Shown here: positions 1 to 64,000 of the stretch, piece by piece | Layout: each line of letters opens with the position of its first letter | How positions within the stretch are numbered: the stretch's first letter is position 1 | NCBI GenBank assembly: GCA_046715155.1 | Contig: JBKJZI010000031.1 | Coordinates: 10,875 to 74,874 of the forward strand | Direction: 5' to 3' | DNA from: Chthonomonadales bacterium | GTDB lineage: Bacteria > Armatimonadota > Chthonomonadetes > Chthonomonadales > CAJBBX01 | Length of the DNA: 64,000 nt | Made by a program: the position numbers and the translations under genes | The notes under the pieces: generated by a model | Told to the model about the DNA's origin: nothing | The model's input: the letters and a program-made list of their open reading frames with translations, nothing else | Databases searched by the model: none

Positions 1-898
1 CAACTTTCGGCGCATATCCAAGCCTATCCGCGGCTTTGTCCACGTTGGCGCACGTTATGCCGACATCCCCCGGCTGCTCCGGCTTCCGATCAATGATCGC
101 GGTTCGTCCCAATGCGGATTCGATCTCTGTCAGCATTTCCCGCAGGTTGACTGGATCGCTTCGGCCAAGATTGTAGATTTGATAACCGGTCGGTCGATCC
201 AGCGCGCGGAGGATTCCGTCTACGGTATCGTCTATGAACGTGTAATCGCGGCTCGTCGATCCATCCCCGAAGAGCGGCACCGGCCGGCCTGCGTCTATGA
301 GCCGAACGAACTTGTGGATCGCCAGGTCTGGTCGCTGCCTGGGTCCATATACTGTGAAGAACCGGAGGCAGGTCACAGGCGTCCTCGTGAGCGCGTGGAA
401 CGAATGGCAGAGCGCTTCGCCGGCCTTCTTGGTGGCAGCGTAGGGCGACGCGGGCTCATCGGTGCGGTCCGTTTCCCGGAACGGCGGATCAGAGCGGTTG
501 CCATAGACCGAAGAAGATGAAGCAAAGACCAGGTGCTGAATCGGATTCCGTCCTATAGCGCTCAGCACGCTTTGCAGTCCGTTAATATTGGTCTCGATGT
601 AGGCGGCGGGGTCTTCGATGGACGGCCGGACCCCGGCTTTGGCAGCCAGATGGACAATGGTTGAGGGTCTTTCGCGCGCTATCAAAGCGGATACTAGGTC
701 CGCATCACGAAGGTCGAGCTCATTAAATCGGAATCCTTTGTTCTCCAGGAGTGGCTGGAGATTCCGCTGCTTCACTTCGCGCGCGTAGAACGGATCGAAG
801 TTGTCAATTCCGATAACATCGTCTCTACGTTCGAGCAGCTTCTCAACCACATGCGACCCGATGAAGCCCGCCGCCCCGGTTACCAGCACGCGTGACAA
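1..898 (-). CDS. NAD-dependent nucleotide-sugar epimerase/dehydratase (extended SDR), C-terminus cut by window edge
   Basis: Absent from the ORF track because no stop lies inside the window. My minus-strand translation from TTG 898 (in-frame GTG 889 is an alternative) gives LSRVLVTGAAGFIGSHVVEKL (GxxGxxG), SPYAATKKAGE (YxxxK) and RFFTVYGPRQRPDLA, typical of UDP-glucuronate/UDP-hexose 4-epimerases. The listed + ORF 179..520 is its antisense shadow. Confidence 0.85.
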   Translation of the reverse strand, partial: MSRVLVTGAAGFIGSHVVEKLLERRDDVIGIDNFDPFYAREVKQRNLQPLLENKGFRFNELDLRDADLVSALIARERPSTIVHLAAKAGVRPSIEDPAAYIETNINGLQSVLSAIGRNPIQHLVFASSSSVYGNRSDPPFRETDRTDEPASPYAATKKAGEALCHSFHALTRTPVTCLRFFTVYGPRQRPDLAIHKFVRLIDAGRPVPLFGDGSTSRDYTFIDDTVDGILRALDRPTGYQIYNLGRSDPVNLREMLTEIESALGRTAIIDRKPEQPGDVGITCANVDKAADRLGYAPKV

Positions 899-909
899 TC
901 GTAGCTCCT

Positions 910-1545
910 CTACCGTCTAAACACGGCAACGGCCGTCCGAAGCAAGATTTTTATGTCTAAGGACAGTGTACGCTCGCGCACATATTGTCGGTCGATCTCC
1001 AGCTTTCGCGGCATGACCTCGGAGAGATAGAAGGACTTCACGTCCAGCCGGCCTGCTAGCAGCCTCTCTTCATCGCGGAATTCCAACTGCGCGAGGCCGG
1101 TGATTCCGGGGTGGACCGTGAGGACCTCCCGCTGTTCGGCTGTGTACTGTCCCACGTATTCGGGAACTTCCGGTCTCGGGCCGACCAGGCTCATCTCCGA
1201 CTTGAAGACATTGATGAGCTGCGGCAGCTCATCAATCTTTAGCCGACGAAGGAACTTTCCCAACGGTGTGATGCGGGAATCACCCTCAGCCGTGACCTTG
1301 ATGTCAGAGTCGCCAATATACATGCTTCGGAACTTGTAGAGCCAGAAAAGGCGCCCGTCTTTGCCCACGCGCTGTTGGCGAAATAGCGCGGGACCGGGAG
1401 AAGTCAGCTTCACAGCACACGCGACAATAAACCCGAGGGGGATCACGACAACTGCGAGGAGGATTGAAAGCAGTAGATCAAACCCACGCTTGATCCACTC
1501 CGGATACTGCGTGGCTGCAGTAAGCGGGCTTTCCACCACGATCAT
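910..1545 (-). CDS. Polyprenyl-phosphate sugar-1-phosphate transferase (small bacterial sugar transferase, PglC/WbaP C-terminal type); probable initiating enzyme
   Basis: 211 aa. N-terminal hydrophobic helix LLLSILLAVVVIPLGFIVACAV, followed by LYKFRSM, KIDELPQLINV and LVGPRPE motifs. ATGA start/stop overlap with the upstream gene at 1542-1545. Confidence 0.92.
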   Translation of the reverse strand: MIVVESPLTAATQYPEWIKRGFDLLLSILLAVVVIPLGFIVACAVKLTSPGPALFRQQRVGKDGRLFWLYKFRSMYIGDSDIKVTAEGDSRITPLGKFLRRLKIDELPQLINVFKSEMSLVGPRPEVPEYVGQYTAEQREVLTVHPGITGLAQLEFRDEERLLAGRLDVKSFYLSEVMPRKLEIDRQYVRERTLSLDIKILLRTAVAVFRR

Positions 1546-2783
1546 GCGCGGTGCGCTTCGGCGATCTCCACGACCGCTTCGATCACCCGCTCCACGTCGG
1601 AATCTGACATGCGCGGATATAAGGGTAGGGAGATAATACGCTCATACTCACGCGCGGCGATAGGAAGATCGGACGGGCGATAGCCGAAGCCGTCCCGATA
1701 GTAAGGATGCAGGTGGAGCGGGATGAAATGAACGCTGGTGCCGATTCCGCGCTCTTTCAACTCAACGATAAAGTCGCCACGTGAAATGCGAAGCCGTTCC
1801 AGGTGGAGCCGGATCGGATAGAGGTGCCAGCCGTGCTCCGATTCGCTCGAATTTGCAGGCGGCTGCAATTCCGGGTATCCTTCGAAGGCCGTGGTGTAGC
1901 GGACGGCGATCTCTCGGCGGCGGGCCCAGAGTTGGTTCGCGCGATGAAGCTGTGCGATTCCGAGAGCGGCGGCCATGTCGGTAAGGTTGTATTTGAATCC
2001 CGCCTCAACGATCTCGTAGTACCAGGAGCCCTCCGCCGTGTAGCGCAGCCAGGCGTCCTTGCTGATTCCATGAAGGCTCATCAGCCTCACTCGCTCGGCG
2101 ATCCGATCGTCGTCGGTCGTGAGCATTCCTCCCTCGCCCGTGGTGAGGTTTTTGGTCGCGTAGAAGCTGAAGGCCGATGCGTTTCCCAGCGTGCCGATCG
2201 TGCGATTGCGGTATGTCGCCGGGAAGGAATGGGCCGCATCTTCCACCACACTCAGCTTGTATTCCTCGGCGAGATCGAGAAGCGGGCCCATGTCGCAGGG
2301 AAGGCCCCCGTAATGGACCGGAATCATTGCTCGTACATACTTGCCGGTCGTCAGGCTCCGAGCTCCATCGGGAGTTTTCTCGCACTGATCGGCAATATGG
2401 GATCGCACGCCGTCCACACTGATGTTCAGGGATTCCGGCTCGCAGTCAATGAGTACCGGGCGCGCGTCAAGGTAGCGGACGACCTCGGCGGTCGCGGCGA
2501 ACGTCATCGTCGGGACTAGGACTTCGTCTCCCGCCTCGATATCGAGCGCTTCCAGCGCGAGGTGGAGCGCGGCCGTACAGGAGTTGAGAGCGACTGCGTG
2601 GCGGACGCCGACAAACTCCGCAAACTCGTCTTCGAACCGCTTGACGCGCGGGCCGGTGGTGATCCACCCGCTTCGCAGACAGTCAACGACCGCCTCGATC
2701 TCTTCATCGCCGATCCAGGGCAGGGAAAAGGGAAGGAATGGCTTTTCCCCCCGATCGGCCGGCGCGGGCTTCGCGCTAATCAT
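1542..2783 (-). CDS. DegT/DnrJ/EryC1/StrS-family PLP-dependent nucleotide-sugar aminotransferase
   Basis: 413 aa. SAFSFYATKNLTTGEGGM block contains the PLP lysine. Family-typical N-terminus FLPFSLPWIGDEEIEAV. Confidence 0.9.
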   Translation of the reverse strand: MISAKPAPADRGEKPFLPFSLPWIGDEEIEAVVDCLRSGWITTGPRVKRFEDEFAEFVGVRHAVALNSCTAALHLALEALDIEAGDEVLVPTMTFAATAEVVRYLDARPVLIDCEPESLNISVDGVRSHIADQCEKTPDGARSLTTGKYVRAMIPVHYGGLPCDMGPLLDLAEEYKLSVVEDAAHSFPATYRNRTIGTLGNASAFSFYATKNLTTGEGGMLTTDDDRIAERVRLMSLHGISKDAWLRYTAEGSWYYEIVEAGFKYNLTDMAAALGIAQLHRANQLWARRREIAVRYTTAFEGYPELQPPANSSESEHGWHLYPIRLHLERLRISRGDFIVELKERGIGTSVHFIPLHLHPYYRDGFGYRPSDLPIAAREYERIISLPLYPRMSDSDVERVIEAVVEIAEAHRA

Positions 2784-2835
2784 TGCGACTTACGTTCTCC
2801 ATCCGTATTGATTGGGGACAACTTCCGGTGGAAGC

Positions 2836-3507
2836 TCATATTAAGTCTTTCATCATCGTACCGTCCCAAACTGTCTTTTCCGTGGAGCGATTCCAGCCGA
2901 GGTTCTCATAGAATCGGATCGCCCGATCGTTTGCGCAGCTGACGGTCAGGACCATCCTTGGAACACCACGCTCGCGAGCAGCCGATTCCGCATATTCCAT
3001 GAGTGCGCGCCCCACGCCGGCGCCTTGCAAGCGCGGATCCACGGCGATAGCGAGGATTCCGTAGGTGTTCCACCACGGTGCATCGGCCACGCCACCCCGC
3101 TTTCTCCGAAGAGGATTCAGGATGCGCATGGCCGTTACAGCGCGCTCGCGAAAGAACGGATTCCAAAGCAGCCACGGGCGCAGCAGCACGCGGCTGATTA
3201 AGTATGGCCGATTTTTGCGAAGGAACCCGCCGGTGGCGCCGCGGAAAAGACCGCTGAAACAGAATCCGGCGAGCCTGTCTTCGAGCCATCCGCCCATGCA
3301 GATCGCGTCATGCGGCCCTTCGAGGTACCACGCGTACTGCCGGCGAACGGCTTCCCGTCCAAGAGCCGTCAAGGCGGAATCCGGAAAAGCCGCTAAGTGA
3401 ATACTCGTAACGGCTTCAAGGTCGCCGGCCTTCAGCACCCGGAGATCCACGGGCCCGGCTGAGCCATATGCTATCTCTGCACCGACGCTATTCGGACGAT
3501 CCGCCAT
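2836..3507 (-). CDS. GNAT-family N-acetyltransferase
   Basis: The track ORF 2836..3768 runs into the upstream gene. ATG 3507 lies 5 nt after the upstream stop (3513-3515). Acetyl-CoA motif VDPRLQGAGVGRALMEYA and C-terminal RFYENLGW. Confidence 0.85.
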   Translation of the reverse strand: MADRPNSVGAEIAYGSAGPVDLRVLKAGDLEAVTSIHLAAFPDSALTALGREAVRRQYAWYLEGPHDAICMGGWLEDRLAGFCFSGLFRGATGGFLRKNRPYLISRVLLRPWLLWNPFFRERAVTAMRILNPLRRKRGGVADAPWWNTYGILAIAVDPRLQGAGVGRALMEYAESAARERGVPRMVLTVSCANDRAIRFYENLGWNRSTEKTVWDGTMMKDLI

Positions 3508-3512
3508 CCCAG

Positions 3513-5543
3513 CTAGGCCGCGTTCCTGATTCGCCGGAGCTCGGGGACACCCGTTAGATAGAGGTCTCGGCCCATAAACAGAAAGCGCATTCCGTCTCCA
3601 CCCAATGTGCCCATAAGTTCGACGCCGAGGTCTGAAGGCCGGATTCGCATTAGGAGGCCCGGCGCGTCGGCTTGCGGAATTCGGAAGACTGTCCATACTT
3701 TGCCATCCGGCCCTGCCTGAAAATCGTGGCTCTTCGACGGTGCGTCGTGGTTGTTGGAAGTTCCGCATATCAGCCCGGCATATACCCGCGAAGCAACGGT
3801 GCGACCGGTCCGAAGGTCCAGTTTGTAGACAGTAGACGGGTCGGTTTCGGCGGCCGACGCAGTGCCTATTAGCATTCCACCGGGCACTTCAGCGATAGGC
3901 CCGAGCGACTGTGCGCCGGGCAGCGGGATGAGCGGCGGAAGGAAGCGCCCCGTCATAGTGTCCAGCAGCAGCACCTTCGCTTCCTTTGGAGGCGGCGCGC
4001 TTTTCGTCTCGTCCGGCTGTACCCGCGTACTGATGGCAAGCTTGCGACCTCCATCTATTTCAGTAACCCATGAAACCTGAAGCTGTTGAAGCATTCCGCC
4101 GTCTTCTACTTCGCCAAGTTTCCCCGTTTTTGGGTCATACCACGCGATTCCAAAGCCCTTGTGATGGCGGTGACGCTGGGCGACTACGTAGATGAGCCCA
4201 TTGACGCCCTCGAAGATTCCGATGCCGGTGTGGCTGCCTTTCAAAACATCGCCGATGAACGCGACCTGTCGCGGATTGGCGCCCGGGTCGGTCGACGGAA
4301 TCCCCTTCACATCGCCGGCCCCCTCCTCGGAAGTGAACGCGCGGTTTAAATCGGCAACCGCAAATTGCGTGGACGGATATCCGCTCAAGTAGACCATCCC
4401 GCCGACTTTCGCGATGCTATAGGCATTCATCGCGCTTGGGTAACCAAGACCGCGAGTACTGTTTCGTGAGATGTCGAAGGAAAGAACGGGTCCGTACGGC
4501 CCGGTAGTTGCGAGTATCTGCGAAGGTCCAACTGGAATCATTCGCGTAATAGGCAATGCCTCGACACCAACGGTCAAGGGCCGTGAATTCCAGGCTGCGG
4601 CGGCACCGGGTTGGCTTGTGGCTGCCGTGCGTCGGAAGAGTAAGTTGACTTTTCCCGTAACGTCGGAATTCCGCTTATCGATCGCGACCTCAAACTGAGG
4701 TATCGGGCTAGAACGATGCCCGCGCGCGGAAGCTGGCGCCGGCAGCAGTTTTCCATCACGCAGCTCGTAGCGCCTTTCCGGCTCACCCGCCTTCTTGAAT
4801 ACGTTGGTAGCCGTCACCGACAGACCAGAGAGGTTGATGTAACCTTCAGTCGGCACTGTGAGGAGCGTGGTTTTTACCCCCGATGCTTTATCGATTGCAA
4901 TCAGGTCCCAGGGGCAGCCGCCGCGCGGCACAGCGTAAATGAATCTCAGGTCCTGGACTATGTAATATAGAAAGCCCGTCTCCGGGCGGCCGACATTTCC
5001 ATATTGTCGAATCTTGCGAGTGGCCGGGCTGTACAGCGCCACTTCCGAGGTACCGCCGGCGCCGAGCGCGACGGTCCCGTCCGGCCCCGGCGCCATTGAA
5101 TAGACCAGCGATCCTTTCGGGAAGGCCTTGCCCAGGTCCACCAGGCTATCCGCAACAAGGTCGTACTCCGCAAGGTGGCCGGGCGCGAGCATGCCAAGGT
5201 AGAGCTTGGAGCCTGCCAATGCCGTGCGCCATACATTGAGGCCGGTAACCGGAGGGTGCGTTTTAATGGTTCCCGTTGTCAGGTTGAGCGAAGCGACGTT
5301 AACGAGCTCCGTATTTCGAGTCCCCATTTTATATGAGATGAGCTGGACGAACTCGTTCTTGCCGGGGATTTGTATCTGATCTAAGGGCTTCGCAACGACG
5401 TGTCCTACGGGCTTACCGATGGTTTCCACGCTCAGCGGCTTGGCAGATCGCCAGTCGATGGGTTCGGGATTTTGTGGCCGCTCGGCAAACGTCGCTATCC
5501 CGGCAATAGAGCACAGGAGCCCAAAAGCAGCTCGAATTAACAT
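3513..5543 (-). CDS. Secreted protein of unknown function (signal peptide; repeated beta-strand-rich segments, possibly propeller-like)
   Basis: 676 aa. N-terminal MLIRAAFGLLCSIAGIATFA signal. No catalytic motif recognised. Recurrent short motifs such as DGTVALGAGG, GLIYVVAQ and DGKVWTVF. Sits inside the EPS operon. Confidence 0.75.
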   Translation of the reverse strand: MLIRAAFGLLCSIAGIATFAERPQNPEPIDWRSAKPLSVETIGKPVGHVVAKPLDQIQIPGKNEFVQLISYKMGTRNTELVNVASLNLTTGTIKTHPPVTGLNVWRTALAGSKLYLGMLAPGHLAEYDLVADSLVDLGKAFPKGSLVYSMAPGPDGTVALGAGGTSEVALYSPATRKIRQYGNVGRPETGFLYYIVQDLRFIYAVPRGGCPWDLIAIDKASGVKTTLLTVPTEGYINLSGLSVTATNVFKKAGEPERRYELRDGKLLPAPASARGHRSSPIPQFEVAIDKRNSDVTGKVNLLFRRTAATSQPGAAAAWNSRPLTVGVEALPITRMIPVGPSQILATTGPYGPVLSFDISRNSTRGLGYPSAMNAYSIAKVGGMVYLSGYPSTQFAVADLNRAFTSEEGAGDVKGIPSTDPGANPRQVAFIGDVLKGSHTGIGIFEGVNGLIYVVAQRHRHHKGFGIAWYDPKTGKLGEVEDGGMLQQLQVSWVTEIDGGRKLAISTRVQPDETKSAPPPKEAKVLLLDTMTGRFLPPLIPLPGAQSLGPIAEVPGGMLIGTASAAETDPSTVYKLDLRTGRTVASRVYAGLICGTSNNHDAPSKSHDFQAGPDGKVWTVFRIPQADAPGLLMRIRPSDLGVELMGTLGGDGMRFLFMGRDLYLTGVPELRRIRNAA

Positions 5544-5616
5544 CTCTTGTTCCTTTGCTTGAGAGCAAGACCCCCGATAATCGTCGAGGTAGACCTTACC
5601 TTACTTCTACGTAAGT

Positions 5617-7035
5617 CTATCTTACTTGTGATACTGTATGGATGCCGAATTGGACACGCTCCGACGGCGGAATCCGGCACACCACGGCGCGAAATTTCCC
5701 ATTGGCGGACCGCGGAATCTCCGCAACTGGTTCAAGTATCACCCGAACATCTCCCATTCGAGTGCGCAACCGTTCTATGATGGAGTGAGCGTCCGCCTCG
5801 CTAAAGCCTGGCGCCGGCGAATAGATCACTCGAATTTCCGTCAGCGACTCCTGAACGATTTGCGCCTCTCGGACCGGGAGGTTGGCCTTGAAGACAGGAT
5901 CAAGACGCCCGATTTGACGCCCATCACTCGTGTACAGCACGTCATCCGTGCGTCCCTCAATGCAAGATAACATGGGAAGCCGACGGCCACAAGGACACAC
6001 AGCGTCTTTAGGCGCGAGCGCTGCTCGGTCGCCTAGACGGTAGCGGATGAGCGGCATATCCGAGTTCAGCAGCCCGGTGCAGAGGACTTCGCCCGCGCCG
6101 TCGGGTGGAACCGCGCGACCCGCCTCAACCACTTCAATAATGCCGGCTTCGGGCCAGAGATGCATGTGCCCATGCTCGCACTCGCTTGCTGCCGCGACCA
6201 TTTCGGACATACCGTAGGTCTCACGCACCGGGCATTGAAAAGCCTGCGAAATTGCGTGGCGCTGATAGGAGTCGAGCGGCTCAGCGTCGGTGACCACAAC
6301 CTTCATCGCAAGGTCGTGTACGCCGGAATCCAGGGCTACCCTCGCGAGCGAATACAGAGCGGACGTATAGCCGCACAAATAAGTGATTCGGTGTTTCCGC
6401 AGGGCGTCCAGGTAGTGCGGTATCAAATCCGGCGCCAGGTGGTAAGCAGACATATAGAGCTGGTTTAGGGCTGCGTTCCACACCCAGAATGGTGGGTTTC
6501 GCTGTTGAACCGCGGTCACGAGCTGGCCGCCAATATGCGCCCATCGATCATGGCGGGACACGCCATACCATCGTCTCCAGCGGGCTTCAATGAGGGCGTA
6601 CCAGGATCGGGCAGTCTCCCGGGAGTACCACAATTCGATCGCCTTGCCGGTTGTTCCGCTGGTGTGTTCGTGGATCATACGCGCCGGGTCGCAGTCGGTC
6701 GAGAGGAAAGCGTGGGGATCGGCCCTCAGCGGCTCCTTCTCTAATATGGGCCACGCCTGGAGATCTTTTGAATTCGCCGCGTCGCGATTCACCCATTGTT
6801 CACGGTAATACGGCACCGTGTTTGAAGCGCGATCGAGTACTGCTTTCAAGCGCAGTGCCTGCCATTCGGCCCACTCCGTTTCGCTCCAGTGTTCCCTTTC
6901 CAGGGCTTGAGCCACCAGCCGGTCGGTATCGCTGCCGAATCTATTTGCGCGGAGCTTATAGCCCCACAATGTAGCGGCTCCGGAACGGAGGGGAGCGGGC
7001 AGGGAATGAAAGAGATTGAGAAGCGTAGGGCTCAA
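5617..7035 (-). CDS. Adenylate-forming enzyme, phenylacetate-CoA ligase / CapK / F390-synthetase family
   Basis: 472 aa. HEHTSGTTGKAIELWYS AMP-binding motif, ETYGMSE, and C-terminal catalytic lysine region RSANGKFRAV. Confidence 0.85.
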   Translation of the reverse strand: MSPTLLNLFHSLPAPLRSGAATLWGYKLRANRFGSDTDRLVAQALEREHWSETEWAEWQALRLKAVLDRASNTVPYYREQWVNRDAANSKDLQAWPILEKEPLRADPHAFLSTDCDPARMIHEHTSGTTGKAIELWYSRETARSWYALIEARWRRWYGVSRHDRWAHIGGQLVTAVQQRNPPFWVWNAALNQLYMSAYHLAPDLIPHYLDALRKHRITYLCGYTSALYSLARVALDSGVHDLAMKVVVTDAEPLDSYQRHAISQAFQCPVRETYGMSEMVAAASECEHGHMHLWPEAGIIEVVEAGRAVPPDGAGEVLCTGLLNSDMPLIRYRLGDRAALAPKDAVCPCGRRLPMLSCIEGRTDDVLYTSDGRQIGRLDPVFKANLPVREAQIVQESLTEIRVIYSPAPGFSEADAHSIIERLRTRMGDVRVILEPVAEIPRSANGKFRAVVCRIPPSERVQFGIHTVSQVR

Positions 7036-7099
7036 GTGCGGGGCTTTCTATTGATCGTATGTTTTATGCTCATCCGCCATGACCTGGCCTCACCAGGTG

Positions 7100-8986
7100 C
7101 TATACGGCGGCGGCTTGCGCCACCTGACTACGATCGCCGCAACAGGAATCGTGCCACAAGGCAATCATGGCAAGCTGGCGGACCAACATGTGCAGTTGGT
7201 CGTCTCCGGAGAGAAACGCATCCACCGTCGCCTGCAGCCGCCGGGGCTCGAAGGGCCCACTATCGAAGGGCGGCGTCCGGGGGAGATTGTGGACGACGTC
7301 GCGAAGGTCCGAGGACTCTCTCAAGTACCGCCACCATGGAGTTGCGAAGCCCCACTTGCGACCCCTGCGGATTGATACCGGAACTCGTTTTCCCGCGGTA
7401 TCGCGGAGTAAGCGCTTGCCCTTGCCCCGAGGGCCGTCGAACACCGCGGATGAAGGAAGAGCCGCAACCCCTTCTACAAGCCGGTAGTCGAGGAGAGGAA
7501 CCCGGCACTCAATCGACGCGCCCATGGTCATGCGATCGTTGCGATCAAGCAGCGAGCAGAGGAATGTGTGCTGATCACTGTACATAACCTGCCTCGCAGG
7601 CTCCGAAGGGTAGAGTAACCTGGCCTCCTCGAGGACCGCCTCCCTGTATTCGTATTCACCCGAAGGGCGCATTCCAAGGGCATCAAGCTCATTGGGGAGC
7701 ACGTCGCAGGCATTGAACAGGACAAACCGGTCGAGCGCACCGAGGTGCAAGAAACGTTGCAGCTTGCGGATCCGATTATTGACTTTCGGAATCCGCGCGA
7801 GGATAGGCATCGCAGCACGGCCGCCTCTTAGAAGCGCTGGGTACCGGAGCGGCTGATAACGAACATAGCCTCCCAGCGTCTCGTCCGCGCCTTCGCCTGA
7901 AAGTAGAACGGTTACGAGAGGCTTTGCGTACTCCGAAATGGCCAGGATATGGAGGTCGTTGCCATGCGCGAGCGGCTCATCATGCAGCCAGGTTGCGCGC
8001 CGCACCCTCGAGAACAGTTCCTCATCTGAAACGGTGAGCTCATGGTATTGCAGTGACCACCGCTCCGCGACCTGCTTAGCGAGCGGTCCCTCATCATAGC
8101 CGGCATCATCGAACCGTACCGTAAAACTAGCTACTCCGGAGCCGGCTTGCTCAGCGAGTGCGCCCGCGACACAGCTAGAATCCAGCCCCCCGCTCAGTAG
8201 AACTCCCACCGGGACATCGCTAATGCGACGCAGTCGAACCGAATCATCGAACGTCTCACCGTACCAACGAAGGGGATCGCGCGGGAGCTCGTCTCGTTGG
8301 CTGCGCGCTCTTTCCGAGAGGTTCCACCAACGCCGAACCGTGATCTCGCCATCCTTCCATCGCAGGTAGTGCCCGGGCAGTAGCCGCTTGACTCCCCGAT
8401 AAGGCGTTTTCTCCCCGGCGACATAGCGGAAACAGACGAGCTCTTCCCAACACGCCGGGTCGAACTCGGCGGGGATTCCGGCCTCGAACAACGCCTTTTC
8501 CTCGGAGCCGAAGACGAACGAACCGTCGCGGAATGCATAGTAGAGCGGCTTGATTCCGAGGCGGTCCCTCGCGATAAACAATGCACGCTCGCGAAGGTCC
8601 CAAATCGCGAACGCAAACATTCCGTTTAGCCGGTCCAACATCGCCGGCCCCTCTTCGGCAAAAAGGTTGAGGAGGACTTCCGTATCGGTGTCTGATCGGA
8701 ATCGATAGCCGCGGCCCTCCAGCAAGGGCCGAATGTCACGGTAATTGTAATCCTCGCCATTGTAGACGATGCAGTATCGTCCGTCTTCCGAGAACATCGG
8801 CATATGGCCCCGCTCGGACAGGTCCAAAATGGCAAGTCGGCGCGAGGCGAGAGCGACCCCTTCATCCATCCAATGACCCGAGTCGTCCGGTCCCCGGTGA
8901 CGCAGCGAGTCGCGCATCGCCACAAGCGTTTGCTCATCGACGGGAGATCCCGGCCGGTCCCATACGGCGCCTGCTATTCCGCACAT
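7100..8986 (-). CDS. asnB: Asparagine synthase (glutamine-hydrolysing) family amidotransferase, paralogue 1
   Basis: 628 aa. Starts MCGIAG (Ntn Cys2 nucleophile). PP-loop VLLSGGLDSSCVAG. Confidence 0.92.
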   Translation of the reverse strand: MCGIAGAVWDRPGSPVDEQTLVAMRDSLRHRGPDDSGHWMDEGVALASRRLAILDLSERGHMPMFSEDGRYCIVYNGEDYNYRDIRPLLEGRGYRFRSDTDTEVLLNLFAEEGPAMLDRLNGMFAFAIWDLRERALFIARDRLGIKPLYYAFRDGSFVFGSEEKALFEAGIPAEFDPACWEELVCFRYVAGEKTPYRGVKRLLPGHYLRWKDGEITVRRWWNLSERARSQRDELPRDPLRWYGETFDDSVRLRRISDVPVGVLLSGGLDSSCVAGALAEQAGSGVASFTVRFDDAGYDEGPLAKQVAERWSLQYHELTVSDEELFSRVRRATWLHDEPLAHGNDLHILAISEYAKPLVTVLLSGEGADETLGGYVRYQPLRYPALLRGGRAAMPILARIPKVNNRIRKLQRFLHLGALDRFVLFNACDVLPNELDALGMRPSGEYEYREAVLEEARLLYPSEPARQVMYSDQHTFLCSLLDRNDRMTMGASIECRVPLLDYRLVEGVAALPSSAVFDGPRGKGKRLLRDTAGKRVPVSIRRGRKWGFATPWWRYLRESSDLRDVVHNLPRTPPFDSGPFEPRRLQATVDAFLSGDDQLHMLVRQLAMIALWHDSCCGDRSQVAQAAAV

Positions 8987-10086
8987 AGGCCCTCATGCTC
9001 CGCCCGGGCAGTTCGTGCGGTTGTAACCCGCTCTATCAGGTCCAACCACATTGGACGGATTCGCTCCCACGAGGATTGCTCAGCGAGAGCCCTGCCGTTG
9101 ACAGAAAGCCGTTCGGCGAGATTCGGATCGTCCAACAATCGGCAAATGGCTGCAGCGGCCGAATCCGCGTCTTCGTCGGGTACGAGCAGGCCCGTTTCTT
9201 CATTCTGTAGAAGGTAGGGCACGCCGCCTACTGCCGTGGCAACGACCGGCATACCCATTGCCGCAGCCTCGACGACAGAGACCGGCATGTTGTCAATTCT
9301 GTTCGTGTTCAGATAGATGTCCGCAGCGTCTCCCTCGCGCGTTTTGGCCTCCATGTTCAGAAATCCAGCGAATCGGACGCTGTTGGCAACACCCAGAGAT
9401 TCCGCCAGCGCCTGGCATTCCTGCCCGAGACCCTTCTCTTCACCCGCCATTACCATCGAGGCATTCGGATGAGTTTGCTTTACCCTGGCGAAGGCGTGTA
9501 TTGCCATCTGCGGATTGTAGATTGGGTGGAATGCTCGCATCCACAGAATCCTTGGTTGAAGGTGAATTCGGCGGCGGTAGGGGTATTGTCCCACATTGAT
9601 GATGTTGGCGATGACTTTCGCCTCGTAGCCGTATCGCTGGATTGCGTCGGCAAGATAAGCGGAGGGGACTACGATCGACGCCGCCCGGTCCAGCACCCGC
9701 CGGCTCCAGGCCAGGTGTTTCGCCATGAACTCCGGCATCGCCCCACCCCGGAGCACCATGATGATGGGGATTCCGAATCGCCTGGCCAGCAAGCTGGCGG
9801 CATCCTCAACCACAAAGCTCGACCCGCCGAAAACCTGGAGAATCATCGCATCGGTGCACCGATGCCGGGCAATAATGGTACCCAGGATATTCAGCATCCT
9901 GGCGTAACGGTTCAGCCGGCTGCTCACGGAGACAACCGGGAAGCCTTCCGATGCAAGAAGATCGGAGAGTCGCTCTCCCTGGGTGGTGACGTAGCCGGGC
10001 GTTCGACCGACCATAGGGCCGACGATGCAAAGTCGGGGAAGGGGTCTAGGGTCTAGGGTCTGGGGTTTAGGGTCTAGGATAAACAC
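8974..10086 (-). CDS. Glycosyltransferase family 4 (GT-B, Glycos_transf_1)
   Basis: 370 aa. VVEAAAMGMPVVATAVGGVPYLLQNEETGLLVPDED (E-x7-E region). The only start codon upstream of the first beta-strand RLCIVGP is GTG 10086. Codons 4-15 are encoded by a heptamer tandem repeat. Confidence 0.85.
   Translation of the reverse strand: MFILDPKPQTLDPRPLPRLCIVGPMVGRTPGYVTTQGERLSDLLASEGFPVVSVSSRLNRYARMLNILGTIIARHRCTDAMILQVFGGSSFVVEDAASLLARRFGIPIIMVLRGGAMPEFMAKHLAWSRRVLDRAASIVVPSAYLADAIQRYGYEAKVIANIINVGQYPYRRRIHLQPRILWMRAFHPIYNPQMAIHAFARVKQTHPNASMVMAGEEKGLGQECQALAESLGVANSVRFAGFLNMEAKTREGDAADIYLNTNRIDNMPVSVVEAAAMGMPVVATAVGGVPYLLQNEETGLLVPDEDADSAAAAICRLLDDPNLAERLSVNGRALAEQSSWERIRPMWLDLIERVTTARTARAEHEGLCAE
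10042..10078. repeat. Tandem heptamer array 5 x 7 nt (GGGTCTA on + strand, CTAGACC-type on coding strand) inside the 5' end of the GT4 gene
   Basis: Read directly: GGGTCTA GGGTCTA GGGTCTG GGGTTTA GGGTCTA GG. Confidence 0.9.
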
Positions 10087-10105
10087 TACTCACCACCGTA
10101 ATTAG

Positions 10106-10140
10106 CCATTCGTCATTCGTCATTTGTCATTCGTTTTTCG
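10106..10140. repeat. Tandem heptamer array 5 x 7 nt (YCATTCG) filling the asnB-2 / GT4 intergenic leader
   Basis: Read directly: CCATTCG TCATTCG TCATTTG TCATTCG TTTTTCG. It ends exactly at the asnB-2 stop codon (10141-10143). Confidence 0.9.
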
Positions 10141-12045
10141 TTATACCTCGCAGGCGAGTTGAACTGAGAGAAGCATGATGGCGCGCTGATAGAGGCCTTC
10201 TCGAGAGATTCCCGGCGACTGCCTGCCTTCACAGAAGTCCTCTACGATCGGTTTGTATGCCTCTTGCCGGAAGAATTGAGGAAGCGCGCTTCCCGGGCCG
10301 AGCAGCGTGTCGAGAAGGCGAGCTCGGAATTCTGAATCCACCCACCGGTCCACCGGGATCATGAATCCGCCCTTCGGTTTCGACGCTACGGATGCTGGAA
10401 GGCGTTTTGCGGCTACGCCTCTCAGTATTCGCTTGCCGGTCTTCTCGCGGACCTTCAGTCTATGCGGAAGAGTCAGCCCAAAATCAAAAAGGGTCTCATC
10501 CAGCATCGGGACGCGTACTTCCAGGCTCTCTTTCATGCTCGCCGTGTCCACTTTGAATAGATAGTCATCCGCGAGGGTCAAGCGGGTCTGGACTTCGGTT
10601 GCGTGCGCCGATAGACGCTCTAGTCTTCCTGCTCCACGCGGAAGCCGGTAGTCCCATACCGGCTCGAAGTGGCGGCGGACGGGGAGATGGCCGGCCGAAA
10701 TCAGCAGCTCGCGATGCTCCGTTGGGCGAATCCAGCAGAGGAGCGTTTGCAGGATGTCGGAATCGTCCGCAGCCGAGAGCGATCGGAGGCGGGATGGAAG
10801 ACGGTCCGATACAATCCCCGTACGTGCCAAAAGACCGGCGCCGGCCGCAGCGCCAACGCGGGCCGGCGCCGGAATCCGCTGCCATCGGAGTATGTCCTCA
10901 ATGCGCCAGAAACTGTCATAGCCGCCGAATCCCTCGTCTCCCCCATCACCGGAGAGCGCAACCGTGACGTATTTTCGCATAAGGCGGCACACCGCATTCG
11001 CGGCAAAAAGGGATGTGTCGGCATAAGGCTGGCCCGCCTGCCGAAGGACGCCCGTAACGTGGTCCCAGGTGCCCGCCAACCCGCCCATGTCCAGAGTCAG
11101 GTGGTCGCTGCCGATATGACGGGCGACTTCCAAAGCAGCCCAGGTCTCATCATAGTCGTCTTCCGGGAACCGGACGTTGAAAGAGCGGATTCCGTTCGAC
11201 GCGGCTCGCTGCGCCGACGCGCTCACCAGGGAAGAATCGATTCCGCCGCTGAGCAGCGTACCAAGCGGCACGTCGCTCTCGAGTTGACTGGAGACGGCCG
11301 TGTCGATGAGATCGGCAGCCCTTTCCACCGCCAATTCTTCAGATAAACTGTCATCCGGGGCGATCGTCCAGCGATGATACGTGCTGCGCTGGATGTTTAC
11401 GTGTTCAGATTCCAGTTGGGCGACCAGAGTCTCACCGGGCTGCAGCGAACGGATGCCGAGGAAGAACGTTTGGGGCGCCGGGATATAGAAGAGCGAGGCG
11501 AAGTCATGCACCGCCTGAGAATCCGGAGTCCTGTCGACGCCGGGCATCTGGAGCAAGGCGCGAATCTCGCTTGCGAACGCGAGCCGGCCGGTTGTGTGGG
11601 AGTAAAAGAGCGGTTTGATTCCGAAGCGGTCGCGTGTGAGTAGTAAAAGCTTTCGCTTCAGGTCGAATACGGCGATGGCGAACATCCCACGGAGCTTGCG
11701 GACGAAATCAGCCCCATCTTCCTCATACTGGTGCAGAATGACCTGCGTGTCGGAATGCCCGCGGAATCTGTGCCCCTTCGCCTCCAGCTCTCTGCGCAGC
11801 TCGCGGTGATTGTATATCTCACCATTGTAAACGGTCCAGACGGTCTCGTCTTCGTTGGACATGGGCTGCAGCCCTAGCGGAGAGAGGTCTATAATGCTGA
11901 GACGGCGGTGGATGAGCGTACAGTCGGGCCATTCGCGCACTTCGCCGGCGTCAGGACCGCGATGGCGCAGCGACGCCTCGACCATTCCGGCGGCCCCCTG
12001 ACGGTCTCGAGGAGGCTCCCCTATCCATCCCGCGATTCCGCACAT
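10141..12045 (-). CDS. asnB: Asparagine synthase (glutamine-hydrolysing) family amidotransferase, paralogue 2
   Basis: The track ORF starts at 12060 (MAPSPMCGIAG). Ntn amidotransferases need Cys at position 2, so ATG 12045 (MCGIAGWIG) is the likely start. PP-loop LLSGGIDSSLVSA. Confidence 0.9.
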   Translation of the reverse strand: MCGIAGWIGEPPRDRQGAAGMVEASLRHRGPDAGEVREWPDCTLIHRRLSIIDLSPLGLQPMSNEDETVWTVYNGEIYNHRELRRELEAKGHRFRGHSDTQVILHQYEEDGADFVRKLRGMFAIAVFDLKRKLLLLTRDRFGIKPLFYSHTTGRLAFASEIRALLQMPGVDRTPDSQAVHDFASLFYIPAPQTFFLGIRSLQPGETLVAQLESEHVNIQRSTYHRWTIAPDDSLSEELAVERAADLIDTAVSSQLESDVPLGTLLSGGIDSSLVSASAQRAASNGIRSFNVRFPEDDYDETWAALEVARHIGSDHLTLDMGGLAGTWDHVTGVLRQAGQPYADTSLFAANAVCRLMRKYVTVALSGDGGDEGFGGYDSFWRIEDILRWQRIPAPARVGAAAGAGLLARTGIVSDRLPSRLRSLSAADDSDILQTLLCWIRPTEHRELLISAGHLPVRRHFEPVWDYRLPRGAGRLERLSAHATEVQTRLTLADDYLFKVDTASMKESLEVRVPMLDETLFDFGLTLPHRLKVREKTGKRILRGVAAKRLPASVASKPKGGFMIPVDRWVDSEFRARLLDTLLGPGSALPQFFRQEAYKPIVEDFCEGRQSPGISREGLYQRAIMLLSVQLACEV

Positions 12046-12049
12046 AGGG

Positions 12050-13258
12050 CTAGGGGCCACCTTTCGCAGCAGAATCCGGCGCCGAATCTACGCCGACGGA
12101 GACGAGTGTACGGGGTAAGTCTTGCTCACCCAGCTTCAAGAGCGGGCGGATGCGCGCCAGATACTCATCATATCCAAACATCGGAGCCGCCTGGAGCCCG
12201 TTCTTGCTATGCTCCATCCATCTGCCCGAATTCCGCACGTAATCCTGCACCGCATCTGCAAATCCGCGGATATCATCCTTTGGAAGCGCCGACCCAGTAC
12301 TGCACTGACGTAGAATCTGCGGAATCGACCCGACGTCGCTGGCCAACGGGACGACACCATACGCCATTGCCTCACTCAAGACCTTGGGCCAACCTTCGGA
12401 GTCGCTAGGGAGCATTATAATGTGAGATTCTCGGTAAAAGCTCGGAATTCCACGGCGCGGAATCCATCCGTGAAATTTCGCGCAATCGGAGATTCCGTTC
12501 TCGGTCGCCCGACGCTCCAGGGACTCGCGGTCCGGGCCGTCACCTATTAGATCAAGCGTTGAGTCTACACCAATCCGTTTCAGCTCGCCTAGAATTTCCA
12601 GCGCTCGGGCGGCCCCCTTTTCAACCTCGATTCCGCCTACATAGAGCAGTCGGACAGGGAGTCCCAGACTCTTGTCCTTTGCTGCAGCCGCCCCCTCGTT
12701 CAGCTCCTCTCTTGTAAGGCATGGATTCAGGAAAGAATGAACATGGCCGGGTTCGCCAACCCACTCACCATTGACGGTGACCTGCGCGCCGTGACGTCCC
12801 TTTCGGAGCCACCAGCGCTGGAATCGGTAGCTGAGCGGATCGTCCGCGGTGGGCCTCCAATTGCCGGCGTATTTGATCCAGCGCGTGCGGTGACGTGGCA
12901 TTAGGGGCAGTAGGAGGACCGCAAGCAAGCTGATGTTCGCTGGACAGCGCACGTGAATGACATCCGCGTTTTGACTCGCGCGCCAAATTGCCGCGCAATA
13001 GCCCGGCCAACGGGCGGGAATGCTCAGTTTGTCGACGAACCTTTCTCCGCCAGACGGCAGAACGGGGCGAAGCTCTACCCCTGGAGAGGTGTAGGGTGAT
13101 GCGCTGTCCGGAGCAGGCTCCGAGTGCAAAGGCGCGACGTGTACCACCGAGTCGAAGAGGCTTGCGAGGTAGTCGATCTCCCGAACTGTCGGTCCCCACC
13201 CCACAACGGTCCCATCGCGCTGATAGTGCGGAGTATGCGAAATGACCGCAAGCCTCAT
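12050..13258 (-). CDS. Glycosyltransferase family 4
   Basis: MRLAVISHTPHY is a typical GT-B start at ATG 13258; the track start 13306 is a GTG overlapping the upstream gene. C-terminal SDSEGWPKVLSEAMAYGVVPLASDVGSIPQIL. Confidence 0.8.
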   Translation of the reverse strand: MRLAVISHTPHYQRDGTVVGWGPTVREIDYLASLFDSVVHVAPLHSEPAPDSASPYTSPGVELRPVLPSGGERFVDKLSIPARWPGYCAAIWRASQNADVIHVRCPANISLLAVLLLPLMPRHRTRWIKYAGNWRPTADDPLSYRFQRWWLRKGRHGAQVTVNGEWVGEPGHVHSFLNPCLTREELNEGAAAAKDKSLGLPVRLLYVGGIEVEKGAARALEILGELKRIGVDSTLDLIGDGPDRESLERRATENGISDCAKFHGWIPRRGIPSFYRESHIIMLPSDSEGWPKVLSEAMAYGVVPLASDVGSIPQILRQCSTGSALPKDDIRGFADAVQDYVRNSGRWMEHSKNGLQAAPMFGYDEYLARIRPLLKLGEQDLPRTLVSVGVDSAPDSAAKGGP

Positions 13259-13292
13259 AGGATTCGCGTCCGGTCTCCCCTTACAGTATCGG

Positions 13293-14876
13293 TCATGCTC
13301 CGGCACGCGTGTCCGCGAGAAGTCCGAGTTCCGTTTTCAGTTGGCTGGCCGCGCGTGTCGCGCGCCAGAGCTTCCACGGCGCGGATAGCCAGAGCCACGC
13401 CACTTCTACCGCCCTCTGTCGCCGGTGTGCGGCCGTCCAGAAATACAACAAGTATAGAGGCAGCCAGTACGGCCGAGGGTAGTAACGCCGTACGGTATAT
13501 ACCTGGGTTGGCGGCGGGTAGGGCGAGAGCCATGTCGCGCTATTCCGCCACCACGCGCCATAGGTACGCATCCCTCCTGACGGGGCCTTATGGTGCGTCT
13601 CTATCGCCTTCGGGTTGAATATTATCTCCTTGCCGTTAAGGTACAGCCGGGCGCCGAGATCGTGATCGGCTCCGGACCCACGGTTGAAGGCGACGTCTAA
13701 TCCCCCGACATCGAGGAGCGCATCCCGTCTTACAAGGCAATTTCCCGTCGCGAGCACGTCCGAAAGCTGATGATGTCGTTTCTGCTCGGGAATGTAGTCG
13801 ACTGTTTTCCATGGAGCGAGCGAAACTCCCGTAGAAGCATCGGCGCCGGAGTATTCCACCGCGCGCACGTGCTCCTCCAGAAGGGCGTCCCACGCCTCGG
13901 TGTCATCCTCCCACAACAGACACCACTCTCCCGAAGCTTGCTTGATGGCTGCATTACGTGAGGTGGACTGGCCGGGCCGGTCCTGATATATCACTCGGAA
14001 TTTGGGGCCTTCAAACGGGGCGTACACCTCCGGCTGCCGCCGATCCTTCGGCGTTTGATCCACGACAATCACCTCATCCGGAGGTGGATTCTGTTTCAAC
14101 AGCGATTCAATGGATCTGGCAATGTAATCGTACCGGTTGAGCGTCGGTATGATCGCCGTGATTCCACGGACATCCTGCCGTTTCTCCGTACCGATCAGAC
14201 GCGTAGGGCCTACTGCCGAAGCGCGTTTGGGCCTGGGATGCTGTCGGACTCGGCGGCGGGCGCGCGCGAACGCGGTCCACACCTTGAACGGATTATCTCC
14301 GGCAAGGGGCGCCCAGAACGCTGCCCACGTCGTATGCAAACGCCCAATGTGACGGAGCACAAATACAAATTCATCGATCAGGCCAATGGGATCGACCGCG
14401 GGCAGAGGCGGCCTGGAGGTGAGCCAGGCCGGATCGTGACTCACGCGGCCGCCTGCAGCCAGGAGTCGGAATCCAAAATCCATAAGTCGCGCCGACGGGC
14501 TTTCATACGCGGAATCGAAACCGCCCAGATCGCGAAGGACATTCGGCCGAATCATGCACAGGGAAGGGGTCGCTCTCCAGCTTGAGCTGCGGGACTTCGA
14601 ACAAGGATCAAGCAGAAACCAGTTGAGACAGGCGAACCGCGAGAGCCCCAGAGCGCCTGCGCCTCCCAAAAGCAGCCCTGCGTGTGAAAAGTCGTCCCTG
14701 GCCGCCGCGGATGCCGGAATCTCCTGAGCGCACGAGTGGAGTGCTGCGTCGTAGATCACCGCCGTTTCCGCCGGGCAATTGGCGATAGCGCTCATGGCTT
14801 CGGAGGCGGACTCGTAGCAGCGGAGTCCATGCGGCAGTACGGAAGCATCTCGGCCAAATGGGAAAAGCTCAACCAT
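13293..14876 (-). CDS. Two-domain glycosyltransferase: degenerate GT2-like N-terminal half + canonical GT2 C-terminal half
   Basis: 527 aa. C-terminal half has ITAIIPTLNRYDYIARSIESLLKQNPPPDEVIVVDQTP and CLLWEDDTE (DxD-like). N-terminal half retains only a CMIRPNVLRDLGGFDSAY...MDFGFRLL-type GT2 tail. Confidence 0.8.
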   Translation of the reverse strand: MVELFPFGRDASVLPHGLRCYESASEAMSAIANCPAETAVIYDAALHSCAQEIPASAAARDDFSHAGLLLGGAGALGLSRFACLNWFLLDPCSKSRSSSWRATPSLCMIRPNVLRDLGGFDSAYESPSARLMDFGFRLLAAGGRVSHDPAWLTSRPPLPAVDPIGLIDEFVFVLRHIGRLHTTWAAFWAPLAGDNPFKVWTAFARARRRVRQHPRPKRASAVGPTRLIGTEKRQDVRGITAIIPTLNRYDYIARSIESLLKQNPPPDEVIVVDQTPKDRRQPEVYAPFEGPKFRVIYQDRPGQSTSRNAAIKQASGEWCLLWEDDTEAWDALLEEHVRAVEYSGADASTGVSLAPWKTVDYIPEQKRHHQLSDVLATGNCLVRRDALLDVGGLDVAFNRGSGADHDLGARLYLNGKEIIFNPKAIETHHKAPSGGMRTYGAWWRNSATWLSPYPPPTQVYTVRRYYPRPYWLPLYLLYFWTAAHRRQRAVEVAWLWLSAPWKLWRATRAASQLKTELGLLADTRAGA

Positions 14877-14918
14877 TCTCTTACTCGTTGAACCTCTGCG
14901 GCAGATTCCGCGCTTTTG

Positions 14919-16034
14919 TCAGATCTTAAGCGCCTTAGTATAGTGAGCAAGAAGACCCTGATAGCAGGCCTCTACGCTATAAGTCGACTCGGCCCGCTGC
15001 CGTGCAGCGACGCCGAGTTCGGCGCGCATCTCCGGGCATTCCACAAGCCGTTGAAGCGAGCCGGCAATAGCGGCTGGCGTCGTATCCGTTAGGAGCAAAC
15101 CGGCCCGACCATGGTCGAGCACTTCTGCGTTCGCTCCGATATTGGTTGCAATCACTGCTTTGCCGGCTGCCATCGCCTCTAACAGCACATTGGCCATCCC
15201 CTCGCGAGAACTAAAGAGAGCCACAACATCGAACGCTTCCATGTACTCATCGACGTTCGGGACCGTACCGGTGAGCGAGACAGAGTCCCGCAGATTGAGA
15301 CGGCCGATCTCGTGTTCCAGCCGTCCGCGTTCAGGACCATCGCCCACCAGGCAGGTTCGGAGCGACAGCCCGCGGTCTCTAGCCAGGGATAGCGCGGATA
15401 AGAGGTTCGAGTGTCCCTTGTGCTCGGCCATCCGGGATACGTATCCGATGCCGGTCACGGTCTCATCCCATCCCAGGCTCGCACGGATTCGCTCACGAAT
15501 CTCTGGGCGAGGCGGCGCGACCGATACGCCGTTGGCCAGCACGCCGATCGTTCGGGAAGGAACGCTTACGAGCCTCGCAAGGTGTTCCGCCACGGCCGCA
15601 CTGTTCGCTGTGTAATGAGCGCCCATCGCTCGCAGCGCGTGAAACTGAATCATCCTCCTCGCGCGGGCGAATCCGCGCAGGGGATAACAGTTCCTCTCGG
15701 TCACGCAAAAAGCCTTTGCGCCCCCTTGCCTCGCGGCTGAGAACTGCTGCCAGATCGAGAAATTCACCTGGCTATGAACGAGATCGGCTTCAAGAATCTT
15801 AATGAGCGATCCGAGCTCTCCGAGCCTATGCCGATTCCGCCGCCAATTTGCCGGCGCTTGAACGACCTTTACGCCTCCGGTTTCCAGGACTTGGACGAAT
15901 ATGCCCGATCGTTCCGAAAGGCAGCAGACTATGGGCTCGAAGTCCGAGGATTCCTTCGCGCGCAGCGATACGCGCGTCACGAATCGTTCCAGCCCTCCCG
16001 CGCCCAGGTTTCCGACGAGGTAGAGCACGCGCAA
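14919..16034 (-). CDS. Glycosyltransferase family 4
   Basis: The track ORF (to 16208) overlaps the upstream gene by 160 nt. TTG 16034 (GTG 16028 is an alternative) gives MRVLYLVGNLGAGGLERFV, 14 nt after the upstream stop 16049-16051. C-terminal SSREGMANVLLEAMAAGKAVIATNIGANAEVL. Confidence 0.8.
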   Translation of the reverse strand: MRVLYLVGNLGAGGLERFVTRVSLRAKESSDFEPIVCCLSERSGIFVQVLETGGVKVVQAPANWRRNRHRLGELGSLIKILEADLVHSQVNFSIWQQFSAARQGGAKAFCVTERNCYPLRGFARARRMIQFHALRAMGAHYTANSAAVAEHLARLVSVPSRTIGVLANGVSVAPPRPEIRERIRASLGWDETVTGIGYVSRMAEHKGHSNLLSALSLARDRGLSLRTCLVGDGPERGRLEHEIGRLNLRDSVSLTGTVPNVDEYMEAFDVVALFSSREGMANVLLEAMAAGKAVIATNIGANAEVLDHGRAGLLLTDTTPAAIAGSLQRLVECPEMRAELGVAARQRAESTYSVEACYQGLLAHYTKALKI

Positions 16035-16048
16035 CGGTCTATGCTTTC

Positions 16049-17869
16049 TCAGGCCCGCGCTCGGCTGACGGCGACTTCCGTTTGAGTCTGCTCCTGGACC
16101 TGAATGATGGCATCGGCAATAGCGTACTTGTCGCGTCTCGGAACAATGCGGCAATGGTGGCTCGCCTCCGGCACGCGAGTTAGGCCCAGGGCATCCGTAC
16201 AGATGCAAGGAATTCCAGCGTCGATCGCTTCCTGCAGAGCGTGACCTGCCCCGTCAGACACCGCTGCCAACAGAAACACATCAGCGGTTTCTAGCGCCTC
16301 GCGGCCGCGGGACGGGTCTAGAATCACATCGACCACGTCTGTCAACCCCATCTCGTGGCGCGCGAATCCGACAGCTTCCAGGAATGGCCCGTTTCCCACG
16401 ATGGTGTAATGAATTGCTAATCCGCGGTCGATCAGACTGCGCACTGCGTCCAGGGCGTATTCGTGCCCACTGCGCCAGTCAAGATCCGCTACTGTAACGA
16501 TCTCAAGCGGGCGACGAACCCGCAACGAGGCGTCGCCATCTCGTGACATTGGCTGCGTGTCCACGCCCCTTCGACCGTTTTGGTAAGAAGGCTGTGGGTT
16601 CGGCGGAGCGCCCGGACGCGGCTGCAAATGTAAGACTTCCTCATAAAGAGCGATAAATCGTTGGGCTTGCATTGCCGGCTGAAAGTCACGCTCGACTCGG
16701 GCGCGGCCCGCGCGCCCCATATCTACCCGCAATCGCGGATCGCGGGCCAGCTGGATGATTGCATCCGCCAATGCGCTTGGATCACGAGTGGGAACGACCA
16801 GCCCTTCAACGCCATGAGTGACAGCCTCCCGCATCCCGCCGCAATCGGTGGTGATTACGGGAACGCCGCAAGCCATCGCCTCGATTACCGCGTTTGAAAT
16901 TCCTTCGCTCAGGGCAGATAGAACGAGGATGTCCGATCGCCAAAGAGCGTCTCTGACTCGGATCGCGTCGAGCTTACCGAGGACGTGGACCCGGCCATCC
17001 AATCCAAGCTCGGCGACGGTGTGTTTCGCGCGGTCCCTCTCAGGGCCATCGAAGTCGACCAGGCTCAATTCGATGTTGTATCCGCGGTCGACAACCTCTT
17101 GGAGGGCGAGGAGCAAGTATTCATATCCCTTGCGCCAGATAGCCGCACCAACGTTGAGCAGCCGTATCGGTTCGTCTGGCTTCCGGTCCACGGGGTCGCG
17201 TGGATGAAAGAACTCCGAATCGACGGCGGTATAAACCACGCGTCCTTTCTCCTGCGGCATGCCTAGCTTTTCGGCCTCTCCAAGGATATTGTGACAAACG
17301 CCGTGCACAAGGGCCGCGCGGGAGAAGGACTCCGCAAGCTCATCGCGCCTGTGTTCGTTGCCAGGAACATATGGCAGGATACTGACTTGCCTACCGCGGC
17401 AGCTCACGACAAACGGTACACCAAAAAGATCGGGAAGCCAGTCGTAAGAGGCTGCAGCGCCATTCCACTCAAAATGAATGATGTCCGGCTTTGAGCTGAG
17501 GTACGGCGCCGCATTGCACCACCAGTGGGCGAATTGTCGCGGCGATCGAGTATGGGCCCAAGCGATGCCAATCAGCGCTGCGAACCGATGCGGATTCCGA
17601 AACAGCGCAATTAGAGAGGTTCGCAGGGTCCGCAATCCAACGGCGACCCCGGATTCGAGAGCGCTGGGAAGGCGTATTATTTTGGCAAAGGGTAGCAGCC
17701 TGGGATCAATGGGGCCGTGATTCGAGGTTCCCACCGTAATCTCAACGCCGGCCGCAGCCAGGGCTTGGAGACGGCCGGATATAAAGGGCTGGAACTCCGG
17801 CGGCCACATAATGCTGACGTCCAGCAGACGGAGGGGGCGGTCAGGCACGTACCCACCCCTCCCACGCAT
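16049..17869 (-). CDS. Glycosyltransferase family 4 with an extra C-terminal GT-B half-domain
   Basis: Core ends LSEGISNAVIEAMACGVPVITTDCGGMREAV...ALYEEVL. A second Rossmann-like half follows (HYTIVGNGPFLEAV...LLAAVSDGAGHALQEAIDAGIPCICTD). Start is uncertain: ATG 17911 (71-nt overlap), ATG 17869, or GTG 17848 (GTGCCTGA overlap). Confidence 0.75.
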   Translation of the reverse strand: MRGRGGYVPDRPLRLLDVSIMWPPEFQPFISGRLQALAAAGVEITVGTSNHGPIDPRLLPFAKIIRLPSALESGVAVGLRTLRTSLIALFRNPHRFAALIGIAWAHTRSPRQFAHWWCNAAPYLSSKPDIIHFEWNGAAASYDWLPDLFGVPFVVSCRGRQVSILPYVPGNEHRRDELAESFSRAALVHGVCHNILGEAEKLGMPQEKGRVVYTAVDSEFFHPRDPVDRKPDEPIRLLNVGAAIWRKGYEYLLLALQEVVDRGYNIELSLVDFDGPERDRAKHTVAELGLDGRVHVLGKLDAIRVRDALWRSDILVLSALSEGISNAVIEAMACGVPVITTDCGGMREAVTHGVEGLVVPTRDPSALADAIIQLARDPRLRVDMGRAGRARVERDFQPAMQAQRFIALYEEVLHLQPRPGAPPNPQPSYQNGRRGVDTQPMSRDGDASLRVRRPLEIVTVADLDWRSGHEYALDAVRSLIDRGLAIHYTIVGNGPFLEAVGFARHEMGLTDVVDVILDPSRGREALETADVFLLAAVSDGAGHALQEAIDAGIPCICTDALGLTRVPEASHHCRIVPRRDKYAIADAIIQVQEQTQTEVAVSRARA

Positions 17870-19418
17870 CCAATATGCCACTCGCTGGGCCAACGAGGGC
17901 GCCATCGTCAATAGCCGTCCTCACCAGGGTCGCTAGCTCTTCGTGCAGATATCCCGCGCTGTATCGTCCAAACGTGGTGTTATGCCAGAGAAGTACAAAC
18001 ACTCCACTGTGCTCCCGTGTTTGATCCAGGAGCCGGGTGATACTCGCTCGAGCTTGGGCCGCATCGAGTTTACGGTAGTAGTCCAGGGTGCTGTCCATCA
18101 GCGTCAATGGCATTTCCCAAAGGTTCATGACCCTGTTTTCAAGAATGTCGAACGGACGAAACGGGACGCATATCCCGCATTTGAATCCTTCTCGCTCTGG
18201 GAATCCGAGAGTGGATTCGTAACGGAATCCACTGTCCTCCCAATGTCGCCAGGTGTACGGCGCGAGAAACCGAAGCCCATGCTGCCGTCCTCCCTCCGCA
18301 TTTTCTCCCACGAACTCATCGAACGCGGATTTCTCCTCTAAGAACGCCGCCTGGCTTGCGTAAGTGCGGTAGCCGGGATGGAATCCGACTTCCCAACCTC
18401 GCTCCTGCAAGCCGGAGAGGTCCCACTCACGCGCGAGGAGTGAGAGTTTGTAGCCGGCGTCACCTATAAGACTGCTCGGCATCACGTATAATGACGAGCG
18501 GACGCCGTTCATTTCCTCCCATGCGGTAATTGCGTCAATATTGTCGTAGGGATCCTTTCGATGGTCCATTCTCCGTCTGAACCTGTGCTGTAACGAATTG
18601 GTTACAATCTGAAACTTGCCGCGCGCCGCGAGCGAAATCATTCCACGGAACGACAGGTCGGTCGCCTTGTGGTTGGTATCTATGTCCCGTGTTAGAGCCA
18701 TCGCGTATCTGCTGCCGGCCCATTCCGGGTTGCGGAATCGTAGACTTGCCAATTGGTCCTGCAGGATCGAGCGCAGGTACCGGGCATATTCATTGACAAT
18801 GGGGCGATCGACGAGGTCCAGCCGGAGCTGAAAACTCTCTTCTGCCAGCCGCCGGCCCCGCTTGTCGAGGGTGCCGGACGTTACTACTTCCTGGTAGCCG
18901 GTCAGGAACACGAAGGTCGAGGCTACCAGGTCAACGTTTAAAGTTACGCCGAGGTCGTCTGACCGAGTGAGGCCTGGATCAGCGGTTTCGGCCGCCGTGT
19001 AAAGGGCGCTGACTCCGTCGTGGTCGTATCTGCGCAGAGGCAAGGATTCGCGCTTCAGATATCGCTCGGGGCAGAAGAATCCGCTCGCACGAATGTGAAG
19101 ATGGGGTCCATACGATACTCGTGGAAGGGACGCGCCGTACGACACCACGCAGTCAAACAAGTCTGCAGGGATGTTCTCATCGGTACCGTATTCACGGATA
19201 TCTACGCGCGCTCCGGTGAGCTGCAGAAGCGTCGAGAGACCGTAAGCGGCCGCCGCTGAATTCCGCCCGGCCTGGCAAAGCGCGAGAATCCGCGGACCGC
19301 CGCTATCACATAACTCGGCCGGGGTTTGCATTACGGATGTTTTTGAGTGGTGGTCTTTCAACGATGCTTCCTGCTTACTCCGTTTTCCGGAGCAGAACGT
19401 AGTAGTTGATTCCATCAT
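17841..19418 (-). CDS. Polysaccharide deacetylase-like protein (CE4-superfamily-like C-terminal domain), function uncertain
   Basis: 525 aa. MALTRDIDT, GFHPGY, GGRQHGLRFLAPYTW, GFRYESTLGF and CGICVPFRPFD resemble a deacetylase-family pattern I recognise. The alternative start ATG 19331 would avoid the 44-nt overlap. Confidence 0.6.
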   Translation of the reverse strand: MMESTTTFCSGKRSKQEASLKDHHSKTSVMQTPAELCDSGGPRILALCQAGRNSAAAAYGLSTLLQLTGARVDIREYGTDENIPADLFDCVVSYGASLPRVSYGPHLHIRASGFFCPERYLKRESLPLRRYDHDGVSALYTAAETADPGLTRSDDLGVTLNVDLVASTFVFLTGYQEVVTSGTLDKRGRRLAEESFQLRLDLVDRPIVNEYARYLRSILQDQLASLRFRNPEWAGSRYAMALTRDIDTNHKATDLSFRGMISLAARGKFQIVTNSLQHRFRRRMDHRKDPYDNIDAITAWEEMNGVRSSLYVMPSSLIGDAGYKLSLLAREWDLSGLQERGWEVGFHPGYRTYASQAAFLEEKSAFDEFVGENAEGGRQHGLRFLAPYTWRHWEDSGFRYESTLGFPEREGFKCGICVPFRPFDILENRVMNLWEMPLTLMDSTLDYYRKLDAAQARASITRLLDQTREHSGVFVLLWHNTTFGRYSAGYLHEELATLVRTAIDDGALVGPASGILDAWEGWVRA

Positions 19419-20199
19419 GGCGAATGAGAGGCTCGGTAAACGGGAGTTTCCTCAACGTCCGCTCGAGGATTTCCATAGGTTTAGCTAATCCACGCTTCTT
19501 CAACCGACCCCAGAAAAAGAGCTGCCAGGAGAACTGTCCCTCAACGGTCAACCCTGCCTCGCGTGCCTGGTCCAGGTACCAGGGCCACGGTCGCAAGTAA
19601 GTGTCACCAGGGACATAGGTCTCCGCAGTGAGCGGGTTCGGCACAGGAGGCGGCCGACGGCCAAACCGCTTCGCGCGGGAGGCAACTCGAGCGAGCCGGT
19701 GCAGCATGCTGCTGCTGTTCTTGAAGTGCACGACTGCAACTCCGCCCGGCCTCAGCGCTCGCCGAAACTCCGCGAACATTACTACGACGTCCGCTGCCGG
19801 AAGGCACTGCAGCAAGTCTCGGCAGTGTATTGCGTCGAGCGTGTTAGCAGCGACGGGAATGGCGGTTATCGATCCGTTGCACAATTGGACCTGATACTCG
19901 TCGCGCTCCCTGGCCGGAATTCGGCGAATCACGTTCGGAGAAAAGTCGAGCCCGAGGATGCGCGGAAATACGCGATGGATGATTGAGAAGGCCAACCCTA
20001 CGCCGCACGCTCCGTCCATACACAGCCCTCGGTCGCGCGCGGATCCGAGCATGCGAACAACCGTATCCTCAATGAATTGCGTGGTGCCCGGCTGGAGTTC
20101 GTAAGCGCCCACTCCAACGACTTCGGGCAGATCTTCAACCGCCTCGGCGCGCTTGTCCCACCATTCGCGTGTGTGTCGGGTAGTTTCGTTATCAATCAT
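19375..20199 (-). CDS. Class I SAM-dependent methyltransferase
   Basis: Motif I CMDGACGVGLAF; LRPGGVAVVHF. ATG 20199 forms an ATGA overlap with the upstream stop and is preceded by GGGGGTGAAAAAGGG. The track start 20283 is an extension. Confidence 0.88.
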   Translation of the reverse strand: MIDNETTRHTREWWDKRAEAVEDLPEVVGVGAYELQPGTTQFIEDTVVRMLGSARDRGLCMDGACGVGLAFSIIHRVFPRILGLDFSPNVIRRIPARERDEYQVQLCNGSITAIPVAANTLDAIHCRDLLQCLPAADVVVMFAEFRRALRPGGVAVVHFKNSSSMLHRLARVASRAKRFGRRPPPVPNPLTAETYVPGDTYLRPWPWYLDQAREAGLTVEGQFSWQLFFWGRLKKRGLAKPMEILERTLRKLPFTEPLIRHDGINYYVLLRKTE

Positions 20200-21203
20200 C
20201 CCTTTTTCACCCCCGAGAATCTCGCGGCAAGGCCAACGGCTCGCCTCAGAATCCCGCTCGCTGACGATGGTGCGCGCCCCCACGAAATCGTATAAAAGGG
20301 AGTCAGCTCGCCGCCGAACTTGCGAAAAAACAGCTCGACCCCCGGAATCATCGAGCCCTCCAAGTCGAACGTTTTCAAGCCCAACTCTTCGCGCGTGTAA
20401 CGCATGGCTTCCCAGAGACCAAAGGTGGTCGCCGCTCTGGAGATACGATCATCTTGCTGTCGGTAGCCGCCCAACATGTAATAGCTGCGATACCGGTCAC
20501 AAACAAGGAAGATGGCCGAAGCCAGCGCCCCATCTGAATCGCGGATTCCAAACGTCCTGCACATTCCCGAAGGCGAAAGCGCACGCGTATACGACGCGAG
20601 AAGGTCTTCCCACCAAGCGGGGGATTCACGCGAGGCGCGGAATAGCTCCACACAGTCTTTCGCTCTCACACCTACGTCTACGGTCAGGCCCGACTTCTCA
20701 GCCTGCTTGATGCTCCGGCGGTGGTTCTCGTCCAGGTTTGCCCAGACTGTCTCCGCGCACGAAACGTCGACCAGGTAGGTATATCTTACCGCCGCGGTAT
20801 ACCCCGCCCACAAGTAGGGCTGGACATCCGGCGTATACGGCGATAATCGAACGTTGACACGCCTTAAGTCGCGTTTGAGGCGCTCCGCGGCGAGTTCGGC
20901 GACTGCTTTACGCGCCGTGATCGCGCTGCTTCGCTTGCTGGGACTCAAGAACACGGCCTGGCCGCTGTAGGGAGTGAGGCGCGAGCGAGCGCTTATTCGG
21001 ACATCGTTCTTGAGCTTCTCGTATTCGGCTACAAACCCGCCGATCAACTCCATCCCGTCGAACGCGCCGTAGATAGTGAACGCCTTGCCTCCCACGGCCA
21101 GCCAGGTGGTCGTGTGGAAGAGCGTGGCAGCCGGGCAGGAAAGGACGGCCTCATCCCACGCTGCAAACTCGTCCGCAGTCAGCGGGCGGAGTTCCAACTT
21201 CAA
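20196..21203 (-). CDS. FemAB-like / GNAT-fold acyl(aminoacyl)transferase family protein
   Basis: 335 aa. LFHTTTWL near the N-terminus, SYYMLGGY, and TFDLEGSMIPGVELFFRKFGG near the C-terminus. The layout resembles FemAB-family proteins found in EPS loci. Confidence 0.65.
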   Translation of the reverse strand: MKLELRPLTADEFAAWDEAVLSCPAATLFHTTTWLAVGGKAFTIYGAFDGMELIGGFVAEYEKLKNDVRISARSRLTPYSGQAVFLSPSKRSSAITARKAVAELAAERLKRDLRRVNVRLSPYTPDVQPYLWAGYTAAVRYTYLVDVSCAETVWANLDENHRRSIKQAEKSGLTVDVGVRAKDCVELFRASRESPAWWEDLLASYTRALSPSGMCRTFGIRDSDGALASAIFLVCDRYRSYYMLGGYRQQDDRISRAATTFGLWEAMRYTREELGLKTFDLEGSMIPGVELFFRKFGGELTPFYTISWGRAPSSASGILRRAVGLAARFSGVKKG

Positions 21204-21269
21204 GAGCCGCCTGTCCCCGCATTATTTGATCGGTTGCCGGCCCTCGTTTGTTCCCACGTTGTAACGAAG

Positions 21270-22346
21270 CTATGCATGCTTAGACCGTCCGGCGGCGCAG
21301 GACGCGTAGATCTCCAGGCACTGGTCCATTATCCGCTCGACATCGTGATACCGGCTAACGTATTCGGGTCCCTCGCGCGAAAGACGTTCACGCAGTGCAT
21401 CGTCCGCCATCGTCTTACGGAGGACGTCGACTAGATTGTGCGGGTTGGCGTTGATTATGGGCAGGTCCGGCCGATAACGTGAAACCAGCTCATCGTCCAG
21501 ATAGCAGATGACCGGCTTCCCCATTGCCATTAGCTCCAGGGAGACCTTACCGTGCCAGCCGAATAGGACCTGGTCCACGCCGAGGTCCGACCGGGCGTAC
21601 ATCGCCTTCACCTCATGAAAAGGTACCTTCTCAATGAGAATGAGTTCAACCTTCTCGCCTTCGGACTGGAGCTGCGCGACTGCGCGCTCAATGTAATCGG
21701 TCCCTTTCTTCTTACGCAGGGATGGTGCGTGCGCTATTCGGAAGACGCCGTCGGGGCTCTTTCGATACGGCTGCGGCTCGTAAACTCGCAGGTCGATCGC
21801 CTGCGGCACCAGGATGCTGTTAGGTACTACCGCATGCAGATCAGGCTCGGAAACCAACAAGGCGTCCGCGTACCGGACCCAGTGCTTCAGCGAACGCAAT
21901 TGGTCCGGACGACACATGGGCGGTTCCGGCCCTTCAAGGCCCTCCGTGCGCGCGCGGATGTAATCGAAATACTTGATATCCAGAAGATCCACTCCGCGGA
22001 AGTGGCAGAGAATCGTCTTGCCCATCCTTTTCAAAATCGGCAGATCCGGGTGTGGAAGGAATCTGGATCCCAGAAACGACTTCGCCCAGAAGAAATGGAA
22101 AACATCATATTCATGGCGCGCCCAGCGAAAAAAGCGATAGGCGCGGGTCCACTTCTCGCGCGTGGTCGGATACTGCTTGAGATCCATGTCAATGTCGTTG
22201 ACATACCCGAATGGCTCTCGGTTGTAAGCGGCGGCCGTGGCGGAGTAGCCCCGATCGCGGAGGGTGCGGGCCATCATAGGCATCTGTCCGCCGACGTCCC
22301 ATGGACAGAAGAGTACCCTCGGTCTTTTTTGCGGTGGTAAGCTCAT
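21270..22346 (-). CDS. Glycosyltransferase-like protein (GT-B fold, divergent)
   Basis: 358 aa. RVLFCPWDVGGQMPMMARTL start and C-terminal GWHGKVSLELMAMGKPVICYLDDE. ATGA overlap with the upstream gene at 22343-22346. Confidence 0.65.
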   Translation of the reverse strand: MSLPPQKRPRVLFCPWDVGGQMPMMARTLRDRGYSATAAAYNREPFGYVNDIDMDLKQYPTTREKWTRAYRFFRWARHEYDVFHFFWAKSFLGSRFLPHPDLPILKRMGKTILCHFRGVDLLDIKYFDYIRARTEGLEGPEPPMCRPDQLRSLKHWVRYADALLVSEPDLHAVVPNSILVPQAIDLRVYEPQPYRKSPDGVFRIAHAPSLRKKKGTDYIERAVAQLQSEGEKVELILIEKVPFHEVKAMYARSDLGVDQVLFGWHGKVSLELMAMGKPVICYLDDELVSRYRPDLPIINANPHNLVDVLRKTMADDALRERLSREGPEYVSRYHDVERIMDQCLEIYASCAAGRSKHA

Positions 22347-23278
22347 AGTCTGGGTTCCGCCCCCCTATGGCGCCACCACTCGACTGCGTCGGAGATGCCG
22401 CTGCTCAGATCGAACTTCGGGCGCCAGGAGGTCTCCCGCATTAGCCGCGTCTGGTCCGCGCAGTAAAAAAGTGGATCGCGTTCGTCTTCCTGCTGTGCCC
22501 CTAGATCCACCAATTCCTCCCGGCCGGTCTGCCGGCCGATCTCACTCGCCAACTGTGCCACGGTAACCGGTATCCCGGAACCGATGTTTACCGCCCCTGT
22601 CACCTCCGATTCCGCTACATCGCATATCGCGCCGGCCACGTCCCGTACGTGCAGAAAGTCACGGACTCGAGTCCCTCTCGTTAGCGGGCAACGCTCGCCT
22701 GCCAGCAGCTTCCGGGCGACGTAGGGCACAAGCCGTTTTTCACTCTCCATCGGCCCGTACAAATAGAATATCCGTGCCCAGGCCATCGACATGCCCATCG
22801 AGGTGCAGAATCGCTCGGAAAGAAGGTGCAAGGTGTGCTTTGCCGCGGCATAGACGTTTATCGGTCCCACCGTCGCGGATTCTGCGAATAAGCCTGGACC
22901 CTGCGCGTACTCGAAGCAGCTTCCGGTGATAACAAGGCGCCTGCAGCCATGTAGCGACAGATTCTGCAACAGCTTCATGCTGGAGGACACCCAGGCGGCA
23001 TTCCGAGGCGAATCGCGATAGTCCCCGGCTTCGCAGTACCAGGCGACGTGAAGGCAAACTTCGGGGGCAATCGCCGCAAGATCGGGAATGGCGCCATTTT
23101 CGATGTCTCCATGAACTACAGAGAGATCGTTTGAGAGGTCCTGAATCCTCCAATGATCGGATCCCTCACGCGCCAGCACAGTCACCTGGACTCCGCGGCT
23201 CACCAGCTCCTTCGCGACATGCGAGCCGATGAATCCGGTCGCGCCGGTCAAGAGGGCCCGCACAGCGCCAACCTCCAA
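22343..23278 (-). CDS. NAD-dependent epimerase/dehydratase (SDR)
   Basis: 311 aa. ALLTGATGFIGSHVAKEL; catalytic YAAAKH. Confidence 0.88.
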   Translation of the reverse strand: MEVGAVRALLTGATGFIGSHVAKELVSRGVQVTVLAREGSDHWRIQDLSNDLSVVHGDIENGAIPDLAAIAPEVCLHVAWYCEAGDYRDSPRNAAWVSSSMKLLQNLSLHGCRRLVITGSCFEYAQGPGLFAESATVGPINVYAAAKHTLHLLSERFCTSMGMSMAWARIFYLYGPMESEKRLVPYVARKLLAGERCPLTRGTRVRDFLHVRDVAGAICDVAESEVTGAVNIGSGIPVTVAQLASEIGRQTGREELVDLGAQQEDERDPLFYCADQTRLMRETSWRPKFDLSSGISDAVEWWRHRGAEPRL

Positions 23279-23291
23279 AAGAGCCGGAATA

Positions 23292-24362
23292 TCACTGGAG
23301 GAGCTCCACGATTCGGCGTGAAGCGTACCCGTCCCCGAAGATCGGTGGACGTGGCCGATCCGAAGGTACGGGCTCTTTCGCTAACCGGACGATAGTAGCT
23401 CTGTCGGCGCCGGCGAGCACGCTCCATCCCGTCTCTACCGTTTCGATCCACTCGGTCTCCGGACGAAGCGTGACGCAAGGCACACCGAGAATATAGGCCT
23501 CTTTCTGTACTCCGCCGGAATCCGTCAGAATCATTCGGGCATTCTGCTGCAGCACGAGCATGTCCAGGTACCCGAGCGGCTCGACCAGTTTGACGGCTGA
23601 AGCCTTAAGCCGCATGCAAGTTTCATCCCCCAGCAAGTCGATCTGCTTACGGGCACGCGGATGAACGGGGAATACGAGGGTGTCGCCGATATCCATAAAC
23701 GCCTGGAGGATCGCGGTGAGATTCTCCGGAATGTCTGTGTTGTAAGGGCGGTGTACGGTGGCAACCAGGTATTCGCGAGGAGTTAGCCCAAGGTCCGAGA
23801 GTGCCCGAGATCTGTCCATGGCAAGCTCGGAGAAGATTCTCAGAGCGTCACACATAGGGTCGCCCACGAGGTGAACGCCGCGAGTGAGTCCTTCCTTCTT
23901 AAGATTATCCACCGCGGTCTGCGTGGGACAGAAAAGCAGGTCGCTGCAGTGGTCGGCCAGGACCCGATTCTGCTCTTCGGGCATGTCCATATTGAACGAG
24001 CGCAAGCCGGCTTCGACATGTGCGAGCGGAATCCGCAGCTTGGCCGTTGTGATCGCGCCAGCCAGGGTGGAGTTGGTATCGCCGAAGATGATCACGCGGT
24101 CCGGCCGGTGAGCGCTCAGCGCTTCTTCCAGGCGGATCATGATCTCCCCGGTCTGGCGAGCGTGCGGACCGGAGCCCACTTCCAGGTTCACGTCGGGCGC
24201 GCGGATTCCGAGCTCGTCGAAGAAGACCTGAGACATGAGGTAATCATAGTGCTGCCCGGTGTGGATCAGGAGCTCTTCATGGCCCGCTGCGATGATCTCC
24301 CTCGAGAGCGGAGCGGCTTTCACGAATTGCGGGCGCGCTCCAAGGACCGAGGCAACCTTCAC
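23292..24362 (-). CDS. wecB: UDP-N-acetylglucosamine(-uronate) 2-epimerase, non-hydrolysing (WecB/WbpI-like)
   Basis: 356 aa. [42 protein letters not shown] and [25 protein letters not shown] overlap with the upstream gene. Confidence 0.9.
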
Positions 24363-25558
24363 GATGAGTAACGCCGCTCACGGTAGAACCGACGGATGGC
24401 CTCTACAACCGATTCCTGCATTTCGTTGGTGAGCTCGGGATAGATCGGCAGAGCGAGCGTTTCGTGGGCGGCGCGTTCGCTATGAGGCAGGTCACCCGGC
24501 CCATATCCGAGGTCAGCGAAACACTCTTGAAGGTGGAGCGGGACAGGATAATAGATCTCGGTCCCGATACCAGACTGCTTAAGATAGGCCATCAAGTTAT
24601 CGCGATGCGAGGAGCGGATCACGAACTGATTATAGATGTGGCGGCCCTGGCCTGTCTCTTCCGGGAGAATGACGCCGTTGTCAGGCAAGCCGTCCGAATC
24701 TGAGGAATCCGCGGCGAGGCCAGCATCGTGAAAAAGACGGCGATACCGGTCGGCATTTCGCTGACGGGATTCGGTCCAACCATCGAGATACGGTAACTTT
24801 ACTTTGAGCACGGCGGCCTGCAGCGGATCCAAGCGGAAGTTGCCGCCGACAACCTTGTTGTAGTACTTCGGCCGATAACCGTGGCCGCGCAGCAGCGCCA
24901 CTCGGTCCGCGAGGTCCGGGTCGTTTGTCACAACCATCCCTCCGTCGCCGAATCCGCCGAGGTTCTTGGAAGGAAAGAAGCTAAGGCAGCCCAGGTCTCC
25001 GATGGATCCTGCCCTGTTCCCGCGGTACTCCGCGCCGATCGCCTGTGCGGCGTCCTCCACGACGCGCAACCCGTGTCGCCGCGCCACTTCCATGACCGGG
25101 TCCATATCGGCCATATGTCCATACAAGTGGACTGGAATCACAGCTTTAGTTCGCGAAGTAACCGCTTTTTCCAGCGATTCGGGGTCCATGTTGTACGAAA
25201 TGGGATCGATGTCGACGAAAACGGGGCGAGCGCCGAGTCTGGCGATCGCTCCGGCCGTTGCAAAAAAGGAGAAAGAGGTCGTGATGACTTCATCGCCAGG
25301 ACCGATTCCGAGCGCCATCAATGACACGAGGAGCGCATCGGTACCGGAGGAAACACCTATTCCGTGCGCACAATGCGAGTACGTCGCTACTTCCCGCTCC
25401 AGCGATTCGACTTCCGGACCGAGGATGAAATGCTGAGACTCTATGATGCGATCCAGAGCCAGGCGCACCTCTTCCCGAATCGTGGCGTATTGCGCTTTCA
25501 AGTCCAGAAGCGGAACCGGCGTCACGTCCACGCGAGGCGCCTCGCTCGTTAAACTCAC
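24359..25558 (-). CDS. DegT-family aminotransferase (WbpE-like, 3-keto-sugar transaminase)
   Basis: 399 aa. [20 protein letters not shown]-lysine block. Lies between the WbpD-like and WbpI-like genes, with 4-nt overlaps on both sides. Confidence 0.88.
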
Positions 25559-26193
25559 GTTTTCCCTTTCACTTCCCCGGTCGCGAGGAGTGGTTTATCC
25601 TCCGGCCAATCCAGGCAGCGCAATACTCCGGATTCGACCTCGCGGTACCGCCAGCCGCTCTCCGGGCACTGATATGTCCGTTCGCCGTCCGCATGCTTGA
25701 GCCGGTGACCATGCCTGCTCATCCAACCCTTGCACACCGCCGGGACGCCGACCATAAGGGCATAGTCGGGCACGTCATCTCGCACTACAGCCCCCGCGGC
25801 GATGAATGCATATCGGCCGATGGAATGACCGCAGACAATAGTAGCGTTCGCCCCGATTGTTGCGCCCCGACGTACGACCGTTCCGGCGTACTGATCTCGT
25901 CTTACGATCTGGGAGCGCGGATTCGCCACATTCGTGAACACGCAGGCAGGCCCGCAAAAAACATCGTCCTCGAGCTCGACGCCGGCGTATATCGACACAT
26001 TGTTCTGGATCTTGACGTTACTTCCGATGACGACACCGGAAGCGATGAACACGTTCTGTCCCAGGATACAGCCAGTTCCGATCCGCGCGTCCTTCATGAC
26101 ATGGCAGAAGTGCCAGATACTCGTACCGGGGCCTATCTCACACGGCTCGTCCACATAGGCGGACGGGTGCACGTAATACTCTCGCTCGCTCAC
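25555..26193 (-). CDS. Hexapeptide-repeat (left-handed beta-helix) N-acetyltransferase (WbpD/WlbB-like)
   Basis: 212 aa. [63 protein letters not shown], plus the C-terminal extension typical of this subgroup. Confidence 0.9.
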
Positions 26194-27242
26194 CAGGAGA
26201 GTCCGGCCTCCACGCCGTTGAACGTCTCGATTGGGAGGGCTACCGGCTCACCGTTTGTCACCAGCGATCGCTGGGCGGCCTCGAGCACCTTCAGCACTCT
26301 CAGGCCGCTTGCGCCGTCAGTAATAGGCGGCTTTCTAGCACTTATAGCGGCCAGGAAGGCCTTACACTCCATCCTCAACGGCTCATCGGGAGCGAATTCC
26401 ACGTCCTCGCCGACCGCAGGCACCGGAATCGTCTCGCCGCCCTTTTCCTCTACATGGTGGCGGTAGACTGTCAGCCTTTTGGCTACGTCATCGAAGGAGG
26501 CCATAGCCTCGTCGCCTACTACCACGAGACGCTGCTCTTTAAACGGATGCAGCCAGGATACATGGATGTGCGCCCGGACACCGTTATCGAACAGGAGATT
26601 CGTCACGGTAACGTCCGCAACGTTTGCGTGCAAGTAGCTTCCGCCGCATGCGTTCACCTGGAACGGCATGCTGCCCATCAGGCGAAGTATGACGGCCACG
26701 TCGTGCGGCGCGAAGCTCCACAGGATGTTCTCTTCCCGCCGGATCTTCCCGAACGACAGCCGGTTCGAATAGATGTACTGGACCTTTCCGAGCTCTCCGC
26801 CCGCGACGAGCTCGCGCAGCTTAAGCACTCCCGGGTGGTATTCCAGCACGTGGCCGACCATAAGGATGCGCCGGCTATCGTCCGCCAGCCGCAGGAGATT
26901 CGACCCATGATACGCCGTAAGGGCGAGCGGCTTCTCCACAAAAACGTCTTTGCCCGCCTCCAGAGCTTGCTTTGCAAGGTCAAAATGCGTTTCGGCGGGA
27001 GTGGCTATGACGACGGCGGAAGCCTCGGAGTCGAGTACGTCTTCGAACCGCGTTACAACGGGGACCTCGGGGGCGAGTGAACGCGCGGTTTCCGCGCCTG
27101 CCGGTGTGGGTTCGCAGATCAGCGCAAGCGCGTCGAGCTGATTGAAGTTGCGGACCAGATTCCGGCCCCAATAACCGCAGCCGACTACGGCGACAAGCGG
27201 CGGTTTCTCACGCTCTTCGATTACTTGGGTCACCTGGGCCAC
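26190..27242 (-). CDS. Gfo/Idh/MocA-family NAD oxidoreductase (WbpB/WlbA-like)
   Basis: 350 aa. [17 protein letters not shown] Rossmann start. The start may be GTG 27233, which has better spacing from GAGGAG, rather than GTG 27242. Confidence 0.88.
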
Positions 27243-27333
27243 TCCTCAAGAAGCGGAAGGGACGTGAAAGAACCCTACCTTGCCGCCCACTGCAATTCAG
27301 GGAAACGGCAGGGTTCATTCGCCGTCCTCTGGT

Positions 27334-29508
27334 TCACGATCCTTTGTCTTCGGTATCCCTCAGGTCCGGGTGAACGGGACCGCCCGCCGCGAGCGCTTCG
27401 AACTCCTCGGTTGCTCGGCGTCGCGGCTTGCCATCCTCAACCTGCGGCGTGTGGTAGTAGTTGTAGTATCGGTAGTAGCCGTAGTAGTAGTCGTCCCGGC
27501 GAGACCGCAGGTCGATCTTATTGAAGACGACCCCGAGCACTCGGGCATGGGCTTGTCGCATGAGCTCCGACGAGTGCTTGACCGGAGACTTTCTGGCTTC
27601 TCCGAGCTGCACAACGTAGATCACACCGTCCGTAAGCGAACAGAGCACCTGCGCGTCAGCCGTTGCCAGGAATGGCGGGCTGTCGAAGATAACCACGTCG
27701 GCCATCTCCCGAAGCGTCTCGTGTACCTGCGCCATTGCGCGGGAGTTCAAAAGCTCTGCCGGATTCGGCGGCAGCGGACCAGACGCAAGCAGTTTCAGCC
27801 CTGGAACTGACGTGTCTTTTAGCGCCTCCTCGAGCGATGCCCTACCGACGAGTACATTCGTCAAACCGGGGCGATGGTCGGTATCCAGTTTCTCGTGCAG
27901 GGTTGGGCGTCGTAAGTCCGCGTCCACCAGGATTACCTTGCGCCCATCGAGCGCCATTGCAATCGCCAGGTTGGTCGCGGTGACCGACTTGCCTTCACCC
28001 GGCGACGTGCTTGTAACGACGATCGAGCTTGTGGGAGAATCCACGGTCGCAAACTGTACGTTCGATCGCATTACCCGGTAGCTTTCCAGAAGCGATCCGC
28101 CCCCGGCAGAGCGATTCAGCAATCTCGCCTCCGGCTGATCGACCAGAGGCACGTAGCTGAGTATAGGAGCATCCAGCAACCGGCGGGCGTCTTCGGGCGA
28201 ATTGATCCGGTCGTCCAGATATTCCTGGAGCAGAGCGAGGCAGATTCCGAGCACAAGACCAATGAGCGCGGTGGTGATGAAGTTGTTCATCGGCTTCGGC
28301 GCGATCTGCCCCGCGGGCCCTGCTTCCGTAATGATCGCAGTCGGCTTAAGAGCGGCAACCAATTGCATTTCCAGGTCCTCGACGCTCCGCTTCATTCCCG
28401 TTACGGTCATCTGGAGGCTGTCGACGTCCCTCTTGAGCTCGTTATGTTTGCGGTCCGCGGCACTCATACTGGCTGCACCGGCAATTGGACGCGTTGCTAT
28501 CAGACTGGCAAGAGCTGCTTTTCTTGATTCGTGAATTGCTCGAGCTTCTGCGATCTTGCTGTCGTATTCCGGAATCTGAGGGTTGGGCGCGGTGGTTACC
28601 TCGCGTATGGTTGCCGGCAGCTCGGTCAATCGCTTCCTCAAGTCTTTGATCTGCTCGTCGATCTGCTGGACCTCGAGATGTTCAGCTTTGAACCGAAGAA
28701 GTAACGCGGCGCGCGTCGTCTGGAGGTTGGCAATTTGCGTGCGAATCTGCTGCTCGCTCTCTGTATTCGTTTTGTTGATGGGCGTTTCAATGAATTTGGG
28801 AATGGCGCTTTTCTCAATCTCCAGTGAGTCCAGGCTCGCCTTTGCAGCTGCACCGTCGGTGTAGGCTGTGCGGATGTGCTCCTCATGTTGCGCTATTGCT
28901 TCGGCCTTGGCCAGCATTAGCGCGTCAGGATTTAGATTCACCGCCTTGAACCTCTGCATATCGTCGAGTGCTCGGGTCAGCTTCTTCTCTTCGGTATCAA
29001 GCTGCTTCCGGGCAAACTTCAGCATCGTTTCTACTTGCTTCTTTTTCGTCCCGGCCTGATGTTCTGCATAGGCGTCTGGCATGGCTTTCGCCACTTTCTG
29101 GGCGGCTAGCTTGTCGTATGCCTGACAGATGATTGTGACTACCTCAGTTTGTCCGACCTGGTCCGCTTTGACACTTACGCCGGTGACGCCGGCCTTCTCG
29201 TGAGCGGCGGCAATAACTTTTCGGCCCGTGATGACGGCGATCTGCGTGTCCACTCCATGGCCGAGATCGGGCGCAAAGATGTGGGAAAACGGCCCGAGCG
29301 TCTCCGACGGGGATGCGTTCCACCGCTTGGATTCGACAAGTATGGACGTAGAGGATTGATAGAGGGGCTTGGCCATCATGGTGATGACCAGGCCGACAGA
29401 GACGACGACTACAAAGGTTTGGATGATGATGGCTTTGCGGCGTCGAAGCAGGTCCATGTAATCACGGACTGTCATTTCAGACGCTTGCGTACCATAGTCT
29501 TCGGGCAT
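27334..29508 (-). CDS. wzc: Polysaccharide co-polymerase with C-terminal BY tyrosine autokinase (Wzc/GumC/EpsG type)
   Basis: 724 aa. N-terminal Wzz-like region with a TM helix, a long coiled coil, and a second TM. Walker A VTSTSPGEGKSVTATNLA. C-terminal Tyr cluster RRDDYYYGYYRYYNYYH, encoded by the GTAGTA-rich stretch around 27450-27497. Confidence 0.93.
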   Translation of the reverse strand: MPEDYGTQASEMTVRDYMDLLRRRKAIIIQTFVVVVSVGLVITMMAKPLYQSSTSILVESKRWNASPSETLGPFSHIFAPDLGHGVDTQIAVITGRKVIAAAHEKAGVTGVSVKADQVGQTEVVTIICQAYDKLAAQKVAKAMPDAYAEHQAGTKKKQVETMLKFARKQLDTEEKKLTRALDDMQRFKAVNLNPDALMLAKAEAIAQHEEHIRTAYTDGAAAKASLDSLEIEKSAIPKFIETPINKTNTESEQQIRTQIANLQTTRAALLLRFKAEHLEVQQIDEQIKDLRKRLTELPATIREVTTAPNPQIPEYDSKIAEARAIHESRKAALASLIATRPIAGAASMSAADRKHNELKRDVDSLQMTVTGMKRSVEDLEMQLVAALKPTAIITEAGPAGQIAPKPMNNFITTALIGLVLGICLALLQEYLDDRINSPEDARRLLDAPILSYVPLVDQPEARLLNRSAGGGSLLESYRVMRSNVQFATVDSPTSSIVVTSTSPGEGKSVTATNLAIAMALDGRKVILVDADLRRPTLHEKLDTDHRPGLTNVLVGRASLEEALKDTSVPGLKLLASGPLPPNPAELLNSRAMAQVHETLREMADVVIFDSPPFLATADAQVLCSLTDGVIYVVQLGEARKSPVKHSSELMRQAHARVLGVVFNKIDLRSRRDDYYYGYYRYYNYYHTPQVEDGKPRRRATEEFEALAAGGPVHPDLRDTEDKGS

Positions 29509-29604
29509 GTTTTATGGGTCTCCGGTGCCGGCCATTCTGGCCGGCGCATTCATCGTGGAACGTGTCCAGAGGAGCCAGGCTTCCTCCCGACCGCCTTGTC
29601 GAAC

Positions 29605-30216
29605 CTATGTCACTGAATGGCGCTCCAGCCGCGCCAATTCCAACTCCACCACCTCACACACTGCGTGCGAGATCGTAATGTGCGACTCCTGAATCCGGGC
29701 TGTCCGGCGCGAAGGTACGCAGAGAGCGAGGTCCGCAATTTCCGCCAGTTCTCCGCCTGTCTCTCCGCAAAACCCGATCACCCTCATACCGCGAGCCCGC
29801 GCTGTTCTCGCGGCCTCCACAATGTTTGAGGAGTTGCCGCTGGTGCTATACGCCAGGAAAACGTCCCCTTCCGCGCCAAGCGCTTCCACTTGCCGGGCGA
29901 AAATGCGATCAACGCTGTAATCGTTGCCAATCGCCGTCAAAACCGAAGTGTCCGTACTGAGACAGATCGCCGGCCACGCGCTCCGTTCCTGCTCGAACCG
30001 ACCGATGAACTCAGCGGCCACGTGCTGTGCGTCCGCGGCGCTGCCACCGTTTCCGGCGAGAAGGACTTTGTTGCCGCCGCGAAGACATTCACCTATCCAC
30101 AACGCTGCTTGACAGATATCCGGAACCATTCTTTCGAGTACCGCTTGTTTGACCCGGATGCTCTCTTCAATGGAGGCTGAAACAGTCGCCGCAGCAGTTA
30201 ATGCAGCTACCGCCAT
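29605..30216 (-). CDS. gmhA: SIS-domain sedoheptulose-7-phosphate isomerase (GmhA-like)
   Basis: LLAGNGGSAADAQHVAAEFIGRF, LAYSTSGNSSNIVEA, and QESHITISHAV near the C-terminus. ATG 30216 is preferred over the track start 30270 because it gives a shorter overlap with wza. Confidence 0.85.
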   Translation of the reverse strand: MAVAALTAAATVSASIEESIRVKQAVLERMVPDICQAALWIGECLRGGNKVLLAGNGGSAADAQHVAAEFIGRFEQERSAWPAICLSTDTSVLTAIGNDYSVDRIFARQVEALGAEGDVFLAYSTSGNSSNIVEAARTARARGMRVIGFCGETGGELAEIADLALCVPSRRTARIQESHITISHAVCEVVELELARLERHSVT

Positions 30217-31373
30217 ACTCGGAATCCGAGCACCCCAAGGGCCGTGAGCGGACTCAGAAGGTCCCCCCACTGGAAGCCCTTCTTCCCCTTCGGGGGAACG
30301 TAGAGAATGTCACCTGACTTCAAAACATGATTCTGCGAAAGGTCGCGTTTCTTCAGCATACTGTCAAAGTTGACTGGAATCAGCGTGGGCGCGCCGTCTT
30401 TCAGCCGAATAATACCGGCCTTGCTGGAGTCGGCCTGCCCAGGTATGTCCGACCCGGCCAACTGCAAGGCCTCAAGCACCGTGATTTCCTTTGTTTCAGG
30501 AAGAGGGAACTGCCCGGGCTTGCCGACCATCCCCATCACGGAGTAGCGCGCCTCCATTTGAGGCACGAACACCTGATCACCCGGCATGAGCTGGAACTTC
30601 AGAAGCTCTTCGGTCGGCTTGCCGGCCCGAACGGCGTCTCGCAGGCCGGAGAGCTGAATCGGCATCGTCCCACGCTGCACGTGTATCTTCGACACCGCTG
30701 CATCGTCTTTGATTCCCGCGCTTAGCAGAAGCGAGAGGAGCGTCGTGTTCGGCTCAAGCTCGAAACGACCGGGCCGGTCAACCTGGCCGGCGACGAACAC
30801 ATAAACCGGCTCGATCTCATCCAGGAGGATTATGTCGTCGGGCTCGAGGACGAGGTTGGCGTCGGAGCCTGGATTCTCACCCGCCTTCATGATATCAATC
30901 GGAATCGTTTCTGTGCCCCGGCTTAAACGCCCGCGAATTTTCTGGGGCTTGTTCGTGAATCCCCCTGCAAGCGAAACTACGTCCATGAGCTTTAGCGGGC
31001 GGCGAAGCTCGAATGCCCCCTGGGATTTCACGGCGCCGACAATGCGAACTCGGCGCGACTTTATTTCCTTTACCAGTACGCTGACGACGACGTTATTGCG
31101 TACCCGGTCAAGGCCCTTTTTGATCTCGAAGCCAAGCTCGTTCGTCGTCTTGCCGGCCGCCCTCAGCTCGCCTACTTCCGGAAAGGTGATCTTGCCATCC
31201 GGCAGAATCATGATCGTCCGGTTCAGCTCGGGGTGATTCGTTATGCTGACCTCCAGGATGTCATCCGCACCCAGGACGTAGGCCGTTTCCACCGGCTTCT
31301 CGACCTTTTGCGCAAGCGTAGGCGCCGGCGCTGAGAGGAGCGCCAACGCGAGCAGCCAGAACAGGGGTCTCAT
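30207..31373 (-). CDS. wza: Outer-membrane polysaccharide export protein (Wza/OPX; Poly_export + SLBB domains)
   Basis: ATG 31373 is preceded by GGAGGA 7 nt upstream. Signal peptide MRPLFWLLALALLSAPAPTLAQ. YVLGADDILEVSI...LPDGKITFPEVGELRAAGKTTNEL is a Poly_export motif. Confidence 0.9.
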   Translation of the reverse strand: MRPLFWLLALALLSAPAPTLAQKVEKPVETAYVLGADDILEVSITNHPELNRTIMILPDGKITFPEVGELRAAGKTTNELGFEIKKGLDRVRNNVVVSVLVKEIKSRRVRIVGAVKSQGAFELRRPLKLMDVVSLAGGFTNKPQKIRGRLSRGTETIPIDIMKAGENPGSDANLVLEPDDIILLDEIEPVYVFVAGQVDRPGRFELEPNTTLLSLLLSAGIKDDAAVSKIHVQRGTMPIQLSGLRDAVRAGKPTEELLKFQLMPGDQVFVPQMEARYSVMGMVGKPGQFPLPETKEITVLEALQLAGSDIPGQADSSKAGIIRLKDGAPTLIPVNFDSMLKKRDLSQNHVLKSGDILYVPPKGKKGFQWGDLLSPLTALGVLGFRVWR

Positions 31374-31464
31374 CAAGTATCCTCCATTTCGCCCACGTCC
31401 GGGCGGGCAGCTGAGGGCAGCCATATTGCTTTCTCGGGGGGTCCGCTTTCAGAACGGGCTGGAT

Positions 31465-31494
31465 ATTATACACTCAGAAGAACGCGGGTCGTAA
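31465..31494 (-). promoter_or_regulatory. Candidate sigma70-type promoter for wza-gmhA-wzc
   Basis: Perfect TATAAT on the minus strand (31470-31465) in a GC-rich intergenic gap, about 95 nt upstream of the wza ATG. A weak -35 TTACGA lies 18 nt upstream. Confidence 0.35.
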
Positions 31495-31529
31495 AGACGC
31501 TCCAATGGAATCCGCCCATCCGCAGTCCC

Positions 31530-33230
31530 TTAGTCGGACGGAATGCGGCGGAATCCGGTTCCCGTAAACTCAACGATAATCCGCTCTGGAGGCGTTTCGG
31601 ATGAATTAAGCACGATCTCGAAATCGGTGACCAGGCCTTCACCGGGAGAGGACTGACGCAATCGTATCTGCCCTGCGGCCAGGGATATCGTGTCCCCAGT
31701 CTTTAGTGGGAGAACTCTGGCCGCCGGGAATATGAACCAACCGTCACCTGGCTTAATCCGATACGCAATCGCCGCGGAATCCGCAGCTTTCTGACGCACT
31801 ACAGGGTACGCGGCGGTGGATTGGACCAGCACAACCTCGGCGACCGATTCGAGGTTCTGAAGGTACCCGGGACGCCGATTCCGGCAGTAGTAGAGAAACG
31901 CGCGTGCGTCATTGCTCAATACCGGCGCGTCACCCCTCTGCCGGGGGGTAGTCAACAGAACTACCGGCGCATCGGGATATACACCCGAAATGCGCCTGAA
32001 GTCGCGGCAGCACGCTTTCGAGAGCGCCCAGTTACGTACCCAATCCGAGCCGGTCGTGAAGCTTGCCACTGCCATGAGTGCGCCTAGCGCACCGGCCCCA
32101 AACGCCAGATGGCGGCCCGCGGTCCTGTTTGCCGCTCCGATTCCGATGCAGGCGAGCGCAATGGGGAGATAGAGCACGCGAGCTCCGCCGCCCCCCTGTA
32201 TCACGAGTATGGGAAGGAACGAAACGAGCGGCAGCCCAGCCGTGAGAACAACTCCCCGCAAGTTCCGCCGCGCAAGAAGGGCTATCAGCCCAGCCAGCGC
32301 GGCGAAACCGATCACGGAAGCGACCGATGTGACGTTTCGGGAAATGGACTGCAAGCCGGATTCCGTTATCGGCACCAGCAGCAAGACTACGCCTCTCGTG
32401 ACTCCTGCGGCTATCTCGCCGATGGTTGCGGTTGGTACGCCGCCCTGGCGAACGTAGAATCTACCCGCCAGATAGACCAGGTACATGAGGCAGAGCGCCG
32501 CACTGCTGGTGATAAGCGCCAATCCGGAACGCTGCTCCACGGAACCCGCGAGCGGATCGTCCGACCTCGTAAACCACCAGAGAAGAAGAAGCGCGAGCGG
32601 AAGCGAGACCGCAGACTCTTTAGAGAGGAAGGCGAGGAGCACGCCGCAGATAGTCAAAAGGATCATGGAAAAGGCACAGCGCCGGTTTGAGCAGCCAAGG
32701 ATTCCCAGGATGGCCATCAGATATCCCATGCAGGCCAGCGTCTCCGCGCGCGGTGAGATCCAGTACACGTTCGGAACGCTCGACCGATGACAAAGGAACA
32801 GAAACACAAATGAAAAGGCCAGGGGTGGAATCACTCGCAGGCGCCGAAGGATGAGGAAAAGTACGACGCCATTCACCAAGTGGATGGCGAGGTTAACGGC
32901 GTGATGCAGCATCGGGCCCCCGCCGGCCCTTAGCTCCAACATTAAGCTGAGCATCACCGTGGGGCGGAAGTAGCTCCCTCGACCGAATGGGAGCGGTGCG
33001 AGGAGAGAATAGTTAGGGCGATTGAGCGCGTAGATCAGGTCATAATCATCGGCCATATAACCGATCCAGAGGCTGCGGCTGTGGAGCGCGCCTGCGAACA
33101 TTAGCAAAAGGAACAGGGCTATCGGCTCGCGGTATCGGCTAGGAGGCGACGACGACGCCTCGTCAGTGTCCGACCCGAGATGCGACGGGGGCGGAAGCGG
33201 CGTGTCGCCGTCTCCCGCCCCCGCGCTCAC
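31530..33230 (-). CDS. Polytopic membrane protein, GT-C fold (PMT_2/ArnT/TMTC-like) glycosyltransferase-like
   Basis: About 10 predicted TM helices. MADDYDLIY...SYFRPTVMLSLMLE...HHAVNLAIHLVNGVVL and LCHRSSVPNVYWISPRAETL match the family pattern. The track start 33332 overlaps the upstream gene by 86 nt; GTG 33230 follows AGAGG. Confidence 0.7.
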   Translation of the reverse strand: MSAGAGDGDTPLPPPSHLGSDTDEASSSPPSRYREPIALFLLLMFAGALHSRSLWIGYMADDYDLIYALNRPNYSLLAPLPFGRGSYFRPTVMLSLMLELRAGGGPMLHHAVNLAIHLVNGVVLFLILRRLRVIPPLAFSFVFLFLCHRSSVPNVYWISPRAETLACMGYLMAILGILGCSNRRCAFSMILLTICGVLLAFLSKESAVSLPLALLLLWWFTRSDDPLAGSVEQRSGLALITSSAALCLMYLVYLAGRFYVRQGGVPTATIGEIAAGVTRGVVLLLVPITESGLQSISRNVTSVASVIGFAALAGLIALLARRNLRGVVLTAGLPLVSFLPILVIQGGGGARVLYLPIALACIGIGAANRTAGRHLAFGAGALGALMAVASFTTGSDWVRNWALSKACCRDFRRISGVYPDAPVVLLTTPRQRGDAPVLSNDARAFLYYCRNRRPGYLQNLESVAEVVLVQSTAAYPVVRQKAADSAAIAYRIKPGDGWFIFPAARVLPLKTGDTISLAAGQIRLRQSSPGEGLVTDFEIVLNSSETPPERIIVEFTGTGFRRIPSD

Positions 33231-33246
33231 TCCAGCCTCTTGGGAT

Positions 33247-34242
33247 TTAGAAGTTGAACTCGTCCACGTTCTCCTTCGTGATGACGGTTGTAGGCATGAC
33301 GACTTGCGCGCCTTTCCTGGCCAACTTCCCAACGCCGGGGAACTCCATTCCGTCTGCCGGCTCTTTGCCGTCCAGATAGTCGTTTACCAGTTTTGCCGTC
33401 ATGTAGGTGAGTTTAGCCGGGTCCCACAGAATGAGGCCGCTAACAGCGCCGGACTTAAGATAAGGTTTGGTTTCGCTAGGAAGCGCCAACCCCCACACTT
33501 TTGCCTTACCGATCTTGTTGAGCTGGGTGACGGCTTGACCCACGGCTGGCGGACTGGGAGAGTTTGCGCAGGCGAAGCCGGTGATTCCAGGGTCCTTCTG
33601 GAACGCCTGCACCGCGAATGATCGCGCTTTCTGGTTATCATCGTCGTTGTAGATGTACGGCTTAACCAGCGTGATGCCGGGGTATTTCTTGAGGCCTTCC
33701 TCGAAACCTACCACGTGAGCATTGAGATTGTCGGCAGCGCGGCCGCCGCTGACGATCTGCACTTTCCCCTTCTCGCCCATGTCCTTCGCCAATTGGTTCG
33801 CGACATCTACGCCGATTCCCACGTCGTCAGCACCTACATAGAAGATCCGCTTCGAATTTGGAGCATCGGAATCCCAGGTGAAAACCTTGATGCCTGCTTC
33901 AGTCGCCTTGTCGATGATTGGGCGGACAGCTTCCGCATCGTTAGGCGATATAACGATGGCGGCCACGTTCTGAGCGATAAGCTGCTCGATGATCTCCCGC
34001 TGCTTGCCCGCATCCGCCTTGTCCGGCGCCAGGTACTTGACCGTCACTCCGTCCAGCTCATCGCTGGCCTGCTGCGCCCCGCGTTTACACGCGTCACCAT
34101 ATAGCAGTCCGTCGACCTTGAAGACAAAGACGATCTCCCGGTCTTTGGCCGGCGCGGCGTCACCTTTCTTGCCGTTGCATCCGGCCAGGAATAGCGGAAT
34201 CGCAACGGCGGTCAGGACGACTTTCAGTCGGGAAAAGCGCAT
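33247..34242 (-). CDS. Periplasmic sugar-binding lipoprotein (type I PBP, RbsB/LsrB-like ABC substrate-binding protein)
   Basis: 331 aa. Lipobox LFLAGC. Alternating beta-alpha pattern (IVFVFK..., VAAIVISPND, KVFTWDSD, GKVQIVSG). No permease or ATPase gene is adjacent. Confidence 0.85.
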   Translation of the reverse strand: MRFSRLKVVLTAVAIPLFLAGCNGKKGDAAPAKDREIVFVFKVDGLLYGDACKRGAQQASDELDGVTVKYLAPDKADAGKQREIIEQLIAQNVAAIVISPNDAEAVRPIIDKATEAGIKVFTWDSDAPNSKRIFYVGADDVGIGVDVANQLAKDMGEKGKVQIVSGGRAADNLNAHVVGFEEGLKKYPGITLVKPYIYNDDDNQKARSFAVQAFQKDPGITGFACANSPSPPAVGQAVTQLNKIGKAKVWGLALPSETKPYLKSGAVSGLILWDPAKLTYMTAKLVNDYLDGKEPADGMEFPGVGKLARKGAQVVMPTTVITKENVDEFNF

Positions 34243-34286
34243 GTCCTCAATCTCCTCGTCGAATAGGGATCGTTCCGCGGCCCTTC

Positions 34287-35063
34287 TCAGAAGCCTACTC
34301 CCAGGGCTATGGTCGGATACTTCTTGACAATGCCTACGAGCAGGTTGAACTCAACGGGCTTCTCACCCGATCCGCTACGCGCCGCGAGAAGCACGCCGAA
34401 GCTGCCGTCGAAGCCGTCATACTCGCCCCAGATTCGCACAGGGTCCGCAACCGATACACTGGCGTTTACAAACCCGTTCTTGAATCTGCGGGAGCCGATT
34501 CCGCCGCTTATCCATAGAGGGCGTTCACCTTCGGTGGCCTTGAAGGTAGCCACACCGAAGAAAGAGCGCGATTCCTGGTCGTCGCCGGGAATCCCCGTGC
34601 CGGAGGACCCTCCATTTCCCGAGATGTCCTGGACGCCGACGGAGAACTGAACGCGAGAGGCTTCCTGGGGGACCCACTGCGCCTGGAGGTTAAACGCCTG
34701 GTCACCGATGTTGCTCAGAATCATGTCGGAGATCGCAACATTCCATCCGGTGAGGCTATGCCCGTACATGATCACGCCAGTACCGTTGCCACCGCCGAAG
34801 TCCAGGGTGAATTTGCTGTTCCGGCTAATCAGGCCGTAACCAAGCCGCCATTGACTGTGGCCCAGCACATGCGCAATGGGCGTGGAAAAAGCCGAGGCTC
34901 CCGTTAGCGATGCCCGCCCGTCAGGATCGACGCCGAACCCGCCTCCGGCCAGCCCGGATAAGCCTCGGAACTGGGGAAAGCGGTCGGGACCGGTGAGATC
35001 GCGCTGGGCGACCGCGCAAACGGGGAGCGAGAGCAACAGAAGCGCTGCACAGAGAATCCGCAT
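34287..35063 (-). CDS. Putative outer-membrane beta-barrel protein (unknown family)
   Basis: 258 aa. Signal peptide MRILCAALLLLSLPVCAVAQ. Gly-rich alternating strands. C-terminal ...ALGVGF with a terminal Phe, as in OMP signatures. Confidence 0.6.
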   Translation of the reverse strand: MRILCAALLLLSLPVCAVAQRDLTGPDRFPQFRGLSGLAGGGFGVDPDGRASLTGASAFSTPIAHVLGHSQWRLGYGLISRNSKFTLDFGGGNGTGVIMYGHSLTGWNVAISDMILSNIGDQAFNLQAQWVPQEASRVQFSVGVQDISGNGGSSGTGIPGDDQESRSFFGVATFKATEGERPLWISGGIGSRRFKNGFVNASVSVADPVRIWGEYDGFDGSFGVLLAARSGSGEKPVEFNLLVGIVKKYPTIALGVGF

Positions 35064-35191
35064 CGTTGGTGTTCCTATCTACGGACGCGGCCCCCCGCGC
35101 CCGGTGGGTGGAGTTCGACCGGAGCAGCCCAACGAGTATAGCCGAATAGCTAAAGGGGTGTAAAGGTAAAAGTAACAGGGACCGACCTGCC

Positions 35192-35220
35192 TTGCGCTGA
35201 ATCGTCGATTGCTGTACAAT
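35192..35220 (+). promoter_or_regulatory. Candidate sigma70-type promoter for the plus-strand TPR/CRTAC1 operon
   Basis: TTGCGC (35192-35197), a 17-nt spacer, then TACAAT (35215-35220), inside the divergent intergenic region 35064-35297. Confidence 0.3.
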
Positions 35221-35333
35221 TTGCCTGTCTAAGCTATCTGTGCTCTGCCGGGAAAATGCGGGCGATCCTCGTCACGTCGCGGTTGCCTTTTGCCTAGTTG
35301 CCGACCTCACGGTACTTAATTGGGGAGACTCCA

Positions 35334-35876
35334 GTGCCAAACTTGTCCACTGAGTTATCGGAGAAATCCGCGTACGAATCCGGGTTATCCAGGCCGCGAA
35401 AACAACGAAAACGGCTGATCGAGTACTCCGTCGTTCTCTGCCTTATCCTGATCTTGATGGGCGCCGCCTACTTCCAGGAAGACATTTCCAGCTACACGCG
35501 GCTGCGCATGTGGGATTCCGCCGCGCCCGGTCGCGTGGTGCTCCAATTCTTGGAGGCCGGCAAGAAGGGCGAAAAGGCCACGACGGACAAACTCCTGGCT
35601 GCAGGCGGATACCAGACCGTTACGCGAAACGGAAAATGGGCCGGTTACTCGGTTACCGCTATGCCCGGCACGATGGAGTTCCTTTTTGCTGATTTGGCTC
35701 CAAGTAGCGGGAAGGTTCTAGCAACGGAATTCACACGTTTGGGAAAAGGCTCCGCGACGGTAACCGTGCCCGACGCCAAGGGTAAGCCGACCAAATATCG
35801 ACTGGAAATGACCGATAATGGCTGGAAGATCACAGATATCCTCGGCGGCCGGCCACTCCCCGCGCAAAACCGCTAA
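35334..35876 (+). CDS. Membrane-anchored hypothetical protein
   Basis: The track ORF starts at TTG 35298, directly after a stop. GTG 35334 is preceded by GGGGAG. Single TM VVLCLILILMGAAYF followed by a soluble domain with no recognised motif. Confidence 0.6.
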   Translation: MPNLSTELSEKSAYESGLSRPRKQRKRLIEYSVVLCLILILMGAAYFQEDISSYTRLRMWDSAAPGRVVLQFLEAGKKGEKATTDKLLAAGGYQTVTRNGKWAGYSVTAMPGTMEFLFADLAPSSGKVLATEFTRLGKGSATVTVPDAKGKPTKYRLEMTDNGWKITDILGGRPLPAQNR

Positions 35877-37086
35877 CCGGACAAACCGACATCGGCGAGG
35901 GATTCTGTGGCTCATGGTACTGCTCGCTGTGGCGGCGCTGGCCGTGAACGCTCCAGGGCTCCTCGCGCGCTTCGAAACACGCCGCTTGCGCGCACTTTCA
36001 ATGCACGAGCTGGAAAGTCTCGTCCAGAAAGAGCCCGCAAATCTCGAGGGCAGATACCAGCTCGGACTTGCGTATGCCCGAGCGGACCGTCAGCCTGATG
36101 CCGTACGCGAATTTGTGGCGGTGCTCCAGAAGGACCCCATTCGGGCGGACGTCCTGAACGACCTCGGTGTTTCCTACCTACTCCAGCAGCGTTATCATGA
36201 GTGTCTGGTCGCTCTTCGCGGAGCGCTGACAGCAAGGCCTGACTTCGCGCCCGCACGCGCCAATCTCGGCCGACTCTATATCGCGACGCACATGCCCTTC
36301 TCTGCCGTGAAGGAGCTCGAGAAAGCGGTCAAGCTGGAACCTGCTAATCCGTCTACGCGGTGCGACCTTGGCGAAGCGTACCAGCGCACGCTGAACCAGG
36401 CTGCGTCTGAACAGGCTTATCGAGACGCGCTAAAGGTAGATTCCACCCATACTCCGGCGCGCGTAGGACTTGGAAAGATCCTGTACGCCCGCACTCGCTA
36501 TGACGAATCCGAGCGCGAGTTGAATCAAGCGCTTGCTGATGACCCGGACAATGCGGACGCTTTGACCACACTCGGACGGATGCGCCTTGAGCGGTCAACC
36601 GGCGATTCCGATCTTCCGCAAGCTCGCGGACTGTTCGAAAGAGCTGCGAAAGCAGACCCCCAAAGCCCCGACGTCTGGTATGACCTTGGGCGTGTGACGA
36701 TGCGCGAGAAAAAGCCGGCACAGGCGGTCGAAATGTTTCGCCGCGCGCTCAGAATCTCATCCAGCCATACCGCTGCGATGAATCAGCTCGAGCGCGCCCT
36801 GCGCGCGGCCGGTCAAATCCAAGAGGCGGATCGAGTAGCTCGTGCATTCCACCAGTTGGCTATGCGCAGCAGGGAGAAAAATCTGCTGGAAGAACGAATC
36901 TCCCGCAACACCGGTGATTGGGATTCACGCGCGCGCCTCGTAGAGATTTACTTGCAGTCGGGAGAATCGGGCCTGGCTCAGCTCGTATATCGGCAGATAA
37001 AGGAAGGCGCTCCATCACACCCCAAGCTGCCGAATCTCTCCCGGATATTCGCGCGCTTTGGCTCGCCGACGGAATCCGACCCGTGA
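35818..37086 (+). CDS. TPR-repeat protein with N-terminal signal anchor
   Basis: 422 aa. Basic N-terminus, then LWLMVLLAVAALAV. Repeated TPR units (YQLGLAYA, NDLGVSYLLQ, ANLGRLYI, CDLGEAYQ, VGLGKILY, TTLGRMRL, YDLGRV). Start is uncertain: ATG 35818 overlaps the previous gene by 59 nt; ATG 35914 is the alternative. Confidence 0.8.
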   Translation: MAGRSQISSAAGHSPRKTANRTNRHRRGILWLMVLLAVAALAVNAPGLLARFETRRLRALSMHELESLVQKEPANLEGRYQLGLAYARADRQPDAVREFVAVLQKDPIRADVLNDLGVSYLLQQRYHECLVALRGALTARPDFAPARANLGRLYIATHMPFSAVKELEKAVKLEPANPSTRCDLGEAYQRTLNQAASEQAYRDALKVDSTHTPARVGLGKILYARTRYDESERELNQALADDPDNADALTTLGRMRLERSTGDSDLPQARGLFERAAKADPQSPDVWYDLGRVTMREKKPAQAVEMFRRALRISSSHTAAMNQLERALRAAGQIQEADRVARAFHQLAMRSREKNLLEERISRNTGDWDSRARLVEIYLQSGESGLAQLVYRQIKEGAPSHPKLPNLSRIFARFGSPTESDP

Positions 37087-38783
37087 TTCGAGTATCTAAT
37101 CCCTGGGGCGTCTTTGCAGCACTGTCATTCACCGCTACCATTGCCCTTTCAGGCTGCAACCGGTCGCCTCTTCCGATCAGCTCGGCCGCTGTACGTACGG
37201 CAGGCCCGCCACCGTTTCGATTGGTTGAGGCTGCGGCAGAGCGCGGAATTAACTTCCGTCATTCGCACGGGTCCACGTTGCCGCTGACAATCGTGGAGGC
37301 CCTGGGGAGCGGCTGCGCTTTCCTGGATTTCGACGACGACGGTAAGCTGGACGTGTTTCTTGTGAGCGCCGGCCAGGATTTTCGAATGGCGGTCCAGAAA
37401 CCGGCTTCGCGGCTGTACCGAAACACCGGCTCCAGCTTCGAGGACGTGACCTCACAATCCGGAATCCGCATCGACGGCTATGCCATGGGGTGCTGCGCGG
37501 GAGATTACGACAACGACGGCCGGACCGATCTCTTCGTGACCGGATTCGGTCGGAACTGGCTCTACCGGAACGTCGGAAGCGGCCGGTTCTCCGATGTTAC
37601 GAAAACAGTAGGAATCCTTCGAAGAGCAGGGGCCTGGGGGATGGGCTGCGCATTCTTGGATTTCAACCGCGACGGATTGCTCGACCTTTATATCGCAAAT
37701 TATGTGCGCTATGACCCGGCGATGCCGTTCTGCGAGACCGGGGGCGTCAAGCACGGATGCACGCCGAACCAATACCCAACCCAGCCGAACGAGTTGTACG
37801 TGAATCAAGGGAACGGCCGGTTCGTGGAGAAAGCCGTCGTCCTCGGAGCAGTAGACAAAACGGGCGCGGGTCTTGGCGTCGTAGTTTCCGACTTCGACAA
37901 TGACGGCTGGCCGGACATCTTCGTCGCAAACGACGGGACCCCCAACGCGCTCCTGCACAATGAAAAGGGCCGATTCCGCGACCTGGCGCCTCCAGCCGGC
38001 GTGGCCTACAGCGAGGACGGCGCAATGCGGGCGGGTATGGGCACGGATGCCGGAGATTTCGACGGCGACGGGCTGTTCGATCTGACCATCACCAACTTTC
38101 AGCACGAACCCAACGCGCTCTATCGCAACGCTGGAAAGATGACGTTCGAGGAAGTTACCTACCCCAGCGGAATCGGCACGCCGACTTTGAACCGTCTTGC
38201 ATTTGGCACCGTCTTCGCGGACATCGACCGCGATGGACTCCAGGACCTGTACGTCGGCAACGGGCATGTTTTCGATAACGTCCGGCTCTTCGACGACACC
38301 GCGACATACGAGCAGGTGGACCAGGTGTTTCGAGGTATTGGCGCGGGTCGATTCGAGGAAGTCCAGCCTTCCACCGGCGCCTTTCCGACGACGCCGTCCG
38401 TAACTCGCAGCGTGTCATACGGAGACTTCAACGACGACGGCGCCGTGGATCTGCTCATCAATAGCCTCGGAAAACCGGCCCGCCTGCTCGAGAACCGAAC
38501 CCCGCCGAGCGGCACCTGGATCGGTCTGAAGCTGCAGGGTTCGAAGAGCAACCGGAACGCTATCGGCGCGCGCGTCGAGCTCCGAGGTCCTGGAATGCTG
38601 CAGGTTCGCGAAGTTCGCAGCGGCGGAAGCTATCTTGGGCAGTCCGACTTCCGAGTCCTGTTCAACCTGGGCGCTGCTTCTCCGGCCGGCTTGAAGATTC
38701 GAATCCGCTGGCCGGATGGCCGATTACAGGAAATGCAGCTACCGACGATCAATGGCTACGCTTCGGTGGTGGAGCCGCGATGA
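37083..38783 (+). CDS. CRTAC1-family lipoprotein (FG-GAP/VCBS repeats + ASPIC/UnbV C-terminal domain), copy 1
   Basis: GTG 37083 forms a GTGA overlap with the TPR gene stop. Lipobox IALSGC. Repeated DFDxDGxxD motifs (DFDDDGKLD, DYDNDGRTD, DFNRDGLLD, DFDNDGWPD, DFDGDGLFD, DIDRDGLQD, DFNDDGAVD). C-terminal RNAIGARVEL...VRSGGSYLGQSD...IRWPDG. Confidence 0.9.
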   Translation: MIRVSNPWGVFAALSFTATIALSGCNRSPLPISSAAVRTAGPPPFRLVEAAAERGINFRHSHGSTLPLTIVEALGSGCAFLDFDDDGKLDVFLVSAGQDFRMAVQKPASRLYRNTGSSFEDVTSQSGIRIDGYAMGCCAGDYDNDGRTDLFVTGFGRNWLYRNVGSGRFSDVTKTVGILRRAGAWGMGCAFLDFNRDGLLDLYIANYVRYDPAMPFCETGGVKHGCTPNQYPTQPNELYVNQGNGRFVEKAVVLGAVDKTGAGLGVVVSDFDNDGWPDIFVANDGTPNALLHNEKGRFRDLAPPAGVAYSEDGAMRAGMGTDAGDFDGDGLFDLTITNFQHEPNALYRNAGKMTFEEVTYPSGIGTPTLNRLAFGTVFADIDRDGLQDLYVGNGHVFDNVRLFDDTATYEQVDQVFRGIGAGRFEEVQPSTGAFPTTPSVTRSVSYGDFNDDGAVDLLINSLGKPARLLENRTPPSGTWIGLKLQGSKSNRNAIGARVELRGPGMLQVREVRSGGSYLGQSDFRVLFNLGAASPAGLKIRIRWPDGRLQEMQLPTINGYASVVEPR

Positions 38784-40177
38784 AGACGGAGATGGCGGCT
38801 TTTGCGCTTTCGCTTTCGATCGGATTGGCAGGCTGCAGCCGGGCTCCGAAAGTCGGCGATGGTCCGGTAACTCCCGCGGTCACGGAATCCGCCGGCCAGG
38901 TTGATAACCCCACTGCACCGGTCCCATTCGCCGGTCAGCCGGCTTCAGGCCAGCCTTCCTTCGACTTTGAATCCGCACGGCGAGACGTTGAGAGCACGAT
39001 AGCGCGGAAACCCAAAGTCTTCGAGATGCGGATGCGGGCGGCCGAGTTTTACATGCGCTCCGGCGTATACCCTCCGGCCATTCCTCATCTGCGTGCAGCG
39101 GGCAACCTCCGGCCGAACGAGATCATGCCATGGATCGGCCTCGGGGATGCGGCAACCCTCTCGCGGAAGTTCCCAATCGCCGAGGAAGCCTACGGTCGCG
39201 CAGGCAGAATCGACGTTAAGCATCCTCTGCTCATTCGGGGTCGGGGCCAACTCTACGTCGTTCAGGAAAAGTTCGAGAAGGCGCGCGAAGTATTGGAGCG
39301 GGGAGTAAAGGAGCATCCGATGGATTCCGAGATACGCTATGCTCTGGCAAATCTCTTCCAAATCCTACACTCGCCGCGCCGCGCAGCCGAAGTCCTGAAA
39401 CCGGCGGTCGAGCAGAACCCGGAGCGTGCCGACCTCCACTTCCTCCTGGGCGAGATTTACGCGCGGGACCATCATATCAACGGCGCAATTACGGAGATGA
39501 GGGAGGCGCTCAGACTGGATCCCAGTTCGGCAGCGGCCGCGGGCAGGATCGGGCTCTATCTCATGAATCTGACGCGCTACGCCGAAGCCCGGGAAGCGCT
39601 CCAACAAGCAGTCAAGCTGGAGCCTCGCGAAGCACACTACTACTGGGCCATCGGGGACTCCTTCGCCCTGGAGTCCTCCTCGCCGGAATCCATGGAGAAA
39701 GCTGAGGAACATTACCGGAAGGCGCTTTCGCTGGACCCGCGGAACGCCAAGGCCCTCTCCTCCTACGCCGTCCTCCTCACCCGCAGGGGTAATGAAGCAG
39801 ACTTGAAAGAAGCGATCAGCATTCTGGAGCGCCTTGTGAAGCTGCACCCGGAGGACGCCAACGCCGAGTACAAGCTCTATGAGACCTACAAGCGGCTCGG
39901 GCGGGCGGCGGACGCGGAGAAGCACCGCCAGCGTTTCCAGGTCGCCTTTTCCAAAGAGCGTCAGGGTAACCGCGACCGTCACCGCTCCGCGTCGTTCAGG
40001 GATACTCCGGAAGCGCACCTCAAGCTCGCGCGAACCGCTATGGGCCGGAAGGACTTCCCGCTTGCCGCGACTGAGTTTCGCCTGGCCCTGGAGCGGGACC
40101 GCTCCTCCTCGGAAGCCCGCGCCGGCCTGCTCACCGCCCAACGGCAGCTCGGACTTACCTCCGGCGCCACCAGATGA
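38780..40177 (+). CDS. TPR-repeat lipoprotein
   Basis: 465 aa. ATGA overlap with the previous gene. Lipobox IGLAGC. Multiple TPR units. Confidence 0.88.
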   Translation: MKTEMAAFALSLSIGLAGCSRAPKVGDGPVTPAVTESAGQVDNPTAPVPFAGQPASGQPSFDFESARRDVESTIARKPKVFEMRMRAAEFYMRSGVYPPAIPHLRAAGNLRPNEIMPWIGLGDAATLSRKFPIAEEAYGRAGRIDVKHPLLIRGRGQLYVVQEKFEKAREVLERGVKEHPMDSEIRYALANLFQILHSPRRAAEVLKPAVEQNPERADLHFLLGEIYARDHHINGAITEMREALRLDPSSAAAAGRIGLYLMNLTRYAEAREALQQAVKLEPREAHYYWAIGDSFALESSSPESMEKAEEHYRKALSLDPRNAKALSSYAVLLTRRGNEADLKEAISILERLVKLHPEDANAEYKLYETYKRLGRAADAEKHRQRFQVAFSKERQGNRDRHRSASFRDTPEAHLKLARTAMGRKDFPLAATEFRLALERDRSSSEARAGLLTAQRQLGLTSGATR

Positions 40178-41841
40178 CCAGACTCCGGATTCTGGCTGTT
40201 CTCTTGGTCGCCGGCTGCTCTACTCCTCGCGGGGTGAACCGCGCCCCATCAATCCCAGCGGAATCCGGCCGATTCCGCAATGTCGCGTCCGAGAGCGGAA
40301 TCGGCGGATTTCAGCACGTTGACGGCGGCAGCGGGCGCAAGTTCTTCCTTGAGCAGGTGGGAGCGGGAGTCGCGATCTTCGACTACGACGGCGACGGATG
40401 GCAGGACGTCTACCTCTGTTCCGGAATCGCTCTTCCTGGGTATGCGGGACCGCCCGGACAGAACCGCCTCTTTCGGAACAAGCAGGACGGGACTTTCGAG
40501 GACGTGACCGATTCCGCGGGTGTCGCGTGCCGCAAGTACGCGATCGGCGCTGCGGCGGCGGACTACGACAACGACGGGAGGATCGACCTCTACGTCACCT
40601 GCTTCGGCGGGAACGTGCTCTACCGGAATCTCGGCGAGGGTAAGTTTGAGGACATCACGCTGAAAGCTCGCGTTGGGGGCGGGAAGCGGTTGAGCTCCAG
40701 CGCGGCGTGGGGCGACTACGACGGCGACGGCTACCTGGACCTTTTCGTCTGCAATTACGTGAAGTACCGGCTGGAGGAGGACCTCTGGTGCGGGAAAATC
40801 GCCGGCCACAAGAGCTATTGCGGGCCTAACCTCTACGAGCCGGATTCCGCTATCCTTTTCCACAATAACCGGGACGGCACGTTCACCGACGTGTCCGATA
40901 CCTCCGGAATCGGAAAGCAAGCCGCGAACGGCCTCGGCGTGGTCTGGCTCGATTACGACGACGACGGCGATCAGGACATCTTTGTGGCGGACGACCAGAC
41001 TCCTAATCGCCTCTGGCGCAATAACGGCAACGGCACGTTCACGGACGTCGCGCTGGCGATGGGAGTCGCCGTGGGCGAGCGGGGCAACGCGCAGGCGGGA
41101 ATGGGTGTTGACTCCGGCGACTTCGACAACGACGGCGACCTGGACATCCTGGTGACCAATTTCAGCGAGGAGACCAACGCCCTCTATCTGAACGAAGGCG
41201 CCGCCTTCCGCGACATCTCCTTCCCCTCCGGAATGGGCGCGGCCACCCTGATGTACCTCGGATTCGGCACGGGGTTCCTGGACTACGACAGCGACGGCCT
41301 GCTGGACATGTTCTTCGCCAACGGCCACGTGCTGGACGACATCGAGACTTACTCCGACGCCGTCACCTGGAAACAGTCCAATCAGCTCTTCCGCAACATC
41401 GGCGACCGCCGGTTCGAGGAAGTCTCGGCTGCCAGCGGAATCTCCGAGGGTAAGCGGGTCTCGCGCGGCGCGGCATTCGGCGACCTCTTCAACCGCGGCC
41501 GCACCGACATCGTGGTGAACGTCCTCCGCGAGCAACCCCTGGTCCTGCGCAACGAGACCGCGCCGGATTCCCACTGGATATCCCTGGACCTTCGGGCGAG
41601 CAAGGGGAATCCGCAGGCGATCGGCGCAAAGGTCTGGCTCAACGCCGGCGGAATCACCCAGCGCCGCGATATCAAATCCGCCGGCTCCTACGCCTCCTCC
41701 AACGACCCCCGCCCCCTCTTCGGCCTCGGCAAGAACAAAACCATAGATTCCGTCCGAATCCGCTGGCCCGGGGGCCGAGAATCCGAGATCAAAACGCCGC
41801 AGGTGGATCAGATCCTGCGCGTCGACGAGCCGACGCATTGA
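40174..41841 (+). CDS. CRTAC1-family lipoprotein (FG-GAP/VCBS + ASPIC/UnbV), copy 2
   Basis: 555 aa. ATGA overlap with the previous gene. Lipobox LVAGC. Same DxDxDG repeat series. C-terminal PQAIGAKVWL...KSAGSYASSNDPR...IRWPGG. Confidence 0.9.
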   Translation: MTRLRILAVLLVAGCSTPRGVNRAPSIPAESGRFRNVASESGIGGFQHVDGGSGRKFFLEQVGAGVAIFDYDGDGWQDVYLCSGIALPGYAGPPGQNRLFRNKQDGTFEDVTDSAGVACRKYAIGAAAADYDNDGRIDLYVTCFGGNVLYRNLGEGKFEDITLKARVGGGKRLSSSAAWGDYDGDGYLDLFVCNYVKYRLEEDLWCGKIAGHKSYCGPNLYEPDSAILFHNNRDGTFTDVSDTSGIGKQAANGLGVVWLDYDDDGDQDIFVADDQTPNRLWRNNGNGTFTDVALAMGVAVGERGNAQAGMGVDSGDFDNDGDLDILVTNFSEETNALYLNEGAAFRDISFPSGMGAATLMYLGFGTGFLDYDSDGLLDMFFANGHVLDDIETYSDAVTWKQSNQLFRNIGDRRFEEVSAASGISEGKRVSRGAAFGDLFNRGRTDIVVNVLREQPLVLRNETAPDSHWISLDLRASKGNPQAIGAKVWLNAGGITQRRDIKSAGSYASSNDPRPLFGLGKNKTIDSVRIRWPGGRESEIKTPQVDQILRVDEPTH

Positions 41842-41896
41842 AGGTTTGGAACCACGATTGTTCACGAATGGACACGGGCGCTTACACGAAAAAGCA

Positions 41897-41928
41897 GCTC
41901 GCCGATCGCATTTCGCGAAACGGCGAGC
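41897..41928 (+). terminator. Candidate terminator hairpin after the plus-strand operon (convergent gap)
   Basis: GCTCGCCG (41897-41904) pairs with CGGCGAGC (41921-41928) around a 16-nt loop. The following sequence is only weakly T-rich. Confidence 0.35.
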
Positions 41929-41992
41929 CGCCTTAATTACTTACATCTGGCCAGGATGCAGGGATTTTGCCCACAACCCTAGACCCTATGCC

Positions 41993-42802
41993 TTAGAACC
42001 GGTAGTCTTGACCGTTGACGAGGTCGTTCGGGCCGTAGAGCATCCAGTTCATGTCATGGTTGACATTCCAATTGGGCTCACGGTAGCCCAGGCGGAATAC
42101 CTTGACGTGGCCGTCTGCGAAGGCGGCATTGAACTGGCGTCCGTCCGGCGGGCGAAGTGGATTCGCCGTGGGATGGTTGCCGCCGACGTCCGGCCGCGCG
42201 CCGTATAGGCCGAGCTTCTCCTGGTGGAATGCCGCGGTCTCGAAGAGCATGATCTGCTGCGCGGGCTTGTTCACCATGGAGTCCGGAGTACCTTGCCAGT
42301 AGGTCGGTGTTGCGCTGGCAAAGATTCGGTTGTGCTCAGCTGGCCCGCCGCAGTCGAAGATGTGGCGGAAGTGGTATGACGTGGGCTTGCCCCACCAGGG
42401 CGCGGCGTTCCAGGACCAGCCGGTGCTGTTGCGGCCCCAGAAGTTCTCGCCGGTGTCGCTCGGGCACTTGAAGATCTGCTCATTCTTGATGTAGGGCTGC
42501 GCGAAATGGGAAAGACCGCCGCCCATCATGCGGACGATGTTCGTGCCGTCCGGCCTTCGATTGTTCCATGACGGATCTCCCTGGGGCGGGAGGTTACCGG
42601 AGGCGCACAGCCTCTCGTCATAGTCTTGCGCGTACATGCGGAGCGCGAGGGCAATCTGCTTCATGTTGCTAACGCAGCTCGTTTCTCGCGCTTTTTCTCT
42701 TGCTCGCGCAAATACAGGGAACAGAATTGCGGCAAGAATGGCAATAATGGCGATCACTACGAGAAGTTCGATCAGGGTGAAACCCGTTCTCCGTTGACGC
42801 AT
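41993..42802 (-). CDS. Prepilin-type N-terminal cleavage/methylation domain protein with DUF1559-like (H-X9-DG) C-terminal domain
   Basis: ATG 42802 is preceded by [47 protein letters not shown] is a class III signal. C-terminal [12 protein letters not shown]. The track ORF to 43117 is an Arg-rich extension. Confidence 0.9.
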
Positions 42803-42825
42803 ATGAGTCTCCTCTCCGATTCTGA

Positions 42826-43155
42826 TCATCGGGACGGCGGTGTGAAATTGTAACCGCCCCCAGGCCCGCCAGGCACGCCGCCTGCGGTCCCACCCCCGGG
42901 AGAAGTCATTCCGGGCGGCATACCCATCGCCCCGCTTGGAGCGGAAGGACCGCCTCCCGAGACTATCCCCGGCGGCGGCTGGTAAAACGTCCCGGTCTCT
43001 TTGAACTTCTTCTGGACCTCTTCCCCACCGGCCTTCGTACCTTTGTAGCCGGAACTTCCGAGCATGCGGTACCCGATGAAAATTACGGCGATGAGGACGA
43101 CGCCCAGGGCGAGCCATAGGACCTTGGGGTCTACCTCCTTCTTCAGCGCAATCAC
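42826..43155 (-). CDS. Small single-pass membrane protein with Gly/Pro-rich tail
   Basis: 109 aa. GTG start after [27 protein letters not shown]. Tail [42 protein letters not shown]. Lies 23 nt upstream of the prepilin-like gene. Confidence 0.6.
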
Positions 43156-43333
43156 CCCCTTTCGCGTTAGGCGCTCGCCAGGAGTTACACGAGGAGCAAC
43201 CGAGGCTGGTTCGTTAAAAACAGTTAATCTTCAGCGACCTTGCCGCCATTATATCAACTTTACAGCAGAAAGCAAGAAGATTCTTGGGAGGGATAGCGTT
43301 TAGCCGATTCACCGGCATCGTGATACGAACGAG

Positions 43334-43362
43334 AAAAGCCCCTCGCTCGGCGAGGGGCTTTT
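43334..43362 (-). terminator. Rho-independent terminator (works in both orientations) downstream of the HAF-repeat gene
   Basis: AAAAGCCCCTCGC tcg GCGAGGGGCTTTT: perfect 9-bp GC stem flanked by A4/T4, 27 nt after the stop at 43389. Confidence 0.8.
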
Positions 43363-43388
43363 CGGGTTTCGGAGCGAATCCTCCGCGC

Positions 43389-44580
43389 TTACTGCGGGAC
43401 TAGCATGACGGCCCGCTGAGGCTGGTTGCTTGGACTGCGCGCCCAGCCTACTATGATCGCGGTCCCAGCATCCGTGACGCTCGTAGCAAACTCGATCGTC
43501 CAGGTCTGATCTGACGGGATCAGGAGGTCGTTGAGGTCGGTGACCGTTCCGTTCGGCGCGTTCGTACCGGACGGGGTCCAGGCCACGGCCCGTCGTTGGC
43601 CCAACGCGTTCGTCGATGTCCCGACGACGATTCCGGCAGAGCTTACGTCAAATGCTATGCTAGACGTTCCTCCCAGACTTGGCAGGGCGAACGTCGTTCC
43701 GGTAGTAGCATTCGCTCCGGACGGCGTCCAGAGGAACGCCTGCTGCGGGTTCCCGGGCGCCGCGCCGAATCCTACGACCTGCCCGAAGTTATTGATAGCC
43801 CGAGCGAATGTTGAAGAGAACGCGACCGGCGTAGGATTGACGGAGATGCTCGGGAGGGCGAATGCCGTGCCGCCGGACCAGACGACCGCCTGGAAGTCGC
43901 TTGTGCCGTTATGCATCTCGCCTGCGATTTGCCGTGAGTCGTTCACATCGGTCGCGCCACTTCGGGCGAACGTCGTTCCACCGATGTTCTTGGGCAGGTC
44001 GGTTCGCGCCCCGTTCACCCAGGAAGTGGCGGTATGAACGCCGGAGCCGTCCAGAAGGGAACCGACCATCATCGGCGCCGGGAAGACTCCCGGATTGTTG
44101 ATCCCGTCCGCGCGGCTGCCGAATCCGGCCGCCGTGTCGAGCGGCGACATCTCTCCACTGATCGTCTTGAAGAAAGCCACCAGCTTTCCGTCCGATAGGT
44201 TCGAGTTGCCCACTACCGTGGACGCCTCATTCATGTTGACGCCGAAGCTGTTCCGGCCGCCAAGCGTACCAATGTCGGTGGGCGGGGTTGGCCCCGTGAA
44301 CAGGAACGCATGCGTGTCCCCGTTGGAAAACCTCTGATACGCGCCCGTGGCGTGATTGGCGTTGTTCACGCGCAGCACGGAACTGTTAAGCTCTCGGCCG
44401 GGGTCGCCGGACGTGGAAGATGGGAGCACGCCGAGGTCGATCACGCGGTAAAGCGTAGCTAGCGATTGAGCCGCTGCCCCGCTTGCTGGGCAGTCGGCCT
44501 CCGCAGCCGGCGAGCGTTGCTCCAATGAACGCACAACACACAACTGGTAGATACCGTCGCGGGAATCTTTTGAACTGCAT
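43389..44580 (-). CDS. HAF-family extracellular repeat protein; lipoprotein signal peptide is in a different frame from the body (frameshift, possible pseudogene or sequencing error)
   Basis: The body (track ORF 43389..44648) has repeats ending in HAFLFTG / FQAVVWSGG / QQAFLWTP / RRAVAWTP with TLGG-type motifs. ATG 44580, with AAGGAG 7 nt upstream, encodes MQFKRFPRRYLPVVCCAFIGATLAGCGG in the frame of track ORF 44386..44802. Confidence 0.7.
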
Positions 44581-44932
44581 CTTTCTACTCCTTGGTATAA
44601 CCGAGTATGACCATCTGTCCTGGTCCAGGGATACGACGCCGGAACCAAAACGGCAAAGAAGAATGAGGAAAAGGGCCGTCAGGCCGGAGGTGCTGAGCGT
44701 GACGGTGCGCATTGCGCACGAACCGCTTGTCCTCGGAGTCCCCGATGAAGCTGGGGGACTTCTACCGCGCCGCCAGCAACTGAACCGGCAATTTGCGCGC
44801 AACTCATTGCAGAGTCAAACGCAAGACGAACGAACATTGCCGCTTGTTCCGGCTTGTGAAAGAGTTTTTTCAGGCGGGCAATTTGAGAATCCGAAGTCCA
44901 ATGTCGAATCAGGCAATTACACGCCAAAGTGA

Positions 44933-44966
44933 GCGGGCCGTCTCCCTATCTCAGGAGACGGCCCGC
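44933..44966 (-). terminator. Strong hairpin about 75 nt downstream of the PqqD-fusion gene (candidate terminator, no U-tract)
   Basis: GCGGGCCGTCTCC (44933-44945) pairs with GGAGACGGCCCGC (44954-44966): 13-bp perfect stem with an 8-nt loop. Confidence 0.45.
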
Positions 44967-45041
44967 GCAGATCACAATCGTATCGCAGCCGCCAAACTCA
45001 AGCAGTAAAGGCAGACTCGGACGACCGGGAGGAATTGCGGG

Positions 45042-45527
45042 TTAGAGGCATCGCAGCGTACCCTGATCGCAGGTATTGCTGCAGCACTGGTCGTTGTTGG
45101 TACATGCCGCCCCCGGCGGTAGGGTCCCGGGCCCGACACAGGTTTGAGCCTGGGCAGGGGTGGGTGCGACGATGGAATGGATCGCGGGAAGGAGCACGGT
45201 CAGTCCCCCCACGAGCGCGAGCTTTTTCATGACTGCCCGGCGGGAAACATGAGTATCGCTCTTGGGTGCGTCGTCGGCTAGGAGCCTGGCGGTCTCAAGC
45301 CGTTCGAGCGCAAGCATGACCAACTCTTCGCTCTCCGGAGCGTTCAACTCCTCATGCATAATCCGCGCCACATCCCCAATGCTCCGTTTTCCGTCGCAGT
45401 GACGCCAGACCAGCGCGGCGGTCGCGTTAAGGCTGTGTGCCTTGTGGTTGTCCAAGTCATAAACGAGGGTTTCCTCCGCAAGTTCTTCAACGAGGAGACG
45501 TTCTCGTCGTGCGTTCGGAAGCTGCAT
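45042..45527 (-). CDS. PqqD/RRE-like domain protein fused to a Tat-like hydrophobic segment and a 6-Cys C-terminal tail
   Basis: 161 aa. SD GGAGAGGAA before the ATG. AHSLNATAALVWRHCDGKRSIGDVARIM (PqqD-like); SRRAVMKKLALVGGLTVLLPAIHSIVAPTPAQAQ; TCVGPGTLPPGAACTNNDQCCSNTCDQGTLRCL. Confidence 0.8.
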   Translation of the reverse strand: MQLPNARRERLLVEELAEETLVYDLDNHKAHSLNATAALVWRHCDGKRSIGDVARIMHEELNAPESEELVMLALERLETARLLADDAPKSDTHVSRRAVMKKLALVGGLTVLLPAIHSIVAPTPAQAQTCVGPGTLPPGAACTNNDQCCSNTCDQGTLRCL

Positions 45528-45562
45528 GGCTTATGATTCCTCTCCGTCGGGCATTCGAGCCG

Positions 45563-46387
45563 CTAGCGGCTCATCTGTTTCAGTATCTTACCTGCAATTT
45601 CATCCGCTTCGCCACGCGTCCCTTTCAGGAATCGCGCGTTTGCGGTCGCTTGCTTGAGCGTTGCCATTGAATCGGCCGGACGCTTCCGCACCGGTACCGT
45701 GTTCGATAGCAGCTCAAGAATACCTTTTCCATGTGGAAGAGTGCGCGGCTGCCAACGCGCGCCTTCCTTATAAGTCAGAGAAAGTACCGCTCCAACCGGA
45801 ATCGGCTTCTTTGCCGCTCGTCCGCCGAACGCTTCCACCGGGGTTGGCGTTCCAACCGTCTCGGCGCCTTTTCTTATCGAAAGCGGCCGCGCATAAGGGT
45901 GTACCAGCCCTTCTCGATCGATTACGGCGTATTCGTCCGAGTAATACGCGGCCCCCGCCTCCACCATGGCCGCAACCAGCCGCGACTTGCCGCTGAAGCT
46001 TCGGCCCGGCAGCAAGATCGCCCGCTCCTTCCAACCAACAACCCCGGCATGGACAAAGAGCACCTTCGGCGCCATCTGCGGTACGAAATACTCCACGCTG
46101 TTCCGGAAGCTGCGGAGGAGCTCGCCCAGATCTTCGGTGCGCGCGATCTGAATAAACTCTTCATACAGCAAGTGGAACGTTCTGGTTCCTCGCCGCCGCG
46201 GCCGATCTGCAACCCTTATTGAATAGAGCAAATCCACGTGCCGCGGGCGGATAGAACGCGCCTGGGGAGGCAGATGCTCCTTTATCTGTGGAATCAGCTC
46301 CGGCAGGTTAGTTCTCACTCCCACACGAACGCCGTAGCTCATGAATGAAAAGCCGGCCGCCCAGCCCAGGCGGTCTATTTCGTCCAT
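45563..46387 (-). CDS. HPr kinase/phosphorylase C-terminal-domain-like P-loop protein (HprK-related kinase)
   Basis: 274 aa. SD AAAGGTG. FVHAGVVGWKERAILLPGRSFSGKSRLVAAMVEAGAAYYSDEYAVIDREG. No HprK N-terminal domain. Confidence 0.8.
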   Translation of the reverse strand: MDEIDRLGWAAGFSFMSYGVRVGVRTNLPELIPQIKEHLPPQARSIRPRHVDLLYSIRVADRPRRRGTRTFHLLYEEFIQIARTEDLGELLRSFRNSVEYFVPQMAPKVLFVHAGVVGWKERAILLPGRSFSGKSRLVAAMVEAGAAYYSDEYAVIDREGLVHPYARPLSIRKGAETVGTPTPVEAFGGRAAKKPIPVGAVLSLTYKEGARWQPRTLPHGKGILELLSNTVPVRKRPADSMATLKQATANARFLKGTRGEADEIAGKILKQMSR

Positions 46388-46637
46388 TCATGGCACCTTT
46401 CGGCGCATTTGCGGAAGGTCTTCCACTATCGTCTGCGGCACGGAATCATTGCTTCCTAACTAGACAGGGATAAGGTATTACTGTGCGGTCAAGTTTGCGT
46501 GCGGGCTGATTTGCGGCAGCAGAGCCATGAGCGACCCGCAGTAAGACCAATTCGCGGTACAAATTGTGCCACATAGACGGTGCGGCTATCAATACCTGCA
46601 ACACCGTTTTCGCCCGCTCGGTTACCGAAAGACTTTC

Positions 46638-46661
46638 TGGCGCCCTCGACTGAGGGCGCCA
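46638..46661 (-). terminator. Candidate terminator hairpin downstream of the sugar dehydrogenase gene
   Basis: TGGCGCCCTC gact GAGGGCGCCA: 10-bp perfect stem, 69 nt after the stop at 46730. The trailing sequence on the minus strand, GAAAGTCTTTCGG, is only weakly U-rich. Confidence 0.5.
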
Positions 46662-46729
46662 CGTGTATTGTCGATGAACCCGAGTAGATTGTTCCGCCCA
46701 TCCTGCCTCTGGGCAGAATCAATGTCGGT

Positions 46730-48013
46730 CTACAAGCGCCAATAGGCTATACCTTCAGGCACCCGAGCCTTATCCACTATCGACTTTACGTCGATGAATA
46801 CTCCACCGTGCTTGAGCATTGCGAACAGACCGGCATCTCCCATATCGCGGTATTCGCGATGAGTCACGGCGAAGATGAGACCGTCAAGGCTCGAGAGCTG
46901 ATCGATCTCACAGAGCTCTATTCCATATTCGTGGCACGCTTCTTTCCGGTCTGCAAACGGGTCATGGACCAACGGCTCAATTCCGAAATCGCGCAGTTCC
47001 GCGATGATGTCGGCGACCTTGCTGTTGCGCAGGTCCGGCACATTCTCCTTGAACGTTAGCCCAAGGACGCCGATCTTTGCGTGCTTGATCGGCTGAAGGT
47101 CCTGCTGAATGAGGAGCTTGATCATCCGCTGCGCTATGAACCTGCCCATGCCGTCGTTGACGCTGCGGCCCGCGAGGATGACTTGTGGATGGTACCCCAG
47201 CTCCTGCGCTTTGCATGTCAAGTAATAAGGATCCACTCCGATGCAGTGGCCGCCAACGAGGCCGGGTTCGAACCGAAGAAAGTTCCACTTCGTGCCGGCG
47301 GCCTCGAGAACGTCCTTCGTGCTGATTCCGAGGCGGTCGAAAATAAGCGCGAGCTCGTTCATAAGCGCGATATTGAGATCGCGCTGGGTGTTCTCGATCA
47401 CCTTCGCGGCTTCGGCCACTTTGATGGATGGCGCCCGGTGAACGCCGGCATCCACTACCGCTCCATAAACGTCGGCGACGCGACTCAGGGTCTCGGAATC
47501 CTCGCCGGATACAACCTTGGTTATTCGTTTGAATGTGTGCTCTTTGTCTCCAGGGTTTATGCGCTCGGGAGAGTAGCCCAGCTTGAAGTCCACGCGTTGC
47601 CTCAATCCGGAAACGCGCTCGAGAACCGGTCCGCAGACTTCCTCCGTCACCCCCGGATAGACCGTCGACTCGTAAACGACGACCGCCCCTCTCTGCAGGT
47701 GGTTCCCGATCGTCTCGGACGCACGCACGAGGGGAGTGAGATCGGGCTGATTCCGCTGGTCTATCGGAGTGGGGACCGCCACGACGAAAAAGCTACGGTC
47801 GTCGAGGTCGTTGGGGTCAGAGCTAAACCGCATGGAGGCGGCTGTCAGCTCTCCCAGGTCCACTTCTCCGGTTCGGTCAAATCCCTCGTTGAGCTCTCGA
47901 ATCTTGATTGAGTCGATATCGAACCCGACGACGTCGTCGAAAACTCCCGCAAAAGCCAGGGCCACCGGCAGACCCACATAACCAAGTCCAATTACTGCTA
48001 TCTTTTCAGCCAT
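46730..48013 (-). CDS. UDP-N-acetyl-D-hexosamine 6-dehydrogenase (nucleotide-sugar dehydrogenase, WbpA/TviB/WecC-like)
   Basis: 427 aa. IAVIGLGYVGLPVALAFA; GFDIDSIKIRELNEGFDRTGEV, typical of the UDP-GlcNAc/ManNAc dehydrogenase branch; catalytic region GLVGGHCIGVDPYYL. Confidence 0.9.
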   Translation of the reverse strand: MAEKIAVIGLGYVGLPVALAFAGVFDDVVGFDIDSIKIRELNEGFDRTGEVDLGELTAASMRFSSDPNDLDDRSFFVVAVPTPIDQRNQPDLTPLVRASETIGNHLQRGAVVVYESTVYPGVTEEVCGPVLERVSGLRQRVDFKLGYSPERINPGDKEHTFKRITKVVSGEDSETLSRVADVYGAVVDAGVHRAPSIKVAEAAKVIENTQRDLNIALMNELALIFDRLGISTKDVLEAAGTKWNFLRFEPGLVGGHCIGVDPYYLTCKAQELGYHPQVILAGRSVNDGMGRFIAQRMIKLLIQQDLQPIKHAKIGVLGLTFKENVPDLRNSKVADIIAELRDFGIEPLVHDPFADRKEACHEYGIELCEIDQLSSLDGLIFAVTHREYRDMGDAGLFAMLKHGGVFIDVKSIVDKARVPEGIAYWRL

Positions 48014-48029
48014 ACTCGCCGTACCCCTG

Positions 48030-49967
48030 TTATCCTAATCCATAGTGTTCCAGCCACGCCTGGAACATGAGTATATCCCACAGAGCGAGCTGCCGATTCC
48101 GGCGTTTGGTCTGATGTTCGCGCCATACTTGATCGACCACTCCAGCGTTGAAGTACCCTTCTCGGCGAAGCCGTGCAGGCTCCAGGAGCGCCGCTGCCCA
48201 CTCTCGAAGCGGGCCGCGGAGCCAGCTGTCCAATGGAAGCGTAAAGCCGGCTTTGGGCCGCTCGACCAGGGCCGGCGGAACATAGCGATAGAGCGCCCGC
48301 CTTAAGAGTTGCTTACCTTTGCCATCCGATATCTTCATCGACAGAGGAATCCGCCAGGAGAGGGCAAACAGCCGGTGATCCAACAAAGGCTCTCGCGCCT
48401 CAAGGCCGACGGACATGCTTGCCCGGTCGACCTTAACGAGGATGTCGTCGGGGAGATAGCGCATCTGATCCGAGAGCATCATTCGCTCGGCAAACGGCAT
48501 TCCTGGTACAGCGGTGTTCGGGGCGTCGTCGAAGTCTGACGCTCCCAGTACCACCGATTCCGGCGTCAGCCAGTGGGACTGGATGTTCCTGAAGAACTGC
48601 CAGTCTCCTCGGGAGCTCAACGCCTGCGCCAGTTTGTGGACTTTATCGGCCGGATTCCGCTCTCGCAACCGTGGAAATACGCCGCCTCCTGCCAGGTCCC
48701 ATGCCGCGGGAGGGATCGCGCGCATAAGTCGACCGACCGCTTTACGCGCGGGGACAGGGAGGCGCCGAACGTTCGCCCACATCCGCGGTCCCCACAGGTA
48801 GCGGGTGTAACCACCGAACAGCTCATCGCCACCGTCCCCACTGAGCGCGACCGTAACAGATTCCCTCGCGAGTCTGGACACGAGGAGGGTCGGGATCTGC
48901 GAGGCATCGCCAAACGGCTCATCGTAAACTTCGGGCAATCGCGGAATCACTTCCATTGCCTCGGTGGAAGTTACGTAGAGTTCCGTGTGGTCTGTGCCCA
49001 GATGTTTCGCGACGCCGAGCGCCCACGCCGCTTCGTCATATGCCTTTTCGCGAAATCCGATGGAGAACGTCTTGACCGCGTTTGAAGATTGCTCACACAT
49101 CAAGGCCGTCACGAGCGAGGAGTCAATCCCTCCAGAAAGGAACACGCCGAGCGGAACGTCCGCAACCATTCGCAAGCGCACGGATTCATGCAGCGCTGCT
49201 TCGAGCTCGCCGGTTGCTGATTCCGCATCTACAATCTGGGTCTGCACTCCCGCGACAGCAACATCTTCGGCACGCCAGTAAGCGCGCGGCTCGCCCGCCA
49301 GGCCGGAGTCAATGCTGATTTCAAGGACGGAACCGGCTGGAAGCTTTCGGATTCCGCAATAGATCGATTGCGGCGCCGGAACGTAGCCGTACCGTACGTA
49401 TTCCAAGAGCGCGTCACGGTCCACCTCAGAGTCGAAGGCTGGATGGACCCGCAGCGCCTTCAGCTCCGATCCGAATAAGAACGACCTGCCGCAAGTCCCA
49501 TAGTAGAGCGGTTTTACGCCCAGGCGGTCACGCGCGAGGATCAGGCGGCGACTTTGACTGTCCCACAGCGCGAAGGCGAACATTCCCACGAAGCGGTCCA
49601 GCGCCCGCTCCAGTCCCCACTCTTCCACCGCCGCCAGTATGACCTCGGTGTCGGAATGCCCGCGGAATCGCACGCCCTGGTCGCTTTCGAGAGTCGCTCG
49701 CAGCTCGGGATGGTTGTAGACCTCGCCATTGTACGCGATGACAAACCGGCCCGAAGACGAAACCATGGGCTGATGACCGGCGGCGGAAAGATCGATGACA
49801 GAGAGGCGGCGGAATCCGACCGCGAAGCCGGCACCTGCGTCCGCCCAGACGCCGCAATCGTCCGGCCCTCGGTGCTGCAGCTTTGCCGCCATTCGGCCTG
49901 CGATGTCGCAAAGGCGCTCTTCAGGATCGGTGGAACCTACGCTAAGGAATCCGGCGAATCCGCACAT
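48030..49967 (-). CDS. asnB: Asparagine synthase (glutamine-hydrolysing) family amidotransferase, paralogue 3
   Basis: 645 aa. MCGFAGF start (Cys2). PP-loop VFLSGGIDSSLVTA. Confidence 0.92.
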   Translation of the reverse strand: MCGFAGFLSVGSTDPEERLCDIAGRMAAKLQHRGPDDCGVWADAGAGFAVGFRRLSVIDLSAAGHQPMVSSSGRFVIAYNGEVYNHPELRATLESDQGVRFRGHSDTEVILAAVEEWGLERALDRFVGMFAFALWDSQSRRLILARDRLGVKPLYYGTCGRSFLFGSELKALRVHPAFDSEVDRDALLEYVRYGYVPAPQSIYCGIRKLPAGSVLEISIDSGLAGEPRAYWRAEDVAVAGVQTQIVDAESATGELEAALHESVRLRMVADVPLGVFLSGGIDSSLVTALMCEQSSNAVKTFSIGFREKAYDEAAWALGVAKHLGTDHTELYVTSTEAMEVIPRLPEVYDEPFGDASQIPTLLVSRLARESVTVALSGDGGDELFGGYTRYLWGPRMWANVRRLPVPARKAVGRLMRAIPPAAWDLAGGGVFPRLRERNPADKVHKLAQALSSRGDWQFFRNIQSHWLTPESVVLGASDFDDAPNTAVPGMPFAERMMLSDQMRYLPDDILVKVDRASMSVGLEAREPLLDHRLFALSWRIPLSMKISDGKGKQLLRRALYRYVPPALVERPKAGFTLPLDSWLRGPLREWAAALLEPARLRREGYFNAGVVDQVWREHQTKRRNRQLALWDILMFQAWLEHYGLG

Positions 49968-50003
49968 GCTAACTGCTCGCCCCAGGATCTGGCGGATCGC
50001 ATT

Positions 50004-51116
50004 TCATGCAGCGACCTCGCGGTACAGGGCTTCATATTCGGCGAGCATACGCTCTATGGTGAAACGCTCTTCTACGCGCTTCCTGCCGGCATCGCCCAGC
50101 GAGCGCGCCCAGTTCGGCTCGTCCGCCAGCCTCCGCACGGCATCCGCGAAGTCGTCCGGATTCCCCGGTTCTGCGAGGAGGCCGGTTTGATCGGCCAATA
50201 CCACTTCGGGTAGTCCCCCCGTGTTCGCGGCAACGACGGGTCGTCGCCATGACATGGCTTCCAGCGCCGCCAGGCCCAAACCTTCCAGCCGTGAGGGTAC
50301 GAGCGCGATATCCACGGAACGGAAGAGCTCATTTGCGGTCAAGGTCCGGTCGATCTGGATACGCGCTCGGGCAGTAGATTGCTGGATGCGGGCCTCGACC
50401 GCCATTTTGTCCGGACCGTGGGTCAGCAGGATTCCGCCGACAGAATCCAGTCGCTCCAATACATCGAGGAAGAGATCCGGTCCCTTTTCAGGATGAAGGC
50501 GCCCGACCATTCCAAGCATCACGGGGTTCTTTAGTTCCGGCGCCGTGGGAGCCGCGGGGAGGGATACGCCGTTGTAGATGACGCGAATCCGATCCGCTTG
50601 CCATCCGGCGCTTTGACGATGGCGTTTAACGGCCCCGCTGATAGCTGCGACCGCAGCGCACCTCCGGCTGGTGCGCGCGTCCAGGCGCAGGAGCCAACCG
50701 GAGGCGTCCCGATAGAAGCCCAGGTTGTGTTCCGTGCTGACGACCGGACCGGCGTATCTGGAGATTCGGGCGGCCCACCTTGCGGCGACGTTTGCGTGAG
50801 AGAGATGCGAGTGCAGCACGTCCGGTCGATTCCGCCGGATTAGCGCCGCCAGCCGTGAGATCGCACCCGGAAATCCGAGCAGGCCATTCATCCGCAGCGG
50901 CGCCTTCTCGCGAATCTGCATTGTCTCGGCGACCCAAGCGGACTCTCCCGAGAGCCAGGAGATAGCGGAATCGGAGGGCGCTGCCGCCGCTAGCTGGACG
51001 GCAATCTTTTCAGCGCCGCCCCGTTCCATTCCCGTGATCACGTGCAGCACGCGCGGGAATGGGTGATCGACCTGGGAGCCGAGACGCATCGGGGTTCGCG
51101 AGAGTATTGTATTCAC
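50004..51116 (-). CDS. Glycosyltransferase family 4
   Basis: 370 aa. RVLHVITGMERGGAEK; PSRLEGLGLAALEAMSWRRPVVAANTGGLPEVV. GTG 51116 lies 11 nt after GGAGG. Confidence 0.85.
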   Translation of the reverse strand: MNTILSRTPMRLGSQVDHPFPRVLHVITGMERGGAEKIAVQLAAAAPSDSAISWLSGESAWVAETMQIREKAPLRMNGLLGFPGAISRLAALIRRNRPDVLHSHLSHANVAARWAARISRYAGPVVSTEHNLGFYRDASGWLLRLDARTSRRCAAVAAISGAVKRHRQSAGWQADRIRVIYNGVSLPAAPTAPELKNPVMLGMVGRLHPEKGPDLFLDVLERLDSVGGILLTHGPDKMAVEARIQQSTARARIQIDRTLTANELFRSVDIALVPSRLEGLGLAALEAMSWRRPVVAANTGGLPEVVLADQTGLLAEPGNPDDFADAVRRLADEPNWARSLGDAGRKRVEERFTIERMLAEYEALYREVAA

Positions 51117-51122
51117 TCGCGT

Positions 51123-52610
51123 TCATGCCTCCACGGGTGCTTCGATTCCGGAATCCAGCAGACGATACGCGCTGACAGCCAACGCGAGCAGGCCGGTGAA
51201 ATAGATCAAGAACAGTGGGTTAAGGCCCATGTACTGTACACCGCAGCCTCCTAGTGACGCGGCAAATGCGCCCAGGACCCTGCCTCGGCGCCATCCGTGC
51301 AAGCGGAGAGACCTTAATATAACTCCGCCGCCGACGAGGCCGCAAAGTATAAGCGCAGCCAATCCCGCGACACCGGTTTCGGCAAGCGCCGAGAAGTAGG
51401 CATTGTTCACCTCCGGGATGCCGCCCGCCATTAACTGAGACTGCATCACAGGATGATAGCGCGGGAAGTGATACCCGGCCATTCCGGGTCCTACACCGAG
51501 GATGGGATAATCCTCCAGTATCCGCATCCCCGCGGAATTCTCAGCTTGCCGGATGTCGTCGCCCCCGGTCAGCAGCTTGCCGAACACTACCCCGAAATAG
51601 CCGAATCCTCCACTGCGGCCGACCAACAGTCCGCCTACTACGATGATTAGCGCGAGGCCTGATGCGGCAAGCGCAAGCTTTGCCCGCCGTGACCATACTA
51701 CTGATTTGAAAACCGGCACGAGCAGCAGCAGCGCGATCGCGAGAGCCACATATCCCCCGGTTGAAAACGTCAAGGTCATCGCAAGCAGCTCAATGAAGAG
51801 ACAGCCGGCGGCCAGCGAACGAGGAATCTGCGCGATATCGAACAGGGCAGCGGCAACGGTGATCGGAATGACTGTTACGAGATAAAAGGCCAGGAAGAGA
51901 GGCTCGTAGGCCACACCGGCCAGGCGGAAGACGTCACCGGTAAACGGCGCGAGATTACGCGTGACGCCTAATCCGCCAATGTTGATGACAGTCATCCCGG
52001 CCAGGGTTAGTACGTAAATTCCCAGGCTTAAGGTCGCCGCGAGGCCTCCGCCGAGAATGTGGGCGCGCAGACAGCGGCGAAATAACGCGGGCCTCGTGCC
52101 GATTACGTGGTATGCGGCCACGACGACGCTCCAGGAGATGATGAGCCAGACGATTATGCTGATCGAACGAAAAGTCGGCGCATTGCGGTCGGTCGGCGCG
52201 ATAGCTCCGTGGAAACTTGCAGGCACCACCGGCGCAGCGGCGGTCGAGATACAGAGCACCGCGAGATAGAGAAGCACGGCCGCGGTGGCAGGTGGCATCT
52301 TGATAGACTCTCGCCGCCAGAGAGCGCGAGCCAGTACGGCAGCCGCAAACAGGTACGCGGTGACTTCAGGGAGCTTGAGAGTAAAAGCCCCGGTGGGAAG
52401 GTTGACCACCATGTACGGCAGCGTCCAGAACGTCAAAACCGCAAGCCGTTCGACGTACCGCGTCGCCAGTCCGACGAGTCCGAGCGCGAGGAAGACATAG
52501 GCGATGTAAGGCGAGAAGGCAGCGGCCGCGCCGCAAGCCGTCGCCACACCGAGAACCGCCCCTAGAAGACGCCTTTGTGCGACTGGTGGAACCGGAGCCG
52601 CCAGGCTCAC
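51123..52610 (-). CDS. O-antigen ligase/polymerase-family membrane protein (Wzy-like)
   Basis: 495 aa, about 10-12 TM helices. Loop plus motif RQAENSAGMRILEDYPILGVGPGMAGYHF...NNAYFSALAETGVAGL, as in Wzy_C domains. Confidence 0.8.
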   Translation of the reverse strand: MSLAAPVPPVAQRRLLGAVLGVATACGAAAAFSPYIAYVFLALGLVGLATRYVERLAVLTFWTLPYMVVNLPTGAFTLKLPEVTAYLFAAAVLARALWRRESIKMPPATAAVLLYLAVLCISTAAAPVVPASFHGAIAPTDRNAPTFRSISIIVWLIISWSVVVAAYHVIGTRPALFRRCLRAHILGGGLAATLSLGIYVLTLAGMTVINIGGLGVTRNLAPFTGDVFRLAGVAYEPLFLAFYLVTVIPITVAAALFDIAQIPRSLAAGCLFIELLAMTLTFSTGGYVALAIALLLLVPVFKSVVWSRRAKLALAASGLALIIVVGGLLVGRSGGFGYFGVVFGKLLTGGDDIRQAENSAGMRILEDYPILGVGPGMAGYHFPRYHPVMQSQLMAGGIPEVNNAYFSALAETGVAGLAALILCGLVGGGVILRSLRLHGWRRGRVLGAFAASLGGCGVQYMGLNPLFLIYFTGLLALAVSAYRLLDSGIEAPVEA

Positions 52611-54031
52611 GGAAGTATCCGCTCTCGTTCTATCTCAGAATCCTCGGGGTGAACGGTAGCAATCCTATCGAGGATGGAATCTCGCGAGAGGCTGCGGCTG
52701 ACGAGCCACGCGGCCCCAAGGAGCAGCCCGGCCAATGCGGACAACAGCGTGCTGAACATCCGCCGAGGGGAAACCGGCTCCGATGGGGTCTCAGGGGGAT
52801 CGATCACCTCGAACGTAGTCGACTCGCGCGTCTCCGCTACCCGCGCCCGTTCGGCTTCCGTCTCCAGGTACTCGATGAGGCTGCGCAGCCCCTTGATCTC
52901 TTGCTGCAGTCTCTCTCTTTCAAGCTGCCGCCTTGGGAGCCCCGATAGTCGCTGCTGCACTCCGGAGATAGCGCGGTCCAGGCCGGCAACCTGCGCTTCC
53001 CCCGCGGCAATGCGCGCACGCAGCGCAACGACCTCCGGGGCTACACCGGTGGAAAGCGCCCTGGCCTCTCGCTGCATCTCGCGATCGAGGTGAGCGCGGG
53101 CGGTTGCCAGTTCTTCCGTGAGGAGTCGAAGCTGGGGATGGTCGGGACCATATTGGGCCTTTGCGACCGCAAACTTCGACTCGACTTCCGTCAGCCGTGC
53201 GCGTTCAATCTGGCCTATCTCCGCGTGCGCGGGCAGTGAACCGGAGCGCACCGCCTCACCGAGCACCCGGCTTTGCCATTCGAGCTGGGCCCGAACCGAA
53301 TCGAGCGCGATGTGGGCTTTCGCCCGGTCCATCTGCAGTAGGACTGCCGCCTCTGCCGCCTTGGTCATACCCCCGCTCGCGACCGCCGCGTTAGGCTCTC
53401 GCTCGGCCGCCTTGATCGCGCTCCGCTCGAGCGCTGACAGGCGTTGTCGAACCGTTTCCAGCCGCCCCTCCAGAAACTTGCGATTCCGGGTGGAGAGTCC
53501 CAGGCTTAGCTCTTTCGCAAGGGCTCGGAGCTGTTCGATGTGCTCCTGTCCGATCGCCGCGGCAAGCCCGGGGTCGCCATCATCGACGGTAATTGCGAGT
53601 AGGCCGTTCTTGTCGACCGCGAGAGAAGTCACGGCGCCTAGCCGCTTTACGGCCTTTTGCTGCGGAAGCTCCCACTTCTTCTCGAGTTCCAGCTTATCAG
53701 AGACCCGCTCGCGGAGTCGCCGGCTGGAGAGGACGCCGATTGCCGTTTGCGGCGCGCTTGCAACCTGCGGAGAAACCAGCGCACCGCCGAATAGGGAAAC
53801 CTGGCCACCCCGTTCCGCGGGATTGCCAAATCGGGACAGCCCTCCGACCGCGCTGAGCAGCCCGGTCGTGTTGTCACCGCCGGCGGGAAAGTAGAGAGAT
53901 GCCTCGGAGCGATACGTCTTCGGCAGAAGCGTGGTGATAAGGAAGCATACACCGCCGGCGGCCACGGCCGTCCATACGGGCAGCATCCACGTCAGCCGAC
54001 GCCTTTTGGTGAAAGGATTCCTGGTTAACAT
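52607..54031 (-). CDS. Polysaccharide chain-length determinant (Wzz/GumC-type co-polymerase without kinase domain)
   Basis: 474 aa. N-terminal TM plus LLPKTYRSEASLYF, a long coiled-coil periplasmic region, and a C-terminal TM LLSALAGLLLGAAWLV. 4-nt overlap with the wzy-like gene. Confidence 0.85.
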   Translation of the reverse strand: MLTRNPFTKRRRLTWMLPVWTAVAAGGVCFLITTLLPKTYRSEASLYFPAGGDNTTGLLSAVGGLSRFGNPAERGGQVSLFGGALVSPQVASAPQTAIGVLSSRRLRERVSDKLELEKKWELPQQKAVKRLGAVTSLAVDKNGLLAITVDDGDPGLAAAIGQEHIEQLRALAKELSLGLSTRNRKFLEGRLETVRQRLSALERSAIKAAEREPNAAVASGGMTKAAEAAVLLQMDRAKAHIALDSVRAQLEWQSRVLGEAVRSGSLPAHAEIGQIERARLTEVESKFAVAKAQYGPDHPQLRLLTEELATARAHLDREMQREARALSTGVAPEVVALRARIAAGEAQVAGLDRAISGVQQRLSGLPRRQLERERLQQEIKGLRSLIEYLETEAERARVAETRESTTFEVIDPPETPSEPVSPRRMFSTLLSALAGLLLGAAWLVSRSLSRDSILDRIATVHPEDSEIERERILP

Positions 54032-54052
54032 AAGAAGTAGTTCGTAATTCGA

Positions 54053-56737
54053 CTAGCTCCGAGTCGTTTCCAGACCTTTCGCCGAGATTCCGAAGTCTAC
54101 AAAGCGGGCTCGGCTGTTCGGTGGTCTATCCAATAACTCGCGCCGTATTCTACCACCGGCGTGCTCATCCTTGGCAAAGAGCAGAAGGTAGCCGCCCCCG
54201 CCCGCTCCCAGGAGCTTGGCGGCATCAACGTAATCCTGGATCCTTGCGAGAATAGCCTGGACTTCAGGTGGGTTCGTTCCGCGGTCCAGCTCCTGATTCA
54301 AGCGCCAGCTTTCAAGCACGCAGGCGCAAAGACCATCCCGGTCTTCCCGGCGAATGGATTCAGCGCCCGCCCTTGCGGTTGCGCCTATGTCGTCCAGTAC
54401 CGCCGCGAGGACTTGATCCTTCAGAAACATCCCGCGAACGACTTCCTGGAGGATCCCCTTGGCCAGCCGGGTAAGCCCCGTGTAATAGAGTAGGATCGAG
54501 CCGTTCCCGGCCCCGTCGGCGAGCAAGTCTTCTGGAAGCGATTCCGGCCGCACGGCCTGCGGCAGTCCGGGAGCGGTTTCGAGCAGCTTAACTCCGGGGA
54601 ACAGACCTCCCGCTTGATCCTGCCAACCGCCTCCAGTCGTAACGAGCTGCTCTACTGCCAGCGTTCGCGCTATCAGCTCTTGATGAGTCCAGTCAAGGCC
54701 ATACAATTCCGAAAGCGCCGCTAACAGCGTGACCGCCAGAATGCTGCTCGTCCCCAGTCCGGAGCCCTGAGGTACGGCCGCAAGCAGCGATATCTCGATT
54801 CCGCCTCCCAGCGCCTCCAGGCGGTCGGGCAAATTTCTGGCGGCCGGCACATCCGCGAACCTGGGGTGCAGACCCGCGATGCAAAGAGCGGCCCTGGCGA
54901 GCGAGAAATCGCTTCGAGGATTCGCATAGTCTCCAAGCTGCTCGTAGGCGGTAATTCGCTGCTCGGTCCCAAGATCGATCGACCGAATAACGATTTCCGG
55001 CTGCCTTGAGAGCTTTGCGAAAACCTGAATGGGCGGCTGGCCATTAAGCTCTACCGCGGCATTGAGGACGGATCCTCCATTCAAGATACAGTAAGGCGGC
55101 GTGTCTGTCCACCCGCCTGCCAGGTCCAGCCTGACCGGGCAGCGACTCCATACAATCTGGTCTTCCAGTATGTTCCTGCGTGGAGTCACCGGCCGAGAGA
55201 GCGCGGAATCTACAATTGAATCTCTCAACCTGCTGAGCGATTCGTCCTCGTTCTCAGCAGTTTCGACCGTTGGGATGTCGTTCAGAGCTCGATGTTTGAG
55301 CATTCGGCCGATGTCCGCGCGGCTCGCGATGGCCCTAGCAGAGAGCCGTTGAGATCGAACCCACCATTCGGCCAGGCCGGCATCATGATCGGGGCGGGAA
55401 TCCAATATCCATTGAACGCGCTCGGATTCCTCATCCGGCGAGATGACGGGGAAGAGCGGGGCGTCGAAGATATCCATATCTCCGCGGATTCCGGCTTCGG
55501 CGGCGTTTATCGCACGGTTCGACAGCCATTGTCCGGCAGGACGCCCGAACCAGAGAGTTGATTCGGAATCCATGCGACCTCTAAACTGGTCGTCCAATCC
55601 ATAAGTCCGGAGGCAATAACCACCTCCAACCACCGGCGTCATATCCACGCATACGGATTCCGGCAGGTTCAGCGTCCAACTATTCCCTGGAACACCGGTG
55701 ACAACGTTGTCGCCCAATAGTCTCCACGATTCCGGAACTACGGAATCAGCTATCCATATCTTGCCCGATCTTTTGGGCATGGCGGCCCCTACAGTCGATT
55801 GCAGGATGACGGGTGATGAATCCCCTACGGGGTCCCTACCGTTCATAAGCAGCGGAGCGGATTCCACCATCTGACGCGTTGTGCCAAAGTGGAAGAACGC
55901 TCCAGCCGGGAGCTCGACCACCGCTGCTGAGAGCGCGTTGGCTACGGCATCCCTTACGTTCGGATCGGCCCCAAGAGCTGGCCCGAGACCAGCGTAAAGC
56001 TCGAATCGGATCTCGGGAGTTTCGCAGCCACCCTTGTTCTCGCAATAACCGCATCGGTCAAGCACCGCTTTAACCGCCCGCGGTCCCAACAGCCAGGCGC
56101 CGGTATCCACGAGGATACGGCACTCAGTCATGCGCGAGCGGACTTCTTCCAGGTCGGGCTTCTGGAGAAACGTTCGGAGCTCAGGAGGATTGCGGCGGTC
56201 TACGAACAGCACCCCGAAGTCCACGGCTGATTCCGGCTCCATCGGACACCCGAAGATGACAACATCCGCCTCAGGAACGATAAGGTCCGACCTTTCGAGC
56301 CGCAGGAGGACGTCGCCGCTGGCAACCAGTAAGCGCGCCCACGACGCATGGCGAAGCAGCCACTCATAGGAGTCGGATTGCAAGACCAGAAGGGAACGGT
56401 CTGACCGGGAGCCAGGCTCACCAGGAAGTCGCGGAATCGGAATCAGCGGTTTTCCGAGAACGGAATAGGGCGGCAGCCTTCGGCTCTCACCACCGCCATG
56501 CACGACGAGCTTCGGAGACGCTTGGATCCAATCGAGCAGTGATTCGCGCGAGCCGGAGTCGCGCCACATAGAAGCGAGCGCGTGCGCGGTCCCGCCACCC
56601 GAGCCAAGATTCCGTCCCGGCGGGTCGCAGGCGGCGAACCAGCCTGGCGGCAGAATTCGCGACGAAACCCGAGCGGCCGCCGCTGCGGCAGGGGGTAAGG
56701 TGATCAATCGCCCGATAGACTGGTAATCAGTGGACAT
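54053..56737 (-). CDS. Bifunctional sugar-1-kinase / sugar-1-phosphate nucleotidyltransferase, FKP (fucokinase/GDP-fucose pyrophosphorylase)-like
   Basis: 894 aa. The N-terminal part (DPPGRNLGSGGGTAHAL...LVVHGGGESRRLPPYSVLGKP) resembles the Fkp pyrophosphorylase domain. The C-terminal part is a GHMP kinase (LAAVPQGSGLGTSSILAVTLLAAL; KLLGAGGGGYLLLF). Confidence 0.8.
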   Translation of the reverse strand: MSTDYQSIGRLITLPPAAAAAARVSSRILPPGWFAACDPPGRNLGSGGGTAHALASMWRDSGSRESLLDWIQASPKLVVHGGGESRRLPPYSVLGKPLIPIPRLPGEPGSRSDRSLLVLQSDSYEWLLRHASWARLLVASGDVLLRLERSDLIVPEADVVIFGCPMEPESAVDFGVLFVDRRNPPELRTFLQKPDLEEVRSRMTECRILVDTGAWLLGPRAVKAVLDRCGYCENKGGCETPEIRFELYAGLGPALGADPNVRDAVANALSAAVVELPAGAFFHFGTTRQMVESAPLLMNGRDPVGDSSPVILQSTVGAAMPKRSGKIWIADSVVPESWRLLGDNVVTGVPGNSWTLNLPESVCVDMTPVVGGGYCLRTYGLDDQFRGRMDSESTLWFGRPAGQWLSNRAINAAEAGIRGDMDIFDAPLFPVISPDEESERVQWILDSRPDHDAGLAEWWVRSQRLSARAIASRADIGRMLKHRALNDIPTVETAENEDESLSRLRDSIVDSALSRPVTPRRNILEDQIVWSRCPVRLDLAGGWTDTPPYCILNGGSVLNAAVELNGQPPIQVFAKLSRQPEIVIRSIDLGTEQRITAYEQLGDYANPRSDFSLARAALCIAGLHPRFADVPAARNLPDRLEALGGGIEISLLAAVPQGSGLGTSSILAVTLLAALSELYGLDWTHQELIARTLAVEQLVTTGGGWQDQAGGLFPGVKLLETAPGLPQAVRPESLPEDLLADGAGNGSILLYYTGLTRLAKGILQEVVRGMFLKDQVLAAVLDDIGATARAGAESIRREDRDGLCACVLESWRLNQELDRGTNPPEVQAILARIQDYVDAAKLLGAGGGGYLLLFAKDEHAGGRIRRELLDRPPNSRARFVDFGISAKGLETTRS

Positions 56738-56753
56738 CGCCGAGTGGTCTTCC

Positions 56754-57578
56754 CTACGCCGGGGGCTTTTGCCAAATCATCGCCAGATCGGTTCCCGTTC
56801 CAGTTAGCCGTTCGATGCCGCGAATGATCCCCGATTTCGCGGCGGGATTCCGGGATACCAATATCGGGCGCATTCCTACGCCGGAAACCGCCGCGGATAG
56901 TCGCTCCTGCTCAACTCCGGTCCGCGCATGAAACTCTGCAAGCTGCATGATGGGGTCGGATGCGGCGGCGATGCGTTTTTTGCCGGCCAACCAGGCGGCC
57001 AGGCGCCGGGGCCGGCGCGCGCCGTAGAGCGCGCGGTCAGCCCATTGGAGCGCGACCGCCAACCCCGGGCGGTGGGAAGCTGCCGGATCGCATGTCGTGT
57101 ATAGGATTCCGCCGGGCGCCAGTTTCTCGGCGGCCAGCGCGACAGCCGCGGAGTAGTCGTAAAGATGGTGTAGAACGCTTACAAAGGATATCAAATCATA
57201 CTGCGGTTGGGAGTCGCCGAGAAACGATTCGAGGTCTCTATCGACGATTGTTAATCCTGCCGTGCCGCCCAGTCGGTCTACGAGCACGGCGCGCATGCCG
57301 GCGGAAACCTCTACCGCGACGACGCGAAATCCGCGCTGCAGGAGAATGCCCGTAAAGAAGCCAGCGCCCGCGCCACAGTCCGCCGCCAGCGAATCGGAAG
57401 CCGGCCGCGGCAGCTGGGTCAAGATGAGGTCAAGATGACGTGATACCCGGCGGGAATAGTGCGCATAACCGGCGTGGGTGTCTCCTCCGAGCCGCCCGTA
57501 TTCGTTGACGCAGGAATCGTGGTAGACCCGGTTTGCCTCGATTACCTCCGCAGCGCCGACGCTCCACGTGTCGCTCAT
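56754..57578 (-). CDS. Class I SAM-dependent methyltransferase
   Basis: ATG 57578 lies 2 nt after the upstream stop (57581-57583). Motif I LAADCGAGAGFFTGILL; LAPGGILYTT. Confidence 0.85.
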   Translation of the reverse strand: MSDTWSVGAAEVIEANRVYHDSCVNEYGRLGGDTHAGYAHYSRRVSRHLDLILTQLPRPASDSLAADCGAGAGFFTGILLQRGFRVVAVEVSAGMRAVLVDRLGGTAGLTIVDRDLESFLGDSQPQYDLISFVSVLHHLYDYSAAVALAAEKLAPGGILYTTCDPAASHRPGLAVALQWADRALYGARRPRRLAAWLAGKKRIAAASDPIMQLAEFHARTGVEQERLSAAVSGVGMRPILVSRNPAAKSGIIRGIERLTGTGTDLAMIWQKPPA

Positions 57579-57580
57579 GA

Positions 57581-58492
57581 CTAAACCACGTAATCCGGAA
57601 TGACCGCCCACCGGCCGCCGTCCCACACGATTGAGCTTGTGCGTCTCAAAAGGCCCGCGCCGCAAAGTGACCGCGCCACCACGGGCGGAAGCTTCACCAG
57701 CGGACGGCCGCCGATGGCTTTGTGCAGAACTCTTCGCGCGCCGCTGGACATTCGGGTCGGTTTCCGCAAGCCATCGCGCAGCAGCACCGCTTCGGCCTCG
57801 GCCAGATATGCCGGCATCTGGGTGGCGGTCTTCTGTTCGCCATGAAACCGAAACGCCGCCAACGGCATACCGACGCCGTAGAGGTCGGCATGCTTGAAGA
57901 AACGAGACCAGAGTTCGAAGTCACCCGCGAGCTTCAAACTCGTATCTAACCTGCCGCCGGCTCTCTCCCATAGGGTGCGCCGCCAGAACGTCCCTTCTTG
58001 CATGATCCACCCGCGGAAGTACCTCCGCCCATTCGGCAGGTTCGCGCCCGAAAAGAATGACCGACGCTCGAATCCTCCCCCGTATCGCGCGCCGACGACC
58101 ACGCCACACTCGTTCAACCCAACGGGGTAGAGCGTGGTGAGCCACTCAACCCCAGGAAGGTCAGCAAAGATAGACCCTATGGCTTTCAGTGTCCACGGCA
58201 TGTAGGTGTCATCGCTGTTGATCCAGCCCATGATCTCACCGGTCGACCGGTCGAAGCCCTTTTGAATAGCCTCATACATACCACCGTCAGGCTCGCTCGT
58301 CCAATAGCTCAATGCGTCTTCATGGCGGCGAATTATCTCGACACTTCCGTCGTTCGAGCCTCCGTCGATGACGGCGTATTCCAACTTCAGGTACCGTTGA
58401 CCAAGCACGGATTCGATGGTTTCGGGTAGGAAGCGGGCCTGGTTGAAAGAGGGTGTTACGATGGATACGCTCGGAAGCTCGGGCTGATCCAT
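57581..58492 (-). CDS. Glycosyltransferase family 2
   Basis: ATG 58492 gives MDQPELPSVSIVTPSFNQARFLPETIESVLGQ...YAVIDGGSNDGS. The track ORF to 58927 overlaps the flippase gene. Confidence 0.88.
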   Translation of the reverse strand: MDQPELPSVSIVTPSFNQARFLPETIESVLGQRYLKLEYAVIDGGSNDGSVEIIRRHEDALSYWTSEPDGGMYEAIQKGFDRSTGEIMGWINSDDTYMPWTLKAIGSIFADLPGVEWLTTLYPVGLNECGVVVGARYGGGFERRSFFSGANLPNGRRYFRGWIMQEGTFWRRTLWERAGGRLDTSLKLAGDFELWSRFFKHADLYGVGMPLAAFRFHGEQKTATQMPAYLAEAEAVLLRDGLRKPTRMSSGARRVLHKAIGGRPLVKLPPVVARSLCGAGLLRRTSSIVWDGGRWAVIPDYVV

Positions 58493-58512
58493 GGCTTGCA
58501 ACCGATCTGAGG

Positions 58513-59913
58513 TCAATTTGTCGCGGACGCGGGCGCCCTTATGGCAAGTTGGCGCGGAAGTATCGCAAGATAAGGCAGCGCGATGAAAGCTGTGTACGCG
58601 GTCACATTTCCCCATACTATTCCCGGCAGGCCGAACCATCTCGCAAACGTGATCTTCGCGATTAAAGCGCCGATCACGAATGCCACGGCGCATACTACCT
58701 GCAGCCGAATGATCCTCAAACCTTTTAGGAATACCGCGAGCGCCGCCCCCAGACTGCTTATCACTGACCAGAGAGCCATTCCGGCGGTCAACTGCCATGG
58801 CGCGGCGACTTCCATTCCGGTCCAGAGACGTATGATCTGTCCGCTTGATACGGCGAGGAGCGCCGCCACCGGCGCCGTCAGCAAAAGACAAAGGAGGATG
58901 GATCGGCGCAGCGTTCGCCGCGTCCACGGTATATCCCCGCGTGCTGCCGCCTCGCTGTAAGCCGGCCAGAACGGCTGCGAAGCGATCGCGGCAAAGGTGA
59001 GGATGATGCTAAACAGCCTGTGTACTATGGAGAATTGCGCGACCGCTTCATGCCCCAGTACGTGAGCCGCCACCACGTTGTCCGAAGCGATTGCCACGGT
59101 GAAGCAGACATGCAGCAGCAGGAGCGCCCCGCCTAACTTTACGACCCGGGCGCCGTAACCGGCTGTGAGATCTGAGACCTTGGGCCTCAACCATGACAGT
59201 CTTCGTCCGAAGACGAAGACGACGTTCAAAAGGTATGCGGCGAGGGGCGCTCCGGACAACGCGAGGGCTAGAATCACCAGACCGGCGTCCATGCGGATTG
59301 CAGCGAGCAAGCCTAGAAGCGATAGAAAGCTTGCCGCGCAGGACCAGAGGCTCGCGCCGAATCCGTCCTGATACGCGTTCTGAATCGTCTGTCCAATACT
59401 CAGCGGGACCACGATCACGGAACACGTGACGGCGACGGCGATGGCAGGGCCGCATTCAGCCGCGGCGGCTCCCGTCACGTTGAATAGACGGGGCCACGGA
59501 ATCCAGGGATATGCCGCGTAGAAGGCGATGAGGATCACCGCGGCGGCAGCCAGGAGGAGCGCTAAGGCGCTTGAAACGTACTTTCGCGCGGATTCTCGGT
59601 CGCCCCGGCCGTCGCACTCGGATAGGACGCTAAGCAGGCCGTTTCCTATTCCGAGATCGGCGAAGGTGACCAGCGCCACAAACGAACTGATGGTCATCCA
59701 GAGACCGTAACGTTCCGCTCCCAGGTAGTTGAGCGTCAGCGGAATCGTAAAGAGCGCTGTCCCAATGCTCAGGAGTCTCGCTATTCCTGAGGCGATGGCT
59801 GCCAGAGCGATCCGCCGCGACCTCTCTTTGGAGCGGCCCTGCTCGGTCGAGGTGTCGAACGGCCTGAAACGGACGACCGCCAAAGCCTCCTTCGCTCGAA
59901 TGCCTACCGACAT
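58513..59913 (-). CDS. wzx: Wzx-like oligosaccharide flippase (MOP superfamily polysaccharide biosynthesis protein)
   Basis: 466 aa, about 12-14 TM helices, with a basic N-terminus before TM1. The position and size are typical of Wzx. Confidence 0.8.
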   Translation of the reverse strand: MSVGIRAKEALAVVRFRPFDTSTEQGRSKERSRRIALAAIASGIARLLSIGTALFTIPLTLNYLGAERYGLWMTISSFVALVTFADLGIGNGLLSVLSECDGRGDRESARKYVSSALALLLAAAAVILIAFYAAYPWIPWPRLFNVTGAAAAECGPAIAVAVTCSVIVVPLSIGQTIQNAYQDGFGASLWSCAASFLSLLGLLAAIRMDAGLVILALALSGAPLAAYLLNVVFVFGRRLSWLRPKVSDLTAGYGARVVKLGGALLLLHVCFTVAIASDNVVAAHVLGHEAVAQFSIVHRLFSIILTFAAIASQPFWPAYSEAAARGDIPWTRRTLRRSILLCLLLTAPVAALLAVSSGQIIRLWTGMEVAAPWQLTAGMALWSVISSLGAALAVFLKGLRIIRLQVVCAVAFVIGALIAKITFARWFGLPGIVWGNVTAYTAFIALPYLAILPRQLAIRAPASATN

Positions 59914-59922
59914 CGCGGGCCC

Positions 59923-60687
59923 TCAGATTGCATGAGAGCGCGTCTCCTTCGAGCGGTTTTTCAGATAGCGGGCAATAGTGATGCCATAGTCCAGCGAACG
60001 GCCGAAAGGACCTTTAGGAATGTTTCGAAGACGCACCTGGCGATCGTCCATCAGCATCTTCCACCGGTCTGCCGAGATTCCCCCGTCAAGCACGTCCGCC
60101 ACAATCCGCTCTATTTTCTCGCCGTAGATTCCGGCCCTGGAGGCTCGCAGCCACAGGTCGTAGTCCATCGCGATCCGAACTCCGGAATCGAAGCCGCCTA
60201 GCTGTTCCATCAGGTCTCGCCGAAAAAACACCGTGGGATGCGGGATGAAATTGCGGATTCCGAGCCGCCGGGCATCGTACTTCGGTGGGTCCCATTCCCG
60301 AATCGGCCGCCCCTGTTCGTCTACGTACCGGCAGGCAGCGTAAACGAATCCGGCCGAGGTTTCGGATAGCGTTCTACGCACCTCTTCCAGAACTAGCGGG
60401 TCATGAAAGGCGTCTCCCGCGTGCAGATGGCATATCCACTCGCCCGAAGCCAGCCGCAGCCCCTTGTTCATCGCATCGGCGATCCCGCGGTCCGGCTCGC
60501 TTACTACCGTCAACCGCGGATTCTCCCGATGAACGTCACGCAGCAGGTCCACTGACCCATCCGTGGATCCACCGTCGACCAGGATATACTCGTCAGCCGT
60601 CGACGATTGACCCAGAACGCTCCCGATTGTGCTCCGGAGTCCTTCCAGGGCGTTGAATCCGATCGTAACCACAGAGATGGTTCGCAT
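59923..60687 (-). CDS. Glycosyltransferase family 2
   Basis: 254 aa. ISVVTIGFNALEGLRSTIGSVLGQ...YILVDGGSTDGS; HLHAGDAF. Confidence 0.88.
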   Translation of the reverse strand: MRTISVVTIGFNALEGLRSTIGSVLGQSSTADEYILVDGGSTDGSVDLLRDVHRENPRLTVVSEPDRGIADAMNKGLRLASGEWICHLHAGDAFHDPLVLEEVRRTLSETSAGFVYAACRYVDEQGRPIREWDPPKYDARRLGIRNFIPHPTVFFRRDLMEQLGGFDSGVRIAMDYDLWLRASRAGIYGEKIERIVADVLDGGISADRWKMLMDDRQVRLRNIPKGPFGRSLDYGITIARYLKNRSKETRSHAI

Positions 60688-60720
60688 CTTACAGGAAAGC
60701 CTGCCGAAATGCCCGCATGA

Positions 60721-63700
60721 CTATAGCCCCAGCAGCTTCTTTGCCCCCAGGTAAAGCAGGCCGGCCCCCGTAATGGAGCGGAAAAAGGTCTCGATATCGT
60801 TGGAGCGGCTGCCGATCTTCTCGGCGAGTACCTTGGTGGGCACGACGATTACGTCTCCCGGCCGGAAGCTCTTGATCTTCTTGAGCGGCGCGAGCCCTCC
60901 GCCGAGACGTATGACTACGATTCCGTCCTTCTTGGCGTCCGCCGTGTATCCACCGGACTGCTCGATATAGTAGTCCGATTTCGCGCCAGGCGCGAATAGA
61001 ACGGCGCTGGAGCGGATGACGGCTCCCAGCACAAGGACCGTTGTTGGCCTCTCCGGAACTGTCAGTTCGTCCCCATCCATCATGACGATGTCGTCATCCT
61101 TCCCAGGGTTCTTCAGAGCCGCGTTAAGGTTTACGGCAACGTTGCCTTTCGGCTCCAGATCTTCCGGCGTCAGGACACGCGGCGGCGACACAAGACTGTG
61201 GCCGAAAACGGCCTGCGTTCCCGCCTGCGTAGCGACCGCCGGCGGAGGCCCGTCGAGCTGAGGAATCCCCGGCACGTTGATTGGAATCTGAGGACGGACG
61301 GCCGATCCGATGGCTTTAATGCGAGCGATGTCGGCAGCCGCCATCTCCCGGCTCTGCTGCAGCTTGTTCAATTCATCGTTGAGGGAGCTGATGACCCCTG
61401 CGAGCTGTTTTTGGCCGGCCGTCGCGAGCATCTCCGGATTCCGCTGAAACTCCGCGCCTTCCGGGTACGCCTCGTCTTTCAACCCGCCTGCCAGCTTGAT
61501 CACATCGGACAGCCGCACATTGCTCCCTCGCACCGTCACCGGCCCCGGCCGGTTCACCGCCCCTTTAACCGTGATCAAGTAAGGTTTTTCGATGTAGTCC
61601 CCCCGCCCCTGAACGGTGATGATGTCACCATCCTCGAGCAGGATGTCCGGGGCCGGCGCCAGGCTCGCTGGTGCGTAGGCCGCGACCAGAGGTTCTGCAG
61701 TTCGTGTGGTACGCGCCCGGGACACCACGATCCTGTCCCCGGCGCTCGGCTTCAACCCCCCGGCAACCTTCAGTAGGTCGCTGAGCTTCATGCCGTCGCC
61801 GCGTGCGTACTTGCCGGGCGCTACCGCTTCTCCGGCGAGGGTCACCGTATGTTCCGGCATGAATCTCGCTTCATCCGAACGGTAGATCGCCAAGATGTCT
61901 CGATCCTCTATCAAAGCGTTATGCTTCTGATCACCCTTCAGCGCTTCTTCGACGCTCACGAACTCGAGGGCGAATGTGCCATCTGCGCGCTGCCGCTGGA
62001 GTACCGCATGCGGGAGATAGGCCTCCGGCAAAGTCCCACCGGCCTGCATCAGGAGGTCGCGCACCCGCATTCCTTCGCTGCGATAGTACAATCCCGGTTT
62101 CTTGATCGCGCCTTTAACGGTCACCTCTCGGCGTCCCGTCCAGGCAATCTCCTCACGCGTGTAAATAACCAACCGGTCCCAGCGTGACAATGTGACATTT
62201 GACGCCGAATCGCGGGCCAACGCTTTTTCGAGGTCCACTTGAATCAACTTCAGCGTATTGTCCGGGTTCCACCGGTATAGGTGTGCTTCCCGCGGATATG
62301 CCTCACTCGTAAGTCGCCGGGCGCGCTCAACCAGGTCGGCCACAGTCATTCCCGAGCCGATAGCATACTCACCCGGTTGATCCACCGCCCCTTCGACCGT
62401 CACCTTGTTCACCAACTCAGCACGTACCGAGAAGACGTCTACGGAATCGCCGTCGAACAGCTCCTGCGAGGACGATTGAGCCGTTCGCAAATCCACGTCC
62501 TTTAACATTCTGGCTGCGCCCGGTTGGAGCGTCGATACCTGCACGCGCTGGTCCACGCCAGATGCCTTTATCCCGCCTGCGAATACCACGGCGTCTTTCA
62601 GAGATTCGCCCGGCTTCAGCTCATAGACGGCTGGACGCCGCACCTCCCCACGCACCGCAACCCTCTGCATCCGCGGCGGAATGTAGATCACGTCTCCCGA
62701 TTGGAGCGGCACGTCAGTCGTTCTATCGCCGGTGATCAAGAATCGGTATAAATCGAGGGAACCGACCACCTGCCCTCGCCTTACGACCTGGATTCCGCGC
62801 AAGGTCCCCTCTTCCGTTGGCCCACCCGTTCCTATCAAGAGTCCCATCGCCGTGGCCACCGCGGGAACGCTGTAGGGACCGGGTGAGAAGGATTCGCCGC
62901 TGATGGTGACCGGAATCGTCCGCAGTTCGCTCATCGTCAGTGAGACTTCAGCATTCCGGTAGAGTCGCTTCATCCGCTCCGCCAGCGCCCGCTCGGCCTG
63001 GGATGCGGTCTGGCCACGCACCACGACGCGTCCCACCTCCGGCACATTCACCGCCCCGAAGGAATCGACTGTCAGATTGGCTTCCCGCGCGACGAGCGTG
63101 GGACTCCAGTAACGGAGTACGAGTGTGTCGCCTGGAGAAAGCTGGTAGTCGGAGGGCACGGACGCTGCGATGTTCTGATACATCAGAGTCAGCGGGTCTG
63201 CGATCTGGGAAAACGCGTTTGCCGGCGGAATCGGTCCCGACTGCGGAGGTGTCTGAGGAATCGGCTGTTGATTGGCGGTCAGCACGGGCGACGGCCGGTT
63301 TGGCCGGGCAGGCGTACGCTTCTTCCTGGACTCACCGGTGGTGGTCTCGGTCGGTTCCTCGCCATTCGTCTCTTCCTCAGAATCGGAGTCTTTCGTGTCA
63401 ACAAGTTCCACCGGCTCAAGGAACGACCGATATCGTGATCGCTCGGATTCCGTCAGTTTGCCGTCCCGTTTGCGCTCAAGAAGATCCAGTTTTTCTCCGG
63501 ACGTGAGCTTCGCGACCGCCTCCTTCTCTTCAATCGTGGGCTCAATCCGTTTTGACTTTGACTTTTCGACCACATCCGCTGGCGCAGGCGCGGGAATGGT
63601 TCCGCCGCCGAGCGAGCGCTGCATAAAGCTGCGCCGCGCCAGGATCGCCTGTCGCGAAGGATCGAAGAACGTGTAACCGAAGAGCGGCAGATCGGTTGCC

Positions 63701-63918
63701 GACTTCCCCAGCTCCCGTTGAGAGCGCGGATTCACTTCGCGGCGATAGTCCGTGAGCTCCTGGACACGCACTCGCGTCGCCTTCTCCGAGTCCGTTCGCA
63801 CAAGCGGATTCGCGGGTGGCGGGGATACCTTGTCCTGGGCCAAGACGGCTGCCGAAGCTATCAAAACGAGCAAGAGCGGAAGGACACAACGCGAGGGGGT
63901 TCTCAGCCAGCGAGTCAT
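60721..63918 (-). CDS. Giant outer-membrane polysaccharide export protein (Poly_export domain + about 7-8 SLBB repeats)
   Basis: ATG 63918 follows AGGAG. Signal peptide MTRWLRTPSRCVLPLLLVLIASAAVLAQ. Acidic and Pro/Gln-rich linker. YQLSPGDTLVLRYW...NVPEVGRVVVRGQTASQAE is a Poly_export motif. This is followed by repeated V.V.G.V..PG.Y....G..L.DL...AGG modules. Confidence 0.88.
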   Translation of the reverse strand: MTRWLRTPSRCVLPLLLVLIASAAVLAQDKVSPPPANPLVRTDSEKATRVRVQELTDYRREVNPRSQRELGKSATDLPLFGYTFFDPSRQAILARRSFMQRSLGGGTIPAPAPADVVEKSKSKRIEPTIEEKEAVAKLTSGEKLDLLERKRDGKLTESERSRYRSFLEPVELVDTKDSDSEEETNGEEPTETTTGESRKKRTPARPNRPSPVLTANQQPIPQTPPQSGPIPPANAFSQIADPLTLMYQNIAASVPSDYQLSPGDTLVLRYWSPTLVAREANLTVDSFGAVNVPEVGRVVVRGQTASQAERALAERMKRLYRNAEVSLTMSELRTIPVTISGESFSPGPYSVPAVATAMGLLIGTGGPTEEGTLRGIQVVRRGQVVGSLDLYRFLITGDRTTDVPLQSGDVIYIPPRMQRVAVRGEVRRPAVYELKPGESLKDAVVFAGGIKASGVDQRVQVSTLQPGAARMLKDVDLRTAQSSSQELFDGDSVDVFSVRAELVNKVTVEGAVDQPGEYAIGSGMTVADLVERARRLTSEAYPREAHLYRWNPDNTLKLIQVDLEKALARDSASNVTLSRWDRLVIYTREEIAWTGRREVTVKGAIKKPGLYYRSEGMRVRDLLMQAGGTLPEAYLPHAVLQRQRADGTFALEFVSVEEALKGDQKHNALIEDRDILAIYRSDEARFMPEHTVTLAGEAVAPGKYARGDGMKLSDLLKVAGGLKPSAGDRIVVSRARTTRTAEPLVAAYAPASLAPAPDILLEDGDIITVQGRGDYIEKPYLITVKGAVNRPGPVTVRGSNVRLSDVIKLAGGLKDEAYPEGAEFQRNPEMLATAGQKQLAGVISSLNDELNKLQQSREMAAADIARIKAIGSAVRPQIPINVPGIPQLDGPPPAVATQAGTQAVFGHSLVSPPRVLTPEDLEPKGNVAVNLNAALKNPGKDDDIVMMDGDELTVPERPTTVLVLGAVIRSSAVLFAPGAKSDYYIEQSGGYTADAKKDGIVVIRLGGGLAPLKKIKSFRPGDVIVVPTKVLAEKIGSRSNDIETFFRSITGAGLLYLGAKKLLGL

Positions 63919-64000
63919 TCGGATACTCCTGAGGCGCGCCCTGGAGGAGGGCGCGGAGTGATCGATCGAGCTAATGAAAATGACCACAAACTGTTAGCTT

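Follow-up and report, generated by a model that had tools for sequence, protein, structure and literature searches.

Two adjacent heptanucleotide arrays at the 5' end of a GT4 glycosyltransferase gene in a Chthonomonadales polysaccharide operon

Two arrays between asnB-2 and the GT4 core

The tightly packed polysaccharide operon in the window (the whole stretch of DNA analysed, 64 kb) contains the gene of a GT4-family glycosyltransferase (GT4; 8974..10086, minus strand, 370 aa), which overlaps asnB-1 by 13 nt. The upstream cistron, asnB-2 (10141..12060, minus strand), encodes AsnB-like amidotransferase 2, and its true start is probably the ATG of MCGIAG at 12045. Both heptamer arrays lie between the asnB-2 stop codon and the conserved core of GT4. 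Direct reading of the plus strand gives, unit by unit, GGGTCTA, GGGTCTA, GGGTCTG, GGGTTTA, GGGTCTA and GG at 10042-10078 (array 1), and CCATTCG, TCATTCG, TCATTTG, TCATTCG and TTTTTCG at 10106-10140 (array 2). The sequences and coordinates in the initial annotation were thus exact, and the period of 7 is confirmed by TRF, which reports 5.3 copies for array 1 (10042-10078, 86% matches, score 60) and 4.0 copies for array 2 (10107-10134, 90% matches, score 49). No TRF tandem repeat of the window scores higher than arrays 1 and 2, which are its only period-7 arrays at a score of at least 30; lowering the cut-off to 24 adds just five period-7 rows, all of them trivial with two copies. Three-unit probes (up to 3 mismatches) likewise matched the window only at the sites of array 1 and array 2, and they matched 0 of 100 dinucleotide-preserving shuffles. 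The longest perfect tracts in the two arrays measure 20 nt (2.9 units) and 18 nt (2.6 units).

The two arrays are 27 nt apart, and array 2 continues to 10099 with a degenerate sixth unit (coding strand CTAATTA). Read in the sense of the genes, array 2 (10099..10140, minus strand) therefore consists of CGAAAAA, CGAATGA, CAAATGA, CGAATGA and CGAATGG followed by this degenerate unit, and each of the good units carries an overlapping ATG and TGA. The TAA of asnB-2 directly adjoins the array, as expected from its proposed position in the leader from the asnB-2 stop (10141) onwards, and the array, which is sense-oriented, ends 13-20 nt ahead of the GT4 start. By direct reading, the spacer between the arrays (10079..10098, minus strand) holds the SD-like GGTGGTGAG (10089-10097), an in-frame TGA (10090-10092) just upstream of the GT4 start, the GTG itself (10084-10086) and codons 2-3. 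Array 1 (10042..10078, minus strand) follows as GT4 residues 4-15, LDPKPQTLDPRP; its template unit is GGGTCTA, and its coding units are CCTAGAC, CCTAAAC, CCCAGAC, CCTAGAC and CCTAGAC. The open reading frame context bears out that array 1 occupies codons 4-15 and that the only usable start is GTG 10086: no other canonical start lies in frame ahead of the conserved RLCIVGP strand, and an identical 370-aa NCBI protein begins at the same codon. A mechanical 18-codon open reading frame (MTNDEWLITVVSSVYPRP; 10067..10123, minus strand) runs from an array-2 ATG across the GT4 start to the TAA of a variant unit in array 1; nothing indicates that it is used.

The part of GT4 that array 1 encodes appears to be poorly ordered. 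The AF2 model of the protein shows a confident fold (mean pLDDT 88), in which residues 1-11 have a pLDDT below 50, residues 1-18 are devoid of secondary structure and the first strand comprises residues 19-22. Among homologues, the N-termini preceding RLC[IF]VGP vary freely in both length and sequence.

The imperfections of array 1 are exactly those that keep the GT4 frame open. An array of canonical CCTAGAC units has an in-frame TAG at every third unit. The third (phase-c) unit of array 1 is CCCAGAC, with T>C exactly at the would-be stop codon (TAG to CAG), and the array ends ahead of the next phase-c unit. As had been proposed from the non-triplet unit, gain or loss of one unit shifts the frame: the simulated allele lacking one unit encodes 51 aa, that with one additional unit encodes 15 aa, and neither has a rescuing start. 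Moreover, adding canonical units always brings a TAG, even at +3 units, and array 1 therefore cannot breathe like a contingency tract.

On the GT4 template strand, array 1 forms a G-quadruplex-type motif (10035..10072, plus strand) with six G3-4 tracts and loops of 2-4 nt. The motif is predicted from sequence (G4Hunter maximum 1.92); it is the only one on the plus strand of the window and one of two in the 128 kb of both strands. The leader RNA is predicted to fold less stably than most shuffles (z +0.93; 171 of 200 fold at least equally well), and folding the junction as RNA or as DNA yielded nothing stronger than the shuffled controls. Rfam and tRNA scans were negative, and the scan of the gap between asnB-2 and GT4 predicted neither a promoter nor a terminator. 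A reading of the conserved GGTATAA at the asnB-2 3' end as a -10 box was rejected; this sequence can equally be read as retained C-terminal asnB-2 codons, and the promoter scan places no site there. The suggestion that array 2 tunes spacing thus finds no substrate as far as promoter spacing is concerned.

Turnover of the arrays among relatives

Comparison with three relatives, which are metagenome contigs, at the level of assembled sequence shows that the arrays turn over fast through unit gain, loss and homogenisation. Homologous arrays are found at one position in three independent assemblies. Array 1 has five units, in frame, in all three carriers, and its unit differs from lineage to lineage; no out-of-frame allele was seen among the three carriers compared. 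In the closest relative (L001), the periodicity of array 1 and its G tracts are lost, and the gene is intact; here, the flanks align with those of the window without gaps at 88-90.5% identity, whereas only 23 of 35 positions of array 1 are identical. In a second relative (L002), array 1 consists of a different homogenised unit, CCGAAAC (GGGTTTC on the G-rich strand), so that the G3 tracts are retained in two of the three lineages (the window and L002) despite the changed unit. L002 also has an additional CCC-type array, ACCCAAC x4.4 (GGGTGTT on the G-rich strand), just upstream of the asnB-1 start. Array 2 comprises 3, 5-6 or 8-9 units across relatives and differs between them in steps of 7 or 14 nt, as exemplified by the 14-nt indel between the window and L001. 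One candidate explanation of the pair, that both arrays are blocks of a single ancestral array, was suggested by their common 7-nt register in the window and was discarded, as the register is off by 1 nt in L001 and L002.

The start codon of GT4 appears to have moved along with the repeats. In L002 it is likely an ATG inside array 2, and in L001 this may also be the case. In the window, the equivalent ATG is followed by an in-frame TAA and TGA, and GT4 thus depends on the GTG with its modest SD-like GGTGGT.

Neither array is present in L003 and L004, and relatives with 70-74% identity are without both. The best named homologues belong to MAGs of Acidobacteria, Blastocatellia, Chthonomonadales and Polarisedimenticolia. 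A search for asnB-2 homologues returned, apart from asnB-2 itself, nothing nearer than 65% and no further carriers of the junction, and a scan of metagenomes that used the conserved 5' core of GT4 (TGCATYGTCGGNCCNATGGTCGG) as its anchor gave just two unrelated matches.

Heptamer arrays in other genomes and published systems

At least 120 genome stretches, spread over many phyla, contain three-unit arrays of the array-2 type. In the 120 stretches recovered by the three-unit array-2 probe, 7 is the commonest period (366 of 1098 TRF rows), and the median copy number of these 366 arrays is 4.4. The stretches contain 102 pairs of adjacent arrays with gaps of up to 60 nt; like the pair in the window, 46 of these combine different units, and 48 are inverted. 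Additional CGAATGA-type arrays recur within the same genomes among the recovered loci, in both orientations and, by crude gene calls, with no clear orientation or 5'-end bias toward genes. In three-unit scans of viral contigs, CGAATGA matched 20 stretches and GGGTCTA 10, and composition-matched permutations matched 1, 7, 17, 5 and 4. The idea of CGAATGA as a special cross-phylum motif was weakened by these permutations, since those of the same composition reach 1, 7 and 17 viral stretches against 20. Chance is estimated to yield well under one match per probe for arrays of an arbitrary heptamer, and such arrays are far above chance abundance.

STRR are high-copy, genome-wide heptamer families. 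The arrays in the window share with them the tandem heptameric organisation, but they probably have other units, occupy a single locus in the window and have non-cyanobacterial best named homologues, and they are therefore not assigned to STRR. As cited in PMC4692102, the STRR heptamers of Calothrix and Nostoc are tandem, mostly intergenic and of unknown function. The same source and PMC4679880 also cite heptanucleotide long simple-sequence repeats (Mrazek et al. 2007).

A closer parallel to array 1 is offered by the GGGNATC and GGGGAYT heptamers of Xanthomonas and Nostoc, which have large genomes and are free-living (Rehm et al. 2015, PMC4692102). GGGNATC arrays have a mode of 4 units, vary in length and sequence between close relatives, and are placed between co-oriented open reading frames with the G-rich strand antisense at the start of the frame; for G-rich heptamers more broadly, the bias is toward an antisense position within ~50 bp of the start or a sense position just past the stop (PMC4692102). 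Phase variation was judged unlikely for them, and no function was found (PMC4692102). The arrays described here resemble these heptamers in the 7-nt unit and the copy number of ~4-5 (5.3 and 4.0), in the antisense position of the array-1 G-rich strand at the GT4 5' end between co-oriented genes (as in the L002 arrays), and in the sequence-predicted G-quadruplex-type motif. Further points of likeness are variation in length and sequence between close relatives at the same position and the absence of a tie to one gene class. However, the units differ (GGGTCTA here, GGGTTTC and GGGTGTT in L002), there is a single locus within 64 kb, and array 1 has become coding sequence for a protein tail.

Array 2 is better compared with the TAACTGA direct repeats that, in marine Beggiatoaceae, some cyanobacteria and Bacteroidetes, precede the start codons of many genes within a genome by a few nucleotides, and for which a role in translation, in place of the Shine-Dalgarno sequence, has been proposed (MacGregor 2015, PMC4679880). 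Both are A-rich on the sense strand, have a unit ending in TGA, are intergenic with 2-6 or more copies just upstream of a start with a weak Shine-Dalgarno sequence, and are scattered across unrelated phyla. Unlike the TAACTGA repeats, array 2 has the unit CGAATGA, which elsewhere occurs in both orientations, often as inverted pairs, with no genome-wide regulon evident.

Heptanucleotide tracts do drive switching in Haemophilus influenzae, in which (TGAAAGA)13-38 upstream of hmw1A/hmw2A and (AACAACC)1-13 at the gene of a TonB-dependent receptor are phase-variable (Power et al. 2009, PMC2651432), and documented phase-variable heptanucleotide tracts span 6-38 perfect units (PMC2651432). Like the arrays in the window, these tracts have a 7-nt unit and lie upstream of a surface-related gene or at its 5' end, where gaining or losing units would change the frame or the leader. 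However, the H. influenzae tracts are long and perfect, belong to a host-adapted pathogen and have ON/OFF alleles, whereas those in the window are short and imperfect and belong to a soil-type uncultured bacterium.

Interpretations of the arrays

It is reasonably probable that both arrays are ordinary heptanucleotide repeats filling the sole unconstrained stretch of the exopolysaccharide operon. The passing remark in the initial annotation about dispersed, STRR-like heptamers has proved a better lead than its main proposal. The free-to-vary stretch would be composed of the asnB-2/GT4 intercistronic spacer and the dispensable, disordered N-terminal tail of GT4, and the arrays probably arose there by replication slippage, a mechanism taken from the literature. 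They would belong to the heptamer class that is over-represented in free-living bacteria with large, GC-rich genomes. Within it, array 1 would fall in the CCCNNNN/GGGNNNN subclass, which is G-quadruplex-capable by sequence and whose G-rich strand runs antisense where the open reading frame begins, and array 2 would be of an A-rich type, CGAATGA, seen again in many phyla. Array 1 has been absorbed into the GT4 reading frame. We infer that the effect on the cell is small and confined to an unstructured A-rich leader, the start-codon context and a 12-residue Pro-rich tail, and that the arrays do not constitute a dedicated high-frequency switch. Slippage in array 1, as a rare event, would inactivate GT4.

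Against this ordinary-repeat reading, there are no other heptamer arrays in the 64 kb, so a richness like that of Xanthomonas or Nostoc is not established for this genome. Two arrays 27 nt apart in otherwise array-free DNA do not look like the outcome of independent neutral events, and something local favours arrays; this factor could be the lack of constraint, or it could be function. The five units and G3 tracts retained in array 1 could likewise have been kept by selection acting on a G-quadruplex or on length, beyond the maintenance of frame. If ordinary repeats are indeed what is seen, the locus illustrates, cleanly and on a small scale, how heptamers colonise one unconstrained place in an operon and how a repeat is recruited into a coding sequence, in which a TAG to CAG change in the third unit keeps the frame, and the start codon alternates between a repeat-supplied ATG and a nearby GTG. 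Since such heptamers are common in free-living GC-rich bacteria, genome scans of these organisms call for caution: the presence of a repeat with a non-triplet unit where a surface-glycan gene begins does not, taken alone, count as evidence of phase variation.

Function could take the form of a cis-regulatory element, although we regard this as unlikely. A template-strand G-quadruplex or a C-rich tract in the mRNA that binds protein or RNA (array 1) and a periodic platform for an RNA- or DNA-binding protein (array 2) would jointly control the expression of GT4 and of asnB-1, which is translationally coupled to it. The uniqueness of the array-1 motif on its strand is consistent with such an element, as are the persistence of G3 tracts in the window and L002, the second CCC-type array preceding asnB-1 in L002, and the unstructured leader. 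Placement also agrees with published patterns, both the bias of G-rich heptamers (PMC4692102) and the sense orientation of TAACTGA repeats just upstream of a start (PMC4679880). However, the gene is intact in L001 although array-1 periodicity and G tracts are gone, L003 and L004 manage without either array, and CGAATGA arrays elsewhere, judged by crude gene calls, show no consistent orientation to genes; there is also no known binding protein, and the published G-rich heptamers are without a demonstrated function (PMC4692102).

Short tandem repeats whose unit is not a multiple of 3, located at the 5' end of surface-glycan genes, are the classic substrate for slipped-strand mispairing. On this basis, the initial annotation proposed a switch in which gain or loss of an array-1 unit shifts the GT4 frame and toggles one sugar addition. 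In its full form, this reading has GT4 turned off and on reversibly, with a change in the exopolysaccharide, and the number of array-2 units modulating GT4 translation. We consider this quite improbable. Repeat position (codons 4-15 for array 1, the leader for array 2) and the 7-nt unit are those of a contingency locus, the simulated alleles follow the frame logic, array 2 changes in heptamer steps, and heptanucleotide tracts are known to switch genes in H. influenzae (PMC2651432). The long homogeneous hypermutable tract of such loci is nevertheless missing, as the perfect tracts stay below 3 units, compared with 6-38 in known heptamer switches. Array length across relatives gives a divided answer: array 2 varies as the proposal predicts, but array 1, on which the switch would depend, remains at five in-frame units in all three carriers. 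The TAG brought by each canonical addition also argues against reversible switching, as does the dispersal of similar arrays beside all sorts of genes in many free-living phyla; the latter had been named as evidence against the proposal, and it applies in part, in that the array-2 unit is common in many phyla and has no clear bias to 5' ends. For the analogous repeats of Xanthomonas and Nostoc, phase variation was likewise deemed unlikely (PMC4692102). A phase switch is thus possible but unsupported. If a switch or a regulatory element did exist here, contingency-locus or G-quadruplex control would extend to the synthesis of exopolysaccharide in uncultured soil bacteria.

It is very unlikely that the arrays belong to a cross-phylum system of ~30-nt heptamer-periodic modules that are made or read by dedicated machinery rather than by plain polymerase slippage, and that here would set intercistronic expression or provide a low-frequency contingency switch for the composition of the exopolysaccharide of a free-living soil bacterium. 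Modules of this kind would appear as single arrays, hetero-unit pairs and inverted pairs, and the phyla concerned would be Verrucomicrobiota, Planctomycetota, Chloroflexota, Cyanobacteria, Bacteroidota and some Acidobacteriota.

Finally, an assembly error, or decay of GT4 to a pseudogene with repeats spread over its 5' end, is highly improbable: reliance on the GTG, with in-frame stops following the ATG that is probably used in L002 (and perhaps in L001), would fit decay, but the arrays are shorter than a sequencing read and recur at the same place in independent assemblies, and the GT4 open reading frame is full length, 87% identical to that of its nearest relative, confidently folded in the model and kept open through array 1 by a specific variant unit.

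Two heptamer arrays in an exopolysaccharide operon

On the plus strand, array 1 (10042-10078) reads GGGTCTA GGGTCTA GGGTCTG GGGTTTA GGGTCTA GG and array 2 (10106-10140) reads CCATTCG TCATTCG TCATTTG TCATTCG TTTTTCG, exactly as in the initial annotation, which had described them as two adjacent heptamer arrays. They are the two top-scoring tandem repeats that Tandem Repeats Finder returns for the whole 64-kb window (period 7 in both; 5.3 copies and score 60 for array 1, 4.0 copies and score 49 for array 2). No further period-7 array in the window scores 30 or more, and a threshold of 24 adds just five trivial two-copy period-7 rows. Three-unit probes allowing up to three mismatches match only at the two arrays, with no match in 100 shuffles; both arrays are genuine, and chance is ruled out.

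At 60% G+C, the window forms a large exopolysaccharide locus in which the minus strand carries almost every large ORF. Among its products are a Wzc-like tyrosine autokinase, Wza-like exporters, several GT4 and GT2 transferases, sugar aminotransferases, a CapK-like adenylating enzyme (5617-7035), a bifunctional fucokinase/GDP-fucose pyrophosphorylase (54053-56737) and three AsnB-like amidotransferases, namely asnB-1 (7100-8986), asnB-2 (10141-12060, minus strand) and a third paralogue (48030-49967), which score under the cut-off of the XrtA/PEP-CTERM amidotransferase family. The neighbouring genes asnB-1, GT4 (a glycosyltransferase gene; 8974-10086, minus strand), asnB-2 and another glycosyltransferase gene (12050-13306) overlap or abut, the sole gap being 10087-10140. 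We consider it probable, though well short of assured, that the two arrays are simple-sequence repeats of the ordinary heptanucleotide kind, filling the only unconstrained stretch of this tightly packed operon, and that one of them has been absorbed into a dispensable N-terminal tail of GT4, its reading frame held open by selection.

On the coding strand, the asnB-2 stop TAA is followed by CGAAAAA CGAATGA CAAATGA CGAATGA CGAATGG CTAATTA CGGTGGTGAGTA and then by GTG TTT AT CCTAGAC CCTAAAC CCCAGAC CCTAGAC CCTAGAC CCCTTCCCCGACTTTGC..., the end of which encodes LPRLCIVGP. As initially annotated, GTG 10086 is the only usable GT4 start: no other canonical start lies upstream of the conserved first strand before an in-frame TGA (10090-10092) is reached, GGTGGT precedes the GTG at a 5-nt spacing, and an NCBI contig encodes an identical 370-aa protein with the same start. 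In-frame TAA and TGA codons block the array-2 ATG, and GTG is therefore used. Every CGAATGA unit of the array-2 region (10099-10140, minus strand) contains overlapping ATG and TGA, so that the 7-nt period places starts and stops in each of the three frames; there are mini-ORFs (MTNDE*, MTNG*) and an 18-codon ORF (10067-10123) overlapping the GT4 start. The asnB-2 ORF opens at GTG 12060 (MAPSPMCGIAG...). The identical NCBI protein, at 614 aa, therefore starts at Met26, which would drop the N-terminal catalytic Cys; the true start is likely the ATG of MCGIAG, 12045. Scans found no sigma-70-like promoter or terminator in the 10087-10140 gap and no matching Rfam family, and comparison with shuffled sequences shows no excess structure in the leader RNA (z +0.93; 171 of the 200 shuffled versions are at least as stable). 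GT4 is therefore most probably translated from a polycistronic mRNA as an internal cistron.

A regulatory role, in which array 1 would act as a template-strand quadruplex or array 2 as a periodic protein-binding leader, is favoured by the fact that array 1, on the template strand at the GT4 ORF start, is the sole G-quadruplex-type motif on its strand in 64 kb (G4Hunter score 1.92); nonetheless, we judge such a role unlikely. The window's only other canonical motif of this type lies inside asnB-2 on the coding strand (11064-11086, minus strand), and its strongest G4Hunter region is 41689-41730 (-2.04, C-rich on plus). Array 1 resembles, in its G-rich motif on the template strand at an ORF start, the GGGNATC and GGGGAYT repeats of Xanthomonas and Nostoc (Rehm et al. 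2015, PMC4692102). These are dispersed and chiefly non-coding, with a mode of four units, form quadruplexes in vitro, and sit between co-oriented ORFs, preferring the antisense strand within 50 bp upstream of an ORF or the sense strand just past a stop; their length and sequence differ between close relatives, and a phase-variation role was judged unlikely (PMC4692102). Mrazek et al. (2007), as cited there, reported heptameric repeats to be generally over-represented and put forward polymerase slippage. The closest analogue of array 2 is the sense-strand TAACTGA heptamers just upstream of start codons (MacGregor 2015, PMC4679880). The window arrays probably belong to an already known kind of repeat.

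Array 1 as coding sequence

RLC[IF]VGP is conserved in all GT4 homologues, whose starts lie ahead of this motif; their N-terminal tails of 1 to ~30 residues are unrelated in sequence. In the AlphaFold2 model of GT4 (mean pLDDT 88, pTM 0.86), pLDDT is below 50 at residues 1-11, residues 1-18 lack secondary structure, and a first strand forms at 19-22. Since homologue tails vary freely and the model is unstructured there, array 1 codes for a disordered, dispensable tail.

Since 7 is not divisible by 3, TAG falls in frame at every third unit when the CCTAGAC array is canonical. In the window, the TAG-phase unit is CCCAGAC (CAG, Gln), and the array stops just short of the next one. In simulations, adding one, two or three canonical units gives a 15-aa product every time, and removing one or two units leaves 51 or 88 aa. 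The initial annotation had proposed a slipped-strand phase switch, and its expectation that gain or loss of one unit truncates the transferase (15 and 51 aa) was borne out. However, array 1 is boxed in by the need for an open frame, unlike a freely expanding contingency tract, and the longest perfect tracts in the two arrays are 2.9 and 2.6 units, compared with 6-38 perfect units in the heptanucleotide tracts accepted as phase-variable in Haemophilus influenzae (Power et al. 2009, PMC2651432), which makes a true switch quite improbable. That the arrays reflect an artefact or a pseudogene is hardly credible.

Turnover of the arrays among relatives

A protein search found four relatives with at least 70% identity across most of the length, and their contigs (L001-L004) were compared. 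In L001 (87% amino acid identity), array 2 has 8-9 units with a 14-nt sub-period (CGAATGACAAATCA), and array 1 has equal length, five units, in decayed form (CCTGAAC GCTAAGG CCTATAC CCCAGGC GCTAAAT; mean unit identity 0.51 vs. 0.89 in the window). Flanking DNA of the window and L001 aligns ungapped at 88-90.5% identity, array 1 matches at just 23/35 positions, and array 2 is separated by a 14-nt indel. L002 (78%) has three array-2 units, and its array 1 consists of five units homogenised to another heptamer (CCGATAC CCGAGAC CCGAAAC CCGAAAC CCGATCT); L003 (74%) and L004 (70%) have neither array. Thus, length polymorphism in 7-nt steps holds for array 2 (3 to 8-9 units) and not for array 1, which keeps its five units and frame but not its sequence. 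Because the L001 and L002 arrays differ in units or sequence and L003 and L004 lack them, the arrays are a lineage-specific, fast-turning-over trait of this operon's intercistronic spacers.

L002 has lost asnB-2 save its last 14 codons and carries a third array, ACCCAAC x4.4 (antisense strand G-rich). This array lies past the GT4 stop, ~25 nt ahead of the true start of asnB-1; the sites noted in L002 are 2586-2632 and 3785-3815. The recorded asnB-1 gene call (start 3907) overlooks the MCGIAG start at ~3838. The only in-frame GT4 start in L002 is an ATG inside array 2; L001 also has one, and its GT4 could start there or, equally, at the homologous GTG with a GGAG-type site upstream. All five loci share an unchanged GGTATAA (window 10141-10147), which forms the last codons and the stop of asnB-2; it persists in L002 and L003, where asnB-2 is gone, and might have been kept as a -10-like box (TATAAY) serving GT4 or be a mere remnant.

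Heptamer arrays in other genomes

A scan of one genome per species with three array-2 units (CGAATGACRAATSACGAATGA) matched at least 120 stretches, against an estimated chance expectation of about one. The matches listed, often with several loci per genome, come from Verrucomicrobiota, Planctomycetota, Cyanobacteria, Chloroflexota, Bacteroidota and a few Acidobacteriota; the window's own genome is absent among them. In these listed stretches, tandem repeats most often have period 7 (366/1098 rows; 158 of the CGAATGA class, 208 of many other units), with a median of 4.4 copies. Adjacent pairs at most 60 nt apart number 102 among the matches listed: 48 are inverted, 46 combine different units, as the window does, and 8 share one unit. 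Inverted pairs (48 among the 366 arrays of L007-L126, in Verrucomicrobiota, Planctomycetota, Chloroflexota, Cyanobacteria and Bacteroidota) comprise a ~32-nt array, a ~30-nt loop and the reverse-complement array, giving a long heptamer-built hairpin (e.g., L007 5774-5837; L024 7642-7741; L059 1489-1577 and 5217-5297); among the matches listed, they rarely lie between divergent genes (2/48). By a crude ORF analysis of the listed matches, most arrays lie outside ORFs or no more than ~150 nt from an over-extended 5' end, with no clear orientation bias toward neighbouring genes. Several of the L007-L126 contigs end inside an array.

In the viral collection, three-unit scans matched 20 stretches for CGAATGA, 10 for GGGTCTA and 107 for TAACTGA, and composition-matched permutations matched 1, 7, 17, 5 and 4. 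There, arrays of three units far exceed chance whichever heptamer is used; the window's units are therefore not special, and the phenomenon is heptamer periodicity as such. Mosaic arrays, whose unit switches from block to block within a single register, occur at L082 990-1290 (AAAATGA, then CGAATGA, then CAGATGT) and L013 7210-7372 (a CACGGAC block nested in GAATGAC), showing how adjacent different-unit arrays can arise from one tract.

Follow-up and report, generated by a model that had tools for sequence, protein, structure and literature searches.

A kinase gene paired with a PqqD-domain protein that carries a twin-arginine-like segment and a variable cysteine-rich tail in a Chthonomonadales bacterium

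What could be made by a gene pair in which an HPr-kinase-like protein is joined by a PqqD-type domain fused to an apparent export signal and a cysteine-rich tail? The pair lies in a 64-kb stretch of Chthonomonadales DNA (the window), where a preliminary description had singled it out. The two open reading frames of that description, their coordinates, the 35-nt spacing between the co-directional genes, both Shine-Dalgarno sites, the peptide strings and the cysteine spacing are all as claimed when read from the sequence (Table 1). We give about an even chance to the following reading: the two genes form one unit under a promoter of their own, and their product is a fast-evolving, disulfide-rich peptide that is exported after synthesis as a precursor with a built-in recognition domain. 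We refer to the product of the second gene as PQ.

Table 1. Features of the kinase/PQ unit, in window positions
Feature	Position	Strand	Remarks
GC-rich palindromic hairpin	46638..46661	.	Between upstream UDP-sugar dehydrogenase gene and kinase promoter; terminator-like scan; kept in L084-L086
Sigma-70-type promoter	46563..46592	-	TTGATA, 18-nt spacer, extended -10 TG-n-CACAAT; sole promoter-like site in scanned region
5' untranslated leader of kinase/PQ transcript	46388..46562	-	~170 nt; predicted from promoter and start codon positions; includes Shine-Dalgarno
Shine-Dalgarno AAAGGTG of kinase gene	46394-46400	-	Read from sequence
Kinase-like gene	45563..46387	-	274 aa; N-terminal alpha/beta domain (~1-105) and P-loop domain
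Walker A / P-loop of kinase, G128-R-S-F-S-G-K134-S135	45983..46006	-	G128, G133 and K134 invariant in 101 homologues
Shine-Dalgarno GGAGAGGAA of PQ gene	45537..45545	-	Read from sequence
PqqD-Tat-tail precursor protein (PQ), putative	45042..45527	-	ORF, 161 aa
RRE / PqqD-like winged-helix domain of PQ	45273..45506	-	Residues ~8-85; three strands, then three helices
Twin-arginine motif S95-R96-R97-A-V-M-K101	45225..45245	-	Conservation across 350 sequences; TIGR01409 below cutoff
Hydrophobic core of signal, KLALVGGLTVLLPAIHSIVAP	45162..45224	-	Residues 102-122; holds conserved LLPx[VI]xSI[VI]AP motif
c-region T-P-A125-Q-A127	45147..45161	-	Predicted signal-peptidase I site (cleavage after A-x-A); A125/A127 conservation
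Predicted released peptide QTCVGPGTLPPGAACTNNDQCCSNTCDQGTLRCL	45045..45146	-	34 aa, 6 Cys, framework C-C-CC-C-C
14-bp GC-rich hairpin	44934..44967	-	~75 nt past PQ stop codon

The transcription unit and its surroundings

The promoter block (GTATTGATAG...TTGTGGCACAATCTGT) hardly varies between the window and the close relatives L084, L085 and L086, while its flanks diverge. The palindromic hairpin upstream of it is, from its sequence, likely the terminator of the upstream EPS operon. At the other end of the unit, RNA folding of positions 44920-45045 gave -56.3 kcal/mol (z = -4.0), and 0/200 shuffles folded equally well. The 14-bp hairpin within this stretch escaped the terminator scan because it has no U-tract, and it probably marks the end of the bicistronic transcript. 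Rfam and tRNA searches of the window, including the 5' leader of the kinase transcript, returned nothing.

The usual cassette in relatives runs from the kinase gene through one to four PQ genes to an NTP_transf_5 nucleotidyltransferase gene, with tandem PQ copies sitting between the two enzymes. Among 68 well-framed PQ genes the kinase is adjacent in 26 and NTP_transf_5 in 28; one or the other enzyme lies within 5 kb in 42/68 and neither in 26/68. One kinase-NTP_transf_5 pair has no PQ within 6 kb. A tblastn search with NTP seeds found no NTP_transf_5 (PF14907) in the 64-kb window, and the gene is also absent from L084-L086; judged by gene content, the window pair is a reduced form of the wider cassette that normally ends in an NTP_transf_5 gene.

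A large EPS cluster has the pair at its 3' end, both in the window and in three related contigs, and Wzy_C, Wzz, Poly_export and TPR-CBM genes recur as neighbours of PQ. Other contexts include a position between rpoC and rpsL in Gemmatimonadota, and in Gemmatirosa the gene after PQ encodes a MauE-CxxC membrane oxidoreductase, a neighbour that we count in favour of the peptide reading. A PADLOC search gave no anti-phage defence match.

The EPS setting invites a reading of the pair as a regulatory module of the adjacent operon, comparable to anti-sigma or partner-switching systems, in which PQ would be a membrane protein whose cytoplasmic winged helix is set by a serine kinase and whose tail has no function as a product. 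HprK/P itself is a kinase with a regulatory role, the location at the end of the EPS cluster fits, and response-regulator genes are present in 12 related loci. Against this stand the pair's own promoter, its many other contexts such as the rpoC/rpsL interval, and the lack of a conserved sigma factor or DNA-binding partner nearby; the tails described below, which occur in several copies, are hypervariable and keep strict Cys parity, also point to the tail as the selected product. We regard the regulatory reading as very improbable.

The kinase-like protein and the three parts of PQ

Gene 1 had been described as an HprK-like P-loop kinase without the HprK N-terminal domain. Its AlphaFold (AF2) model has a pLDDT of 89.9, and Foldseek matched the fold to HprK/P C-domains and PEPCK (E ~1e-4; TM 0.5-0.57 on HprK/P C-domains). 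On this model gene 1 is an HPr-kinase/PEPCK-type P-loop fold with its nucleotide-binding residues intact. The likeness to HprK/P is at the level of the fold only: neither PF07475 nor TIGR00679 matches and no HprK N-terminal domain is present, a Pfam search gave no match at all, PF07475 (Hpr_kinase_C) included, and a PDB sequence search returned only noise. Profile homology does link it to TIGR04352 HprK_rel_A, on which it reaches 53 bits and an L025 relative 59 bits (cutoff 200). The P-loop claim stood, with an intact Walker A motif, but the N-terminus is not a simple loss of a domain, since the model places there an alpha/beta domain of its own of ~105 residues. Residues G128, G133, K134, H113, S150, D151, R172 and R258 are invariant in 101 homologues, and judged by the HprK/P motif they probably include the counterparts of the HprK/P catalytic His and Asp. 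The kinase family numbers 5,857 relatives.

The sequence of PQ divides into a PqqD/RRE domain, a twin-arginine-type signal that closes with A-x-A, and a six-Cys tail. The assignment of the first part was borne out: PF05402 (PqqD) matches residues 19-79 at 36.5 bits against a gathering cutoff of 23.4, and AF2 models the domain at pLDDT 89-95 with strands at 11-15, 20-24 and 29-33 and helices at 35-42, 50-61 and 67-79. Its best structural neighbours are the lasso B1 proteins TbiB1 (5v1u/5v1v) and TfuB1 (6jx3), with TM 0.69-0.77 on the target, and PqqD is among the top matches.

An exhaustive profile search with PQ returned 2,179 cluster representatives at E<=1e-30 and a word-index search 677 relatives. 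They span Acidobacteriota, Gemmatimonadota, Armatimonadota and other phyla. A look-up for an identical copy of the window protein gave no entry; relatives at 88-90% identity were recovered from soil metagenomes of forest and farmland, and the family has a cultured carrier in Gemmatirosa kalamazoonensis KBS708 (plasmid 1). Acidobacteriota and Gemmatimonadota are dominant yet poorly understood in soil.

Because the full architecture recurs in thousands of proteins uninterrupted by stops, the three-part layout is far beyond chance. A spurious origin of the fusion, through faulty annotation or assembly or as a chance ORF, with a PqqD gene and a small secreted peptide wrongly read through, is already refuted by these comparative data and carries virtually no weight with us. 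Nothing speaks in its favour, although gene callers do mis-call the region in some contigs; thousands of independent sequences, drawn from several phyla, keep the ORF uninterrupted, homologues have no stop codon between the PqqD part and the tail, and no internal start codon is conserved. An internal start at M99, which would yield a separate Sec pre-peptide, was ruled out as well, as this Met is unconserved and no homologue has an inter-domain stop. A word-index search with the signal and tail alone for free-standing secreted forms returned one fragment of the PQ family only.

The preliminary description had treated the mid-protein position of the Tat-like segment as an oddity of this protein. 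The segment instead recurs across the family, and by residue counts over 350 non-identical relatives no other part of the system is as well conserved; it has a free-standing counterpart in the classical loci treated below. The twin arginines are invariant or nearly so (R96 in 350/350, R97 in 349/350) and never replaced by K, and they are flanked by S/T95 in 322/350 and R/K101 in 308/350. Conservation extends through the core (P114 343/343, V/I116 348/350, S/T118 346/350, P122 344/349) to the A-x-A site (A125 286/349, A127 306/349) and to S/T129 after the predicted cleavage site (318/349). The window's S-R-R-A-V-M-K segment matches the Tat consensus of S/T-R-R-x-F-L-K, a moderately hydrophobic core and A-x-A, but the Tat model TIGR01409 scores residues 94-127 at 14.5 bits, just under its cutoff of 16.7, and the motif begins at residue 95, behind a folded domain, and not at the N-terminus. 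It is unusual for a signal to lie 95 residues from the N-terminus, after a folded domain. AF2 draws residues 116-120 as a beta-strand instead of one continuous helix, and by hand calculation the core has a mean Kyte-Doolittle value of ~2.0 over 19 residues, which is compatible with a Sec signal or a membrane anchor too.

One alternative retains the layout and the cleavage but exports the peptide through Sec/YidC, and has the kinase act on the precursor (for example at S95 or an RRE residue) to gate or time export without modifying the peptide. Sec is the normal route for small peptides whose disulfides form after export, the in-frame M99-K-K-L... segment of the window protein resembles a Sec n-region, and S/T95 is among the conserved residues. 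We find it distinctly unlikely in view of the invariant RR and of the fit of S/T-R-R-x-h-h-K/R to the Tat consensus; the commonest residue in the M99 column is Leu, and cytoplasmic modification before export suits a post-translational route such as Tat better. Set against the lipobox consensus [LVI][ASTVI][GAS]C, the weakly similar A127-[AQ]-[ST]-C130 has Ala at position -3, Thr at -1 in 125/349 and Cys in 248/349, and on sequence grounds PQ is unlikely to be a lipoprotein; lipidation is also argued against by Cys totals, which come out even when C130 is counted.

For the tail, the knottin-like pattern reported earlier is present in the window protein, with spacing 11-5-0-3-6 (C-x11-C-x5-CC-x3-C-x6-C). 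The tail shares the C-C-CC-C-C framework with inhibitor cystine knot peptides, whose disulfides pair I-IV, II-V and III-VI in a threaded knot, and is modelled as compact and with confidence (pLDDT 86-90 over residues 141-160), but no known family claims it: the Pfam search gave nothing significant, Conotoxin_I2 reaching 13.4 against a cutoff of 27. Relatives differ from cystine knots in carrying many other frameworks, of 4 to 18 Cys and with a few Cys-free cargos, among which that of the window is a minority, and paralogues within one locus can differ in framework. Alignment of the tails shows conservation limited to Cys positions, and the number of Cys is even in 105/110 tails of one set and 106/117 of another. 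Where leaders are 95% identical the tails are only 64% identical, a much higher rate of evolution in the tail than in the leader. We read the tail as a hypervariable cargo with diverse even-Cys frameworks, 25-70 aa long in the fused family, and not as a conserved knottin.

RiPP precursors and secreted toxins show this same leader/core pattern, with a hypervariable tail behind a conserved leader. NHLP and Nif11 long-leader RiPPs and conotoxin prepropeptides likewise combine a conserved N-terminus of ~80-130 residues with a hypervariable core and divergent paralogues per locus. NHLP/Nif11 leaders are removed by C39 peptidase-ABC exporters and conotoxin leaders by eukaryotic convertases; these leaders are not RRE domains, and no signal peptidase cuts after an internal signal.

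Classical HPr-rel-A loci and other peptide systems

The preliminary description had also pointed to a family-level system of HprK-related kinases and PqqD proteins near polysaccharide loci. This system, HPr-rel-A, is defined bioinformatically by TIGR04352 HprK-related kinase A, TIGR04353 PqqD family peptide chaperone and the PF14907 nucleotidyltransferase, and we found no published function for it in the literature. NCBI-annotated loci are ordered as Tat-signal protein, PqqD (TIGR04353, 60 bits), kinase A (228 bits) and NTP_transf_5; the scores of a genuine Sphingomonas member are 228 bits for the kinase (TIGR04352) and 60 bits for PqqD (TIGR04353). The proposed link stands as homology, with a 98.8% hhalign probability (E=7e-17) between window-type kinase and classical kinase A, the same nucleotidyltransferase family and EPS genes nearby, but it does not amount to membership. 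Both window proteins are under the curated NCBIfam cutoffs: the kinase has 53 bits where 200 are needed, and PQ has no TIGR04353 match at E<=0.1 (membership cutoff 35 bits). Alignment of fused and classical PqqD domains by hhalign is weak (9.6%, E=0.0033).

The signal connects the two kinds of locus. A [ST]RR - hydrophobic - SI(x)xP - AxA signal is fused to PqqD in the window; in L090 and L092, two classical loci, it has an upstream gene of its own. Classical precursors contain an SI[RK]xP motif akin to the PQ signal core, and 40/66 metagenomic classical loci have a precursor with the strict pattern [ST]RR..ALMLGA...IVSI[RK]PALA-QT. The signal-bearing protein as a feature of HPr-rel-A is an observation of the present analysis and lies outside the curated definition. 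Comparison of genes and motifs shows that fused and classical loci are related by gene fusion/fission. They share a homologous kinase, a PqqD-fold partner and, in most fused-family relatives, NTP_transf_5 downstream. They differ in order (kinase-PqqD-NTP in the fused family, precursor-PqqD-kinase-NTP in the classical), in making PqqD and the signal-bearing precursor as one polypeptide in the window versus separate neighbouring genes, and in cargo, which is short, hypervariable and Cys-rich in the fused family versus a conserved ~100-aa domain in the classical; the window lineage also has no NTP gene nearby.

This comparison bears on a further alternative, that PQ stays uncleaved and spans the membrane once (N-in, C-out). 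RR/KK would then follow the positive-inside rule, the hydrophobic segment would be a signal-anchor, and PqqD would tether the kinase (and NTP_transf_5) at the inner face to act on some other substrate, such as a different peptide or an intermediate of EPS synthesis, with the disulfide-rich ectodomain as a sensor or surface ligand. The stretch has sufficient length and hydrophobicity to form a transmembrane helix, TIGR01409 stays below cutoff, PQ recurs beside Wzy_C, Wzz, Poly_export and TPR-CBM genes, and there is the kinase-NTP pair that has no PQ within 6 kb. Such an anchor would leave the conserved A-x-A unexplained, however, as well as arginines that are strictly invariant and never exchanged for K; the classical equivalent bears the same motif as an ordinary N-terminal signal, and a sensor domain would not be expected to switch Cys framework between paralogues of the same locus. 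We consider a membrane anchor unlikely, and of the two options offered earlier the comparative data favour a recognition domain, export signal and disulfide-rich core in one polypeptide over membrane display.

Lasso kinases target a C-terminal Ser. Only 3/110 tails end in Ser, and the acceptor in the window family must therefore differ. The RRE of PQ is structurally nearest to lasso B1 proteins, and the tailoring module of paeninodin and pseudomycoidin combines the same three protein types, a B1 RRE, an HPr-kinase homologue and a nucleotidyltransferase. In those systems HPr-kinase homologues phosphorylate the linear precursor ahead of maturation and the nucleotidyltransferase adds a hexose to the phosphate (PMC8498205). 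The fused system differs in having no B2 protease, lasso cyclase or ABC exporter, and in its proposed signal-peptide export and disulfide scaffold in place of a lariat. A lasso cluster was ruled out: the 64-kb window contains no B2 protease or cyclase, and all three of its AsnB paralogues are glutamine-hydrolysing EPS-type amidotransferases. The one at 48030-49967 has an MCGF start and GATase domains and scores 481 bits on TIGR01536 (cutoff 267) versus 224 on the lasso cyclase model (cutoff 525). The earlier statement that the pair has no neighbouring lasso protease or cyclase, radical-SAM enzyme or ABC exporter is correct.

Bufferins (DUF2282, with DUF2063 RRE proteins) are ribosomal Cys-containing peptides in which a general-secretion signal replaces the classical leader (PMC11626156; PMC12710340). 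They resemble the window system in tying signal-bearing, Cys-containing precursors to an RRE-type partner, and differ in their N-terminal Sec signals, MNIO enzymes and separate RRE protein; in the window system the RRE is fused ahead of a twin-arginine-type signal, and kinase and nucleotidyltransferase are the enzymes. Tat proofreading chaperones such as TorD, DmsD and NapD hold twin-arginine signal peptides until maturation is complete. The likeness to them is conceptual only, lying in a cytoplasmic domain with a Tat-type signal and in the AF2 strand within the PQ signal; they belong to another fold family, and by this analogy the PQ domain would do fused in cis what they do as separate proteins. 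A literature search on PqqD/HPr-kinase, HPr-rel-A, NTP_transf_5 and RRE plus export-signal combinations yielded lasso-peptide and bufferin papers only and none on the PQ family.

A candidate pathway and what it would mean

From these patterns we infer the following course. PQ would be translated as a 161-aa pre-pro-protein whose N-terminal RRE/PqqD domain folds in the cytoplasm and offers a handle for the co-encoded HprK-type kinase, and in most relatives for NTP_transf_5 as well. The RRE may hold the adjacent SIVAP-strand signal in cis until modification is done; RRE domains take up a peptide as an added strand next to beta-3, and the strand modelled at 116-120 is a hint in this direction. 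The kinase would phosphorylate a hydroxyl of the precursor, for which the best candidates are the near-invariant S118, T123 or T129 around the cleavage site, and NTP_transf_5, where present, might extend the phosphate by analogy with phosphoglycosylated lasso peptides. The S-R-R-x-h-h-K motif and core would then send the C-terminal part across the membrane, with Tat favoured over Sec and the RRE staying inside. Signal peptidase I would cut past A125-Q-A127 to give a 34-residue peptide whose six Cys could form three extracytoplasmic disulfides, and the released peptide may act at the cell surface, in the EPS matrix or on other organisms.

PQ might not be a substrate of the kinase at all. Counting against the reading of PQ as a precursor are the Tat score under its cutoff, the window lineage without NTP_transf_5, the 26/68 PQ genes with neither enzyme nearby, the kinase-NTP pair without PQ, the weak alignment of fused and classical PqqD domains and the unusual internal signal.

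We put forward a broader proposal more tentatively, as a possible but doubtful one: that these loci represent a new class of ribosomal natural product. Here a cis RRE before a twin-arginine signal would recruit the kinase (and nucleotidyltransferase) and mask the signal until a phospho- or phosphoglycosyl modification is in place, followed by Tat export and signal peptidase release of a hypervariable, disulfide-rich product. The separate-gene version would explain HPr-rel-A, with the Tat-signal protein as its substrate.

NCBIfam curates the kinase/PqqD/nucleotidyltransferase triad with a 'peptide chaperone' but names no peptide. The fused PQ proteins and the overlooked classical Tat-signal genes nominate a substrate for HPr-rel-A and make the system testable, and the cultured carrier G. 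kalamazoonensis KBS708 makes experiments feasible. An RRE ahead of an internal export signal would newly couple cytoplasmic peptide modification to general secretion, unlike export by leader peptidase and ABC transporter. The recurrent EPS genes, together with giant PorU-like C25 peptidases nearby, hint that the system serves the cell envelope or biofilm matrix of Acidobacteriota and Gemmatimonadota. The PQ family comprises thousands of hypervariable disulfide-rich mini-proteins from hard-to-culture soil phyla, which may offer stable bioactive scaffolds.

The PQ leader, its signal and a variable cysteine tail

The PqqD-type domain proposed in the preliminary description for PQ, the 161-residue protein encoded beside an HprK-related kinase, is borne out by Pfam, whose PqqD model scores 36.5 bits over residues 19-79 against a threshold of 23.4. 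An AlphaFold model of PQ, based on an alignment of 115 homologues, places three strands and then three helices in the N-terminal domain with a pLDDT of about 90. Among solved structures the domain most resembles TbiB1 and TfuB1, two proteins that bind the leaders of lasso peptides, with PqqD next; all three are weak matches at the sequence level too.

Residues 94-127 score 14.5 bits on a Tat-signal model, just under its cutoff of 16.7. Among 350 non-identical PQ sequences, the conserved positions of this region include R96 (350/350), R97 (349/350), S/T95 (322/350), P114 (343/343), V/I116 (348/350), S/T118 (346/350) and P122 (344/349), followed by A125 (286/349), A127 (306/349) and S/T129 (318/349). 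The strictness of the arginine pair and the conservation of A-x-A indicate a cleaved export signal, not simply a membrane anchor. Export through Sec rather than Tat, with the kinase in a regulatory role, is a rival reading. In the AF2 model, residues 116-120 form a beta-strand and not a helix, which raises the possibility that the recognition domain (RRE) holds its own signal in cis.

Beyond S/T129, cysteine alone is conserved in the family. Tails carry 4, 6, 8, 10 or more cysteines, an even number in 105/110 and 106/117 tails of two samples, in dozens of kinds of spacing; the arrangement C-x11-C-x5-CC-x3-C-x6-C and the other motifs previously read in the window are exact. A few tails are cysteine-free, with low-complexity or longer cargos, and the framework differs between paralogues of a single locus. 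Leaders that are 95% identical are joined to tails of 64% identity, and at 85% leader identity the tails fall to 50%. Judged from these alignments, the pattern is the signature of a conserved leader and a hypervariable, putatively disulfide-stabilised, extracytoplasmic product. The preliminary description had offered as a second option an uncleaved, signal-anchored PqqD adaptor displaying a mini-domain, and the signal core is hydrophobic enough for a membrane anchor. The strict arginines, the conserved A-x-A, the conserved leader with its hypervariable tail, and a fusion/fission link to Tat-signal genes of other loci (see below) argue against this option and for a cleaved signal.

A word-index search with PQ returned 677 relatives, nearly all 157-200 residues and full length. 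When 1.84 billion cluster representatives were searched with a profile, 11,019 matched at E<=1e-3; 6,054 of them reached E<=1e-10, and 2,179 reached E<=1e-30. Scanning one genome per species yielded 244 relatives in Acidobacteriota (Blastocatellia, Pyrinomonadaceae, Chloracidobacterium), Gemmatimonadota, Armatimonadota, Methylomirabilota/Rokubacteria, Nitrospinota, Anaerolineales and others. No relative has a stop codon between the PqqD part and the tail, the result that would have spoken against a single polypeptide, and an artefactual fusion is excluded. An internal start at M99 was considered and rejected, as M99 is not conserved. The few annotated relatives are named by NCBI just "PqqD family peptide modification chaperone". 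At one related locus (L089), two tandem PQ genes between the kinase and NTP_transf_5 are absent from the public gene call, which instead has a spurious 206-aa ORF in a different frame; annotated counts of PQ genes may be too low.

The kinase, its transcription unit and its neighbours

Both open reading frames lie where the preliminary description had placed them, on the minus strand, separated by 35 nt and each preceded by a purine-rich Shine-Dalgarno sequence (see table). The pair has its own promoter, TTGATA-18-TGnCACAAT, kept in 4/4 contigs (the window and its three closest relatives), with one hairpin 5' of this promoter and a 14-bp GC hairpin 3' of the PQ stop codon. With its own promoter and flanking hairpins, the pair is thus a bicistronic unit in its own right on the border of an exopolysaccharide cluster. 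A 5' leader of about 170 nt is expected on its transcript, 3' of the strongly conserved promoter; conservation within it is patchy, and no Rfam family matches it.

Coordinates of the gene pair and of features in the window and in related loci (L handles; L084 is a close relative of the window, L090 and L092 are classical HPr-rel-A loci)
Feature	Sequence	Positions	Strand	Remark
Kinase-like gene	window	45563..46387	-	ORF, 274 aa
PqqD-tail gene (PQ)	window	45042..45527	-	ORF, 161 aa
5' leader of kinase-PQ transcript	window	46388-46562
HAF-repeat / DUF3466-like gene	window	43389-44648
TPR and FG-GAP/ASPIC (UnbV) pairs	window	36918-41841		tandem repeats
Same arrangement	L084	13706-19714
Amidotransferases	window	7100-8986, 10141-12060, 48030-49967		three paralogues
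Two short ORFs	window	35912-36721	-	low third-position GC
Tandem PQ genes	L089	6809-8032
Peptidase_C25 giants	L001; L055	9812-16024; 11761-14826		also 24 other loci
~383-aa protein	L019	11444-12595		cluster k17
Gemmatirosa cassette	L091	5356-9618		NZ_CP007129.1
Apparent lasso-peptide cluster	L093	4686-8766		CP131057.1
Sphingomonas upstream protein	L090	4942-5427		NZ_CP155749.1
Vibrio locus	L092	3878-4690		upstream protein, Vibrio alfacsensis plasmid

No Pfam domain was found in the window kinase, and it reaches 53 bits on the NCBIfam model "HprK-related kinase A", whose cutoff is 200, making it a distant relative of that family. Its AlphaFold model (pLDDT 89.9) matches PEP carboxykinases and the C-terminal domains of HprK/P, two groups with one P-loop fold in common. 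In Walker A, residues G128, G133 and K134 do not vary among 101 homologues, and the motif, whose loss would have told against a kinase, is therefore intact; H113, S150, D151, R172 and R258 are likewise invariant.

Across 80 related loci the recurring order, on a single strand, is kinase, PQ and the nucleotidyltransferase NTP_transf_5 (PF14907). In a set of 68 PQ genes flanked by enough DNA, the kinase lies immediately upstream in 26 and the nucleotidyltransferase immediately downstream in 28, with both adjoining in 20; at least one of them is found within 5 kb of 42, and 26 are orphans. Several loci have two to four tandem PQ genes. Look-ups seeded with the kinase recovered kinase-PQ-NTP, kinase-PQ-PQ-NTP (where the gene caller was wrong) and one kinase-NTP pair lacking PQ. 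Polysaccharide genes recur nearby (Wzy_C, Wzz-type kinase, Poly_export, TPR-CBM).

Giant Peptidase_C25 proteins of 1,000-2,700 aa, relatives of PorU, the sortase of type IX secretion, stand beside the cassette in about one third of loci (19/57 well-framed loci), under the PorU cutoff (221 bits on NF033707, cutoff 420). They may process the peptide, attach it or be its target. Gemmatimonadota/Longimicrobiales loci (L003, L015, L019, L028, L032, L038, L063, L080) carry the cassette between rpoB-rpoC and rpsL-rpsG-fusA, an unusual site for an accessory module. A ~383-aa protein without a Pfam domain lies between PQ and NTP_transf_5 at seven loci and may be an extra tailoring enzyme; it matches the flagellin lysine-N-methylase FliB very weakly (E=0.001). 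A cultured carrier, Gemmatirosa kalamazoonensis KBS708, has on plasmid 1, in this order, the kinase, a PQ with a 6-Cys tail and a 307-aa membrane protein, with NTP_transf_5 on the opposite strand. The membrane protein has a MauE domain (PF07291) and, towards its C-terminus, a CxxC (CAHC) motif, which fits disulfide formation outside the cytoplasm. A weak kinase match on a Hyphomicrobiales plasmid lies in an apparent lasso-peptide cluster, with an HprK-like kinase, a sulfotransferase-like gene, a PqqD/B1 gene and, on the other strand, an Asn-synthetase-like cyclase.

Split counterparts in the classical HPr-rel-A system

A tblastn search of annotated plasmids with the kinase led to a Sphingomonas locus that NCBI annotates as "HPr-rel-A system PqqD family peptide chaperone", "HprK-related kinase A" and "nucleotidyltransferase family protein", its proteins scoring above the cutoffs of the curated models (TIGR04353, 60 bits; TIGR04352, 228 bits; PF14907). 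Directly upstream of the PqqD gene, a "hypothetical protein" reads ...TSRRMLMLGAVGASTVIAVRPALAQTTASV... and has an ordinary N-terminal twin-arginine signal. The Vibrio locus, whose kinase is merely 29% identical, has the same layout, and its upstream protein reads ...SRRRFIRSAAISSPILLSIKSPSAWA... and carries a Cys-rich cargo. Of 66 classical loci from metagenomes whose upstream DNA is long enough (drawn from L094-L173), 40 encode a protein with the strict pattern [ST]RR..ALMLGA...IVSI[RK]PALA-QT; the loci come mostly from one alphaproteobacterial clade and are therefore not mutually independent. No Pfam or NCBIfam model covers this precursor.

The two sets of kinases are clearly homologous by profile comparison (hhalign 98.8%, E=7e-17), and the PqqD parts align weakly; by curated cutoffs the window pair is not an HPr-rel-A member. 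Whereas the PqqD and Tat-signal genes are neighbours in the classical system, they form one polypeptide in the window family, which argues that the signal-bearing protein is the probable substrate of the PqqD protein and, by extension, of the kinase and nucleotidyltransferase.

The window consists almost wholly of exopolysaccharide biosynthesis genes; in its 64 kb the kinase-PQ pair is accompanied by neither an NTP_transf_5 gene nor a C25 gene, and the arrangement is reduced in the same way in its three nearest relatives, which are contigs from forest and farmland soil. The pair might be read as a regulator of the exopolysaccharide operon, a role against which the leader/tail conservation pattern and the fusion/fission link to classical loci argue. 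In this lineage the gene downstream of PQ is consistently one for a HAF-repeat / DUF3466-like protein, in the place held by NTP_transf_5 in other lineages, with a strong hairpin between the two. The window also contains three amidotransferase paralogues of the glutamine-dependent asparagine-synthase type, of which the closest to the pair scores 572 bits on the XrtA/PEP-CTERM amidotransferase model (cutoff 817), and a tandemly repeated pair of TPR and FG-GAP/ASPIC (UnbV) genes kept in L084. Two short ORFs with unusually low third-position GC (0.42-0.50, against ~0.7 elsewhere) may be non-coding or foreign DNA.

A proposed route to an exported peptide

In lasso pathways, the precursor is phosphorylated while still linear by a homologue of HPr kinase, and a nucleotidyltransferase puts a hexose on the phosphate (PMC8498205). 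By analogy, the RRE domain of PQ would present the precursor to its kinase inside the cell, in the cytoplasm, where a conserved hydroxyl near the cleavage site (S118, T123 or T129 are candidates) would be modified. The twin-arginine signal would then carry the C-terminal part across the membrane, signal peptidase would cleave after A-Q-A127, and the 34-residue tail would be oxidised to three disulfides. For a substrate that has to be modified first, export after translation, as through Tat, would be suitable. All steps past the domain assignments are what we infer. Three points weaken the proposal: unlike lasso kinase substrates, PQ tails rarely have a terminal Ser (3 of 110), the window lineage is missing the nucleotidyltransferase, and many PQ genes are orphans.

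The components and the triad are already in databases, and RiPP-style leader/core logic is familiar. Our literature searches found no paper on the HPr-rel-A system, and we found no description of the RRE-signal-cargo fusion, of its hypervariable cargo with even Cys numbers in thousands of proteins from soil bacteria, or of the Tat-signal partner in classical loci. A tentative proposal, which we hold to be less likely than not, is that the kinase and PQ represent a class of ribosomal peptide, exported and modified, that is genuinely new. The pair is of high interest because the PQ family makes an orphan system testable.

Follow-up and report, generated by a model that had tools for sequence, protein, structure and literature searches.

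A PqqD/RRE domain, a twin-arginine-type leader and a cysteine-rich core encoded by one open reading frame without an internal start at Met100

Results

One polypeptide carries an RRE domain, a putative export leader and a Cys-rich core

We found that a single open reading frame in the window (the whole 64,000-nucleotide stretch of Chthonomonadales DNA that was analysed) encodes a member of a large undescribed family, whose proteins unite three parts in one chain: a PqqD/RRE domain, a predicted export leader and a disulfide-rich peptide that varies between members. The fusion ORF (45042..45527, minus strand) runs from ATG 45527-45525 to TAA 45044-45042 and specifies 161 amino acids plus the stop, with the RRE domain, the twin-arginine leader and the Cys-rich core in a single polypeptide. 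Direct reading of the sequence places an SD-like GGAGAGG (45539..45545, minus strand) 11 nt 5' of ATG 45527. The codon Met100, which had been proposed as a second, internal start, is no start codon, and the gene is to be annotated as one ORF.

The same architecture recurs widely. It was seen in 677 matches at 90% clustering, which are mostly 157-190 aa long and align at 93-100% coverage, and in 209 species-level genome loci; clustering at 50% identity (E<=1e-30) divides the family into at least 2,171 clusters. Its hosts include Acidobacteriota, Gemmatimonadota, Armatimonadota and others, and the relatives all come from metagenomes or MAGs. As judged from sequence comparison, the fusion architecture lies far beyond chance. 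A full-text literature search, which covered few of the subscription-journal papers, found no published description of a PqqD/RRE-leader-Cys-rich fusion. Database entries for such proteins are labelled "PqqD family peptide modification chaperone" or "hypothetical".

We counted conservation in three sets of relatives (n=121, 102 and 146; 369 in sum). Conservation extends to the N-terminus, where P4 and R7 are kept in at least 90% of sequences. The C-terminal cargo varies in length from 0 residues past A127, in truncated entries, to 188, and some tails are Cys-free and of low complexity. When 23 pairs of tandem paralogues were compared, tail divergence exceeded head divergence in most (for example, 0.83 vs 0.39 and 1.00 vs 0.49).

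The N-terminal domain resembles the RREs of lasso peptide systems

The N-terminal part had been taken for a PqqD domain from the sequence alone, and it is a genuine one: in an HMM search PF05402 matched aa 19-79 with 36.5 bits (cut-off 23.4), inside a domain that extends over about aa 8-88 (45264..45506, minus strand). The AF2 model has strands at 11-15, 20-24 and 29-33 followed by helices at 35-42, 50-61 and 67-79, with a block-mean pLDDT of 87-96, and this predicted order of a three-stranded sheet and then three helices is that of an RRE winged helix. The top Foldseek matches were TbiB1, TfuB1 and PqqD, the best of them being lasso B1 RREs with bound leaders (5v1u, 5v1v and 6jx3; target-normalised TM 0.69-0.77). 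Furthermore, the domain shares 38% identity with BsfB1 across 47 aa. In NCBIfam the fusion protein gave three matches, to ScmD, daptide HExxH and PqqD models, all of them weak.

A leader bound by an RRE adds one more strand next to beta-3 and alpha-3. AF2 predicts a strand at residues 116-120 when the full-length protein is modelled (block pLDDT 78), and in a model of the fragment without the RRE this strand is gone (block pLDDT 52; alignment of 48 sequences vs 106 for the full length). Secondary structure and pLDDT, from which alone this is deduced, suggest that residues 116-120 dock on the RRE. The top mutual-information pairs between RRE and leader (32/117, 30/119 and 76/108-113) are placed in the expected beta-3/alpha-3 groove; this covariation is no more than suggestive, and it goes back to two clades and an indel subfamily, perhaps to only a couple of events.

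The fusion gene lies next to an HprK-like kinase gene

The fusion gene is here the last gene of an exopolysaccharide operon. Its upstream partner, separated from it by a 35 nt gap, encodes an HprK-like P-loop kinase of 274 aa (45563..46387, minus strand). TIGR04352 scored 53 bits on this kinase, and 53-60 bits overall, vs a cut-off of 200; the identity to the lasso kinase BsfK is 33% over 82 aa across the catalytic core, and no PDB sequence matched the kinase at E<=1. The residues H113, G133-K134-[ST]135 and D151-[ED]152 are kept in 50-52 of 52 syntenic homologues. Of 85 loci, 51-52 have a kinase homologue upstream in the same orientation, mostly adjoining the fusion gene or tandem array, and 45-56 have a PF14907 nucleotidyltransferase gene downstream; no PF14907 gene is present in the window.

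Tandem arrays of 2-4 fusion genes occur in 13 of the 85 loci, and giant gingipain-family peptidases adjoin fusion genes in about a fifth of loci; in the window we found neither a second copy of the fusion gene nor a C25 peptidase. Across the 85 loci no cyclase, protease or transporter is conserved near the fusion gene, and the same is true of radical-SAM enzymes, cyclodehydratases, lanthionine synthetases and dedicated exporters. A 14-bp GC-rich hairpin (44933..44966, minus strand), 76 nt past the stop codon, marks the probable end of the operon; a 76-nt stretch in this region folds with -38.5 kcal/mol (z -4.4). A consensus terminator scan called nothing on the minus strand, and it missed this hairpin because the T tract is weak.

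A lasso peptide cluster was considered and ruled out, since it would call for a cyclase and a B2 protease and neither is there. The AsnB homologue in the window (48030-49967) starts with MCG, retains Cys2 and has the XrtA/PEP-CTERM amidotransferase as its best match (572 bits), vs 224 bits against a cut-off of 525 for the lasso cyclase. Any AsnB homologue at all is present in just 3 of the 85 loci, and a B2 protease in 0 of 85 by a BLASTP search of limited sensitivity (BsfB2 as query, E<=1e-3).

The leader combines a twin-arginine motif with a long hydrophobic stretch

The leader opens with S95-R-R-A-V-M-K-K (45222..45245, minus strand), which corresponds to the Tat consensus S/T-R-R-x-F-L-K including the RR pair that is essential to it. 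R96-R97 is kept in 121/121, 102/102 and 145/146 relatives; Ser or Thr stands directly before the pair in 110/121, and position 101 is Arg or Lys in 111/121. TIGR01409 (TAT_signal_seq) scored 16.7 bits on the window fragment, which is exactly its cut-off, and on the fragments of three relatives it gave 15.3 bits, 11.4 bits and no match, so that the result is borderline overall; PF10518 reached 9.5 bits in one relative (cut-off 22.7). Tat signals are expected at the N-terminus, and here the RR motif follows a folded domain and starts only at residue 95, a placement that is atypical for Tat signals and where standard predictors would not look. It has been reported that Tat recognises internal, tethered signals, as in the dual Sec-Tat actinobacterial Rieske protein, and such signals are known solely after Sec-inserted helices (PMC5449189).

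The h-region, L103-A121 (45165..45221, minus strand), is hydrophobic and contains G107-G108 and P114-x-I116; in the family its median length is 19 and its mean Kyte-Doolittle value 2.04. P114 is kept in 118/121 and 102/102 relatives, position 116 is Val or Ile in 120/121, and position 118 is Ser or Thr in 119/121; counted from a cleavage after A127, P114, I116 and S118 lie at -14, -12 and -10. The c-region that follows, P122-T-P-A-Q-A127 (45147..45164, minus strand), is a putative signal peptidase I site, with A-x-A and then Q128. Small residues stand at -3 and -1 behind the hydrophobic core and the helix breaker P122 stands at -6, and the relatives have Ala or Pro as here at P122 in 121/121, at A125 in 113/121 and at A127 in 109/121. 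Processing of the full-length fusion was the route that the sequence-only reading had favoured, and conservation supports it, both at these positions and in the tails, which are hypervariable with even Cys numbers; cleavage would fall after A127. A lipoprotein signal was rejected, as the A-Q-T-C before Cys130 is no lipobox and Cys130 is missing in 18/121 relatives.

The combination by which Tat signals avoid Sec, a weakly hydrophobic h-region together with a basic residue in the c-region, is missing, the basic residue (positions 123-127) being absent in 196/217 sequences. A long hydrophobic h-region without c-region charge points to a Sec signal-anchor no less than to a Tat signal, and cleavage of a signal peptide can be blocked when its h-region is long. 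The strongest competing reading, which we regard as credible and still rather unlikely, builds on this: the protein would be an uncleaved type II membrane protein whose RR-flanked stretch is a signal-anchor inserted by Sec/YidC or Tat, with PqqD on the cytoplasmic face and the disulfide-rich domain in the periplasm, and it would act as a tethered RRE scaffold or as a sensor linked with the polysaccharide operon. The 19-residue h-region with its transmembrane-like hydropathy, the lack of a basic c-region residue and the position of the gene at the close of an exopolysaccharide operon all agree with an anchor. P114...S118...P122 is conserved far above ordinary signal peptides, which could mean that a functional transmembrane or juxtamembrane segment is retained, and N-in signal-anchored Tat substrates exist, for example Rieske proteins (PMC5449189). 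An anchor would, however, have no need of the small -3/-1 residues and the Pro at -6 that about 90% or more of the relatives keep, and hypervariable cargo of 0-188 residues, some of it Cys-free, and tandem arrays are typical of released products. In addition, G107-G108 and P114 are helix-breaking, and AF2 shows no continuous helix.

The core has the cysteine pattern of a knottin-like peptide

The core consists of 34 aa (45045..45146, minus strand) with six Cys arranged as C-x11-C-x5-CC-x3-C-x6-C; it is knottin-like, with the C-C-CC-C-C order that knottins fit into 25-40 residues, and residues 141-160 have a block-mean pLDDT of 90-92 in AF2. Six Cys including a CC pair are present in 44/121 relatives. 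The Cys content is 17.4% in the tails vs 1.35% in the remaining protein, and the number of Cys is even in 116/121, 100/102 and 143/146 tails (359/369 in total), as would be expected if disulfides form outside the cytoplasm. Close to the start of the core, position +2 (T129 here) is Ser or Thr in 116/121, 93/102 and 132/146 relatives. Similarity of the core to conotoxin and omega-atracotoxin families was weak and below the cut-offs (the best being Conotoxin_I2, 17.6 bits vs 27), UPF0506 reached 21.3 bits in a relative vs a cut-off of 23.2, and some relatives have precomputed PF11703 or PF06357 matches. Two further candidates were discarded: an N-terminal pyroglutamate as a family trait, Gln being at +1 in only 26/121, and a C-terminal Ser as a paeninodin-like kinase target, Ser being the last residue in only 5/102.

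These features also bear on whether the protein leaves the cytoplasm. It might stay there, its hydrophobic segment being just the RRE-bound leader and its Cys-rich tail a substrate for chemistry or a metal-binding module, and we consider this very improbable. The strand at 116-120, which depends on the RRE in AF2, and the lack of a membrane helix in the model would agree with such a protein; classical RiPP precursors undergo their modification in the cytoplasm, and the RR pair might serve enzyme recognition and not export. Against this, the even Cys counts and the knottin-like spacing point to disulfides, the RiPP enzymes and exporters named above are not conserved nearby, and S/T-R-R-x-hydrophobic-hydrophobic-K/R, a hydrophobic stretch and A-x-A, in this order, spell out a complete export signal.

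Met100 occupies a hydrophobic position of the Tat consensus

The sequence-only reading had also raised the possibility of a nested gene, in which ribosomes would initiate at Met100 (45228..45230, minus strand) as well and produce a 62-residue Sec-type pre-peptide independent of the PqqD part. Much of what it described is there. ATG 45230-45228 is in frame with the ORF 45527-45045 on the minus strand and is its codon 100, and translation from it gives MKKLALVGGLTVLLPAIHSIVAPTPAQA / QTCVGPGTLPPGAACTNNDQCCSNTCDQGTLRCL, where QTCVGPGTLPPGAACTNNDQCCSNTCDQGTLRCL has 34 residues, 6 Cys and Gln at the first position. KK, the hydrophobic stretch, A-Q-A and the 34-residue 6-Cys tail all come after Met100. 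The 10 nt before this codon are ccgggcagtc, in which a Shine-Dalgarno motif is absent as had been stated, and nothing comparable to GGAGAGG precedes ATG 45230.

The signal-like segment that had been recognised is real, but its n-region starts with S95-R96-R97 and not with Met100. Initiation at Met100 would remove these three residues, and with them the R96-R97 pair that is kept in 368/369 of the relatives examined. Met100 is merely a hydrophobic position of the Tat consensus, the "L" of S/T-R-R-x-F-L-K: the aligned column is Met in just 40/121, 20/102 and 26/146 relatives (18-33%), its composition in the first set is M 40, L 45, V 20, A 10 and I 6, and it reads ATG in 19/100 genome copies. Loss of the internal Met and of A-x-A in orthologues had been named as what would refute the proposal, and the two sites differ in this respect, the Met being poorly kept and A-x-A well kept. 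Roughly half of the genome copies (52/100) have an ATG somewhere in the five codons that follow the RR pair, and 2/100 have an SD-like 4-mer before an internal ATG.

A profile of leader and core, built on residues 92-161, was used to search for a stand-alone short form, and no independent leader-core gene was present among its best 120 matches. Thirteen matches of at most 118 residues were inspected, of which 10 retain the end of PqqD, 2 begin at contig ends and 1 has a miscalled start within a full ORF. Neither a conserved start with a ribosome-binding site nor an independent short homologue emerged from these comparisons. On the column conservation, the missing Shine-Dalgarno motif and the lost RR pair we reject Met100 as an internal start, and a nested gene has next to no probability.

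Discussion

The model that we consider best, and to which we give an even chance, is that the RRE binds its leader in cis, that tailoring takes place in the cytoplasm, and that export, cleavage after A127 and disulfide folding follow. Translation would have one start, at ATG 45527, and would yield a 161-residue pre-pro-protein with three conserved parts: an N-terminal RRE of the lasso-B1 kind, a leader that doubles as a twin-arginine-type export signal (S95-R-R-A-V-M-K-K, the stretch 103-121 and A125-Q-A127), and a hypervariable cargo, in this case the 34-residue 6-Cys knottin-like peptide. The leader residues Pro(-14) and Ile/Val(-12) are spaced as in the motif through which lasso leaders bind their RRE, YxxPxL at -17 to -12 (PMC10368454), and we infer that in the cytoplasm the RRE is bound in cis to its own leader. 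The junction held in this way would be offered to the neighbouring HprK-like kinase and also, in most relatives, to the PF14907 nucleotidyltransferase, which is absent here. It has been previously reported that BsfK phosphorylates Ser3 of a lasso core in a reaction that is strongly accelerated by the RRE BsfB1 (PMC10368454), and that the phospho-Ser of pseudomycoidin is glycosylated by a nucleotidyltransferase (PMC8498205). In our protein the phospho-acceptor might, as a guess, be either of two conserved Ser/Thr positions, T129 at +2 or S118 at -10. Export would come next, post-translationally, through Tat or possibly Sec; signal peptidase I would then cut after A127, and the core would form three disulfides outside the cytoplasm.

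This model is supported because the RR pair is nearly invariant, the leader positions are conserved and tails diverge faster than heads, and because lasso B1-leader complexes are the closest match to the RRE fold and the catalytic residues of the kinase are conserved. It is weakened because the RR motif is internal, the h-region is long and hydrophobic and the TAT HMM scores are borderline, and also because the window lacks a PF14907 gene and the Tyr(-17) and Thr(-2) of lasso leaders are unmatched.

A more specific version of these ideas, which we put forward only as a doubtful possibility, treats the whole as a hitherto unrecognised export-and-tailoring module. TorD and DmsD are Tat proofreading chaperones, and the cis RRE would be their functional analogue, an intramolecular proofreading chaperone that holds the leader until the junction Ser/Thr is phosphorylated or phosphoglycosylated and then allows Tat export. 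The modification would be made by the kinase and, in most relatives, by the PF14907 protein too, and the cargo would be knottin-like here and reach domains of about 190 residues elsewhere.

If the model of cis binding, tailoring and export is true, this would be, to our knowledge, the first RiPP-like family with the recognition element inside the precursor and not in an enzyme or stand-alone chaperone. It would also reveal a bacterial route to secreted disulfide-rich knottin-type peptides, and present a case in which a Tat-type signal follows a folded domain in the cytoplasm. Signals in such a place would escape the predictors and RiPP-mining tools now in use; with no fewer than 2,171 clusters the family is large, and it belongs to poorly cultured soil phyla, which makes the blind spot sizeable.

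Comparison with known systems

Among the closest known systems is the tailoring module of lasso peptides (BsfB1/BsfK, PadeK, ThcoK/SyanK and PsmK/PsmN), which consists of a B1-type RRE and an HPr-kinase homologue, with or without an "N" nucleotidyltransferase. The RRE fold described here best matches TbiB1 and TfuB1 and shares the noted identity with BsfB1; the neighbouring kinase has the H...GxxxxGK[ST]...D[DE] core of BsfK (PMC10368454); and in relatives the third gene usually encodes the PF14907 "uncharacterised nucleotidyltransferase" known from lasso clusters (PMC8498205, PMC7533575). Pro(-14) and Ile/Val(-12), both nearly invariant, are spaced as in YxxPxL, and the conserved Ser/Thr near the start of the core recalls Ser3 of BsfA. 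Unlike in the lasso module, the RRE is here fused to the precursor, and the leader has RR and A-x-A in place of Thr(-2): position -17 is Val or Leu and position -2 is Gln, Met or Ala, where lasso leaders have Tyr(-17) and Thr(-2). In place of a macrolactam the core is rich in disulfides.

With Tat signals the leader shares S/T-R-R-x-hydrophobic-hydrophobic-K/R, the invariant RR, the hydrophobic stretch and A-x-A, whereas its h-region is more hydrophobic than in ordinary Tat signals and the Sec-avoidance charge is absent. As in Rieske-type Tat substrates (PMC5449189), the RR motif is internal, but a soluble folded domain, and not Sec-inserted helices, comes before it. Compared with TorD and DmsD, a signal-binding element is plausibly present here in cis, with a PqqD/RRE fold and not a TorD-family one.

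The HPr-rel-A system (TIGR04352 kinase A and a small PqqD partner) is similar in that an HprK-like kinase adjoins a PqqD-family gene and in its occasional linkage to exopolysaccharide loci. It differs in that the kinase scores of 53-60 bits are below the equivalog cut-off of 200, and in that its PqqD model is absent from the three weak NCBIfam matches of the fusion protein; we know of no leader or Cys-rich extension on the HPr-rel-A PqqD partner. Inhibitor-cystine-knot (knottin) peptides have, like the core, six Cys as C...C...CC...C...C within 34 residues, and AF2 models the tail confidently. Knottin disulfides connect Cys I-IV, II-V and III-VI. In contrast to knottins, the family-model matches are all below the Pfam cut-offs, the origin is bacterial and the pro-region contains an RRE.

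Long-leader RiPP precursors with nitrile-hydratase-like (NHLP) and Nif11-like leaders were reportedly described by Haft et al. in 2010. As in those families, a large, conserved, domain-derived leader is followed by a short hypervariable core, tandem arrays are frequent, and heads are more conserved than tails. In the present family, unlike the NHLP and Nif11-like ones, some cargos extend up to 188 residues, a putative cleavage site of the general-secretion type takes the place of a dedicated C39-peptidase/ABC exporter, and the leader domain is the RRE itself.

A conserved fusion of a PqqD domain, a leader and a cysteine-rich tail

The fusion gene, as read from the sequence, is a minus-strand ORF that runs from the ATG at 45527 to the TAA at 45044-45042 and encodes 161 aa. 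A Shine-Dalgarno-like GGAGAGG (45545-45539, minus strand) lies 11 nt upstream of the annotated start. P4 and R7 at the N-terminus are kept in at least 90% of relatives, which marks the long form as the true product. This bears out the single long ORF preferred by the sequence-only reading, and its PqqD assignment also held: residues 19-79 match PF05402 at 36.5 bits (cut-off 23.4).

The full-length AF2 model (mean pLDDT 85.5) shows the fold of a RiPP recognition element (RRE), with three strands and three helices. Its top Foldseek matches in the PDB were the lasso B1 proteins TbiB1 (5v1u, 5v1v) and TfuB1 (6jx3), with target-normalised TM scores of 0.69-0.77 and all solved with leader peptides bound; PqqD and the RRE domains of RiPP maturases ranked next. 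The domain is 38% identical over 47 residues to BsfB1, a characterised lasso RRE. In the same model the leader forms a helix (96-106) and then a five-residue beta-strand (116-120; block pLDDT 78). When residues 92-161 were modelled alone, with a shallower alignment of that fragment, the strand was gone (block pLDDT 52) and the helix had grown longer, with the shape of the tail unchanged. In the model the strand is thus RRE-dependent, as would be expected if AF2 docks 116-120 beside beta-3 as in RRE-leader complexes; this is indirect evidence that the RRE may hold its own leader. Mutual information placed pairs between RRE beta-3/alpha-3 columns 32, 30, 76 and 80 and leader columns 117, 119 and 107-113 among the strongest long-range pairs, a signal traceable to two clades plus an indel subfamily. 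In lasso leaders a YxxPxL motif spans -17 to -12 (PMC10368454; PMC6784204). With the predicted cleavage site after A127 as reference, P114 falls at -14 and I116 at -12, which matches the Pro/hydrophobic spacing of that motif, whereas -17 holds Val or Leu in place of Tyr and Thr is missing from -2.

A Tat-like leader and a putative cleavage site

Conservation was scored in 121 metagenome proteins, 102 genome copies and 146 representatives at 50% identity. The R96-R97 pair was kept in 121/121, 102/102 and 145/146, respectively, flanked by Ser/Thr at 95 (110/121, 93/102, 135/146) and Arg/Lys at 101 (111/121, 91/102, 122/146). Further along, P114 (118/121, 102/102, 142/146), Ser/Thr at 118 (119/121, 100/102, 146/146), P122 (121/121, 101/102, 142/146) and Ser/Thr at 129, the +2 position (116/121, 93/102, 132/146), were similarly retained. 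Among the metagenome proteins, position 116 was Val/Ile in 120/121, and Ala occupied 125 in 113/121 and 127 in 109/121. Because hydrophobic residues always fill positions 99 and 100 and the RR pair is conserved, we read S95-R-R-A-V-M-K-K as the twin-arginine motif S/T-R-R-x-F-L-K, with Met100 at its 'L' position.

The C-terminal fragment alone scored 16.7 bits against NCBIfam TAT_signal_seq, exactly the cut-off; fragments of three relatives gave 15.3 bits, 11.4 bits and no match. The h-region has a Kyte-Doolittle value of 2.04 over 19 residues and the c-region contains no basic residue. The leader shares the motif grammar of Tat signals but falls short of their positional and Sec-avoidance criteria. 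Tat is reported to be able to recognise signals that are internal and tethered to the membrane; these avoid Sec through low hydrophobicity together with positive charges on the C-terminal side (PMC5449189).

A hypervariable tail

Beyond A127 the tail is hypervariable, with lengths from 0 (truncated entries) to 188 residues and medians of 35-43. Of the tail residues 17.4% are Cys, versus 1.35% in the remainder of the protein, and the Cys number is even in 116/121, 100/102 and 143/146 tails, as paired disulfides outside the cytoplasm would predict. The commonest spacing, including that in the window, is C...C...CC...C...C. With tails of the window type, conotoxin, atracotoxin and UPF0506 models matched weakly and below threshold, precomputed matches to PF11703 or PF06357 exist for some relatives, and residues 141-160 were modelled with block-mean pLDDT 90-92.

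Cargos of at least 80 residues occur in 18/146 representatives, among them multi-module Cys-rich domains and low-complexity tails free of Cys, invariably behind the same RR-leader-AxA-[ST] junction. In two relatives (P0263, P0363) the tail is of low complexity, rich in Ser/Gln/Asn/Gly, without Cys and about 110-140 residues long, and two others (P0269, P0325) carry apparently globular domains behind the same leader; the module is therefore not limited to mini-peptides. At 13 of 85 loci sampled for synteny the gene is present in 2-4 copies, mostly in tandem (for example L016 9425-11186, L065 7323-12798 and L023 7000-10489). Heads (RRE-leader) were more alike than tails in most of 23 tandem-paralogue pairs (0.83 vs 0.39 and 1.00 vs 0.49, for example).

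Gene neighbourhood in the window and across related loci

The fusion gene is the last gene of a long minus-strand exopolysaccharide operon encoding a Wza-like exporter, glycosyltransferases, a flippase, a polymerase-like protein, a chain-length determinant, a fucokinase, a Cys2-containing AsnB-type amidotransferase and a UDP-sugar dehydrogenase. Directly upstream, at 45563-46387, lies a 274-residue HprK-like P-loop protein, a distant relative of HprK-related kinase A (53 bits, cut-off 200). The amidotransferase (48030-49967, minus strand; N-terminal Cys2 intact; 572 bits against the XrtA/PEP-CTERM amidotransferase model, cut-off 816.9) is two genes from the PqqD/kinase pair and could pass for a lasso cyclase. 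A perfect, GC-rich 14 bp hairpin (44933-44966, minus strand) lies 76 nt past the stop; the 76-nt stretch folds at -38.5 kcal/mol (z -4.4). The hairpin is strong but has a weak T tract, and a consensus terminator scan did not call it. Just downstream is a protein with three HAF repeats (TIGR02913; 43389-44648, minus strand), for which no relation to the cassette was seen at other loci. Another ORF (41993-43117, minus strand, 374 aa) carries FTLIELLVV, the motif for prepilin N-methylation, at residues 108-133; an internal Met about 105 codons downstream is probably the true start of the DUF1559-type pseudopilin, which would make the long N-terminal extension an ORF-listing artefact.

Just three families recur over the 85 loci: the fusion gene (85/85), the HprK-like kinase (51-52/85; same strand, upstream, usually adjoining the fusion gene or array) and, downstream, the PF14907 'uncharacterised nucleotidyltransferase' (45-56/85), which was not found within the window. 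The loci hold no conserved cyclase, protease, radical-SAM enzyme or transporter. An AsnB homologue was present in 3/85 and a protease like BsfB2, that of the lasso system, in 0/85; a lasso cluster was rejected, since the cyclase and B2 protease were tested for and not found. The window kinase is 33% identical to the lasso kinase BsfK over 82 aa of the catalytic core. H113, G133-K134-[ST]135 and D151-[ED]152, which are retained in 50-52 of 52 syntenic homologues, correspond to residues shown to be important in BsfK (PMC10368454).

At about 18-20 of the 85 loci a giant Peptidase_C25 (gingipain-family) protein of 1,050-2,088 aa adjoins the cassette on the same strand (L001 9758-16024, L026 5460-8894, L085 4289-7363); no such protein is encoded in the window. 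Since many knottin-type peptides inhibit proteases, the Cys-rich peptides and these peptidases may be functionally linked. At 11 loci (e.g. L070 11657-12961) the fusion gene has as neighbour a 424-450 aa protein that matches nothing in Pfam or NCBIfam and sometimes lies between the fusion gene and the PF14907 gene.

A proposed maturation route and its alternatives

Lasso precursors are phosphorylated by HPr-kinase homologues ahead of leader removal: PadeK, ThcoK and SyanK target a C-terminal Ser (PMC8498205), and BsfK targets core Ser3, strongly accelerated by the RRE BsfB1 (PMC10368454). The nucleotidyltransferase PsmN adds hexoses onto the phospho-Ser of pseudomycoidin (PMC8498205), and many lasso clusters combine an HPr kinase, PqqD and an uncharacterised nucleotidyltransferase (PMC7533575). 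In the route proposed here, the RRE would first bind its own leader in cis. The kinase, elsewhere together with the nucleotidyltransferase, might then modify a conserved junction Ser/Thr before the protein leaves the cytoplasm and its ATP supply, the candidate acceptors being T129 (+2), by analogy with Ser3 of the precursor BsfA, or S118 (-10); that the kinase acts on the fusion protein is a tentative proposal. Export would follow post-translationally via Tat, a route supported by the invariant RR pair, although Sec is possible because of the hydrophobic h-region and the absence of basic c-region residues. The conserved -3/-1/-6 pattern suggests that signal peptidase I would cut after A127, and Cys parity and spacing suggest that the 34-residue core would fold with three disulfides.

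Export with cleavage is modestly favoured. Its main rival, rather unlikely, is an uncleaved N-in signal-anchor that displays the mini-domain: the hydrophobic h-region would suit an anchor, and the retained A125 and A127 would suit cleavage. A purely cytoplasmic protein, against which the even Cys counts speak, is considered very improbable.

Least credible is initiation at Met100, raised by the sequence-only reading. Codon 100 is an in-frame ATG (45230-45228) preceded by ccgggcagtc, without a Shine-Dalgarno motif, and re-reading matched exactly both this and the reported translation, MKKLALVGGLTVLLPAIHSIVAPTPAQA then QTCVGPGTLPPGAACTNNDQCCSNTCDQGTLRCL, the latter 34 aa with 6 Cys. Met occupies position 100 in a minority of relatives (40/121, 20/102 and 26/146), with Leu, Ile, Val or Ala otherwise; just 2/100 genome copies have a Shine-Dalgarno-like 4-mer ahead of an internal ATG near codon 100; and a start there would delete the invariant R96-R97 pair. 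A separate short-form gene was sought with a profile of residues 92-161 only (leader and core). The best 120 matches were nearly all PqqD-containing, at about 135-156 aa, and no stand-alone leader-core gene was seen; of 13 inspected matches of at most 118 residues, ten retain the end of the PqqD domain, two start at contig ends and one (P0135) is a miscalled start within a complete in-frame fusion ORF. On these grounds a nested gene was rejected as extremely unlikely, and we are confident of one full-length product in which Met100 is not a start. Orthologues lacking both the internal Met and the A-x-A site had been named as evidence against the nested reading; the Met is mostly absent, whereas A125 and A127 are mostly kept. 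The nested-gene claim is ordinary and wrong; beneath it lies a large, unannotated and experimentally tractable family.

Family size and comparison with known systems

The fusion protein had 677 matches (E<=1e-3) among 90%-identity clusters, the best 120 almost all 157-190 aa with query coverage of 93-100%. A profile search against 1.84 billion 50%-identity representatives found 2,171 proteins at E<=1e-30 and 6,055 at E<=1e-10. In species-representative genomes a single conserved peptide pattern picked out 209 copies, all in MAGs and mostly from Acidobacteriota (Blastocatellia, Pyrinomonadaceae), Gemmatimonadota and Armatimonadota, with Methylomirabilota, Rokuibacteriota, Nitrospinota, Binatia and Chloroflexia as minor hosts. 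Relatives are named 'hypothetical', 'PqqD family protein' or 'PqqD family peptide modification chaperone' in their sources. No description of a protein that joins PqqD to a signal-like leader and Cys-rich tail was found in a search that missed most subscription-journal papers.

The cassette would work like the lasso tailoring module (B1, K, N), although the system is not lasso. Its tail shares the knottin spacing but passes no knottin model threshold, and the family's evolutionary pattern is similar to that of NHLP/Nif11 long-leader precursors. We regard the fusion protein as a RiPP-like precursor whose RRE is fused in cis and whose leader is of the general-secretion type.
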